From Chlorokybus atmophyticus (taxonomy: Eukaryota; Plantae; Mesostigma and Chlorokybus algae): a DNA stretch of 64,000 nt. The stretch lies in the NCBI GenBank assembly GCA_009103225.1, contig RHPI01003753.1:1-64000 (forward strand). The letters run 5' to 3'. Below, in pieces: positions 1-64,000 of this stretch; positions within the stretch are counted from its first letter, which is position 1, and every line of letters starts with the position of its first letter. A program made the translations under genes and the position numbers. The notes beneath the pieces were generated by a model, which was not told where the DNA came from, searched no databases, and saw only the letters and a list, made by a program, of their open reading frames with translations.

Positions 1-90
1 ACCCTAACCCTAACCCTAACCCTAACCCTAACCCTAACCCTAACCCTAACCCTAACCCTAACCCTAACCCTAACCCTAACCCTTAACCCT
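1..90 (+). repeat. Telomere, (CCCTAA)n (TTAGGG type), with one CCCTTAA variant near the proximal end
   Basis: Uninterrupted ACCCTA repeats from base 1, a variant at ~80-86, then unique sequence from 91. Confidence 0.98.
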
Positions 91-1749
91 GCGACGTACA
101 AGACAACATAACCCACACCATCTCTGTCCTCCAAACACTCAACTAGTCCCTTTGTAAACAGCACACACAGCCTCACACATTGGTCAACCCCTTCGCATAA
201 ATGAGAAGAGCTGCTTTATTGCATTGCACATACAACCACCGCTACATGAACAAGGTCTTAATCGTTGCGCAGCCAGCAGAGCTACGGGTTATAGCTAACT
301 GGGCGTACAAAAGGCGCTTGCGGACATGCATTGGGCCAGAGTCCGGCATCATTAGCAGCTTGATTATTTATGCCACCGTTCCATGCACCTTGTCTCCCTC
401 CACAATAACCGCAGTTTAGACTGGTGGGATATTCAGGTGACAGCATGGTTGGCTGCTGTTGCGACTCATAGAAAGGGCGCCCAAATTGGCGCCTATTATT
501 GCGATCATAGGGCGTGTCGGGTGGTCGCATGACGAATTGCTGCATTAGGGTCCACATTTTCACTGTTTAGACCACGCAAGGCCTGCATGCGCGGATAGGT
601 TTACCACCACCCCCCACCCCCCCCCCAAAAATAAAAGATGACCTTCAACCCAGCATGGACACGATGTGTGCATGCGCAGCGTAGTGGTGCGCGCTCACAA
701 GTCCAGTAGGTAGTGTGTTGCATGCAGAGGTCTCCATGCGTGCTGCGGGTGGCATGAAAAAAGGATGTAGTTCCTGCGCACACCCTTACATCATTGAGCC
801 ACCAACACTCCGGCAACTCATGCAACCATTGCGTGCACAACATACACACAGTTTCACTCACCGGTAGCATCACCAGATGCCGGCGGCAGGGGCAATGCGC
901 CATGTACGGCCTGAAGTCAACCCTTGCACGTACATTTCCCTGTCACACACCCTACCTGAGATAGTGAGATCGCGCCGCAGGTCAAGGATAATCTCGGCCT
1001 GTTTGCTTCTGGTACTTCGATTACTGTCCGCCTTCTGCGTCATGCGCTTCTTCTTCGCCTTTTCCGAAGGCGTAGGAGATGACCCTGTTTGTACCGCACC
1101 CACAGCCACACGCCCGCCCTTATAGACCCCTGCCCAAGATTGATCATGGCCAACGCCCGCACTATTCCCCCCCACAAGTGTCGGCTACCCACTTCATGAA
1201 TTAAACAAAGGGCTCCCCTGCATTTGAGATGACTCATTGCCTAAGTCCCCATTACTGCAGGCGCCCGCTCATCTCCGCCGCCGGGGTGACCGGCGCCCCC
1301 ACCGCCCCCACCACCCCCACCGCCCCCACCGCCCCCACTGCACCGGCACACTTTTTGAATTTCACAACTCAACATCCCGCCCAACATCGTTTCCAAACGG
1401 TTTAGCAAAACCCTAGCAGTCGACATAGACGAGCACGGACAATTCGCGATGGTCAAGTCTCCCTCAGTCTACGTCGACATCGCCCTTCAAGTCCCATAGT
1501 CCAAAGACGGCAAAAACAGCTAAAATGTAGACAAATTGAGTTGATGGGTACCCCTCGGGCATACCGGCTGGAGAAGGACATCGCGGAGAGATCATCATGC
1601 GCTCTTAGTCGAAGGTTTATCAAGGCGTCAGTGCCGCGTTTGCTAAATTCGCGTCTGCTTGTCGACGCCGGTAATTGTCCCTGCAGTACGGCCACGTTCT
1701 TGGGTAGGGACGATGGTCGCCGCCATAGGGTGAAGATAGACCCCTACTA

Positions 1750-2110
1750 GTACGGCCGCGTCCTATAGTTTGGCCGCGTGCTGGGCAAGCAACGAACAGT
1801 CGCCGCCAAAGCGGAGAAGACCCCTATATATGGCCGCGGATTGAGGCATGTCGCGGTCGGCGCAGAGCGGAGACCCATCATTATAACCGCGTGCCGGGCC
1901 AGCAACGAACGGTCGCCGCCGAAGCGGAAAGACTCCTCAAGAGGAGACCCCTTATACGGCCGCGGATCGGGGGATGTCGCGCAGCCGCCGCAGAGCGGAA
2001 AGACCCATCAATACGACCGCGTGCCGGGCGAGCAACGCGGAAGTTTGTACCCAACCGCGGGCAAGCCAAAAACTTGCTGTGCGGCAGGGGCCGGGATTTG
2101 GACCCCCGAC
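1750..2110. repeat. GC-rich degenerate ~115-130-bp repeat block (CCGCGTGCYGGGC..AGCAACG..GTCGCCGCC..AGCGGA..AGACCC)
   Basis: The motif string recurs at ~1774, ~1886 and ~2017 with substitutions and indels. Confidence 0.65.
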
Positions 2111-2169
2111 CTCCCTTACCGGCTAAGTGATTACACGTCGCGTAACCATTACGCCATTCAGCCGAAAGG

Positions 2170-2655
2170 TTAGAGGCCAGGTTCTTGCATAACACGATGC
2201 TGGACCATTATGAGGAACCCTTCCTTTTCTTTTATAAAGTGATCGAACAAGTACACCGTGATAATTATGTTCAGAATGCGATTACCAAGGTACTCTAGAG
2301 TCTCATTACAGTCCCACGATATGTCGTACTCCTTGAGGGCGCTCCTGTACGTGAGAGCCTAGTGGCACTGGTCAAGATTCTTGATCTTGACCGAACGCGC
2401 CGTCTCAACTCGCAAGCGAGAGGGAAGCTCCGGCGTGCACTTTGGTGCCTGGGCCTCGCTAACACTGGGGGGAGGGCTGGGAGTCTTGCGGGCCACCTGG
2501 CGAAGATTGGGTTTGACTGGAGGCTGCTGGCTGATAAGTGCTGGCTGATAAACGTATGCGGGTGGGGGCCCTGGCGGTAGGGGCGGCTGAAACTTGGGAG
2601 GTTGCGATTGTATCGGTGGCATGAAATTGCAATGCGCTTGCGAGTGATGGAGCAT
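2170..2655 (-). pseudogene. RNase III N-terminal fragment, giant-virus (Nucleocytoviricota)-like, copy 1
   Basis: Reading through the TAG at 2361-2359 gives RVETARSVKIKNLDQCH*ALTYRSALKEYDISWDCNETLEYLGNRILNIIITVYLFDHFIKEKEGFLIMVQHRV. This matches the RNase III pattern (ALTH.S, E.LEFLGD, YLF..F....EG.L). The signature D reads as N and the second half of the domain is missing. Confidence 0.85.
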
Positions 2656-3233
2656 GCTGTGAGTGAAATGCGATAACTATATTTTGCTGCGACGCGCGTC
2701 TTTTTTACGTTGACTGTCCGATCAAATTACGTTTCTAATATCCAAGCATGCCATGCCTGTTGGAAGCAAACACAGCGGGGACCAACGCAATCAATAATGT
2801 AACTTATAGTGCAAAACCTAGCATTCCGCCGGGCGGCTAAGGGTGCCAGTATGAGCGAAGGGGGCAAGAATGTGCTAAAGTACTCGATTCTGGGGATTCG
2901 CGGATTGAGGCATGTCGCGGTCGGCGCAGAGCGGAGACCCATCATTATAACCGCGTGCCGGGCCAGCAACGAACGGTCGCCGCCGAAGCGGAAAGACTCC
3001 TCAAGAGGAGACCCCTTATACGGCCGCGGATCGGGGGATGTCGCGCAGCCGCCGCAGAGCGGAAAGACCCATCAATACGACCGCGTGCCGGGCGAGCAAC
3101 GCGGAAGTTTGTACCCAACCGCGGGCAAGCCAAAAACTTGCTGTGCGGCAGGGGCCGGGATTTGGACCCCCGACCTCCCTTACCGGCTAAGTGATTACAC
3201 GTCGCGTAACCATTACGCCATTCAGCCGAAAGG

Positions 3234-3719
3234 TTAGAGGCCAGGTTCTTGCATAACACGATGCTGGACCATTATGAGGAACCCTTCCTTTTCTTTTATA
3301 AAGTGATCGAACAAGTACACCGTGATAATTATGTTCAGAATGCGATTACCAAGGTACTCTAGAGTCTCATTACAGTCCCACGATATGTCGTACTCCTTGA
3401 GGGCGCTCCTGTACGTGAGAGCCTAGTGGCACTGGTCAAGATTCTTGATCTTGACCGAACGCGCCGTCTCAACTCGCAAGCGAGAGGGAAGCTCCGGCGT
3501 GCACTTTGGTGCCTGGGCCTCGCTAACACTGGGGGGAGGGCTGGGAGTCTTGCGGGCCACCTGGCGAAGATTGGGTTTGACTGGAGGCTGCTGGCTGATA
3601 AGTGCTGGCTGATAAACGTATGCGGGTGGGGGCCCTGGCGGTAGGGGCGGCTGAAACTTGGGAGGTTGCGATTGTATCGGTGGCATGAAATTGCAATGCG
3701 CTTGCGAGTGATGGAGCAT
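3234..3719 (-). pseudogene. RNase III N-terminal fragment, copy 2
   Basis: Same sequence as copy 1, offset +1064. Confidence 0.85.
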
Positions 3720-4297
3720 GCTGTGAGTGAAATGCGATAACTATATTTTGCTGCGACGCGCGTCTTTTTTACGTTGACTGTCCGATCAAATTACGTTTCT
3801 AATATCCAAGCATGCCATGCCTGTTGGAAGCAAACACAGCGGGGACCAACGCAATCAATAATGTAACTTATAGTGCAAAACCTAGCATTCCGCCGGGCGG
3901 CTAAGGGTGCCAGTATGAGCGAAGGGGGCAAGAATGTGCTAAAGTACTCGATTCTGGGGATTCGCGGATTGAGGCATGTCGCGGTCGGCGCAGAGCGGAG
4001 ACCCATCATTATAACCGCGTGCCGGGCCAGCAACGAACGGTCGCCGCCGAAGCGGAAAGACTCCTCAAGAGGAGACCCCTTATACGGCCGCGGATCGGGG
4101 GATGTCGCGCAGCCGCCGCAGAGCGGAAAGACCCATCAATACGACCGCGTGCCGGGCGAGCAACGCGGAAGTTTGTACCCAACCGCGGGCAAGCCAAAAA
4201 CTTGCTGTGCGGCAGGGGCCGGGATTTGGACCCCCGACCTCCCTTACCGGCTAAGTGATTACACGTCGCGTAACCATTACGCCATTCAGCCGAAAGG

Positions 4298-4783
4298 TTA
4301 GAGGCCAGGTTCTTGCATAACACGATGCTGGACCATTATGAGGAACCCTTCCTTTTCTTTTATAAAGTGATCGAACAAGTACACCGTGATAATTATGTTC
4401 AGAATGCGATTACCAAGGTACTCTAGAGTCTCATTACAGTCCCACGATATGTCGTACTCCTTGAGGGCGCTCCTGTACGTGAGAGCCTAGTGGCACTGGT
4501 CAAGATTCTTGATCTTGACCGAACGCGCCGTCTCAACTCGCAAGCGAGAGGGAAGCTCCGGCGTGCACTTTGGTGCCTGGGCCTCGCTAACACTGGGGGG
4601 AGGGCTGGGAGTCTTGCGGGCCACCTGGCGAAGATTGGGTTTGACTGGAGGCTGCTGGCTGATAAGTGCTGGCTGATAAACGTATGCGGGTGGGGGCCCT
4701 GGCGGTAGGGGCGGCTGAAACTTGGGAGGTTGCGATTGTATCGGTGGCATGAAATTGCAATGCGCTTGCGAGTGATGGAGCAT
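4298..4783 (-). pseudogene. RNase III N-terminal fragment, copy 3
   Basis: Same sequence as copy 1, offset +2128. Confidence 0.85.
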
Positions 4784-5344
4784 GCTGTGAGTGAAATGCG
4801 ATAACTATATTTTGCTGCGACGCGCGTCTTTTTTACGTTGACTGTCCGATCAAATTACGTTTCTAATATCCAAGCATGCCATGCCTGTTGGAAGCAAACA
4901 CAGCGGGGACCAACGCAATCAATAATGTAACTTATAGTGCAAAACCTAGCATTCCGCCGGGCGGCTAAGGGTGCCAGTATGAGCGAAGGGGGCAAGAATG
5001 TGCTAAAGTACTCGATTCTTGGACTGGTGGCATTGGCACTGCTATATTTTGTCGGATATCTGTTGTATAGGGTCTTTACAAACTTGACTTCTACTGTGGC
5101 GGCCACTGAAACCGTCATTGTGCCCATCTGCAACAGCTTGAGCAACACCCAGACCAACCTTAACATCAACGTCGGCAACAGCTGGTCACTTGACCACTCC
5201 ACAGAGTATAACGCCACTCCCCATTATCAGCACCCTGGGTGGCACCAACGGCGTACAAAGTACCAAGCCGCACCCTGGGTGGTACAAGTAGCGTGCCGGT
5301 TATAACAAGCAGCACCCTGGGTGGCACCAGCAGCGTGCCAGGTA

Positions 5345-5517
5345 CAGTCTACCCCCGCCAAGAGAATTCGTTTCAAGAGAATAACCCCGTTAGTATCATA
5401 AAAAATGAGATTACCAAACGTCCCCGTCCGGGGATTACCAAACGTTCAAGAGAATAACCCCGCCAAGAGCATAAGATGGCTGTGGATAAACAGTATGCTC
5501 TTAGCGAGGGTAGACTG
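5345..5517. mobile_element. 173-bp MITE, Tc1/mariner-pogo type, TA target-site duplication
   Basis: Left TA|CAGTCTACCCCCGCCAAGAG, right CTCTTAGCGAGGGTAGACTG|TA (18/20 inverted match). Removing it restores the host repeat SVPGNTSSTLGG in frame. Confidence 0.9.
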
Positions 5518-6036
5518 TAACACAAGCAGTACCCTGGGTGGTACAAGTGGTACTCTGAGTGGCACGAGCAACGCGCCGAGTACCACAAGCAGCATGCCAA
5601 GTACCACAAGCAATGCCACTCGACACGGTGCCGAGTACCGTGAGTGCCAGCGCCAGCCCCTGTCCCAGTTCCAGCCCCAGACGAAGCAAAGCTTCCATCG
5701 CAATGAGCGAAACGGACCTGCGTATTGGCAATGCACACTGATGGCGGTGACCGATGAGAGGTTCATTAAAAAGTGCAGGGCGTGGACAAATAAAACCTGT
5801 GGCCGGCCCCCACGGATAAGGCTGTTTCCAACGCGAGCGGTTGCCATCTGCTTATGCAGAATGATGGCAACCTGGTGCTATATGACAGCTCGGGTGTGCG
5901 CTGGTTTTTCAACACCATCAGGAGGGGGGCAGGCGCGCCTTACACACCGGCCATGCAGTAGGACAACAACCTTGTGGTGTATGACAACGCGGTATGGCGC
6001 CTATATGGGATCACTGCGCATCTTAAAGTAGGGGAG

Positions 6037-6568
6037 TGTAACGGGAAGGTACATTAAATTACCACAAATCGACCATAAAAGCACCAAGTCTTTTGTGGTC
6101 GAGTGGGCTGTGACATTGGTCATCGGAGCTTGAGACCCGAGTTCGATTCCTGCCTTGCACACGAATGCCGCAGTCGTTGTTTCTCGATCCAAGAATCGTA
6201 AATGGTCGCTTTATAAGTGCCATCATCGATGGGTCGCGACTTGCCTAATGGCAGTCGCACCGAACTGACCGGTTCAGTCGGCGCGGCAGGGCGCGACCTG
6301 CCTATCGCGGCAACGCGACCTGTGGGGCCGGCAGCGGCGCGATGTGCGCGCGTTGACCGGTATGGGCCTAAATTGGCCGGTCCTTGGGTGGTGGGGCCGG
6401 TAACCGACCCTAATTCAGACCCCTGGGATTAATTCCCCAGCTGATGGGTGCCAGCTGCCGAGGACGTCAGCGTTCTTAAGTGGGGGGAATGTAACGGGAA
6501 GGTACATTAAATTACCACAAATCGACCATAAAAGCACCAAGTCTTTTGTGGTCGAGTAGGCTGTGACA
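6037..6568 (+). mobile_element. TRIM (terminal-repeat retrotransposon in miniature): 79-bp LTRs, 374-bp non-coding interior, 5-bp TSD GGGAG
   Basis: LTRs TGTAACGG...GCTGTGACA at 6037-6115 and 6490-6568 differ at one base. PBS-like TGGTCATCGGAGC at 6117; PPT AAGTGGGGGGAA at 6478-6489; GGGAG at 6032-6036 and 6569-6573. Confidence 0.9.
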
Positions 6569-7700
6569 GGGAGACTGAGCTCGATCGCCATGCGGTTAGG
6601 GTTCGCCGTGGGGTCCGACATCCTCTAGAGGCAACAAGTACCTGTCTGTGAATGGCGCCGGCGCTCATAAAAATTACCGACGATGGGAGCGTGATTATGC
6701 ACGTGCCGCGTGACGCCCCTTGGGACAGTGGCGCCTACCTGGCACTGCAATACGATGGGAACAGACGATGGGAACATTGTCTTATATGGCAGCAAGTTGC
6801 AGGGTGAGATGCGCTGGCAGAGCAACAGCTACTTCAGTGTGGATCAGAGGCCCTACACGCTATCGCTTACTCCTGAGGAGACCAGATTTACAGGAGCAAG
6901 AGTGGGCAGGTGGTCTGGCGAGGACCGTTAACTGTAGCGCGACGGACAACGGCCTGTAGATCAGCGTGTACAGTACCGTACCGGTGTGGATGTTCAAGAG
7001 TGGCTCACTGAGCTGGACCGGTGTGGACGCAAACCCCTGGAAGTTTTCCACCGGGGGCGTAAACATCGTGGCCTACGTGCTGACGGTGGCAAAGAGCACG
7101 GGGGGCCAATCCGCGTGCTTGTCGGCCTACGATGTCAGCCCCACGTCCAGTGTGCTGCGTCCCCACCCATCGTACAGATGGAGCACTGACGTCAGCAAGG
7201 CGCTGTCTGTGTGGGCAAAGAAGGCAGCAGCAGCGTGTACGTGTGTAGGTCTGTGGCCGGAAAAATGACGCGGGGAGGGTCGCCATAGGAGGTGCAAAGA
7301 ATGGGGTGTGCTACTATCGTGGCAAGGACGGCCATGCGGTGTCTGCCATCCGCAACTTCCAGTACCTTACTCAAGAAGGAGACGCATCATCGGCGGCCCT
7401 GCGTACTGACATAATCCCCAGCTTGAATGATAAGAGCGACTGATTCAGCGGCATCAACGCGGCGTTTAGCGACACGGGGAAGGTGGACTCGGACGGCCAG
7501 CGCAGGTTGTGCGCGGGACACGTGTTCAGAGCATTCGCAAAGAATGGTAACAATGACGGGCTGCCCATTATTGTGCTCCTTGGCCAGACTTTCAAAAAGA
7601 ACAACAAGTTAGACTGCTCGGCGGGGATTGGGGAAAAGAATTTTAACGACAGCGATGCTTTGGAATACGACCTGATGGACGATGGCCTGCAGTACTCTTG

Positions 7701-8654
7701 CAAAACATCCGTGCATTGATCGAGAAGCATCGGCCCCCGATCGGCTTCGAACACTAACTTTGATTGCGATACATGTTCGACTACGTAGCGGGCATCGCGT
7801 CGAATGTGGGGGCCTCGTGCTCGAAAGGCGTGAGGACCTTTGCTGTAATTCCTTAAAAGAAGCCCGAGGCGATCTTTATTACGATAAATACGCCGACCAT
7901 CGAGGACTTTATTCGAACGGCCGACGAGTTCACGACCGAAGAAATCGAGCGGATGGGGGGAGGCAGGGTGTTGTGGCACCAGTACTTTAATATGAGGCGC
8001 GTTAGAGTCTACAACGACGCCATGCGCCCGGACGCACGTGCATACTAGGGCACAATTATCACCAACAAGGTGTCTGTCTGTGTGAGGCGTGCCACTTTGC
8101 TGCCTCGATCTATGTTCGACACACCCGTGCCGAGACGAAAATGCCCTAAGAGAAACAGTACCCAAGCTGACAACAGTGCAAAGGCCATCGAGATATGACC
8201 TCATACAAGGGTGGTGGGCATAGACCCGGGACGCAGGAGAATCTTCACTGTGGCCGTGCACTCTAAAGCGAGCAAAAGAGAACTGCATTCAAACAGTGAA
8301 ATGAGGTACGAGATGTCCTCGTGGTCTACAGGCAAATTATCGACGTCAGAGTTCACCTCCAAGCTCTACTGCGCCTGTTTCCATGAGATGAGAGGCCACG
8401 TGCTCCTTAACGGTTGTAGCGAGCTCTACGGTGTGCAGCTGTGTTCCAACACAGTGTGCAATCGCACGTTGTGGGGCCGCGACGTCAACGCCGCCATTTA
8501 GATTCTGAACAGGTTGCTGAGGGGCGCGAAGGGACGACGAAAACCCCCTCAGTTTCTCAGGGCCGATACGAACAATCCTCGATTCGGGCAAAAAAATGTT
8601 TCGAGGCCTCAGAGAGGGGCTGTACGCTGTGGAGGATGTTCCATAGGAACGTAA
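7701..8654 (+). pseudogene. Fanzor1 (TnpB-like RNA-guided RuvC endonuclease) remnant, 5'-truncated and internally deleted
   Basis: One frame with six stops (7755, 7761, 7854, 8046, 8196, 8499). Motifs in order: RTFAVIP*KKPEAIFITINT, LWHQYFN, GTIITNKVSV, RuvC-I VVGIDPG (D at 8223), RuvC-II SEFTSKLYCAC (E at 8349), zinc finger CSNTVC, RuvC-III W.RDVNAA (D at 8481), KPPQFLR. Confidence 0.88.
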
Positions 8655-8697
8655 CACGTGTGTATTCAAAGTACAAATGACCAAGAATCCCTCGCTT

Positions 8698-8812
8698 ACT
8701 GACACTGTGCCGCCGGTAACTGCGATGGTTGCACAGTTTCTACACTGCTCAAAACAGGTCAGATAAGTTTACAGCTGCCTACCGTTTAGCTTAGTATCTT
8801 AACACTGTCAGT
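8698..8812 (+). ncRNA. Candidate Fanzor omegaRNA scaffold / element right end
   Basis: Lies just downstream of the Fanzor ORF. ACTGACA (8698-8704) can pair with TGTCAGT (8806-8812); ACTGTGC (8704-8710) can pair with GCACAGT (8731-8737). Followed by TTAA. Pairings are visible; function is inferred from position only. Confidence 0.35.
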
Positions 8813-8980
8813 TTAAATGTTTGAACTACAGCATGGTGCAGGTGGCGATTGCAGAGGGGGGGTAGGGTGTGGCCTGATGCGCCCGGCCGCCCCCCCTCCG
8901 CTCCCACGCTGGCACACGGGGGGGCAGCTGTTCTTGTTGTGAGGTAAGCTCAGTTTAAGAGCAGTCGTGCGTGTTTCGAG

Positions 8981-9052
8981 CTAAGAACCCCTCAACATAA
9001 GAACCGTGAAAGCCCTCAACCAACGTGGTTCTTATATCGAGGGTCAACTGTA
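8981..9052. mobile_element. Solo pogo/Tc1-like terminal inverted repeat fragment
   Basis: CTTATATCGAGGGTCAACTG|TA at 9031-9052 (reverse complement TA|CAGTTGACCCTCGATATAAG), with an inverted subterminal copy CCCTCAACATAAGAA at 8989-9003. No partner TIR found. Confidence 0.55.
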
Positions 9053-9668
9053 TTTCCTCCAAAACAGGGAGTTTTACCCAATAGGCTGCGACTTGGCTAG
9101 CGACTGGGCCACAGCCTGAGGCTATCCTCTGTCGCGGATGCGTTGCAATTTGCAACGCGCTTGGGACACGGCCTGCGTGGCGGACTGAAGCGCCGGGGGC
9201 GTCGCTGTACGATGTCAGCAAGCGCGGCCAGGCGGCCCTTGCTAAGCTTAAGCTCGATGTCAGCAAGCGCGGCCCTTGTTAAGCTTGGTAAGCTTAGCTT
9301 ACCGCCTCTTGGCAGCGTCTATGAACTAACGTTACGAACATGCCAGACTGCCGACAGCGTCGTTGTCGTCCGATCCACGGCAGGCCGAAACTGTCAGCAA
9401 AGATAGGCATGAATGTGACGACCCGCCAGCCGCTCGGCGCACGTGCCAGCCTGCACCTCAGATAAAGTCCTGAACGCACCCTTCTTAATGCCCAGAACTC
9501 ATGCATGGCAGGCGTTAAGGTTGTCGGCGGCAACCCATTCTCCTCCTCCTCCTCCTCCTCAACTGCATACATATAAGCTCTAGCAGCGTCAGCAGCGGCC
9601 GGAGCCTCTCTCTCTCTCTCTCTCTCTCTCACACCCTAGGATTAGCACGCAGGCAAGGGGGGAGCACC

Positions 9669-12600
9669 ATGAGGGGTGGCAGGTAAGGCAGACGAGAGAG
9701 AGGGGTTGAGAGTGACATGGTGCTCGCAAATTGTGATGGCGCCTGTTGTCCACCCAGCCGCAATTGACCTTGCACGCATGATGCTTGCTCATGTCAAGCT
9801 CCCTCGCCTTTCTGCTGGCATCACTGCATTTGTGGCCGCAGTGCGTGCATCAGATGGTTTTGCTGCATGGCTGAATGCCTGATGGCATCGATATTGCAGA
9901 TGCAGGCCATCTTGGCCGTTGCTTCTGGTGGCATCGTTGCTGGTGTGCAGCTGCACGACAGCAGGGAGACTTGTAGCCGCACAAGCTTTGGAGCCTCCCT
10001 CACCCGCAGATGCACCATCCCTTCCCCCACCGGACAACGCTCCACCTACCATCCCAGCAGGTGTACATGTCATGCTTGATACAAACTACCATGTTCATGG
10101 TCAGCTTACTATGCGTCGCCTTCTTGCATCGAATGAACCATGTTGTTGTGGTTGTGTTGTTGTTGTTCATGTTCATTCTGCTCGTAGACAAGTTATATAT
10201 GTCACTTGTGTGCACACCCTGCCATCCATGGTGAAGCGCTAACACGCATGGCTGGTACCAGAGTCTCCGCCTCCAGTAGCGCCCTCACCTTCCAACCCCA
10301 ACAACGTAGCGCCACCACCACCGTTCCCTTCCGTGTCCGATGTTCCACCACCCCCTCAGGACGCCGCATCTCCACCTGTTGCACCGCCTGTGCCCGATGT
10401 TCCACCACCCCCTCAGGACGCCGCATCTCCACCTGTTGCACCGCCTGTGCCCGATGTTCCACCACCCCCTCAGGACGCCGCATCTCCACCTGTTGCACCG
10501 CCTGTGCCCGATGTTCCACCACCCCCTCAGGACGCCGCATCTCCACCTGTCCCACCGCCTGCTCCCGACTATCCTGGAGAGCCGTTCCCACCACCGTATG
10601 CTCCACCCTTCATAGACCCGACACCGGGCGCACCCGCACCGTATCCAGACACGCCCGCACCCACGAGTGTACCGCCTAATGCCGGCCCACCATTAGCACC
10701 AGGTACAGCCATCAACCAAGATGGGTGTTATTGTGTTGACGTCATTGTCAAACATTGCTTGTAACAACCACATCAGCACGGTGAGAAGTTTGCTCAGCAT
10801 GGCATGTATTAATTTAATGCTATGCAGCACCATCAGCATCGGTTCCGCCATCTCCGCCTTCCGTTGACGCACCCCCACCGCCACCGGTACGTAGATGAAG
10901 GATTTTGTATCAGGAGTCTGTATGTGCATGTAACGCACGATGTCCTCACACAAGTCTAACCAGCATTGTGCGCCCTCAGCCACCCCCGCCAACTGCTAAC
11001 GTCACAGCTCCGGCTCCGGTGGCGAGGGATGTTGTGCCGGGCACAGGTGCAGAAGCGATCCGCATCCATGGCGACAGCATCTCGTTCTCCATCAATTTGC
11101 CGGTTCGCGGGATCTGCAACATCAGCAGCTTTGAGAGCAATCCGGTGGTCGCCATTGAGTCGTCCACAGCCACTGCCGAGGCAGATGGCGCATCGTCGTA
11201 CACTTTGCAGGTCAGTTGTGCGTTGTGGTTGGCATGAAACTTGTAGACTCAGACGAAGACGTGCAATGAGCGTTGTGCGTTGCAGGTGACTCTGCCGTCT
11301 GGAGAAGATGTTGTGGGCATTCAGGTGCCTGTAGGTGCTTGTGTAACAGCGGATGGCACCCAAAGCATTGACGTAGGTCCGATTGTTATCATTAGAGGTA
11401 TATCACCGATCCTTACAGACGTTCATGTGCAAACGCTGCATGCATGCGCAGATGTAATGTTGCAGCTGTTGTTGGCTGATCGCAGATACGCAGCAGCCGG
11501 TTCCCGTCATTTCTACAACCGCTCTTCTGCAGCTGCAGGACACGTCTGTTGGAATGGTCATCAAGTTCAATGAGCCATTGACACAAGACCTGGTGATAGA
11601 GAACATGAACGTAACCGGATCTACCATGTACGTGCCCCACTGCGTCAATCATATTGCTAGGAGAAGCATAGTCGCTCATCACGCATGCGCAACGTGCTCT
11701 GCAGCTCGAAGAAGTTAAGCCGCGTTGACAATGTCACCTATGCGTTGCTTGTTGAGTTGCCGCAAGGCCAAGCACAAGTCCTGTATGCGAGTGTCCCTGA
11801 GGGCGTTGTCACCGACTTGAGTGGATGGCCCAATGTTGCCTCGAATGTGATCACCATCAAGCACGGTGAGAGCAACGCTCGGTCTCAGTCATATCAGCGT
11901 TGAGCTTGATGTTGCTGCTGTTGATGCGCAGAGCCCAACATCACCGCGGCAGCAGCAACCGCGGGTGAGATCTCGTCCAACGGTGTCATCGCCACGGCGG
12001 CAGGCGCCGCGGCCACGAGCATCGCGGTCGGCGTAGCGGTGCCCGCAGCAACCGCTGCCGCCACCGCTGGTGCGACGGCTACCGCAACTGCCACAAGCGG
12101 TGTGGCTGCCAGCGCGGCCGGAGGGGCTGCGCATGGAACCACGTCTACAGGCGCCAACGCACTCCTGGTAACATAGTGCAAGGCAGATGTACAGCTGATG
12201 TATATATGTATGAGCATAGACTGTGCACTGCTTAAGTGTGTATACAATCCTCGTTGATTGCTCAACCAGCTTGTTCGTCTCGCGCAGTACTTGACCTTCC
12301 ACGTCCAGACGTTTGCGGCCATGCACGACATCGCCGCACCGCTGCCGCCGAGGTTTCGCGCCTTTACGCAGAACCTCAGGTGGACCAACTTTCAGGTGGG
12401 CGGTGGCCTGTGGGCTATTGGCGCTGATACAGGTCACTTCGGCAACAACGACAACACGGCAGACAACAACACGACGACCACACGGCGCAGGAGGAGCCGC
12501 CGCTTGCTGGAGCTGACCAATTCCACTACTATGCTGCAACCTGCCGATCAGACCCTCCAGGACATCATGAGCACTGTCCAGGCCAGCTTGTCGCCCAATG

Positions 12601-14561
12601 GTGAGGCCGTCGACGAAAGACTGTATCAGCTCTTTGGCAAAGCGCAACAGCAGGGGTGAGGAACAGTGCAACGCACAAGTACTAGAGTGCTCAAGAGCTT
12701 GATGTTTGCTGCTAACACTACAATCTGCTTTCTCATCGTGCGCAGATGGAAACAGTACGCAGAGGTTGCAACGGCGTTTGTTGTCTTCATAGCGGCAGTA
12801 TTGGTCTTGCACGGTGCCATCTATTTCATCATCAAGCGCGTCTTTGAAAAGAATGTGCCCTTCATCCTTCAGTTTCCGCGGATAGAGATATTCGTGTTGA
12901 CCATCAGCTTGCTGGGCGTCTCGCACGCATCCTCGTCTCTCGTTACAGGTTTGTATCGCCGTTGCTGGCGGTTGATAAAACTATGCACAATCTGACTTCA
13001 TCTGGTGCTGCAGCTCGCACAGCTGGCAACGTGATTGTTGGGCTCTGCACACTCATCATCTTCCCGCTTGCGTTTGCACTCTTCTCCACACACTGGGTGT
13101 ACAAAAATGTTCTGAAGGTACCTCGTTGATTGTTGCAGTTGATGCATATAGAATCACGCACACTTTACACCTTGGGGTGCGCATCTGCGGATACTGATAG
13201 AATTGCGCTTATCGTCATCTGCTTTCATTTGTAGCGGCCTATCGTGCGCTTTGTGGTCGAAAAGAAGGTCAGCGAGCCGCGAGGCTGCGGGCTGTGCAGC
13301 AAGCCGCAAGGCAAATGGGAAACAATCAGAGCAAACGTGGAAAGCAGTAGCACGGCGTCGTCCACGTCGGGACAAGTGAAAAACAGCACGGATCAGTGGG
13401 GATTGTACTTTGAGGTAAGGCATGCTTGAGCATTATGTGCAGCTGTACGACATATTGACAGTCGCTGGCAAGCAACCCTGATTGTAATACACAGGACTTT
13501 AGAGGGCCCGAGACCCGTTCCAGCACACCTGCATTGTCTTCTGGTGAGAAAGAGCTGTTAGTGACGCAGCCGGAGCAAGACCATGCTAGCCGATGCGCTG
13601 CCATGCGCGTGTTTTACCTCGTGCTGACTATCTGGCTGCGGGTACGTTCAACACGCATGTTGAAGGGAAGAATTGCAACAAATGCCGTCGTGTCCTCAGT
13701 CAAACTAAGCAGTTGCTTCTGCTGTTGTTGTTGATGCGTGCACTGGCAGGTCGTAATCGGGACAGTTGTTGGAGGGTACAGTCGCCACAAGTTGGTCAAG
13801 AACAATGTTGAGGTACATATGATGCTGTGCCAGCGGCAGTGTGCACGAATCTGGCAAGTTGTATGCGTGCCTAGAATGGTGCGCAATGCGCTGTCAAGGC
13901 GACGACTTGCATTCAAGTTGAGCCAAGTTAGCATGCACATCGAAGCTTACTCAAAACTCTTCGGCAGGTGGGCCTGCTGGCAGCCGTGAGTGTGTTTCAA
14001 GCCCTCTTTGTCGTCTGTTTGCGGGTGAGTGTATGGCTGGACTACTGTTTAAGCTGAATGCTGGCTACTTGCAAACCAGTGTTTGCCTGCAGCCGTTTGT
14101 GGACCATGTCATGGAAGTGTGCGAACTCGTGTCCGTGCTGTGCGAGCTGGGCGCCTACGTCTGCATCTTCCTCGTTGCGTACGCGGACTCGCTTGCGCTC
14201 GATGTTGATCGCCTGGATCGCTGCTTGGTGGTGATGGCTATGTCCGGCATCATATCCCAGCTGCTCAACCAGTATGTCAGTCATCTTGGCTTGCTTGCTT
14301 AGCGGTATAACTTGTGATCACACGGCAATGTCACCTTGTCTGCCCAGATACTGGAGTCTGTACAAGACGGGGCGAGGGGCAGCGGGGTTGGTATGGCACA
14401 AAATCAAAAGCTATCTAGCTGGCCAGCACGCTTCTAAGCCGGAGGTGTTGGCGGAGAAAGACGACGACATTCCAACTGACAACCCGCGGGATGTGATCCA
14501 CATCAGCTTGTCCTGCCCGTCAGACGGCATTGCTACCGAGAGCGCATCGCACAACAAGTAG
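9669..14561 (+). CDS. Multi-exon secreted-type membrane protein: signal peptide, Pro-rich stalk, C-terminal multi-TM bundle resembling TRP_C/PF06011-type proteins
   Basis: Exon 1 ATG AGG GGT GGC AG|gtaagg spliced to 9900 gives MRGGRCRPSWPLLLVASLLVCSC. Pro-rich exon at 10333-10700; QTFAAMHDIAAPLPPRFRAFTQNLRWTNF at ~12300; several hydrophobic exons 12700-14270; last exon QYWSLYK...SHNK*. Confidence 0.75.
10333..10560 (+). repeat. Coding tandem repeat, 4 x 57 bp (VPDVPPPPQDAASPPVAPP)
   Basis: Near-exact 57-nt periodicity. Confidence 0.95.
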
Positions 14562-14870
14562 ACAGACCGAGTGGCCTGAGGACCTTTACAGTGGTCACGT
14601 TTACGAGCACATACTATAGTTTGTAAAGTGGAGACAAGACAAGACGGGCCGAGGGGCAGCGGGGTTGGTATGGCACAAAATCAAAAGCTATCTAGCTGGC
14701 CAGCACGCTTCTAAGCCGGAGGTGTTGGCGGAGAAAGACGACGACATTCCAACTGACAACCCGCGGGATGTGATGCACATCAGCTTGTCCAGCCCGTCAG
14801 ACGGCATTGCTACCGAGAGCGCATCGCACAACAAGTAGACAGACCGAGGGGCCTGAGGACCTTTCCAGTG
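14362..14870 (+). repeat. Direct duplication (~230 bp, period 277) of the last coding exon and stop codon of the upstream gene
   Basis: 14362-14593 is nearly identical to 14639-14870. Confidence 0.92.
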
Positions 14871-15164
14871 CTCACGCATTTCGTGACACAAGTTTTATAT
14901 GCTATGAAGTTGCATGCCTGTTGTGCAAGGTTGGGTATTTATTAAGCTGCCTGGGTGGGAGCTGTCGAAGTTTGGCAATACTTACAGCTCTAGTCATCTT
15001 GAATTTACCAAGTCTTGTACCCACACCTTGTTACTCAGATACAAAGATCTGTGCCAGACTTAATGGAATGTACACATGATGCAACCATTGCGAATAATCT
15101 TCTTTCAGTCAAGATGATAGTCAGAACATCTGTGTCACTATATAGACATCTGTACACACTTGAA

Positions 15165-15780
15165 ATGATCCACACGTGCTGTGCCTTGCTGTGGTGGTGG
15201 TGCTTGAGATTGCGGCTTGCATCTCCACTTGTGCAAGCTCATGTGCAGTCAATGTTGCATGACTACTGTGATGGTGCTGTGTTGTACACATTGTACATCA
15301 CGTGTGTAGCATTTCAATGGAAAATCCTCACCATCGTGAACACGTCCCTCCAGACGTCGCAGGCTATGGGTACAGCAGGAGACTCAGCGCGCGTGGCGTA
15401 GGCGAACGGCCACCGCGACATCGACGAAACCAACACCGACACCCACAACACCAACTCCTCCATCCACAGCAGCATCCAGCCATGCCTCCCCACTCACCCC
15501 ACCTCCTCCTCCCTTTCCTCCTCCCTTTCCTCTCCCCCCTCCCCGGCGCAAGTGCTGTCCAGTTCCAGCGCGAGCGTGTCCGCGTGGCTAGCGCAATACC
15601 TCGCGGACGGAGATACGACAACAGCACTGGGAGTCGCCAATCTCAACCTCACCAGCGACCCGACACTGGGGACGCAGGTGGGGGAGGGTGTGTGTGTGAG
15701 GCAGCAGTCTTGGAGAAATGGCAACAGCATCGGGCAGCCACGCTGTGTTGCATAACAGAAGGTGCTGGTCACCAGTAATC
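15165..15780 (+). pseudogene. Possible decayed secreted Ser/Pro/Thr-rich protein fragment
   Basis: One frame reads AFQWKILTIVNT...RVA*ANGH...SAWLAQYLADGDTTTALGVANLNLTSDPTLGTQ| with an internal TAG at 15399. No family recognised. Confidence 0.3.
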
Positions 15781-16224
15781 CGGTGAAAAGCATCCGCCAA
15801 GTTCAGTCTCTCATCAGTTTGCGTTGCGGCATCCTGCGTGCTAGTGCGCAAGGCCCCCTGCATGCCAGCTGGGCGCACTGCGAAGCGGCTACTACTTGCG
15901 CGCATGCTCTGCTTATCGTAACTACAAGCAACATACGTAGACTCACTATAGCTTGTGCTGCTCAAGCAACATAGGTAGACTCGTTGCACCATTAATGATG
16001 CACCATGAGTAACTGCAGCGGCACACACGGCATGATGGCATGGTGACCTTGTTGGAAACATGCCTAGGTGCCAGGTACATGGCTGCAGCATGCACACCCG
16101 TCGACCTGAGTATCTTCTTGCAGGTGTGGAACCCCGAGAGTACAAACAACTGCATGCACGGCCACAACCACAACCACAACAGCAGTGTGCACTCCCCCCA
16201 TTCAGACAGTTGAACATGCATGAC

Positions 16225-16364
16225 CATGCAGGCTTGAGCATGCATGTTCAGCATGTATAACTACCCTTATACATGCACCTACTACAACATACATGCAGGC
16301 ATGAGCATGCATGTTCAGCATGTATAACTACCCTTATACATGCACCTACTACAACATACATGCA
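16225..16364. repeat. Tandem duplication, 2 x ~67 bp
   Basis: CATGCAGGC.TGAGCATGCATGTTCAGCATGTATAACTACCCTTATACATGCACCTACTACAACATA occurs twice. Confidence 0.85.
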
Positions 16365-16725
16365 GCATGCTCACCGTTCGACCTGAGTATCTTGCAGGGG
16401 CTGAACAACAAGATGACCAACCCCCACTTGCACAACAACAACACCACGACCAACACTCATGAGCGCCACTTGTGCAAGCATGCCTGCAGTAGCACGCCCA
16501 GCCTGCAAGGAGTGTCCATGTGACAGCCTTCCACATCTCAATGTGACAGCCTTCCACATGCATCTCACAGGTTGTGTCCATTCGATAGCTGTCAAGTGGA
16601 CTGACATCTGCATGCAAACCCCTAGTCACTCCACCTTGTCAATACACCTGGTAGACACCTTGACAACATTGATGTCTTGAAGGGATACCTAAAAGTAACA
16701 ACATTAATCCTAATAGTCTCCCTAA

Positions 16726-17455
16726 GAGATTACATGAGTGTCATTACACTATCAGTTGATAATAGTTACTATAAGTGATCCTTATTGTCTCCTTGACAAG
16801 GATGGGTCATGTACATTAAGCATGTATACCCCTTGTGGGTGACGAGATTACTTGAGTGTCATTACACTGTTAGCTGATAATATTGTTACTATAGGTGATC
16901 CTTATTGTCTCCTTGACTAGGATGGGGTCATGTTTACTAAGCATATGTAGACATTGTGGGTGAGGAGATTACATGAGTGTCACTAAACTATTAGTTAATA
17001 GTATTGTTACTATAAGTGAACCTTATTGTCTCCTTGACAATGATGGGTCATGTACATTAAGCATGTATACCCCTTGTAGGTGAGGAGATTACTTGAGTGT
17101 CATTACACTATCAATTGATACTCTTGTTATTACAAGTGCTCCTTATTGTCTCCTTGACAAGGATGTGTCATGTACACTAAGCATGTATACCCCTTGTGGG
17201 TGAGTAGATTACTTGAGTGTCATTAAACTAGCAATGAATAATATTGTTACTATAAGTGATCTTGATTGTCTCCTTAACAAGGATGTGTCATGTACACTAA
17301 GCATGTATAGACATTATAGGTGAGAAGATTACTCGAGTGTCATCATACTATCAATTAATAATCTTGTTACTATCAGTGATCTTTATTGTCTCCTTGACCA
17401 GGATGGGTCATGTACACTAAGCATATAAACTACTTGTGGGTGAGGAGATTACTTG
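16726..17455. repeat. AT-rich minisatellite/satellite, ~6 diverged copies of a ~120-bp unit
   Basis: (G/A/T)AGATTAC(A/T)TGAGTG recurs at 16726, 16844, 16965, 17085, 17205, 17325 and 17445. Confidence 0.93.
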
Positions 17456-17646
17456 ACTAAGGATAAGTAGCTGACAAATTAGGAAAAATACTTAGTGTCT
17501 CCGTAATAAGGATGTGTCAATTACCACATGCATGTACACACCTAATTTATGAGGTGACTAAGGGAGTGTCGCGGGGGTGCAATGATGCCCAGTGGTGGTG
17601 GAGATTGCTGCAGTTTCAGTCTGAAGCAATGAAGTTACACAAGCAT

Positions 17647-18679
17647 TCATGTGTAACTGTGCCTCGTGTACCATGTTCCATGTGGTGTCCTTGCGGAAGT
17701 GCGTATGTAGATTGATTGAGCTGTCGTGCTGGGCCCTTGCGTATTGCTTATGTGCGCAGGCCGCCAAATATCTGCACGAGTGGAACCCACAGTGCTCCAA
17801 AAAGAGTTGTACAACACAACACTTGCACACAACACTACTTTACCAACATCGCTGCTGACTGCATGCATGCGGACCGCCCATAGTGTAACGCGGGGCGCTA
17901 CACTATGGACTACACCCATGCTACATGCTTACTATGCAGTCGTTGTGTCAAAGATTATGTACAGGGTTACATGGCAGCTGACTGGCTTACTTGCTATCAC
18001 TTGCCATAGCTCACTGACCGCGCCCACGACTACCGCGGCTCCTCCTCCTCTCATGTGCCATCCTGGAACGTACCTCAGCCAGTTGGGTGTTGAGTGCGCA
18101 CAGGGCTTCTTTCTGATCCTCAACTTCATACTGGAGGCGCTGAGCCTGCATGGCACAAGATTCAGTGTTGTGCCTCAGGTAACACTGATGCTTGTGCCTA
18201 TGCATGTGCTCATGCATGCATGTGCCCATGCATCCGTCCGTGATAGGTGAGCTTGCCTGTAGCCGATGTGCGGCCGCTTCCAGATCAGTTCCTAGATGTG
18301 CCAAATCCCGCTGACAATTCACCTCGCGAGCACGAGCAGTAGACACACCCTCACTATGTTGATAAGGCGAGTTAGGGCGCATTTCTCGAAGCCGTTCATG
18401 TACCCGCAGGCGTTTTCGTAACTCGCTCAGCTGCACCTCCAGAGTCTCCAGCTGCAAGAGCAATGGTGACATGCATGTGTTGTGTAGTGCAGCATGCATT
18501 GGTCTGCAAGCATAACTTGTCTGTGGCTCTGCGCTCACCTTCTCCTTAACCTTGGTCACCTCTATGTGCGTTATGAACTCCTCGTATTTTGTGTCCGTGT
18601 AGTGTTCTAGGGGTGAGCCTGGCACGATGTTGCGCCTGACATTGCCCCTGCCGGCGGCCATCCTCACACCTATTGGCAA
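17647..18679 (-). CDS. Hypothetical coiled-coil protein, multi-exon, partial model
   Basis: Heptad-like exons LETLEVQLSELRKRLRVHERL and AQRLQYEVEDQKEALCALNTQLAEVR bounded by GT/AG sites. The Ala-rich minus-strand ORF at 19967-20400 may be an upstream exon. Confidence 0.45.
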
Positions 18680-20409
18680 AGCACAATTGCCACGTCACAT
18701 TTTTACGACCCAGTTGACCACAGAGTGCAAGCAAGATGAGGACCGATGCGTGGGCTCTGCCTCTACATGCACATGCATACAAGTGTGTACACACAAGGCA
18801 TGTGCCTTGTATGCCTTGTGGGGCTTGTATTGCGTGCCTGTGGCATGCTTGTGTTATGCTTGCGTGCGTAGTAAAATGAAAAGTGGCATGCCAAGAAGTT
18901 AATGGATGCCATCGCCTAGGACAACATCATGCACCAAGTGTCACCGAACCAAGTCTTACAAGCACACCTGACGGTCACCGGCGTCGACCACGACGCCCTC
19001 GCTGCCGCTCACAAGGATCAGGCTGCAATTAGCAGCATCGCCCACACTTTCGCTAATACACGCTGGTGTTGCGTAACGGAGACTTTCGAATATGCAAAAC
19101 CGCGGTCAAATACATGTCGCAGCAACAGCTTGCCTTCTTATCTCCTTTACCAAGATGGGTCAAGTACAATAAGAGATGGGAGCCCAATAGAGTTATGGAG
19201 CATAAGCAGCATCGCGACAATTCCCGCAAAAACACGCTGCTGTTGCGTAACTGTGCATTTTAATTACACAAAAAAACGCGATCGGATACATGTTGCCGCA
19301 AATGCATGCTCTGTGTGTATGGGTGTCGGCGGCGGTGGTGTCAATATTATGTGTCGTGAATCGCATGCACTACGGTGATGGATCCACTCCTCCAGCATCT
19401 GCTGTTAAAGTCTTATGCTTAATGGGAATGCCGATTCTGCTACAAGGTTATTAGAGCCTAAAAAACAACCAGTTTTGTACTGCACTATAGATCCATGAGT
19501 TGTACGAAGATGAGGCGTGCTTGGGGTGTGTTCAGTGATGTGGTTGCACTAAAGCACGAGACGAGAGCCCAATACGACCAGCACTGGCAGGTATGTCGTG
19601 AGCCTGCCACTCCACCATCCATGCATTGACAGCACACAACACAGCTGCATCCACACCGCTAGTGGATTTGCGAGGTACCAAACATACACGCTCAGCTGCG
19701 GTAACGCAGCGATCTGCAATGTGTGTGTGTTGTGTTGTTGCAACCACACCACGTGCAGGTGCCACAACAAATTGCTCATTTGTTGCTTTGGTAACACACA
19801 CACACGACTTGGACACATGGCAGTAGTTAGCAAGCCCTGTGACTGGCATCGCCTGCAGGACAGCGAGTTCCTGGTGAGTATGTTGTCTTTGCTAACTTGG
19901 CTCAACCGAAAAGTGTTACATGCTCTGGTGTCAAAGTGTTACATGCTATAGTGAAGACGTCTGCGTTCAACTGGTCAGCACACACACTGCATAATGGCGC
20001 TCCAAGGGACCCCCCGCGCAAGTCGAATGCGCGTTAGGAACAACCGTTGAAGATGAGCTCAGACAACTTGCTGATGAAACCACACTGGCCGCAATCGCTC
20101 GAGCATTGCGCACGCATGACGAGGCCGCACATGTCTCCGCCAAGCGCAGCATGTGCGATACCCACGAGGCACCGACTCTATCAAATGCACCTCGTGTGTC
20201 TGGTGAACACGAGCATGCAGCAAGCCCTGCATTGGCAGCACAACAGAGCTGCCATAACACAGCCTCTGCCCATGGCAGTGGCAGAGCGTCCGCACCACTT
20301 CCCGCGAGGGCAGCGCAGTGCAGGCACACGGCTGCGCAGATCGCCCGCGCATGCGCATACAACGCAGGCTGTGCCGTTGCTGTGCGTTGAGGCATACCAT
20401 CACGCGGCT

Positions 20410-20800
20410 TGACGTTCGGGGACCATGGATGGTTCTTCAACGGACCCCGCGGGCCATACATGGTCCGTGCCCCGAGGACCACGAGTGGCTAATCCCGGGG
20501 GACGGACCGTCCATGGTCCTTTCGGGGCCCCGATTCCTGGCGCACAATACATGGTCCGCGGTCGGACCAGATACTATACATTAGCAATCTACCGGTCCGG
20601 AATTTCTCCGCAGTCCGGACCATATATGGCCCGCGGTCGGACCAGGGCTGTCCCCGGTGCGATTGTCCTTGGGCATCCGGACCATGCATGGTCCGCACTC
20701 CGTGTTGGACAGACCATGATTGAGGCGCGCTCCCTGTGTCGCTTGGTCCCTGGTGCCGCTCAAACCTAGGTACGTACCATGCATGGTGCGTACATTAGAT
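20410..20800. repeat. GGACC/GGTCC motif-dense, self-complementary block (possible transposon subterminal region)
   Basis: About 14 GGACC/GGTCC words in ~330 bp, including the palindrome GGACCATGCATGGTCC and repeated ATAYATGGYCCGCGGTCGGACCAG. Confidence 0.55.
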
Positions 20801-22029
20801 TTCAACACACTACACTTTCCGCACACGTCAGCAAGACGTATATACACCATTAAGTATATATACATCTACATATATATAGTCATACACATGAAGATATTTT
20901 ATATATACATGTACATATTGCGGTATTTATATATATATATATACCACCTGTATTAAAAAGATAAAGGTGAAGGAGGAATTACCCCTATAAAGGTGACTTG
21001 GGAAGGGAGACTTTGTTCGACCTGCCGTTTTGTCGAATCACATCGCGAGATTATCGGCAGATGTTTGCATTATGCGCCCTGCGTCACCTGCTAGCACAAG
21101 ACTGGTTGCGAAGTTTTAGTCAAGTCTTTACATGTTTACCTCATGTGCTATTGCGATTTACCAATGATTATACATGCAAGTCGCAGCCTTCTACTTGCTT
21201 GCCCCGCGGCCTGCTACTAGCAGGCCGCGGGGTTGCACCGGCAATTTGGCAATGATGAGGTCGTTATATTATTATTGTTTGTAACAATGGAAGGATTGAT
21301 CCTAACGTTCCGAGTTTGTTAAGTATGAATACTCGTACTGTTGACAGAACCGGTCACAATTTCAATGATGATGTGTGCAGCTTTAGCATGCAACCTGAAT
21401 GCATTCTAATGTCATCGTCGAGTCCTCAACTGCGTTAGGGAGTAAAGACGCATTGTTAACAAATTGGTCACAACTGTAATTGCGACTTACACAAGTCTTT
21501 CCCACGGCCTGAACCCTTGATTACGTAAACGCTGAATCCTCAACATTGTTGGGGATCTGGTACTTGCGATCGTCACCAGCGGATTGCCGTTTGTGACAGG
21601 TCGCAATAAAACTCTGGCTGCAGCTACAACATATATACAGATCCGTCATAAAATTCAAAAAATCTGCAAATAATGTCCGGCTTTGTCCATTGCAAGTTGC
21701 GGATCTCACCTGATTTGCCGAAACCCGTTTCTACTGGTGCTGCGACGGGCCCCGGCGCGTTTGACAATGGTAACGGGCCCTTGTATACCTGAAGAGAGCC
21801 ATCCTGCACAAGTGCGCACAACCACAGTCAACGTCACTTCTGCACCACCCGTCATTAACAACGTGAGAGCAGTTGCAACCAACGGCGGGTCCACCCTTAA
21901 CGAGAGCATCCGGATCGATGTGTCGTACCCGCTGCGGGAATGCCTGCCATCCATGTACAACATCGATTGCGGCTCTCACCATGCAGTGAGTGTGTGTGTG
22001 TGGGACTGTGGATTCACTTGGCTGCATAT

Positions 22030-22044
22030 GCATCATCCACACTG

Positions 22045-22096
<52 letters not shown>
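22030..22096. repeat. (TG)n microsatellite in an intron
   Basis: Direct reading of the sequence. Confidence 0.95.
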
Positions 22097-22100
<4 letters not shown>

Positions 22101-22654
22101 TGTGTGCTGCTTGCTTGGCCGGGCAACACGCTAGGCTTTTGTCGGTACAGCAGCAGTGGAGTGAAATTACCGTTACGGTGGAGCAGCTTGGTGTGGTGGT
22201 GTCCACACTAAGTTGTGTCGTGCAGCACAGGAGGGCCGTACAGCGTGAACGTGTGCGGCTACGATCGATTGGTTGCCATCGTGAGCGTGTATATGTGCGG
22301 TCGGCAGCGCACTCTCGCTTGGGACTTCAGCAGCGACGGCGTCTTAGATTAGGGCCACGGGGGCCTTTCCTCACTTCACAACCGTATACTCAGTCCGAAG
22401 GAGCCTCTCCCGGGGCGTGTACCCGATAAGCGTGCGTGCCAGCAGCAGCCCGCCCTATCCAGACTCGCCTCTCACTGTAGTGTTGAACACAACAATCAAC
22501 GTCACCACCGCGCCACTCGTCGCGAACAGCATCACACTAGCAGAGGGCTATAACGCGGTGCCGAGCGTGGGAGAGCGCATCCCCGTGGAATGGTCCTTGA
22601 CAACGGTGCGATGCGAAGGTTATGACATTTTAATCAACTGCGGGAAGATGCTGC

Positions 22655-22685
<31 letters not shown>

Positions 22686-23109
22686 GGGGNTGGTCGGCTT
22701 GGCAAACTTATGCGCAAGCACAAGGACTTACAAATGTAAGCCCTACTAGCACCACCGGTGCAGCACCTTGCAGGGAAGTCACAGCACCGCACCAAGGAAG
22801 GAGAGGATGGACGCCCACCTCTCCACTCAGCTCCAGGCACACACACACACACTTAAGCACACCCTACACACACGTGCAGAGCTGCCACGAACACCCCACC
22901 CCACTAGGGATGAGAGAGAGAGCCCCTTGAACAACTAAGCTAGGCACCCCACACACAAGAGTGAAGTATGCACCTCAAGAGCTGCCCCAACACTTGTTGG
23001 GACACTCCTATATACTCCCCCTTGCTGCTCCCCGACCTAAAACACCAATGTCCAAGGCTACATGCGTTGGCATTGCTGCGTTGACCATCATACTTGCCTC
23101 GGGGCTGCC

Positions 23110-23550
23110 ACACATCAGCCTCGGACATTGTGAACACATCTTGGGCTGATCACACATCAGCCTCCGACATTGAGAACGTCCTTGGCTGGTCACATCAGCC
23201 TAGGACATCACACACACCGTCCTTGGTTGGTCACATCAGCCTAGGACATAACACTCATGCATACATATGCATACTTATGCGCGCACATGCACACATATGC
23301 GCATGTATGCATACACATGTATACATCTAGTACTTACATCATATGCACGCATATGCACTCATATGCGTACACATGCACATGCATGCAAACATATGCACAC
23401 ACATGCGGACATGTGCATACACATGCACATATACCGACATATAGCTCATGTGCACTCACATGGCCATGTCTCATGGGTACCGACCACTGTATACTGGCAA
23501 GCACTCACATGGCCATGTCTCATGGGTACCGACCACTGTATACTGGCAAG
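23110..23550. repeat. Short tandem repeats: 4 x ~38-42 bp (CACATCAGCCT.GGACAT) and 2 x 50 bp
   Basis: Units at ~23110-23250; duplication GCACTCACATGGCCATGTCTCATGGGTACCGACCACTGTATACTGGCAA at ~23452-23551. Confidence 0.8.
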
Positions 23551-26535
23551 CACACTTTGTGCTTGCTAGTATACAGTACCTTGTGTAGTTCATCTCACTC
23601 TGGGCCTCATAGGCTCAAGAGCAGACCACGTGAGAGCCACCCCACAAGCACTACACATGCTTATGACATGGAAAACGCACTTAGTCTCATCTTACTTAAA
23701 ACATAAGTAAGGAACAGAGAATGACTTAAGCCAGCCTTATAGGCGTGACAGTGGGTGGGTGGGTGGGTGTCCAATTGATGGTCCTTTCTGTTGCGCGCGT
23801 TGGCAGCGTGGCACCCGCCGTCGATACAAAACCCCCCGGAAGAATGAACATCACCGTCACCGTCACCGTCAGCCAGTTTGGCGTCCAAGCGTCGCTGTTG
23901 AAAGAAATCACAGTGATCGACTTGGCGTGAGAGCCATGGCCATACGCTCGTTGCTAGTGCATATCATGTTGCTGTGTATCGCGCACGACTCCGTGTCTCA
24001 CACATGTGTGTCGTGCGTGTGTACACATGTGCGTGCGTGTGCAGCTTAGGAGGGCCATACCTCACTCCCATGCATAACGTGCGCTTTTGTGTTCCCGTCA
24101 CCTTCAACTCGTGCGGGAGACAACACGCCATTGCGTGGGACCTTAACAATGATCACACCTTTAACGATGCCTATGGCGACACACCCCATGGCTTGAAGCC
24201 AGCAGATTGGCCCTGCCTCCTTGCGTGTATCGGATACACGTGCGAGTCAGCAGCCGATCCGCCTGTCCCGTCTCGCCAACCAAACTGTACAGCTTCAACC
24301 TCACAATCTTAAAGCCAAACAGGCCCACAACATATGGCATAGTTGTGCTCCCGGCGAGTGGCAGTAATGTTGCTAGTGTGGGAGAGGAGATTAAAGTGTC
24401 CGTGGGGAAACGCGTGGCAACCTGTCTGCCTTACAACATCACCGTCAACTGTGGCGCAGACAATATGGTGGGGGGGATGCTAAGGCTTCATCTTTGCAGC
24501 ACGTATGGCCAAGAAGTCCTGCTGTGTGTGTGACCTTGTGCTCTTGTTTGTGCGTGCGTGTGTGCAGGGTATCAACCCAGGGTACTGTCGGTACAATACT
24601 CCTGGCGTGAAAGTCATCACGGTCAACATGACGCAGTACGGTGTTTCAACCTCCCGCTATCGCAAAGTCGCCATTGCTGCCTATGTGTGAGTGTGCATGT
24701 TGTCGTCGTTGTCATGGTGGTTGTTATTGTTGTTGTTGACTTACCCCCATGCCGCGTGCAGCATCGGAGGCCGGTACAACGTGCCCCTGTGTGGCAGCAC
24801 CGGTGTTGGAGCTGTGGGTGGATTCGATGAGTGCGGCACTCCCTACATCCTCGCGTGGGACTTTGACAACGACGTGTATGACGACGGGGCCAACATCTGT
24901 CTTCAACGCAGCCATATTGCAGCTCCCTCCAGCGGTGCATCCCATACGCGTGCGAGCCAGCAGCGACACCTGCCCCAACTCTAACCCCATCATCCTCACC
25001 ACCAACATGACCGTCTACTACTACTTCGACACGCTGCCGCCCCCGAGGTTCAACGTCGTGCAAGCTGTTCCAGGAAGTTACAACACTACAAACTCCCCCC
25101 CCTGATGTAGTTATCTATGATACCAACATCTGTGTCGATAAAGTCATGAGTTGCGTCTATAACCACATCCAAGGGATAGGGCATGTATAAAATATCCACA
25201 AACATGTTGATAATGTAGATGTAATTATGGACGTGTGACCGAACACAGCTTGATGTTGGACCCTATGACCCATGCAACATTATAGATGTAAATCCGGGTT
25301 GCTGAATTTACATTGGTTTTATCAATAAGATCATAGGTATTTTATGGATGCCTCTCACACCACGAGACAGGCAGCCCGTATTCACATCTACTTTATAGAC
25401 ATAAAAATAGGCTGCCGATATCAACATTGATATTGTCTCTATGGAACCAACATCTTACGACCTCATCACCATCAGAACCGCAACCGCAAGGCTTGGAGTT
25501 GCGTAGCTGTAGTTTTGTGCTGTATACTAGCCCTTGTGGATAGATCTAATAGAACCGGATTCTGGATTGTATACGCATGTCCAATCGCATCCTATATATC
25601 ACTATATACCGCTGCATTACCCATGCATATGTTGATAATGTCAATTACTTTCACTATATAATAATAATGCAAAATTGCATGCTGGCTACTATGCCCATAT
25701 AAATCTTGATAATGTCGCAAACAATATCTACAATACCCATCCGCATGCGAGGAAGAATGACTGTATATCACCGTGAGCAGAATATACAATATAGATGTAC
25801 AAAGCATTATGGTAGACACTTATAGCTATATTGTAGGCGACACTTTCGGACATGTGTCATGATTTTATCAAGATTTACGTGGAAAACATTCTGGATATTG
25901 TATATGTTAATATCAATTTTGTAGCATTGTTGATGGATTAGTTTTCACGGGTAAACTTCTGTGGCGGCTCCGCAAAATAGATACTAACCTTGATATAAAC
26001 CGTATGCATATGAATTTTGCAGTCATCTACAATCCTAGGGGCAGTTTGTAGTGCAATGGGGTAGCTGCTGTTGGAGAGGACTTTACGATTCGCGTTTTGG
26101 ATGAGAAAATCAAGTGCCTCCCTTTCAACCTTACCATCGACTGCGGGCCAGACCATGTGGTGAGTACATGTTGGAATGTGTTCATCTGTGCCACCGTATC
26201 TATCTGCTTGCAGATTGGTTGATTAGTGTTTGTGACAGGGTAACAAGATAGGCCTTTGCCAGTATGCCACTAGCGGGGACAAGCGCATCATAGTAACACT
26301 CTCGCAGAGCGGCTTTGTTGTGTCGAGCAGCATCAGCGTAACTGTGGTCAACACCAAGCCGGCATGCATAACGCAAGCGTCTGATTGCGTTGTGTACACA
26401 CGCTGCGCGTGCATGTACACAACAACTCTGTCAACATGTGTGGCACAGGGCGGCGTTCCCTTAGGGAAGAGTGCTCGGGAAGGGGGGCTGTACCGTGTCT
26501 GACTTGGGGAGACTTCTAGCGTGTAAATCCCCCCC

Positions 26536-26632
26536 NNNNNNNNNNNNNNNNNNNNNNNNNNNNNNNNNNNNNNNNNNNNNNNNNNNNNNNNNNNNNNNNN
26601 NNNNNNNNNNNNNNNNNNNNNNNNNNNNNNNN
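26536..26632. other. Assembly gap (N run) flanked by poly-C
   Basis: N bases. Confidence 0.99.
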
Positions 26633-27359
26633 ACCCCCCCCCCCCCCCCCCCCAACAACATCAAGTCTTACACCAAGCTCTCCAATGCATTCGCAAGCAG
26701 AGCGAGTGAGGACGCACGGGTATCATCATCTCATGGTTATCGTACAGCTATGCACAACACATAACAAAATGCAGCGCCCATGCATGATCCACTAAGTATA
26801 CGCGCAGCTCATTGAGCACATGCATGGCAACCGTACAGTCGCCCAGGCCCTGGCCGGCAGGTTTCATTTCCCCCGTCCTCCGGTATGATTCCTGTTGCAC
26901 ATTTGCTGGCATGTGTACGTGCATGCGTTCATGCGCGGGTGTTTGAAGTGTGGTACTTCAAGTGAGCTTCTGCTTCTATCAGCTCCCTCTGCACGTTATC
27001 CAATAACCGTTGTTTCATACTTGCAGGTTGACACTTTGGCAAGCCAGGCTACTACAGCTTTGCTCAATGCGCAAATGGTGTACTACGCTCAGATAAGGTT
27101 TGTCGTATTTGCATGGCATGAGATCTTTGACACCATCACATTGGTCGTTGATTGTAGTGCACACTGCGTATGAACAGCTAAAAACTGTCATGCATTGCCA
27201 GTGTCCTCTTGCAGTCAAGCTCGACTTCCGCAATGCCCTACACAACACCACCGCATGTAAGTGGATTGACGGTGTGGTCATATCTCACACTCACTCTTTA
27301 TGTGACTACATGTATCTGACTACCTTGTGTGTGTTCACGTGCAGTGAACACACACAAGG

Positions 27360-30352
27360 TAGTCAGATACATGAAGGGATCACAAACAAGTTTGCTCGCC
27401 AAAACCGATTCCACTGCCCCTTGACATACTGCTGAGTCTGGCAGAAGGTGGCAACACCAACAACATAAAGCGTTACAGACAATCTGTAACAGGATGTAAC
27501 GTTAGAAACATCAAAGGCCCACGATGGTGTGCCCACATGACAATGGTTGAAGGCAGCAACAGCAGAGCTTCCAGCATGCAAGTCAGCGGTCTATCACAGC
27601 AGTTTGCAGCCTTGCACCTCGACCACCCTCTCAGCGGTGCGCGCGCGCGTGCACGTGTGCGTCACTGCTGCTTACCCATAAACAGGCGCCAGCAGTTGGC
27701 GAACAGACACCGCACACAAGCCCGCACTTGACTTTCGCAATGTGTCCCTGTCCCTGCCCCAATCCTGCGCTCTCGCCGCTGTGTGGAGCGAGTGTGACTG
27801 CTGCGTCTCCTCCTCACCTCACGGCAGAGTGGCAGACATGGGGCCGTGTTCCCTCTCCCCATCTATCTGAACTCCCGATAGCGTTTGCAAGCAAGGCAGC
27901 AAGCCTGTTGGTTACATGGTCCTTGAACAACCATGCAACGCATTGCATACATGTGACTCCCAGGCTGCGAGTTGTGCTTGACGGGTTGAGCACCTTGTCT
28001 GTCCATTCACCAGCCAAGTTTGCCGCATTGGGGATGCCGGTGCAACCACGAGGCGCTGAATACACAACTTCTATGTACAAGTCTACTGCAAAAACTATTG
28101 CAATGCAGTATCAGCAAGTCCGTTTATTACAGCGCTGCACTCAAGCGCGTAAGCACCTACAGTGTCACCTTTGTTGAGCAAGCCAGTATGTGCTGGAACA
28201 GAGTATTGAACACTATAAGCGTGCCTGTTGGGGTTATAAGTACATAACTACAAGTGCGCAACAGCTACACCAACATGTCAGCCTACACATCAATGCCGTG
28301 ACCCCAAGAGTCGTCGTCGCTCTCCTCACTATCGTGCTTCTAGTCGAATAGCCTGAGCTATCCATGGTAAGGCTCCTATCATCCCTGGGGTCATCAGGGT
28401 CAAAATCAGAACCAATCCAACCACGGTCCTCACCCTCGACCTCATCGCTATCAATGTGCGGGTCGTCCTCCTCCTCCTCGTTTTCAAGTTTGTTGGGTGA
28501 CTCGCTGCTTGCAGCAACAGTCGTGAACAAGACATCACTGCGATCATTGTCTTCTGCACGCTTGGAATTGATGAGGACTGAAGCATTTGCTGAAGTGCGC
28601 AGCTCCGGATTTGGCATGTTAATACTTGCTTGAGCCTGCTGCAAGCCTGCACGAGCGTAACGTTGCAATGAAGTGCAAGACAATTTCAAGATACATACCA
28701 ACATACCGGTGTAAGTCGACCCTCTCCTAGGCTGAGGATGATAAACAGGGTAATGCATGCGCAGTGGCGTCTTATTCGGAGGCGCCGGGGCTGACGGAGG
28801 CATGATGGTTGCCAGCGGGTAGTCACAGACCACAGGGTACTTATCCTGCAGTCTGTGCGCCCTCTCCGGCAACTGGCCGTACAACGAGCACCTGTCACGA
28901 GTTAAATCTATATATACTGTTTACATAAGTGTGCACACGCACAAGGCATCACCACACACATGTAGCAGACACGCGCATGCGCAAACAAGCGCCTACCACC
29001 TCAGCCTCCTCCTATTCATATACCAATCATGTACGGCATTGCACCGCAAACACAAGCCAGCGCATTGCAGAAGTCTGTCTGGATATGTATATATGCATTG
29101 TCAGATCTGTCCCAATAGGCTGTCAAGTCCAGGCGGGCGCGGCGCATGCTCTCGGAAGCAATGTTTCTGAAGAGAGTGCAGGCGGCTGCAGCATTGGCCA
29201 AACTGCGTGCATCAAGCAGAGAGAAAATCTGCAAGGCATGAGACAGTGAGCTTCACACTCCTGCGCTGAATGGCATCAAGACAGCAAGCTGAACCTACAA
29301 CTGTGCGCGTGTACTGTGAAGTAGCATAAACGCATTGGGTTGGAACTTACACCCGACCCAAACTCTTGTCACCTGTGCGCCAAGGTCCGGGGTGAGAGGC
29401 CATGCCACTGAGTTGTGTTTCTCCCTTGCTAGCTGCCAACAAGGCACAGCTGCTCTCCGAGGTTCAGGAGCCTGCAGCAAGCAAGGCAGACTCAGCCACT
29501 AACACTTGATGACAGGCATAATATCCCTATCCCAAAGCCTTCAATGCCAAACATAGATGTCATCTAGTGATAAAGAATGGCCAATGCACTCCGTCGTTAT
29601 ACCCACCGCTCATGCAGCAGCACATCCTCATTGTCCACCACACCAGCTTGAGAGCTTCCCCGCTCGTTACACTAGGGAGCCTCAAGGATTTGAGCCTCTG
29701 TTGACAAGTGACAGTGAGAACCAACAGCGCCATGCCAACATGCATGCGCGCACGCACATGTACAGACACCCAAACATGCGCATGCGTGCACACGTGCGCA
29801 CGCACAAACCATGCACGCGCAAGCGCAACGCACTTGCACCCACACACGCACATGCGTGCACGCGCACAACTGCTGTTCTGGCAGGCAAGCTTGGTCAACA
29901 CAACCTCATGGATTGCAGCAATTACACGCGACATGTTGATGGCATCGGTTTCCAACCACCGCATTCTTGACGCCTTGAGTCCTTCTTCTCTCCGTGACTG
30001 CCCGTGCAGAAAGTCAACTCAGACACACACACACCCCAGGCACGACGGCTCATCAAGCGCTCGCAGGCTTGCTTTTTCACACAACTGCAAGCCTCAATGC
30101 TGCGAGAGCAACTCAGCAAATGACCGTAGCAACACCAGCGTTGAGCACAACGCTATGAGCTCGGCAACAGCAGCAGCTCACGTATGCAGTGCGGTAGCTG
30201 CACGCTGGCTTTTGCATGGGAGGAGCGCTGGAGTGTGGGGCGGCACCGCCACCGCGCGCAGGGGCCCAGGCGGCGGTAGCGTTGGTAGCGAGCGAGCGAC
30301 TCGCCGCTGCTGCCCCAAACCTCCTGCTCCTCACATGCCGATAGCGCTTCAT
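27360..30352 (-). CDS. F-box protein, multi-exon; boundaries uncertain
   Basis: F-box-like QIFSLLDARSLANAAAACTLFRNIA at ~29234-29160; further coding-like exons at 28234-28884 and 27814-28080. Divergent from UTP12. Confidence 0.55.
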
Positions 30353-30593
30353 GCTAGTAGTAGTAGCCTGAGCTTGGCTCTGGCCTCTGCTCTTGCTTGC
30401 AGCGAGTGTCTCGGCCCTCGTGCTTCCTGAGTCATGAAACGTTGTTCATCATGAAACGGCTATTTTACGCTGGACTCACCGCTTTGCTATGGCGCATGCA
30501 TTCCTTTATCGCGGGTAGACTGCACCGGCGGCGGCTGGTGGCGGCGGGGGCGCAGGGGCGGCGGCGGTGTCCTTTCCCGCTGCCGCTGCCGCC

Positions 30594-33500
30594 ATGGTGA
30601 AGGCCTACCTGCGTTACGAGGCCGGGGAGGCGTGGGGGGTGCTGGCGTCCCCCTCCGCGCCCCTCACGTACGACCCCACCGGCAAGCTGCTCGTCACGGG
30701 CGGACTGGAGAACGCACTGGTCTGGAACGTCAAGCTAGCCACAGTGGTGAGTGAATGAGAGTGAATGTGAAGCTGACAGCTGTCTCAGAAACACCTGATT
30801 TGTAAGAGTTGGCGTTGATGGTGTGGTGTGCATGCAGATCCGCACCCTGACGCCGTTGACGGCGGGTGCTTCCTCGGCGACAGGCGCACCGGTGGCGGAG
30901 GTGACGGCCATGACGCATGCGCCTGCGGGCACGCAGGTCGCCATAGGCTACTCGGATGGAACGGTGAGGAGCATGCACTTTTCATGGTTGCATGCATGTC
31001 TTGTTATCACAGATTGCGCCAAATTGTGAACCTTTGCCTGTGCTTGCAGCTGTGTGTGTGTATTGACTGACTCATTGCCTCACACAGGTTAGGGTATGGG
31101 ACACAGTGAAGGGCTCGTGTGATGTTGTGCTGACCGGCCACAAGAAAGCCGTCACCGCGCTGAGGTGCATTTCTCTTCTGCATTGCACACAAGCAGCATG
31201 AATTATACAAACGCAATCAACACAACAACAACACTACGTCAGGTACAATGCGAGTGGTGCTATCCTTGCCTCTGGCGGCTCCGACACGCGTGTCGTGTTG
31301 TGGGACGTTGCGGGCGAGCAGGGCCTCGCGCGCCTGCAGGGACACAAGGACCAAATCACCGACCTGGCGTTCCTGCACAGCGACGAGGATAGAAGCAACT
31401 CCACGCGCCTCATCTCATCGTCTAAAGACTCGCAGCTCAAGGTGTAACTGGTGTTGGTTATTTCATGCTCACTAACCCGTGTTGTGTATTTTGCCCGTCC
31501 AGCAGTATGTTTGCCAACCAAATATGCTGTACTGCGTGCACGGGTGGGTGGGTAGGTCATAGGATAGTTGTGCATGTGCATGTCCGTGCGGGTTCGTGTG
31601 TGTGTGTATGTGTATGACTTTCATGATCTGTCTGTGTTATTGTCATTCTTGGCTCTTGGAGGCTGCGTACAGAGGCATGCAGCGTTGCAGGTCTGGGACT
31701 TAAATACGTACCACTGCATCCAAACGGTAGTTGGACATCGCGGCGAGGTGTGGTCTCTCGATGTCGATCCCGCCGAGCGCCGAGTGCTAACTGGATCAGT
31801 TGACCCAGATTTGCGCGCCTTCTCCATCGATCGCGACAGCGAGGGCGAAGCCAACGTGGATGAAAACAACCTCCTTCAGCCTTTTGGAGAAATCAGACGC
31901 CAGAACACCACTGATAGAGTCTCAGCCGTGCGTTACTCGCGTGACGGGAGTTATGTTGGGTGTCAAGCGGCGGGAAAGACGCTCGAGTTGTATCGAGTTC
32001 GGTCCAAAGATGAGATTCTGCGCAAGGCTAAACGGCGTAAGCGTAGAAAGCGCGAGAAGGGCAAGAAGGGGGGTGAGGGAGATGAGGTGGACAAGGAGGA
32101 GGACGATGAGCCGGGAGTGTCTGCTGCAGATGAACTGGAGCTTCTCACGGTCATCAGGTGTGATAGTGGGTTTGATTGATATGTGAGAATGGCCGCAGAT
32201 TTTGTGCGACACGATTGATGTTAATAACACATAAGCACTCATTCGCTTGCTGGGGCATGAGCGCCGATGATGTTCATATCAGGACCAAGACCAAAGTGAG
32301 GTCGTTCTCCTTCTGTCCCTCCCCGAGTCGTAAAGGCGCGGTGTTGGAGGTGGCGCTCGCGCTGCACAACAACTCGCTGGAGGTGTGGGCGGTCAGGAGC
32401 GGCGCCAAGGAGGCGGAGAAAGTTCAGACGTTGGATCAACAGGGCCACCGCACCGACGTACGTGCCGTCGTCCTTAGCAGCGATGACAGCTTGCTTGTGT
32501 CCCTCAGCCACTCAGCTGTGAAGGTAGTATATCAGTTCATTGTGCAGCAGTGGCTCATTTGTCCCTCTGAAGTTCAAGTCGTTATGCTTACAACCATTGG
32601 TCTTGCTCAGGTGTGGAACCCTCAAACAACAGCTTGCTTGAGGTCAATGGACTCTGGTTACGGGTTGTGCGGGACATTTGTGCCCGGCGACAAGCACGTT
32701 GTTGTAGGAACACGTGAGGGTTCGCTTGAAGTGTACGACGTGGGTGCGGGCGAGCAGCTGGCGAAGCTCCCCGCTCATTCGGGTGCGGTGTGGGGTATCG
32801 CTCCGTTACCAGACGGGAGCGGGTTGATATCCGGCAGCGCCGATAAGGACGTCAAGTTCTGGGAGTACGAGTTGTTACACGACGAGGCCACGCGAGTAAA
32901 GAGACTCGGTCTGCGTCATGTGAGGACGTTGACCATGTCTGAAGACGTGCTGAGCGTGCGCGTGAGTCCGGATGGGAAGCTCATGGCCGTGGCGCTGTTG
33001 GACGCCACGATCAAGGTGTTTTTCACGGACTCGCTCAAGTTCTTCCTGTCGCTGTATGGACACAAGCTGCCAGTGCTTTGCATGGACATCTCGTCCGATG
33101 GCCAGCTATTAGCCACAGGCTCGGCTGACAAGAACGTCAAGATATGGGGACTGGACTTTGGGGACTGCCACAAGAGCCTCTTCGCGCACAACGATAGCGT
33201 CATGCAGGCAAGAGTCATGTTGCCATTGTATGTGACGTTGCAAGTTGATGGCATGCTGCTCATTAATTATCGTGTATTGTGTTGTTTAGTATCTTGTATC
33301 TTGTATTGTGCCATTGGTAGCATATCTGCATCAAATATTTCAATTTCAGCGCTGCTTCGCTCGAACATTGTTTGAGCGCACCGCAAGTGTCAGAGCGTGT
33401 GCTTATGTTGGTGCAATGCAGGTGAAATTCGTGCGCAACACGCACTACATGTTCACGGTCGGCAAGGACAAGATGGTCAAGTACTGGGACGCCGACAAGT

Positions 33501-34641
33501 TCGAGCTGTTGTTGACTCTGCCCGGCCACCACGCGGAGGTGTGGGCGCTGGCAATCAGCTACAACGGGGACTTCATCGTCACGGGCTCGCATGATAGATC
33601 CATACGGCGTTGGGACCGAACAGAAGAACCTTTCTTCGTTGAAGAGGAGAGGGAGAAAAGACTGGAAACCCTCTTTGAAGAAGGCATCGAAGACGATAGG
33701 GGTGAGTTGAGAGTTCTTGTGTAGTGTGTGTAGTGCTTTGCTGATTATGTTGGGTTTCGTGTGTTCAGGTGTGGCTGCGAGGGTGGAAGGAGGCGAGGTT
33801 GTGATCGCTGGTCAGCGCACGCGCGGGACGGTGACGGCCGCGGACAGCATTATTGAGGCTCTGGAGTTGGTGACGGCGGAGCGCAAGCGCCAGGAGGACT
33901 ACATCAAGGACTCCGTCAACAGGAGGCTCGCACCCTTACCGCCTAACCCGCTGCTGCTCGGCCTGTCCCCGTCGCAGTACGTGCTCAAAGTGGTCGCTGG
34001 CGTGCGCTCATCGGACCTTGAACAAGCACTGCTGGTGAGAAGACGTGTTGCTGGTTTACTCGCTCACAGAACCACAAAACGTCATCATGCATGTCGTGGC
34101 ATCCAGAGTGGTGTGCGCCTGCATGTATGCATATGTGCGCGCACGAACATGTGTGCGTGGTTATATGTGCGTGTTGCATTGTCCCGTTGGACCATATGTC
34201 AATTACATTGTCTCCGAATGCCAGGTGTTGCCGTTTACTGTGGCGCTGGAGCTGTTGAAGTACTTAGCGCAGTGGGCGAGTGCTGGCGACAGCGTGGAGT
34301 TGGTGTGTCGGGTGTCCTCGCTGCTGCTTCGTCTGCACCACGCGCAGCTGTCCACCACGCCGGCGGCCCGTCAGGCTCTGTCTGACCTGCACGCCTCGCT
34401 TAGGCCCGCCGTCGCGAAGCTCAAAGACACGCTCGGGTTCAACCTCGCCGCCATCAACCACATGCAGCGGCTCCTGGCGGCACGCTCTCTCACTATGTTT
34501 GGGGATGCCGCCGACAGGGTCAAAGCCATCCGGCAAAAGGCGGCTAAGAGCAAAGGTCCACCCGTTGTGGATGCGTTGGCGAAGGTCAAGGCAAAGAAAA
34601 AGAGGAAACAGGCTGCTGCAGCTGCTGAGGAGGCCTTGTAG
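30594..34641 (+). CDS. UTP12: U3 snoRNA-associated WD40 protein UTP12/DIP2 (WDR3)
   Basis: MVKAYLRYE start; SLYGHKLPVLCMDISSDGQLLATGSADKNVKIWGLDFGDCHKSLFAH; VGKDKMVKYWDADKFE; GSHDRSIRRW; C-terminal Utp12 domain DTLGFNLAA. Confidence 0.97.
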
Positions 34642-35328
34642 TGAAGAAGTTGCTTTGATTTGTGGTTGGTGTGCTGCAGTATTTGTGGTTCCAACACATG
34701 GCCCTGCGCAGTTGATTGGACTGCTCTTGAAAGTCACTATGAATGCAAGGCAATGAGTCCAGCTGACAATCATGGCAGAGCCTCCATCGCTTTGTGCTTG
34801 CGCAACCATGAGATTGACTCCTATTCTGTAGACATGAGCATTAAGACAAGACAAGACAAGACAGCCAGTGAGAGAAACCTATAATATGCAATGCAACAGT
34901 CACAACAAGCATTCAAACTCGTACGCAAGCGCGAACTAGCATGCACAGGATGCATGCGCTCATGGTGATGTGTGCACTTACTGTTAACGGCACACAGCAC
35001 ACCAGCGGAGTAAGTTCAGCAGGAAGTGAGCATACTGTAGACCGTGACAAGGGTATGAGGGTATACATGGCTAGAACATGAGCTGGGGCAATCAGATTGC
35101 TCAACAGGCAGAGCTAGTTGCGCAAGAGCGCAGAAACAGCGAGTCCTATACAAATACTTCTATAGCTGCATGCTAACCTCGGTAACTATTCCAGTTAGTA
35201 CTGATGTATACAAGGTCGAGATTATCTGATGTTGCAAATCATCCATGAGTCTGCTCTCACATCCGTAGCTGCAGTAAGAGCTTACAAAAGTCGCCGCGCC
35301 ACTCGCATACCATTCCTGAATGCATGCA

Positions 35329-36369
35329 CTAAGCAGCACTCTGCTTGTAAAACTTGGTGTCCAGCACCTTCCTCCCGCAGATTGCACATATACCTGCAAG
35401 GGGAGACACATGCATACAATCAATGCGTCTATAACAAAAACAACATCACCAGTGATAGAGGTGTGGGTGGCGTACCGAGTTTGTATGAGCAGTTGTGGCA
35501 GTAGACTCCTGCTGTCTGATGGACCGGTGACTTGCATATGCGGCACTTGCCGGTCGCGGTGGAGGTGGAGGACACACCTTTGCTTTTACTGGCTGCGCTC
35601 AGCAGCTTGTTCTCACCCACTTTGCGCCCGCCGCTCTCGAGCGTGTTGCTTGCACCCGCCTTCCACTTGTCCGGCACGATCACCTTACCGAGCTTCTTCT
35701 CACCTGCAAAAAAACAAAGGGGGTCCACAAACACAATATCAGGCTGAAGATAAGTGCATTTGTGTGTCTAGACAGAAAACGACACACAAGCAAAACACTC
35801 CACAATTAATCAGATCAGCATGCGGAAGCAAATACATATACGCAAACGCAAACGCACACGTGTAAAACAACTTGCGGGTTGTCGGTGGCACTAAGAAGGG
35901 AAGCCAAACAACAGTGACAAGAAAGAGTGCAAGCAAGTCCAAAACTCAATCCAAACCCATGCCCGCTCAAGGCCAATGTACAGCATAGCTGCAAGAGACT
36001 ACGCATAGCTGCTGATCATGACCAGCAGCTATATGTGATGCACCATTCTAGGCTTTCGGTGGGTTGTGTTCGTGTTTTGTCTCTGATCAAGTGACCCTGG
36101 CGTTGTCGGCGACAACTTATCACTTATTCTCACGTGACATTACCACATTAAGGAGTCCAATTGTAGTCCACCCAACACATCAGCGCAATCACCATACAAA
36201 CAGACAAACAAAAGGAGCAGTGCACAGATCAAGCATGCTTGATCTGTGCGCTCACTGTGTACAACGTTGTAATGGTTGTTTTGGTTGTGGTTATCAAGAA
36301 CAAATCAAAATGGAAGCAACTGTAATCAGTGCAAAATTGTAAAACACACTTACACTTTTCGCAGACCAT
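35329..36369 (-). CDS. CRIPT: Cysteine-rich PDZ-binding protein CRIPT (exons 36369-36354, 35703-35476, 35393-35329)
   Basis: Spliced product MVCEKCEKKLGKVIVPDKWKAGA...GENKLLS...CRICKSPVHQ..GVYCHNCSYKLGICAICGRKVLDTKFYKQSAA*, with canonical GT-AG at each junction. Confidence 0.95.
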
Positions 36370-36476
36370 CCGCTCCGCTCGTCCTCCGCTCCGCTCCGCT
36401 CAGCCCTCCAGTCCAGCTAAGCCCAAAGACCCTCGCCTGCACTAGGGAGGTTTTCAGGGACTACAACCCTACAGAT

Positions 36477-36485
36477 AAACCCTAA
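36477..36485 (+). promoter_or_regulatory. Telo-box (AAACCCTAA) upstream of CRIPT
   Basis: Exact motif ~110 bp from the CRIPT ATG; function inferred from plant telo-boxes. Confidence 0.4.
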
Positions 36486-36609
36486 CGGCGCACAACAAGC
36501 ACGACGCCGACTACGCCACCGCCGGCGACGCCGCCGATGACGGCTGAGTTCGAACACAGAGCGTATCTTGGTACGCAGCGTCGCTTCCGGAAGATATTCC
36601 TGGAAGCTA

Positions 36610-37079
36610 CAGTCTACCCCCGCTAAGAGACTTCCTTTCAAGGGAATAGCCCCGCTAATAGCATAGAATATGAGATTACCAAACGTTTTACAGGCAAATG
36701 TTGGTGCTTAAGAGAATATGCTTAACCGCGAAAAGCATATGTTTATGTCATGTAATTCTTGCAAGTTTTAGTGAGCGATATTCCAAGGTTGGGGGAGTAG
36801 TGCGTGACGAGTGTGGCATAACGCGTGACGCGCGTGATGAAAATGACGTGATGGTTGAGGTGTGACGCGCAACTGACGTGACGAGCGTGATGACGCAACG
36901 GGCGTGGCATTATACACTTGACGCAATGGGCGTGATGGGCGTGATGAAACCGCGCTTAAAGCATATTTATGCTCTTGACATCCAAGAGCATGTTATTCTC
37001 TTAAACGCCAAGAACATAACCTCGCCAAGAGCATACGATTGCAAGGGACAAACAGTATGCGCTTAGCGAAGGTAGACTG
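36610..37079. mobile_element. 470-bp MITE of the same family as 5345-5517, TA TSD
   Basis: TA|CAGTCTACCCCCGCTAAGAG ... GCGCTTAGCGAAGGTAGACTG|TA. Shares internal GAGATTACCAAACGT and CGCCAAGAGCATA..AAACAGTATGC with the 173-bp copy. Confidence 0.9.
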
Positions 37080-38269
37080 TACACTGCCCACAAGTACCGG
37101 TATGTGAGTGTGTGCTAGGTAAACTGTGTTGTGAGAACTAATCGCATTGCTTGATGAACATGAGCTAAGGGAACTCGGTGCATGTCGTTGGCAAATAATG
37201 TGACTCGCATTGTCAGGTGAGTGCTCGACGGGACTGTGAAGGACATGTTCGGTGTTTGCGCATGAACGCATATTAGTGCATGTAGTACATTTAATTTCAC
37301 TTACAGTGTTTAAACCGAAATGATCATCAAATTCTTGATTTACAGAATCTTTAAGGGTTACAGCCGTTTCGTAGAAGTGGATAAGTAGGTAGGGTAGCCT
37401 AAGTTATGGTATGCAATCAACAACTACAACTCAAGCGTCAACACCGTTATCAATACCTAACTTAATTGCTAATGTGTGGTGCATATGTTACATAACACCC
37501 AAGAGTTGCACCTTGTTTAAGAGCCAAGCAACCAAGCAACCAAGCATACGAAGCATACACATAAGATGAAGTGGGGGTCAAGACTGATTTACAAACTTCT
37601 AGCCAAGCAACTCCAACGTTTTATGGTTGTTAACACGTAGTGACCCTCAAGCCAATACAGCAGATGGTTGTCAGAAGCAGACAGTTGTCGTGCCTACCGA
37701 GCTCGTGCGCTATGGTGTCGAGACCCTTTACCCTTATCGTGTGACGCATTTCCAAAATATAGTTATATATGGGTGTAACCGTCATTCTGAATCCTGGAAC
37801 TCATGCATTCTTAATTATAAAAGGGCAAAAGTATAGTACAAGCCCTGCTATTTCCAACTTAGGCTTTATATGGTTGTAGCCCACCTTGCTATGATCAAGG
37901 AATCAACAGGCTGCGCAACAAGCTGAATGCAATCTGAATGGTTGTATCAATGAAACTATCAGCATGTGAACTTGCATAAGAGAGACATTGGCATGCGCAA
38001 ACTGAATGACGTAGCGAAGGGACTAATTGCACAGCGCAAGCAGTCAAGCACGAGTGTGTATAACACTGATGCGCATGTACCTGAATGCACTCGAGCACAG
38101 CCAGCATACGTACGCAAGCACAGGATGGATCAGACTCATGGTATGGCAGATAGTTGGGTTACTTCGGTTTCACTCAAACACTTGCTGTCTCACAAAGGAA
38201 CCACACAACTGCACACAGTACGTATATGACCGTCATATAGTGACTGAGCTAACCACTGGCAATTACGTG

Positions 38270-38313
38270 TTACAGATCCGAAGCCTAGCAACCGCTAGGC
38301 TACGGATCTGTAA
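38270..38313. other. 20-bp inverted repeat with a 4-nt loop
   Basis: TTACAGATCCGAAGCCTAGC-AACC-GCTAGGCTACGGATCTGTAA, one mismatch. Confidence 0.85.
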
Positions 38314-39032
38314 TGCCACGGCCGTGCTCCTTTAAAGCCTCCCGCTCTTTCTTTCGCCTGTTCAGCTGCGTAACGAGTTTCCGCTCATAATTTTTGCGAG
38401 CTTCGGCTACGATGTACGAAACCTCAAAGCACAGGTCCCCATGAACCTGCTGCGCCGTGGTGTTCATTGGTACCAAGGTATGTGGATGACATTCTTATTT
38501 CATATTGCCAACTTTGAGGATGTCATGTACACATCAGAGCATGCACTGGGTGGAGGTTGGTACCCACAATACGATTGTGTAGTACACACTCACAGTCTGC
38601 GGTGAGGACAAGCATTGTCTTCTTGGAATATAACGCTATTGTAAACGTTGGATGTTGGAGTATGCTCACTTATGTAATCTAAGCTTAATGCCAGTTAGCT
38701 TGCTAGTATCCCACGCGGAAGGGCACCTCACTCAGCCACGAACAGTTTCAAGTCCGCTAGCTTATGTGGTTGTATCCCAATGCATCCGTTTTATGAAGAT
38801 ATGCACGTACCATTCGCATTTTGTGTCGGCTATGGTCACGTTGTTGTTGGTTATGCAACGTAAAGGGTACGCAAAGCGTGCGGTGATGGAAAAGTTGCAG
38901 AGGTGGATGTAGCGCCAGCGTGGGATGGTTTATGCTGGGATATACCAATACCTGTTCAAGCTGGTACACAAGTGGATGCAAGCAGCCACAGCTACGACAA
39001 GCAGGTGAGTGAGGATTATAAGGGGTAAGTAA

Positions 39033-40330
39033 ATGTGGGGATCCGAACAGATAAGATATTGTCGGATCACAAACCCATTAGCATGCTTCTCTCCGCGGAC
39101 TCTGCTCCTCGTGGCTCGGGCTTCTAAAAAGCTGGACCCCGCTCTCCTTTTCGAGCCATCATTCGTTCAGGCGGTGGAGAAGCAATGGCTTAATCATCAG
39201 TTGCTGCGCCCGCTCAGCATTGATCAACTTGGTTGGTTTGAATATGGCCTCGCACGATTGGCCAAGCAGTTCTCTTTTCGCAGCTTCGCTTGCAGCAAAA
39301 CGAGTCGTCTCTCCGCAGTGTCCTGGCCGATGCGGAATCTGCACTCTCAGCTTATCCTTCTTCAGACTCTATCTGGTGTGCGAGGGAGCAGGTGGTTTCC
39401 AGCTTGCGCAATCCGCAACAGCGCCAGTTGGAGGGTGCGTCCATTCGGGGCAGCAGCAGATGGCGGATGCATGCAGAGAGAATGACAAAGCTTTTCTTTG
39501 CGAAAGGAAAGGCGGACATGCTGTCCTCTTCTCTGCCTTCTCTCACACTCTACCAATTCTCACTCTCCCCCGCTGGTTCTGCCAGCGGACAGTGACAACG
39601 GGCTTCTACAAGGCGCTCTTTTCCTCCTCGCTTGGTGACAACGGGGCCAAGGAGAAGGCTCTCTTTCTTAATATTCTCGTTCACTATTATTTAATGGAAA
39701 TTGTTTTATCGTATACAAAATTGGGTAATTCGCTGGTATGCACTGCCGTCCCTACTACCAGCAGCTTCACCTTTGGTCTATACACCTTACATTGCCACAT
39801 TATATTTTATGGAGTGCTGGCTGCAGAGAGTACTTTTTGAATGCGTTGCGGTGGTTGAAGAGGTGTTTGACTCTGACTTATCCTCCTCTCTTAAGTCTCC
39901 AGTCACTGTTGCTGAGTTGCTTGCTGCGCTTAAAGCCATGGAGCCGCACAAGTGTCCAGGGCATGATGGTTTGACTGCTCTCTGTTGGCAGCACATATGG
40001 CCGGTGCTGGGTCACTATTGGCGCTATTGCACCCAGGTTCTACAGGAAGAGCACATGGGTTCTTCACAGCTGCTTGGCATCATCACGCTTATCCACAAGA
40101 AAGGTGCCACAAGCGACCTCCGTAATTGGAGACCCATCATGCTGTTGCCTTCTCATTTTCAAGATTCTTGCGGAGGTGTTGGCATCACGCATCTTGAGCT
40201 GCTATATGTGGAGCAAACATGCTTTGTGAAACACATTTACATCCTAAACAACGTTCTCACATTTTTTGATACTATTGCCTGCGCGGAGGAATCATTTTAG
40301 CGCGTGGCTCTGCTGTCAAACTTTGATGAA
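39033..40330 (+). mobile_element. Degenerate non-LTR retrotransposon (L1/Tx1-like) ORF2 fragment: post-endonuclease linker and start of RT
   Basis: KLDPALL..PSFVQAV..W; GASIRGSSRW...ERMTKLFF; HKCPGHDGL...W..IWPVLG; GIITLIHKKGATSDLRNWRPIMLL. Frameshifted. Confidence 0.88.
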
Positions 40331-40951
40331 TTCCGGTACCCTATGCATATTCAGTTGCAGATGTACATGGCATGCAATGAATGATGCAACCTGCGCTTCC
40401 TGGTGCTTCACCATTTACCCAGTCAGTACACTCTCGCTGCTGCTCACTGCCTCCACATAACACACATCACGTGCATATTCTGCACACTCAGCAACGCAGA
40501 TACAACAATGCGACCAGCAGGCACACATGCACGTCACCTCATTTCCAGTACCATGCGTCAAAAGTAACCCTGATTCAAGCACTGACTGCACGCTCAGGTC
40601 AACCACATACAAAACAGACAGCTCTGTCTTGAAAGCTGACAGACAGCTCACAACCTTTCAACCCGTCCCATTTGGTTCTTGTAAATTCTCCATCGGAAGT
40701 CCGCAGGTCCTGGCCTTTGGTATCCTATATAACCCGGATGGCACATGCCCAAAGTCATCACCACGCTGGGACTGGTGTAAGTAGGGGGCCCTCATAGTGC
40801 GCTCCAATCCATCCAATGGAGTGGGTCTTCAAACACAACGACGCAAAAGGAGGTTTCATATGCATGTACGTGCGTGTGTCCCAGCATCAAGCAAGATATG
40901 CCTGCTCGCGCGCGGGAGGGTTGATGCATTTATCACTGCCCCGGTTAAAAG

Positions 40952-42091
40952 TTATGATGCCGGGGCGTCTTCTGTCACGGTCACCAGCTCATACTCAACG
41001 GCCGAAAGGTTGTTCTCAGTGTTGGGCTCAAACGACGCGGGATCGGCAGGTTGCACGAGCCCCCACTTGTCAACCGCCAGGCGCATGCTGCCCTTGAACA
41101 TGTCAATCTTCGCATTGCGCACGTTGACGGTTGCGCCCTCCTTCATCAGATCAACTGCATGCACAATTTGATGAAATGTAAGACCGAGATCAACACGCAC
41201 GCGAGTCAGAGTTGAATGTGCCAGCAAATTGTGTAGTGTTTTGAGGACCCATCAGTAAGATGAGCACATTGTTATTCATGTGTATACAGGACACAAGACC
41301 AGATGAGTGCAGAATCACTGCATGTTGGCTGACGTAAGATTTGTGTTGCACAAAGGGATCAAGAAATGCAGCTGACACAGCATGAAATACGCACCCTGCT
41401 GGTTTCGGGCTGTGAAGACAATGACGCCGGTGTCATCACCCACCACGCACTCTGCAATACGCACGCCAGAGCCGTCCGCCCTCGACCGCTGCACCACCAG
41501 CTTGCAGGACACCACTTTCAGCGTCAGATTGTGACCCGAAGTGCCTGGCCGCAAGTCCTGCACCTGAGATCAAAAACATCGAAACAATACTTTGAGTTTA
41601 CTTAGCAGCATATTGATCAAGATCAGGTGAAACTGATGCCATGGCACGGCTTCGTTGCCATGTATGCTACTTTCATGGCATGCTCGATGCAAAAACCAAC
41701 CACGTAGCACAATGTGCGGGTCGCATTGCAAATTGCAGGCCTGATGGCGCTACTTGCAACACAATTGAATAATTGCACAGCTTCATTGCTGGTGGCAAGG
41801 CTGGTGTGCACAATAAGCAAAGTGTCACAGACTGCTAATCAAGCGAAAAGGGAAGAGTGCAAAAAGTGCTCGCAACTTGGGATTGCATGCAGGCATGCTC
41901 ACTGTGGCTAAGGCAAGCCGAGACGGCCAGCAGTATGTCATCTAACCGCACTTCACCCAGCTGCGACATGTCACTCCGATTGCGACATGTGCGTATATTA
42001 CAGCAAGGGCACAGTTTAAGCTGACAGAATGCGCTCTTGCTCTGACCTTGATGAATACAGGTTTCCGCAGCGGCTGGCCTGTGGAGGTCAT
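40952..42091 (-). CDS. Nucleic-acid-binding OB-fold protein, At4g28440-like (exons 42091-42047, 41563-41395, 41154-40952)
   Basis: MTSTGQPLRKPVFIKVQDLRPGTSGHNLTLKVV...IAECVVGDDTGVIVFTARNQQVDLMKEGATVNVRNAKIDMFKGSMRLAVDKWG...NNLSAVEYELV, with canonical splice sites. Confidence 0.92.
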
Positions 42092-42224
42092 GACTGCTGT
42101 AGTGCAAAGATCAACGCAAGAGGGACGGCAAACTTGTGCAAGTACACCAGGACAACTCCTCCTTCTCCCAATCTTCCTCCTCCGCCACCACCGCAGCCAC
42201 AGCCACCGCCGCTACCTGATCGTC

Positions 42225-42264
42225 AAACCCTAATGAATGCCTAAGTGACGCCCAACAACCCTAA
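42225..42264 (+). promoter_or_regulatory. Two telo-box motifs in the bidirectional promoter between the OB-fold and WDR54-like genes
   Basis: AAACCCTAA at 42225-42233 and AACCCTAA at 42257-42264, within a 255-bp head-to-head interval. Confidence 0.45.
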
Positions 42265-42346
42265 CGCCGGTTTGCTAACTGCATTGAGCTCACTCTGCAC
42301 CGTCCGATCACCCGCAAAGCCGGTCCCCATCACGGTCACGGCGAAA

Positions 42347-44459
42347 ATGGCTTTCAAGCGTGGATATCAGCTGGTACTGGGTGGAGGACGAGAGGATATC
42401 ATACACTGCTACCAACTACCATGCCAAACCTGGTCAATGGGCTTCGGTCCCAATGGAGCCACTCAGAACCGTCTGATGGGCCGTTTGCCAGTGATCTTTT
42501 TCACGGAAGTACCCGTCGTTTGACTCTCATCACGTGACAGGGGCTAACCAACTGGACTCTGTGGCTGCCACGTGGCACCAACTTGTTATCCGTGATGGCG
42601 GTGGCGGCGGCGGGCGAGCGCCACGTAGCAGCGCTGCCGTCGACGGTCAGCCACCGCCCCAACAACCTCGCCCACGGCGGCGGCCGTCTCGCCTATGTCG
42701 CCGGCGGCACAGACAGCTGCGTCAGGACCGTTGATGAACACCAGGCAGCCGCCGCACAACCTGTGAGCTGTAGCATGCATTCTCATACATGCACGCAGCT
42801 GTGTTCTTAAACCAGCCAAGAAACCTGAATATGAATCTCCATGCTGGCAGATGACATCGAGTTCTTATGGGCGCATCCCAACAAGCAACGTGTCGCAAGC
42901 AAAGATGTGCCCCATAACAGACGGAGATAACACAAATACTTTTGTCATCGCCCTCACAACCGCAACCGATATCCAGGTGAGGTCAGATCCAAGTTATACA
43001 TCAAAATATCATACATGCATTATCTGTGCATTGTTGGAGTAACTCGAGGTTCGTTGTATTTTTAAATGCTCTAGATTTGGGATGCAAGTGGAGCGCGAAT
43101 GTTGTTCACGCATGCGTTGCGGGCAGCAATGAGCAGCAATGGATTGATGAGGGGGATATCAGCAGTGCGATCGGGGGACAACAGAACCCACGTTTGTTTT
43201 GGGGATGCAAGCGGGAGCATTCACATCGTCAGCTGCGAAGTAAGTGAGTCTGTTGACCGCACTGGGTGTGCACACGCATGCAGGCGCGTGCACATCGGGG
43301 TGTACGTGCAGCAATCATATGTGCATGCGCGTACGCGCGTGTGCATGTGAGCGAGCGCGCGCACGGGCATGAGTACATGCGTACACACTTGTGGGTATGC
43401 CTTTGGGACATACATTTCATTGATGCCACAGAAAGGCAACAAGTTCAAGTACGCAGCGTCTTTACAAGCCCACACGGCGCCCGTATCAGACGTGTCGTCC
43501 CAGTATCAGTGCTCAGAGGGGGCTGATATCGGCCACGAGCACAACTTCTTCGCCAGCACAGATACAGAGGTGAGGCCGATTGCGCTACGCACTCAAAAAT
43601 GCACAACAAACAACGCAGTAACAAACGACTAGTGGCAATCCCGCAGGGTAATGTGGTCACTTGGGAGGCCATCAAGGCGCAGGAGTTTCAGCAGCGAGAT
43701 CGCGCGGACGGCAGCGGCGAGCCCGTGGTTGCGTTGGGCGTGTGCGCGGCGGCCAGTACGTTGCTGGCTTTGGAGTGGATGGGCAAGCTCAGGGTGTACG
43801 GCATGGTGCGTTTGCATAGCAAATGTTCCGATGCTTTGTATCATTGCACACATGCACGCACATAATCACGAGCGCTCACACATGTGCACACACACATGCA
43901 ACCGGAGCATATGCTCCCTCTGCTTGTATGACTTTGTGTGTGACTGTGTTGAGCCAAGTTGCGACCTCGAGTGTGACTGTAAAGTAAAGCAGGGTGCAGG
44001 TGTGCTGGTGCTGAGGGCAGAGGTAGTCGCCCACGCGCGCTTCGCCACGTGCCTTGCTGTCCACCCTTCCAAAGATATTTTTGCCACGGGCGGGGAGGAC
44101 GGCTGCGTCACTGCATGGACCCTCACCAAGGACGCATCGCAACCCGTGAGTGCTGTTGCTACCCGTGTCACGAGGTTTGCTTGCAGCATGTTGTCTGTAC
44201 CCGCAACATGCTACTCTACTCATTCATATGCATACACGCGCATGCAAGTGCGCACTTACGCGCATGCACACATCAGCGCTCCCCTGCGTGCGCTTGTACT
44301 CACACGCAAGCGTATATGCAGGTGGGTGTGGTGTTGTCTGTGGTGTGGACGGATGCGATGGTGGTGGGGCTGGCATTCTGCGGGGACAAGTGCGGCAAGT
44401 TATCGGCCGCCGCGTATGACCGGGATCAGCTCACGGTGTGGTCACTACCCACCAGTTAA
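42347..44459 (+). CDS. WDR54: WD40-repeat protein, WDR54-like
   Basis: MAFKRGYQL start; LPSTVSHRPNNL; CFGDASGSIH; AEVVAHARFATCLAVHPSKDIFATGGEDG; MVVGLAF...AAAYDRDQLTVW. Confidence 0.65.
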
Positions 44460-46674
44460 CAAGGGAAATATATGTTGATTGCAAGTAACTCACTCATGTA
44501 CACAGCAAACTACCAGAGCCTTTCTAATGTCGTATATAGCATTGCTCAATCACTCAACATATTGCCATGAAAACAGTTGTTCACAACATCAATGTCAAAG
44601 TATCAAGTATCCGGTCATTCACTTGACAGTGGATGCTCGTCATAGAACTTACAAGTGGTTATGTCAATCTCTTCAGCAATGGGAAAGCAACTTACCATAT
44701 GTACCTCACAACGCAGCCTTGTGGTAGATTCGCATGCTAATGCCACTAGCTCTCAACGAAATCTGAATAACAAGTAACAAATCAAACTTTGTTAAAGATG
44801 TCATAACAATTGCTTTGCATGTCCAAGCATTGTATGTGCATAAGGGAAAAAAACATGAAAACATAAAATTGCTTAGCCTGTATGACAACAACAGAGGACA
44901 TCACCAACAACGCACACACTCGTGCACGCACACACGCGCACACACATACACGCGCGCAAGTATGCATGTAGTTGTACAAAGATACCATTGTGCAGGTGCA
45001 ACTGTTGCAGTAATGTGTGCGGGTATTCAATCACAAGCACAAGCATATGCAGTATAAAAGAAACAAACACACTGCAGTTTTACATGGCTTTTGACAATCG
45101 AGCACATTGTTAAGGTACGGCTGCTAAGACTTAAGGCTAAACATTGAACTTGTTTATTGCTTGCATGCATTGCAACTAACCACTGTCGGTTTATACTTGC
45201 GGCTGCATTGCTCAAGATCTACGTATACTTGAACAAATGTAACTTAGGATTCTTTTGGTATGCAGCAATCAATTTGCATTTGCATCAAGTAGAGATGTTA
45301 CGTGTGAGGCGCAACATGTCCAAGTTACATTTATTCAAGTATATGTCGATGCGAATGCAAATTGATTGCTTCATATTATAAGAAGCCCAACCTCTAGGTC
45401 ACATACACGCATGAGCAAACGCATTACATGCAACGTAAAGTAATAAATAATTTGTATAAAATGAGAATCACACATTTAGTAATGAGAGTTGATTTTCAAC
45501 GGTATGTACATCACGCAAACCTGTTGAGTTCAGCTGTGTTGACAAGCTTTAAACATGATCTAGACGCTACATGCAGCGCAGTGCAGCTAACGAGTTGGCA
45601 TGCACCATTGGTGCAAAACACAAACGCACACAATCACTATAATGTAAGAGTTAAAGTTGAGTTAAGTTATATGATATCACATTGATTTTGTTACACAACC
45701 ATACGCCTCACATGTACAGGTGATCAAGTACGTTTTCTTAAGTTTTCAGTGATGAAGAATGCGAGGAGCACATAGCATTGTGACACATGATAGCGGTCAT
45801 AAACGCCAGGCAATGTGACCGAGATTGTAGCCACATCCGATGACACAGATGTCCCGGCAATGCGCGGCAGGCACGTGACATGTGATGATGACGTCAAACT
45901 GCCGTCCGCGTCGGACACGCAACAATTACGCTCATGCTTTGCTGCTGCAGTGTAACGGCTATGCCCCAGATGGCGTATCTCGGACACCGTATATTCAAAA
46001 GCGTGTGCTGCCCGCTTGGCGCCAGCGGCAGGGCTGGCGGCGTGGTTGTCCACCGCTGTGTCATGGTCGGGAGAGCTCAGCACAGCTGTCAAGTACATTG
46101 TGCCTGCCTCTTCTGCTTCGCCTCATGGTATGCGTGCGCTGGGCACATTCAGTGGCAAATGTGCCTGTCAAATCGGCAGTGGCCAGCTTTGTCTCCCAAG
46201 CAGCATGTTGGTGATGGAGGCTGCTGCCGTGGTCAAACGTATGTGGTCGATAAAACATGTTGCTGTGTTGAGAAAGAGCATGGTCAGGGGAGCGGTGGGA
46301 GGCATTTGTCAGTGCTCCCTGCGTGTGCTTACTGGCCAGAGCATGCTGAGAACAGCTCAACTAGTGCAAGCATGCACAAAAGCATGTCTGATGGCCTTGC
46401 ACTGAAATGATCAGTGTTTCTTGGCTTCACCGCTTCGCTTGTGTTTTGTTGTTAACATGTCATGCTTGTCACAGTGAGATGACAGCTGTGTGCATGCACT
46501 GATTGGCGTCTTGTACAAAAGTTCTTACTTATGTTGCTTTGTGGTGTACGTGAGAACGCAACATGGTGTACGCGCACACACACCACCCACAAGTCTTTAC
46601 AATACTCACATTTGCGTCATGCCCTGCAGCTGTTAGGAGGTACTGGGTCACTTCCCCCACCCAAAAGCTGAACA

Positions 46675-49600
46675 ATGAAGGCAGCGCCGGCCATGTCATC
46701 ACCACACACGCTGCTACTACTGTTGTTGTTGTTGTTAGGCAGCATAACAACATTGCACAGTCAGCCCACAACAACAACAACAACACTCACGCTCTCTCCA
46801 ACACCGACGGCACCCTACTATGAAGCCGGCAGCGCCTTTGTCGGCTACGCTATGGAGTACGCCGACGCCGCAAGCTACCTCGGCTTCGGCCGCACCAACA
46901 ACAATGTGCCAGACAGTTATTTTGTGCAGCTGTTGAGCAATTTGGGTGCGTTGGGGCAGAGGCCTGTGCTGCGGATGGGAGGAAAACCGTCGTTTCAAGC
47001 GCGTTGGGATGCTGCCGGCGGGAACATGGACCCGAACGACCCCTACAAGCTCACACCAGAGTTCCTGACGGTGGGTGAGAGTGTGTGTTGTGTAATTGCA
47101 CAGCTTGTTGTACTTGTGTGTTGACAAGTTCGCAGTGCAGTACTAGGCCACACACTGCGCATGGTGTACTAGCGCTTGTTTGTGCACACATGCGCACGTG
47201 TGCAGGCGTACCTATGTGCATGCATGTATGCGCACGGGTGTAGTTGCATGCCTGAGTGCGTGCCAGGGTTCATGTCTGGGTGCAAGCGCGCATGTCACAG
47301 TCACAGGCGCCCTTGCACGCGTGTCTCCTGGCTTCATGTGCGCTTGCACTGGCGCACGTGTCAAGCATGTGAGTATCAACTACCTGCATTCAATCGCACA
47401 CAACCCAACCTCATCGATAAACATCCCTCCTGCAGGCGCTGAAGGATTTGGCAGTGGCAACCAACGCGCTGTCCGACTTGGCGCTGGTGCTGCCGAGTGC
47501 GGGCAACCCGAGCGGGTTGGGAGCAGACTTCCTTATAGCATTCTACCAGACTGCAGGCAACCTGAGAGGAGTTTCCATGGCGAATGAGTTCTGCACGTTG
47601 CCTGAGATCGGCGTTGAATTCAACACGTCTTTGACACCTTACCTAGCGTACACCGTGGCGGGATACCCCAATTCGCCGTGGGACTGGGACACTTATCTCA
47701 CGGTGTGTGGGTTTGTTGTTGTGTTGTTGTTTGTGTCGGTCGATTGCGACATCCAATAATGCTTGTGATAGGTGTTGGACCACTATGTCAACGAGGTGAA
47801 CCCGCTGCTGGCCGCGCAAGGCGTGCCCACAAACCTGTGGATTGGAGGGGACCTGCCGCTGTTCTATGCCAACATTTGCTGGTGGAGAAACACCACGGTG
47901 CGCAGTCCAATACCATGTGCACGCGCGCATGTGTGGTTGAGTATCTGATGTGGTGTGAGCTTCCATTTCATTTCATTCAATATTTGGCTTGTTTCTGTGT
48001 GTGCTAGCTCGGTTGTGTGAGTTTGTCGCTCATCAGTCTGTTTGTGATGTATCGTGTGTTCGATGATTTATTTGCTCACTCGCTCAATCACATGTGTGCG
48101 TGGGCCAGGACTTCATTGACAGGTACATGACGGGGGGTGCGGGTGCCGTGTCGCGGACATTCTCGTGGCACCCGTACGCGCTGTCCAACTGCAACGCGCC
48201 GGCGGGAACCTACACTCTAGCTGATTTGTACACGCCGAGCGCGTGGGCGGGCGGGATTGGGCTCATCACCAACTACGTCGCGGCCATAAAGGCCCTTGGG
48301 GGAGAGGTGCAGTTCCTCGAGCACGGCACAGCTAACTGCCACGGCGTCCCGGGCATCAGCGACACATTTGGGTAATGCAACATTTGTCAACAACAGCAAC
48401 AACAGACGTGTGCACACCCACTCACACACGTGCATACACGCGATTGCGTACGCATGCACAAAGACACACGCACGCATGCATGATGTGTGTGCACGCTTGA
48501 AGTGCGACGCTTCTTCAGGGCTGCGGTGTATGAGGTTCATTTCCAGCTGGCGTCGGCGGCGGCAGGCGTAACCACGGTGGCATTGAGTGCCAAGGACTAC
48601 GGGTGAGTGGTTCAGTGCTTTGTTGCAGAACACATGTTGCTCACGAATGCTGTTTGTGCGCAACAGGTACTATACACCATTCATTGCAGCAAATGGCACG
48701 GGCCCAGATGGCGTGACTTACGAGCGTTGGGCTGTCCAACCAGTGTACTATGCCCAGTATGTTGTTGCAGAGGTACATCTGCTGTTGGTTTGTGTGCATG
48801 TTGTATCACACGCAACTCATCAGTTTCCGACATATGCGTACACTGCGTGACCTATGTGTGCAATTGAGCTGCAGGTGTTGGGTGCGAACGGTATAGTGCA
48901 GCCAATTGCGATTACTGATTCAGCAACAGCTGCACTGATGGAGGCATGGGTAGTGTACGATGGGCTGTCAAACGGATTTGCCGTCGTCGTTATCAACAAG
49001 GAGCTTGTTGAGGCTAATGCCGTCAGTCGTGAGACAAGAGCGCTCACCATATCCACTGGCACGGTGAGTAAAAATCTGATTATATGTACATAGCTGTTCT
49101 CAACGCACACCTGCTTGCAGACACGCAGTGTCTATGTTTATGCATGCACACGCGCGCAGGCAAGCACGTATACCTTTATGCACACCTTCACACGCATGCA
49201 CAACCGTGCAAACACGCAGCCACACAGCCGTACATGCACAGCCACATGATGCTTTTTGTGGTGCGCAGGATGTTGGGACGGCGTTAGTGAAGCGTTTGCA
49301 AGCCTCCAGTTCGTATGCAACGAGCGGCGTAACGTGGGGTGGACAGGGTTTTGCCAGCAGTCCAGACGGGAGAATATACGGCTCCCCCCAAGTGGAATCA
49401 CTCGTCCCAAGTGATGGCGTGTATGCACTCAGCATCAACCAGTCTGAAGTGGCTGTGGTCTACTTCCAGCGCACCCCGCCCCTGGTAGTGAACAACTACT
49501 CACCCCCACCCCCACCTTCACCTTCACCTTCACCTTCACCTTCACCCTCACCACTTTCACCCTCCACTTCATCATCACCACCCTCTCCTCTGTCCCAACA

Positions 49601-49847
49601 ACCACCAACAGCAACACAGCCCGCACCCGCGCCATGTGTGGCAACCAAAGGCCAGATAGTTGCTGTGACATGCACAGGGAATGATACGCTGTCACCCTCA
49701 CCTGGAGTGGTGGTTCATTATAACATCACGCCCTCGCTTGCTCCTGCACCAGCGCCCAATGGTGGTTGGCGATCAACAACAGCACGACCAAGCTGGCATT
49801 TGCTTGTTTTGCTCTCGTTTGTCACTTTGTTTCTGTATGCACTGTAG
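46675..49847 (+). CDS. Secreted glycoside hydrolase family 79-like (beta-glucuronidase/heparanase fold) with Ser/Pro linker and hydrophobic C-tail
   Basis: Signal peptide; FVGYAME; PVLRMGG; acid/base-type MANEF; HPY; nucleophile-type FLEHG..NCHGVPGISDTFG; VQPVYY; VVINK; VTWGGQGF; GPI/TM-like tail. Confidence 0.85.
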
Positions 49848-50423
49848 CCAAGAAGCAGTGTAAGATATTGGGCATGGTGAGACAAACAAGATATTCGTGC
49901 ACTTGGAAACACCTCTTGCACATCCACTTGTAAGTAGGTAATGGTAGGCAGTTTCACGGTAAGGTACCTTTCATAGATGTAGATGAATGTGGTTGCAGAG
50001 CATGGTGAGGCACAATGTAGTCATTGCGAGCAAGCCCAACTTGAACATGGTAATTTTTGAATGCCGCTGTCTATGGGGGATGTTGTATTGTTCCAATTTG
50101 TACTCAAGTTTGTGAATATTAATGTGATCGCGTTGGAACCCTTGAAGCGTGTTTTGAACATTGTGAAGAGCAATCATTCACAATTCTACAGGAGGCTAGT
50201 TATGTTACAAGAGATTGTGCATGTACACATTGAGATAACGGTTGGGTTTATGATCACGTTATTATACCAATGTACATAAGGGTAGTAGATTGTTTGCAAA
50301 GATACTTCACCTCCCACATTGCATTGCAATATATGCACATGCGCATTGATGACCTATGTGACATGTTGCAGCATGTACACCGCAACTGTTAATCGACAAT
50401 TGACATAAATGGACCCCCCCCCC

Positions 50424-50609
50424 NNNNNNNNNNNNNNNNNNNNNNNNNNNNNNNNNNNNNNNNNNNNNNNNNNNNNNNNNNNNNNNNNNNNNNNNNNNNN
50501 NNNNNNNNNNNNNNNNNNNNNNNNNNNNNNNNNNNNNNNNNNNNNNNNNNNNNNNNNNNNNNNNNNNNNNNNNNNNNNNNNNNNNNNNNNNNNNNNNNNN
50601 NNNNNNNNN
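50424..50609. other. Assembly gap (N run) flanked by poly-C and poly-G
   Basis: N bases. Confidence 0.99.
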
Positions 50610-53600
50610 GGGGGGGGGGGGCATGTCTATATAGACATTAAATCAAATGGACATGGTAGTAAAATCAAACTTATTCGGTAGTTTGGGTATGTTATCTATG
50701 TGCTTAAAATTGTACATGTTATATTGTGATGTCTTTGGTGCTGCACAAACAGTTCTTGCAAGTATCTGACATGAAATAAAATAGTAGCAAATGTTGCTAT
50801 ATCTTACCGCAAATAATTGCTTACAGCATCCGATCATTCTCATTTTGACTATAGTGTCGGCGGATTATGTTATGTGTTAAGATATCTTTATTACACACAC
50901 AATTATATTAATTGATTATTATGCAATATGTTTGCAATGATTATCAATTGTTGAATACACATTATATATACATATATATGTACATAGTAGTGCATGGTAA
51001 TTTGCTTTATTTAAGTAAACAAACAACTTTCATTTTGTAATACATTTGCATAATGTAAAAATATGAATAAGGTTGATTTTATGCATGAGTACACAGACAA
51101 TGGCGGCATGCATTTAGAGGATAAAAACTTCCAATATGTGTTTGTACAAACATAATACGCGTGTATTACGCTTCACACCTAAAATATGCACAACCATATT
51201 GTATGCACATTATGCATGGGGACACATCTGCACAAAGGCATGCGCAAACGCAGCCCTGTGAAAGCATCCTCCATTAATGCACAATCAAACAATTATTTCG
51301 TGCTTGCAGTAAGATAAATTATCAAAAATCCAAGATATTGCAAGCATTATGTGCATGTGGAGCGTGGTCACACTTTGCGCGATGTGCATACAAAGAGGGA
51401 AGTCATGCTGTTGCACTTTAATGCACTTCAATGCCATTTAAGCATTGACGTATGCCACTGAAGGTGTTCTTGATTACAAACTGTGCATCAAACTATTTGC
51501 GTGCTTAATAAACAGTGAAGCAGGCAGTTTTGATACACAAGCTTTGCAAAGTGCGTGATTGAATCAACGTAGTGAACACGGAGACGTTGTCATTGTCATG
51601 ACAACGTCTTCAAGCCTAAAGAAAGTCCGGCAGACACACTAAGCAATTTGTATGCTTATAAGCTTAAACTTGAGTCACTGCATGTAAGCATTGGCAATGC
51701 GGTACCAAAGTTAACACTGTCGGCGCAGGCAAAGCGGCACCTTTTCGTCGACGCCAAAGTCACGTGTCTCTGCAATGATTGATGCGTACCAGCGGCGTGA
51801 CCGGCACTTTATCGGTCCCTCGCGGTACGAGTGCAGAGGCCAGCAGGGACGAAAGATCTACATGACGCAGATTTTGTCATCGTTGATAGCGACGTGCCCC
51901 CATCATGCTTTGCACGCCCCTCATGATCATTGAGCCAAATCTCGCAATTTCCCGTGCGCTAATGCTTACGGCCTACGTTAGTAGGGTATACTGGGTTGCA
52001 TAATGGTACCAGGTGCCTGTCATAATGTCAAGAGCATGGGCGTCATGACTCATGAATGAAGTCGCCCTTGCTTTGTGGTTGTCATGTGACAGCTTCATGA
52101 TAACACTAGTGCTTTTGTGTGATGGACCACCAGTGTTATCATGGGGCTGTCACATGCTTTGCCCAAGTTGACAAAGTGGTAATTTGTCAACCAAGGCAAA
52201 GCCAAATATATTATATTTTACATACATACGTAAGGTATGTCATATACAATTTTATGACTTTACGCCTGTATGCATGCACCCTATGTACAGATTTTACGAG
52301 TAGCGCTTGTTAAACTTTCAACAAGGCCCATGTGGTCAAACCTCGTTCAACTCAATATTTCCCAATGAATGTGCCTTATTGCCGGTTTGCACACAACATT
52401 CTATGTTGTGTGCACGCGCTCTTGTATTTATAACAAGAGAAGCAGCCTTACTTAAGCCAAGCGACATGCAAGCTTAAAAGCATTTATTTTTGAATATGAT
52501 ATGCATCAGGTGCGGCGCATTATGCAAATATTATTGATGTCGTGCCGGAGTTATCATAAACAATCAACCATGCAATGCAATTATAAAGTGTACAAATACG
52601 ATGTTCTGGGCATGCTACACCAATACAATGATTACTCGACTCATATATAATATGATATATAAAATATGCAACGATATTCAGTGCAGTCGTATACATTCGG
52701 AATATTCGAATCTGCACAGTCAAAATACTTACGTGCGAGATTGGACTCATGTAACTTGTGCATGGGTTTGTTGGACTCATTTAACCTGGAAAAACACGCT
52801 ATTACATGACACGTGTTCACAATTGCTATTACCAACAGTGTAAACGACTTGTAGTTCAACATACCAACAGTGTGAACAACTTACATGAGTCCAACAGTTC
52901 CAACAACGTGTTGCCGCAATCGTAATGTTGAGTCATGTTGCGTGCTTGATGTTTAGGTCGTTTGTCTGTCAGGGCTAGAGTCAAGACCTGATGCCGACAC
53001 TCTCACAGGGGACACGGCATCATGCGAACGGGGCAACTTCGTACCCAGGCGTGACCGGCGTTGCACCCGAGAAAGAACAGAGAGCGCTGGAAAGGTAGCG
53101 CGGTCGCCGGTACAAGCGCAGTCATCGCTGCCGCGCTCCGTTGGGTCGTGGCGCGCCGAGCAAGGCCATCGAGCAGTCGCGTTTCAACGCACGCGCACGC
53201 GATGGCCAGCGTGATGCCCGTGGACCAGTACCACGCATTGAGCATGGTATCTAGTCCTTTATTATTATTTCTTATTGAGTCCACGCGGGCAGAGGGCGTT
53301 TTTTGGCGCCATCCTCCGCTTTATCGCCCCGGCGAACCGGTCAAGATCCGGACATTACCGTGCATGTCGGGCTTCACCACCCAGCAGATATCTGTTGCTG
53401 ATACCCTTGAGAGCCTTGATATCTAAGACCTTCGACCCCGCCCTGTTACGTTTCAGCGTCACGTATCGGACTTCAGCCGGCATGGATGGTGGAGGACTCG
53501 TGCTCTGCTGTGCTATGCTCCGCTCTGTCTTACTGCTGCTGCCGGGTAGTAGGGCTGTAGTGGAGTGCAGGCCGAAGCACTGCCCGTAGTAGGTTTGATC

Positions 53601-54556
53601 TTTTGCCTGGTCGGCATGCATAGGGGCTGGCTAGTTTTATCCATGTGTGCCCCTGTTTGGATGTGTTGAGCCACGATCCTTGTCTGTCTGCATGAGGTAG
53701 TCTTTGCTGCTGCCTTGGACGGTCATTTCGACTCCCCCACTGGTTGCATAGTGATTTCCGCCGCCGCCGCCGCCGCCACCTCTTACGCCTCCTTCTTGAG
53801 GTGGTCTTTCTAGTCACCACCTGCCACTGGTTGGACGGGAGTGTGATTGATACAGGCAGCTGGACCGGCCGACACGAACGCAGGAGAGGAGGCTGCCTAC
53901 ATGGGCTGGACAACAAGTGAGTGCAGTAGTACAGGCGAATTTTGTTGCTTGGTGCTCGTCGTGCTGTGTGCGTCGTGGCTGCGTGCTCCAACGGCGTTCG
54001 ACTAGTCAACAAACGTACTGCAAGCAAGACACTGGTTGCCTGTGAAGCGGCTGTTGGTAGTGGGCCTACTAGTGGCGCAGCGCCAGGTGTGATGTCGCAT
54101 CTTTGAGTGTAGGGAGATCAGGCGCTGACCAATAATGCTGTGGTACAGATCAGCACTAGCACTGGTCACTTGGCAGCTGACTGCATGCAATGCTTACAGC
54201 TGCCAAGCACTTTGCCAAGTTAGCAACAATGTAGATATGCGTGTGGTTGTGTATGTAAGCAGTCCTGTCAAACACTAGTTAATGACAAGTTGTGACTACT
54301 TGCGTCTTGTGAGGTACAGTGTCTGTACACATTATCCTGTCTGCGTCCAATTGCGCCGAGTGCATGCAGTTAGTCAGTTGCTTTTATGATCATGTCTTCA
54401 TGCCATGCACAAACTGCATGGTGAGCAATCTTGTTTGTCTTGGTGTACTTCCAGTGTACAGCTGCACTACTATGTGCACGCAGCCTTTCCCACTAGCTAT
54501 TCCAGTCTCTTGAGTAGCGATAACCAGTAGTGAACGTGGTTTGCACTGCTGCAGAG

Positions 54557-56644
54557 ATGACGCCGGCGATGTGGTCACAAGGCCACGACAGCTGGGCGGG
54601 GTTCCGGCAGCAGCAGGTGGCGCAGACGCGCTTCCTAGCGGACTTCATCACGGAGGACGGCGAGCTTATACACAGGCCGTTCGACCGCGCGGACTCCGTC
54701 GGCAGCGCCTCCAGCTCCAGCCGCAGCAACTCCGAAGACGACACTGAAGCCGAGCTGTGGCTCGGTATACGCGCCGAGGAGCCATCCAAAACTGAGGTTG
54801 AGGAGGATGTCGAGGATATTTGTTGGATTGACGACTTTCAAAAAGACATCAAGCCGGCCGTCAATGTGAAGTACGCCCTCGCGGCCGACATGGCCGCCTT
54901 TCTCCTCGCCGATCCCGCCGTGGCCGCCCGCACAGCTGGCAATTGCAGCACCATCGCCATCCACGATCCCGGGCTGAAGCCGGGGGCCTGCAGGAAGTAC
55001 AGTGCGTCGTTCACGGTGGACAAGTCCCGGGTAGGTGTCTCAGGCGCGTGCCACCTTGCTTTCTTTATTGTTATGACCATTGTTGAATGTTTCTCCCCAC
55101 ACAGGATGTTACTGGAGTCATGTGGTCGCCGACAGCGTTGGCGCTCCTCCAGTATGATGACACCTACACAATCTTTTCCGGTGCTGATGACGGCAGCATA
55201 TGGGTGAGTGCCATTGTTGATATGTTGTAGCAGGGGCACGCACTTTCTGGGCATCTGTAACAACTAAGTAATCTTGTCAGCAATCTTGCCTGATGTCACA
55301 AACCGCTGTCCCTGTTGCAGTGCTGGAAGGAGACGGATGTGGAGTGGACTCGCTTGGTCCCTGCCCAAGACTCGGCTGTCCTCGCGCTTCACATCGAAGG
55401 TGGCGGCCTGTTCTGCGCACTCGCCAACCAGGTCACGCAGGTAACACACACCAAACCAAAACAGGTCATCTTGTCATGCACAACTGTGTGATGCATCCAG
55501 CTGACTGCATACTCTTTTCGATCAGATCTACAAAGTCAAGGGCGGTCGCCTTGTCTTGAGCGCCTCGAACGCCAAGCGCACGGCCAAGGGTGCGGAGTTC
55601 ACGCGCATGCTGGCGAGGTGCGTTAGTGTCAACCACTGGGTCACGTTCGACTGCGACGGCACGGGCAACATTCATGTTCGTGACCTGCTTGAAGCCCGCC
55701 TCTGCGCCATCATCCGCAACCAGGAGAAGGTTGTCTCCCTCGCATGTGATCGTGATCGATTGTACTGCGGGACCTCAGATGGCGCAATCAAGGTAAGTGA
55801 GCTTGGCAAGTGATAAAATTGTTGTATCGCATTTGTGGCACACTCACCCTTGTCATCTTTGCAGGTTAGGGCTATGACGAGCACTTTAACAAGTAGTTAC
55901 CGACATCTTTACACACTGAGGGGTCATACAGGGGCGGTGCGTGCGCTGGCTGCCAAGAACAATCGGCTCTACAGCTCGTCTAGTGACGGGACGCTGCGCA
56001 TGTGGAATCGCAAAAGTCACGTGTGCGAGAATGTTTTCCTCGACCCCGCGTTTGCCAATGCACAGAGCCTCGCAGTCTCTGTCAACCGCATCGTGTGCGG
56101 CAGCCAGAGCCATGCTCTGCAGGTATGCTCATGTGCATGCGTATGTACATGTGTAGGTACATCTGCTGTCGCGCACAGTAGGGCGCATGCTTGTGTTTTG
56201 CCAACATCATCAGGCACAGGCAGAGCCCTTGCATTGTGTGCGTATGCGTGTATGTGCGTGTTACGACTTGTTAGCGCTTTTGGACCTTTGTGCAAGGTCG
56301 GACTGGACTACATACATATAGTCTTTGACATAAATGTCTGTGTTCAGTGCTGGCACCTGCACGAGACTCCAGCGAATAGCTCAGCCACAATGCCCGTGGC
56401 CACAGTGACGAGCATGCTGCCAGAGTGTGATGAGGTTGTGTTGGAGGTCGAGCGCGCGGTCGCCGTCGCAGCAGCAAAGATCCGTGCATTGAGGGACCTC
56501 GAACCAGATGCCATCACGGTGCCAGCAGATGAACTGGATGATGCAAGTGATACCAAGGGTGAAGTTGAGAAGCTCCCGCAGGGCAGGTGGCTTAGGTTTT
56601 CACCAGCAAAGCCTGAAGCACCCGTAGGGCAGCTGGATTCATGA
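54557..56644 (+). CDS. WD40-repeat protein, multi-exon, family unassigned
   Basis: IFSGADDGSI; RLYCGTSDGAIK; TLRGHTGAVRALAAKNNRLYSSSSDGTLRMWN; acidic N-terminal exon; GT-AG junctions. Confidence 0.8.
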
Positions 56645-58198
56645 GTTGGGTACTCCAAGCCTTCTCTCCCTGCACCTCGCCTCTCCTCCTGCACCACCCT
56701 CTCACCCTTTGCCTTGTGTCTTCCTCTTCCCTTTGTGTATACTCCAACTTCACCAACAACAGCCGTTGCATCGGATACACGCACCGATAAGGTCACGTAA
56801 ATGTGCACATCTCAACGTTTGTAATAGGTTTTTTGCCCATAAGTGGTAGCTACTAGTGATTCAGGCAAACATGAGTGAGCAGTAGTAGTGGTATCAGGTT
56901 ATGTGCCTGCTGTAGTAGCGCATATATCATAGCGTCACTACAGGTATAATGTTGCACGGGTTATATAAGTGCACCAAGTGTACAGCCTCGAGATTGTGGA
57001 TACGCTCATACGACATGGACACCCAGGCTGTGCGTATGCATGCACTCACATCTGTGTCGTTGTGCGCATAAACGAAGAGCAACGTGTATGGCATCATAGG
57101 CAACAGCCAACAGGTAGTGAGCATCAGGAATGCAAGTAACCATGTAGCAGTAACCATGCACAAGAGCTGGCCCAAGCCCGAATAGGTGTGGTCGCAACGT
57201 ACAATGGCTCTGCGCAGGTCCATTGCATAGTGTCGGATCGATTGAAAGCTGAGGGTGGACAGGAGGCAAAGCTGCGAACAGCAACAGCAGCAGACAGAAG
57301 TACAACAGCAGCAAGGCACTGTTTGTAGTGATAGTGGCAAGCAGCGGGAAACTCTAGTCTCTCGTTACCAATACAAAATGTGTGTGTGTTTGCGGCTGTG
57401 TGCCAACGCCATGCCTACCACAGTAGCGGCAAATGAAAGAGCAGCCACGCGCTGTATGTGACCATTGTGTTGCAGCACGTTGGAGTACGTCGTTTCTGGA
57501 TCCGTCATATGTATTGCCAAGGTTGCCATTGGCAACACCGCCCGCTTGTGATGGTTGTTGTGTTGTGTATGAGCGCGTGTTCATGCATGGCATGCACTCT
57601 TCTGCTTCATACGAAGTGATCTCACGTCATACAATCAAACAAAAGGCAATACCAATTCACCTCAATACCAACAGCTGGTGGACCCTAGGTGGGTGGGTGG
57701 GTGGGGGGCGGGGGGGTATCCTACAGGACTGCTGATAGACTTGAACGCTAAGCGTGTAAAGCAATCAGGCAGTGCCGGGGATGCCTACTCCGTGCTTGCT
57801 TGTGCTTGGTGTCCATGCTGCTTGAGGGTCTAGGTCTAGTAGTCGCTTGGTACCGTTAGTTGTATCAGACTCTGCTTGACCCCCACGTAGTCTCATGCGT
57901 GTATGCTTGTGCGTGACTTGGTTGGACAGTTTGCACGCTTGCACATTGTATCGTACTTGAGAGTTTGCTTTTGCAACTATGTGTTATGCAGTGGGTCAGT
58001 GCGCGTGCGTGCACTCACCGCCCAGCACACGCCCTCACACGCAGGCTACTGGCGCGCAGCCGCATGTCGTACCTTCCCTCATCGTGGCTCGAACTCGTTG
58101 TAAACCACCTTGTCATGCATGTCCGTATGCTATTGTACACCATGAGACCATGTCATGCTATCTCATGCACTGCCTCTCATCACATGGTAGACACACAT

Positions 58199-58615
58199 AG
58201 TGAAGGATGCGTGTCCCCTTGCGTGGGCTCAACGGTGGTATATAAGGCTTTGCTAGCTTGTTTCCTAGTTTGGTTGGATGCAAGTGAAGGATGCGTGTCC
58301 CCTTGCAAAAGGTAGGCAAGATGACCACAACTTGCAATCAGCCGTTCACTCGTGTAGAGCAGTCCAAACTCAATCCTCACTCAATGTACATGCTAAGGCA
58401 GCCCATACGGTGCATCAAGGTCGCAACAGTGACACACACCCCTTCATGCACAGCAACGAACACGTGCACACACATCATACATGCAAGCATGTGCACAAGC
58501 ATCCGCTCAGCCAAGAACCTTCCCAAAGGTGTTGCTTGCACTCCAGTAGGCTAACTTGCATCCAACCAAACTAGGAAACAAGCTAGCAAAGCCTTATATA
58601 CCACCGTTGAGCCCA
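58199..58615. repeat. 62-bp perfect inverted repeat (58224-58285 / 58554-58615); left arm flanked by a 24-bp direct repeat (58199-58222, 58283-58306)
   Basis: Base-by-base reverse-complement match; AGTGAAGGATGCGTGTCCCCTTGC on both sides of the left arm. Confidence 0.92.
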
Positions 58616-59431
58616 AGCCCAACCAACTCTCCAACTACCCTAACCGTCAGTTTGCACCAGCATAGTGACAGTCATGATGGCGTTGATAAGTAATGGTACA
58701 CGGTTAGGAAAGGCTTATCTAAGCCTATCCTCTTAAGTACAATTCAAGACGCATCTTTTGACGCCAACCCACGGACAAACCGCCACTTCAACTATAAGTT
58801 ATGGCTTCTCGAAGTCACAACTCCAAAACAGCTGCGCGGGATACTATAATGACTCAAATATGGTGTCAGCTCGGTATCTGACTGTAGATACGCCTCGAAC
58901 ACACCTCCCTCACGTCCATGAGGACCCAAACATGAGTTCCCAACAAAAACCCAACACATAAACCCTGTAAAATGGCTACGAGAGCCGAAATCCCAAGGTC
59001 CATCCATGCCGCCAGCCCCGAGGGCACCATGCACACGACACTACATGCTCGCGCATGACACGCACCAACCCCTTGCGCTGCTCACCCACTATTTGACCGC
59101 TGCTCACCCACCCACCTTCCCTGCCTCTGTCCAGCTGCTTGCACACACTTACCTCGCAGCCCCTCAAGTCCGGTGCAATGGCAGTCTTATGGCCTTCAGA
59201 TTTGCAACACGCAACTCGCACATGCATGCGCACACACTGCTTTGTTCTGTGATGTTGTGCACCAGATCGTGTGTACAGGAGTTGTACTGCAGTTGTACCA
59301 CGCTACACAAAGTTGCTTGGCAAGAGAATGCCACATATACAGTCAGTACCAGCCACACGAAAGAGAACCTCCCAACAATTTCGTCCTAGCCAATTGGGCC
59401 GCTTTCCACAATACCTCTTTACACCAACTAA

Positions 59432-62400
59432 TCAGTTGGCAATCCACTGCTCGTCAATGACCTGAAAAGGCGGTTGCGACGTGCGATCGAGCCGCTTGTA
59501 AGTGAATATGGAACCGTCTTCGCCCAACTCGATCACGCGCGCACGCCGCTCCCAACCGGGCCGGCCGTAGCCGTTGTACCCCACACCACCTGCACACAGA
59601 TGTGGGTATGTGTTTGTTGACTCTCAAGTGTTCCTCATAGTCGGTGTGACGTGTTTGTGAGTAATGTACTACCTGCGTAGCAAAGTGAGATGCCATGTCT
59701 CTCTGCGCAAAAATCGTTCACGTGGTCGTGCCCGCAATTGACCATCTTCACGCTGCCGCCCTCCGCCATCGCCTGGAAGAGCCCGCAATCGCCTCGCGGG
59801 CTACACGTACGCTCCTGGTTGTGAGAGAATACACTCGTTGTGACAAGTTCACTCCAATGGCACATGTGCACACATGCGCACACGCACAGGCTCTTGCACG
59901 CATACAAGCACACGCAAGCACGCGCATATGGACACACCCACGAAGCTCTCGTGCGATGCGTGCCTGAACACGCACATATGCATGTGCGTGTTCGCACGCG
60001 TACGTGCGCACATGCACCATTCGACACATGCACCCACCTCACCCACCCACCCACATACACACCCACTCACCGTGTAACTCCCCGTGCACTGTCTCCCTTT
60101 CCCTTCCATCTCCATGTCCGCCAGCAGTTCTCCCGTGGCTCCTCCTCCCCCCCCCTCCCCACCGAGTGCGCACCGCTCCCCCGCTTGCGCGTACTCCGGC
60201 AGCGGGATGTGGACGAACGCGATGGAGGGGACGGGAGAGGGGAGGGAGGAGGACACGGAACGGAACCATTGCACCTGGTCTGAGGGAGGGATAAGAGACA
60301 TGTTGAGATTGGTTGGATACACGAGGTCAGAGTGTTGGCTGGTGTATGTGTGCAACCCACCACCACAGCATGGTGGTGGGTGGGGGTGAGTGGCACGTAC
60401 ACACGTCAAGGTATGAGCACACGTGCGTTGTTCATCAGTGCGTGTACACGTCGTATGTAGTGTTATGCATATGTGCGTTGTACGTATGTGTACTATGCAC
60501 AGCGTATGTATAACTATCTGTGTCTCGGTGTGTGCATGTATGTGTACCTGTGCGTGCGTGCACCTGCACGAGTATGGGTGCATAGATGGGTGCACAAGCA
60601 ACCACTGTTTGATAATCTGTGTGCTTAAAAGACAATCCGTTGCACTCTCACCTGCGAGGACGTACGAGTAGTCTTCTCTGTCCCAGTCATACGCTCCCGA
60701 GTCCAGAAAATAGAGCGCCCACGCAATATCCCCACCACCGCTATTAACACTACGGCTATCGTCAACCCTACTGCTGCCCACTTCATCGCTCGCTGTGCGC
60801 GCGGACACGGTGTACGCGTAGTTGCCCACGCGGCCCGTCGATGAAACCAACCAATCGGGGCCCGCGTGCGACAGCGAGTGCGGAGACTCCACATCCACCT
60901 GTGATAGGGATGACCATGATGCTCACTGATGGTTGGTGTAGTGCACCGTTGCACATGCCCACATACATTGCGCACTTACCTCCATGAGTTGGGCTCTGGT
61001 GAGTGAGCCCTCGGCGTCGTGGTTGCCGAATATGAGCGCGTAAGGGATGGACCTCTCCTCCATGGGCTTCCTCACCTCCCTCATGTTGCCTGTACACACA
61101 AGTTTGACAACCAAATGCGACGAGACAACAACTTGCAACTCGAGTATTGACTCAAACTGACTGAGTGAGTGAGTGATGAACCCAACCTCACCTGCTGGGT
61201 CGCGTGACGTGCTCCCATGTATGTTGTCCCCGCTCATGACGACGAGGTCCGGCCGCTCGATGTCGAGCACCGCGCGCATGAAGTCCGTGGTGTTGAGGTC
61301 CGTGCACGGCCCCAGCGACGACCACGGCTCCGCCACATCCCTGCACAACCACCACTCAATACCTTGGAGGACACGTACTTGAAAAGGTTTGCCACACACA
61401 AGCACACGCACACTTGTACGCAAGCCCCACGTCTCCAACCTGCAGGGCGTGTCTCTCCCGTTGGCGAAGTGCAGGTCCGAGAACTGAACGATGCGGAAGC
61501 GCGGGGCGGAGAAGGCGAGACGCGCGTGGGGTTGCGGCGGCAACGCTGCGGCAGAGCTGGTCGATAATGCGCACACGATGTCCGGGGTCTGAGGTGAAAC
61601 AGCAGAGGGAGGGTGAGGAGCGTTGTGTTGCCGTGTTGTGACATGGAGAAGGAGCATTACGGGGGATTCGTGTGTGTTGAATGAGAAAAGAGTAAGTAGA
61701 AAGAGAGCGGTGAGCGAAGCTTGCCGGGTGACGGGAGGAGGGTGTGTGTGTGGTAAACATGTGTGTATGTGTGCGTGAGCATGAGCGCGCAAGTGTTCAT
61801 GTGTGTGTACGGGCACATGTGCGTGTAACTGTAAGTGTAGATGTTTGTATGTGCGTGTGCAAATGAGTGCGCACACAGCTGCATGCGCATGTGCGCTTGT
61901 GTGCCACGCACAATACATGTGCATGGCTGGCAAAGCACGCATGAATGGGCGTGTATGCTTGTGAATGCGTGTACGCGTTGGCGGGCGCGTACATGTGACG
62001 GCGCATGGGCGGGAGGGCGGGGCGGGAATGCATCTGTGCACAAATGTATGCATGTAGGTTTGCATGCACGTCCACTTTTGGTAAACAGCTGCGCATTCAG
62101 CCTGGGTGCTGCCCAACTATGCTGCACGCACTCACTGGGTACTCTCCCAACCCTGAAGATTCCATAGTAGATCTCCATGCTTCTGCTTCTAGCCTGATTG
62201 ACCCGCACACAAACACCTTGAGAGCACTCAAACTCTTCACATGCACGCAGTGCATGGACACATAGACGTATACAATGGGCTCACCAGCAGTCCACCTCGC
62301 CAGACCAGGGTGGAAGAGGCCAAGGCGGCAACGAGGAGGGCGGCGACGGCGGCGAGGAGGAGGAGGGAGACGCACCGCCGCCGCCACCGCCGCCGCCTCA

Positions 62401-62554
62401 GCAGCAACCCTTCGTGTAGAAGCTCGCCGCCGCCGCCGCCGCCGCCTGCTCCCCCCTCCTCATCGTCATCCACCCCCCCGCGCCCACCAGCGACGAGCAC
62501 CTCCTCCTCCGCCGCCTTGTCCTCCTCCCTCTTGCCGCCCTCCTCGCGCCTCAT
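59432..62554 (-). CDS. Calcineurin-like metallophosphoesterase, plant PAP14/28/29 / fungal DCR2 type, with N-terminal TM anchor
   Basis: FRIVQFSDLHF; ERPDLVVMSGDNI; IPYALIFGNHDAEG; LYFLDSG; AFVHIPLPEY; NCGHDHVNDFC; GYNGYGRPGWERRARVIEL. Confidence 0.93.
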
Positions 62555-63284
62555 CAAACCAAAGCCCGTGGCCAACCCTGGCCTGGCCCGGCCTGGCTTG
62601 GCCTAGCCTAGTGGCAGCACCTTCCCCTACCAGGCCGGTGGGTGCGCTCTCTCAACCTGGACACCGGCTGGCCTGGCCTGGTAGCCTGGCCCGGTAGCCT
62701 GGCCTGACATGAGCCTAAGAGCGACTATGGCCTACGACTGCAGAGTAGCCTGGTCCAGGTCACAGTCACGCGTATCGGAGCGTGAGCTTGGAGTGGTGGA
62801 CAGCGTACGTACTTGTACGCGCTGCTCTCAGCAGGCCATATCCGCCACAACTGCAAACTTCGCCCCCGCATGGATGGACATCGCATGTATATATATACTT
62901 CAACATGAGGACGTATACTCTCGTTCTCATTTGTCCAAACGTGCGTATGCACTCGTGACGCGTACCACCCACACCGAGCACTCGCACGCACGCACGCACA
63001 GGAGGGCGCGCAAGACGGAAACGACAAGAAAAGTTGCGGTCGAGTGATTGTTGTCGCAGACAGTGTAGCGTACGCAGGCGTCCACGTGCACGGATTTGTT
63101 TGAAACACACCGCCTGCTGGCTGAATGGTGTACGTGGCGTGTTGCTATGCATCTATTTGTTTGCAGTCCGCAGTTGAGCTAAGGTGACTGCCCAAACATT
63201 CGTGCAGTGTCCCGCATACGTCTGATTGAGGGCAATGTCTGCCTTTGTGTATGTACGCATATGCAGAAGTTGCTACCATAATGA

Positions 63285-63924
63285 TCACCGATGAGTATCA
63301 GTGTCAGGGTCATTGGGCATCAATGTTGCCTGTCCTCGCATTCTCATGAAAGGAGATAACAGCCTCATGCTCCTCATCTTTCGTTGCTGCGCACGCTGAT
63401 GGTGTTCTTCCATCACACGCCAGTGCGGCGACAGCCACATTGCAGCCTCCAGCTCACAAGCTTCACGCGGTTGAGATACAAGTGCCTCTATACGGGAAAC
63501 AAGATGATGATCAGCATGCCTGTGTGCGTGAATTTGCATGTGCATGCATTCGCGTGTGCATATGCCTACATATGCCTGCCTGTACATGTATGCGCGTTCG
63601 CAAGTGAGTGTGTGTGCTCGACACACAGGCTGTGCACTCTGTCATCAGACAGGCTGGCCAGCTTACTACCAACACTGGTTCCAGCAGCAGCTGCAGCTGT
63701 CCATACCAGTGCTGGTGCGGCAGGCTTGTTGCTGCGCTTGTTGTCGTGCGAGTCCCTTGCGTGGTGGGTGCTCTGTGCATCCCTGCGCCACCCTCCGTTC
63801 TGTCACCAGCGCCGACTCCATTGATGTTGTTGTTGCTTGTGTGTCTATCACTCCTCCTCCTCCACGTCGCAACATCGCAGCAGCAGCTCACTTCAGAAGG
63901 GCGGACACACGCCCATACGCACAA
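63285..63924 (-). CDS. Probable 3' exons of a hypothetical gene continuing beyond the window
   Basis: Coding-like segments WYGQLQLLLEPVLV| and SRIEALVSQPREACELEAAMWLSPHW...DTHR* separated by a CA-rich intron-like tract. Confidence 0.35.
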
Positions 63925-64000
63925 ACAAACCGCAGGTAGCTAGGCAGAGGTGACTGTAGGCAAATGCATGCATTCACACCGCTCTCACACACTACCATTG

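Follow-up and report, generated by a model that had tools for sequence, protein, structure and literature searches.

Fanzor1 proteins are RNA-guided nucleases of eukaryotes that derive from TnpB and are carried by transposons and giant viruses. An intact Fanzor1 has one RuvC site, composed of an Asp, a Glu and a second Asp, with which it cuts guide-matched DNA beside a short motif, and its guide RNA is held by the N-terminal WED and REC domains. The omega-RNA of a Fanzor1 is encoded at the 3′ end of its own mobile element, at or overlapping the end of the open reading frame. Both Fanzor1 genes and partial copies are already known in many eukaryotes and in giant viruses. In SpuFz1 the metal-binding catalytic residues are D383, E541 and D606 (PMC10432273; D606 also PMC11423790), and the catalytic Glu is located on the loop joining strand 5 to the TNB domain (PMC11423790). 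This ‘rearranged’ RuvC-II Glu lies six residues ahead of the CxxC, the RuvC-III Asp of Fanzor1 follows 4–8 residues past the second Cys pair, and the RuvC-I Asp and the Glu are ~120–160 residues apart, a spacing that encloses the RuvC core and the lid (PMC10711439). The RuvC lid is required for SpuFz1 activity (PMC11423790). Partial copies of Fanzor1, along with ‘ghost’ elements that have no ORF, are reported to be common in Spizellomyces punctatus (PMC10432273).

Here we describe a damaged copy in the window, the whole 64-kb stretch of Chlorokybus atmophyticus DNA that was analysed. We conclude with high confidence that 7745/7776–8567 on the + strand is a Fanzor1 pseudogene that retains the C-terminal 60% of the gene in decayed form. 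This remnant and the ghosts of the Spu-1 family are alike in being decayed or partial Fanzor1 elements in a eukaryotic genome (PMC10432273). Spu-1 elements have 30-nt inverted repeats and many copies (PMC10432273), whereas the 64 kb contain just one remnant, for which no ends could be located. Compared with the solved Fanzor1 proteins, it is without positions 1–242 of the family profile described below and without the RuvC core and lid, and it is interrupted by six stops, and one of its zinc ligands is mutated.

Relatives of the remnant and its Fanzor1 assignment

The + strand frame that begins at 7701 runs to a terminal TAA at 8652, with six in-frame stops between. Its translation (7701–8654) contains VVGIDPGRRRIFT with GIDPG, STSEFTSKL together with Cys residues, two Cys pairs and WGRDVNAAI, and LCSNTVCNRTLWGRDVNAAI was read as a further motif in the same frame. 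A HMMER scan of 1.84e9 proteins with the 100-codon piece 8199–8498 recovered 15 relatives at E ≤ 1e-3 (best 5.4e-15). The direct relatives are metagenomic proteins (P0001–P0006, P0016 and P0040) that are 38–58% identical to the remnant over the retained blocks. In these proteins and in the IMG/VR loci L004–L036, the motif order is that of the window (I.IDPG.K.IFT, ~170 residues, DEFRTSKLCC.C, C.N..C.RT.WNRDVNAAINIL). The relatives are intact ORFs of 520–850 aa or contig-end fragments, and none has the 131-position deletion found in the remnant. All ten relatives that were scanned (378–851 aa) matched PF07282 (Cas12f1-like TNB) C-terminally, seven of them above the cut-off of 26.3 bits, and five of seven further relatives also exceeded this cut-off.

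We then used an alignment and profile of 18 relatives (A1). The DPG Asp, the Gly in AYGDAS, the pre-ribbon Glu and the first Cys pair are invariant columns of A1, and the RuvC-III Asp comes close to being so. Against PDB sequences, the sole matches of the A1 profile were GtFz1 (2.8e-31; positions 17–620), SpuFz1 (1.4e-27) and PpFz1 (8e-27), with no Fanzor2, TnpB or Cas12 chain at E ≤ 1. The relatives could be aligned nearly full-length with these three solved proteins (SpuFz1, 8GKH, Spizellomyces punctatus; GtFz1, 9CER, Guillardia theta; PpFz1, 9CF0, Parasitella parasitica), with which they share the fold but only 14–18% identity, and their DPG, pre-ribbon Glu and WNRD line up with D383, E541 and D606 of SpuFz1. 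The second Cys pair of the remnant’s family is Cx4C, unlike the CxxC of the solved Fanzor1 proteins.

Structure comparison gave the same assignment for the relatives. With an AlphaFold model of P0002 (pLDDT 75, pTM 0.73) as the Foldseek query, the top seven matches were Fanzor1 structures (E 3e-21 to 3e-18, TM 0.56–0.73), and the next-best folds were twelve orders weaker (Cas12f, 1e-6; Fanzor2, 1.1e-4, TM 0.24/0.34; TnpB, 1.4e-3). TnpB (ISDra2; 8H1J) and Cas12f have a RuvC domain split by a TNB zinc ribbon as the relatives do, and PF07282 is found in the relatives, but the likeness to this family is at superfamily level only (fold E 1e-3 to 1e-6, TM 0.2–0.38, no profile match).

Across 2643 six-frame segments of the window, the A1 profile matched 8199–8498 at E 6.9e-31 (positions 379–427 and 559–612), with weaker collinear matches at 7857–8045 (E 0.005; positions 272–322) and 8502–8651 (E 0.39; positions 614–635), and no match was found elsewhere in the six frames of the 64 kb. 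Searches with the relatives by tblastn again gave these two blocks, collinear and in a single frame, and four of the relatives (P0001, P0002, P0003 and P0005) covered 7824–8336 of the window at E 1e-10 to 7e-8. A read-through, that is, a local translation with X replacing each stop, was then aligned to A1. Block 1 (7776–8342, +) comprises the pre-RuvC region and RuvC strands 1–3 and covers profile positions 243–427 (89.1 bits, E 1.5e-29). Block 2 (8343–8567, +) covers profile positions 559–635 of 637 (85.9 bits, E 1.4e-28), holds the rearranged RuvC-II Glu, the TNB zinc ribbon, the RuvC-III helix and a C-terminal P..F.R motif, and is 58% identical across 52 residues to P0003, P0016 and P0006.

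Measurable homology on the + strand therefore extends from ~7776 (possibly 7745) to 8567. The stretch 7745–7775 (+) is a possible N-terminal edge, in which FEH*L*LRYMFDYV, which holds two stops, was set by eye against P0001–P0005 and the family motif Y-I/L-P-W/F-L-R-K-M-L. It falls within the HMM envelope without a confident alignment, and by itself it reached no significant profile score. No alignment supports 7701–7745 or 8568–8654, and the latter is an open tail (+) to the final TAA at 8652, without homology to the family profile. In an intact element, the guide-RNA gene would be expected within this tail or directly behind it. The sequence-only reading had drawn the remnant across the whole of 7701–8654; the frame and the motifs held over that extent, and the homology did not.

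General libraries returned nothing for the window pieces themselves. Pfam (even at E ≤ 10) and NCBIfam gave no TnpB/Fanzor match on the five stop-free pieces, and phmmer of 8199–8498 against PDB sequences was blank. A word-index search of proteins with that piece was likewise blank, a result that says little given an index of proteins of 55–175 aa, and word-index searches with P0002 and A1 added only a handful of extra relatives. Scans of viral and metagenome collections with the window piece produced pattern matches, with no true relative and no shared 8-residue word. Because the relatives themselves score only 14–35 bits against PF07282, where the cut-off is 26.3, Pfam filters can be expected to miss a damaged copy.

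The sequence-only reading had named the lack of a TnpB/Fanzor HMM hit as the result that would count against it. Pfam and NCBIfam indeed gave no match, but the family profile and the HMMER scan did, which overturned that blank. Since the window pieces lack a direct Pfam, NCBIfam or PDB match, the Fanzor1 assignment is transitive through relatives of 38–58% identity. The proposal of a Fanzor1 remnant is upheld by both steps: the piece matches the relatives at 5.4e-15, and their profile reaches 6.9e-31 on the window and 3e-31 to 8e-27 on Fanzor1.

Catalytic residues, zinc ribbon and internal deletion

All three RuvC acidic residues are retained, as had been proposed from the letters alone. The RuvC-I Asp, GAC in GIDPG at 8223–8225 (+), aligns with the invariant D438 of A1, a column that the profile alignment pairs with the SpuFz1 DP motif. 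The RuvC-II Glu, GAG in SEFTSK at 8349–8351 (+), aligns with the invariant E614, and the profile alignment equates this column with the Glu of SpuFz1 DEYKTS. The RuvC-III Asp, GAC in RDVNAA at 8481–8483 (+), is matched to D660, a column of A1 with a conservation of at least 90% that corresponds in the profile alignment to the Asp of SpuFz1 WNRD. Because the E614 column is that of the catalytic E541 of SpuFz1, EFTSK is the right motif for RuvC-II in this lineage, and the placement of its Glu is that of the rearranged residue; the earlier designation of EFTSK as RuvC-II was therefore correct.

The zinc finger claimed for this locus is not intact. In the remnant, the RuvC-II Glu is followed by x5-Y-C-A-C, with one codon fewer and with the first Cys changed to Tyr. 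The Tyr codon, TAC at 8367–8369 (+), replaces the first Cys of the first CxxC (C621 of P0002, invariant in A1), so that one zinc ligand is lost, and in the HMM alignment the profile reads TSKlCcaC against TSKLYCAC in the window. The R codon of EFRTS is also absent from the remnant. The RuvC-III Asp lies 7 residues past the second Cys pair.

In the piece 8199–8498, the RuvC-I Asp is residue 9 and the RuvC-II Glu is residue 51, a separation of 42 residues, exactly as the sequence-only reading had counted, compared with 158 in SpuFz1 and 176 in P0002. The profile match splits here into positions 379–427 and 559–612, which adjoin in the window, and the same two blocks are ~125–150 residues apart in every relative. 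At the junction (8340–8345, +), 131 profile positions (428–558, equivalent to P0002 480–610) are lost between codons 8340–8342 and 8343–8345, and they were found nowhere when sought in all six frames of the 64-kb window. The short gap is thus a true in-frame deletion, as had been suggested, and the 42-residue spacing is a sign of a broken copy and not of a different family.

The identity of the deleted part had to be revised. It had been taken for a bridge-helix/REC2 segment; bridge helix and REC2 are features of Cas12, and the P0002 model places the lost residues centrally within the RuvC domain. In this AlphaFold model, the segment missing from the remnant (P0002 residues 480–610) takes in the helices after strand 3 (476–566), strand 4 (574–580, AYGDAS), a low-confidence loop (582–593), a helix (596–605) and strand 5 (608–613). 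The loop at 582–593 is, from its position and its alignment to SpuFz1 ~506–522, the RuvC lid. The RuvC fold is gutted, and therefore the kept triad says nothing about activity.

Decay of the copy and its chromosomal setting

Most of the stops in the frame fall on conserved ground. TAA at 7755–7757 and TGA at 7761–7763 (+) lie in or against the W/F that precedes the LRK motif, and TAA at 7854–7856 (+) lies at the conserved Gln of the family LLPQK. TAG at 8046–8048 (+) is in a conserved block immediately ahead of I.TDGVSV, TGA at 8196–8198 (+) is in the variable linker preceding RuvC-I, and TAG at 8499–8501 (+) is at the nearly invariant Asn of NAAINI. Because the alignment puts stops on conserved columns (Gln in LLPQK and Asn in NAAINI), we read them as nonsense mutations and not as intron sequence. 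A variant genetic code was ruled out, as conserved host exons, such as a WDR3 exon of 399 codons, are open in the standard code.

The N-terminal part of the protein is gone. Profile positions 1–242 were found in no frame of 5000–7800, where all + frame scores were negative, nor in the rest of the window, and of the pre-RuvC portion only positions 243–378 are retained. A frame-shifted continuation at 7650–7716 is plausible by eye and was left unclaimed because the upstream scores were all negative. The description of this copy as dead was confirmed: it has six premature stops, its N-terminus is gone, its RuvC core is deleted and one zinc ligand is lost. The remnant encodes no functional protein, and it shows no sign of present activity.

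Despite the six nonsense codons, there are zero frameshifts over ~800 bp, a slightly surprising combination under prolonged neutral decay. CpG observed/expected was 1.11 (0.83 for the window), TpA/ApT was 0.82 (vs 0.74 ± 0.16) and (CpA+TpG)/(ApC+GpT) was 1.01 (vs 1.32 ± 0.16). These dinucleotide indices gave no clear RIP-like or deamination pattern.

The surrounding window is eukaryotic chromosome-end DNA. An (ACCCTA)n telomere repeat, of the TTAGGG type, occupies 1–90, and the remnant lies 7.7 kb from the chromosome end. Despite this type of repeat, the DNA was not taken to be human, as it bears a Fanzor1 remnant and gave no SRP/Alu-type match in Rfam. The GC content of the window is ~0.53, and that of the remnant resembles its flanks. 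There are only 22 ORFs of at least 180 aa in the 64 kb, and the coding content includes the 399-codon WDR3 exon (32176–33372) as well as WD40, metallophosphatase and GH79-like exons.

Parts of a mobile element were then sought. No second copy was detected in the 64-kb window by tblastn, blastn or the A1 profile, and nothing convincing was found near the remnant by way of terminal repeats or a target-site duplication; the lone inverted pair that encloses anything (15 nt, 87%, at 6175 and 7718) is likely due to chance. No transposase domain was detected by Pfam in the flanking frames of both strands. The flanking frames gave only a weak B_lectin hint in Pfam (E 0.055). For an omega-RNA, folding of 8500–8800 gave a z of −0.99 against shuffles and an alignment of four 3′ flanks (the remnant and three relatives) gave 0 conserved pairs, both searches having little power with a single decayed copy, and Rfam had no match in the window. 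As no ends, duplication, transposase or omega-RNA was identified, we infer a mobile-element origin and do not observe it directly.

Origin of the remnant and its meaning

The history that best fits these data would begin with a transposon or a giant-virus DNA fragment, which probably brought in a Fanzor1 copy. That copy then lost its N-terminal REC/WED part, 131 mid-RuvC codons in frame and one zinc ligand, losses that are visible in the alignment. Six nonsense mutations broke its reading frame, and what is left is a subtelomeric fossil.

A narrower version of this history holds that the remnant is the leftover of an integrated giant-virus fragment and not of an autonomous cellular transposon, the remaining insert having decayed or been lost. 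We consider this possible but not the likelier course. Viral delivery is plausible because the closest relatives sit in giant-virus-like contigs and giant-virus bins often contain members of the family: of the 33 IMG/VR loci with an encoded relative, 18 are on GVMAG-labelled contigs, and the closest relatives (P0003/P0016 and P0040; 51–58% identity in the C-terminal block) come from contigs dense in intronless genes. The contigs of P0003 and P0040 also carry Glyco_transf_25, GT_PLOD, ankyrin and eIF-1a, at a GC of 0.57–0.58, near that of the window. Fz1 occurs in giant viruses, which have been proposed as vectors (PMC10432273), and a nearby subtelomeric repeat of 1064 bp has a stretch resembling a GVMAG RNase III. 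However, neither a viral hallmark nor any other gene of the relatives’ contigs adjoins the remnant, and the GVMAG copies are too distant for a direct match to the window piece. A viral source bears on origin only, and the identity of the present sequence would be unchanged by it.

The remaining alternatives concern what the sequence is, and each is far less probable. One is a live, intron-bearing Fanzor gene whose stops would be intronic and in which splicing would restore the missing segment from elsewhere. The window is intron-rich and eukaryotic, and the frame is kept for 800 bp without a frameshift, as such a gene might be. Yet, of the six stops, those at 7755, 7761, 7854 and 8499 fall inside conserved motifs or directly beside them, with 8046 close by, the missing 131 positions are absent from every frame of the window, an invariant zinc ligand is mutated and the upstream positions 1–242 are absent, and we therefore regard a live gene as scarcely credible.

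Equally improbable is that the opposite-strand ORF of 305 codons (7371–8288) is the true feature and the Fanzor-like frame incidental. This ORF ranks fifth in length among the stop-free stretches of the window, but it is rich in Ser, Arg and Leu and has no Pfam family, no PDB match and no recorded gene with the same product, and the competing + frame reaches E 1e-31. Because intact GC-rich relatives show similar open stretches (231 and 166 codons) antisense to their Fanzor genes, we take it to be a by-product of codon composition. A fragment of a prokaryotic TnpB (IS200/IS605 or IS607) that came in by contamination or by recent transfer from bacteria can be set aside as very unlikely, as can a Fanzor2 in place of a Fanzor1: the superfamily is shared and the relatives carry the PF07282 zinc ribbon, but the profile matches three Fanzor1 proteins near full length and no TnpB or Fanzor2 at E ≤ 1, the fold favours Fanzor1 (3e-21 to 3e-18) over Fanzor2 (1e-4) and TnpB (1e-3), and the remnant lies between a telomere and eukaryotic exons with a GC like its flanks.

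As a decayed Fanzor1 copy, the remnant is an unremarkable pseudogene from a family already known, one in which partial copies are a common by-product (PMC10432273). Two cautions follow from its analysis, namely that a general Pfam model can overlook damaged members that a family-specific profile easily catches, and that kept catalytic residues mean nothing once the intervening fold has been deleted. The locus has modest value as a marker of the past entry of a rather divergent Fanzor1 lineage into this genome, and it gives a reason for a profile search of the whole assembly for intact copies and their guide RNAs. We think it unlikely that the genome elsewhere holds active, intact copies of a divergent, giant-virus-delivered Fanzor1 lineage at most ~58% identical to public proteins and akin to copies from GC-rich giant-virus-like contigs, with the remnant as its sole trace in the window. 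If it does, those intact copies would amount to new programmable nucleases, with the remnant as the marker of a transfer from virus to host.

Chromosome end, repeats and host exons

The window opens with 14.8 copies of a TTAGGG-type telomere repeat, (ACCCTA)n, at positions 1-90; it begins at a chromosome end, and the Fanzor1 remnant is subtelomeric. A subtelomeric tandem repeat with a 1064-bp unit then occupies 1835-5300. Its copies number three or more (in register at 1835, 2899 and 3963) and agree at 100% of the 300 nt compared. Each copy carries an RNase III-like stretch on the minus strand (2161-2304, 3225-3368 and 4289-4432), which matched a segment of the RNase III domain in L036:535-1443, an ORF from a giant-virus bin (35% identity over 48 aa; E = 1e-5) that Pfam itself assigns to Ribonuclease_3 (7e-23).

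A 57-bp tandem repeat (10333-10568; 4.1 copies, 97% matches) sits within an open frame encoding a Pro-rich repeat (PPVPDVPPPPQDAASPPVA). Further tandem arrays, within 14362-14876, 16726-17456 and 23177-23553, comprise 1.9 copies of a 277-bp unit, 6.1 copies of a 120-bp satellite that is AT-rich, and a number of short CA- and GCATG-rich arrays. Host gene exons were found at 32176-33372 (+; second beta-propeller of WDR3, E = 4e-98), 43651-44475 and 55835-56641 (both +; WD40-containing ORFs), 49128-49844 (+; GH79 C-terminal domain) and 60926-62116 (-; calcineurin-like phosphoesterase).

Decay of the remnant and its surroundings

Over its entire aligned length, the remnant (7776-8567, +) contains six nonsense codons and no frameshifts. 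Its CpG observed/expected ratio was 1.11, compared with 0.83 for the window, showing no CpG depletion, and its (CpA+TpG)/(ApC+GpT) ratio was lower than the mean of the window by ~2 sd. These dinucleotide indices pointed to no assignable mutational process.

Upstream on the same strand, short open stretches in differing frames (5794-5958 and 6652-6928) carry bulb-lectin-like motifs (MQNDGNLVLY and DDGNIVLYG...WQSN). Their score against Pfam B_lectin was only E = 0.055, and they may represent another decayed or split gene immediately 5' of the remnant. A 95-nt direct repeat (6021-6115 and 6474-6568; 94% identity, 453-bp spacing) lies in the same region. An ATG-initiated ORF of 305 codons (7371-8288, -) runs opposite the remnant and the sequence flanking it upstream. 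It matched no family, structure or record, and we judged it spurious because comparable antisense open stretches are present in intact GC-rich homologues.

Contigs of the closest intact relatives

The closest intact relatives lie on two contigs, L001 (ENA ERZ25067524, 395 kb) and L037 (GCA_013572995.1, JACCDX010363334.1). The genes around them are intronless and densely packed (Glyco_transf_25, GT_PLOD, ankyrin, ATG8, eIF-1a and MscL), and GC content is 0.57-0.58. The two contigs are probably giant-virus genomes whose base composition resembles that of the window.
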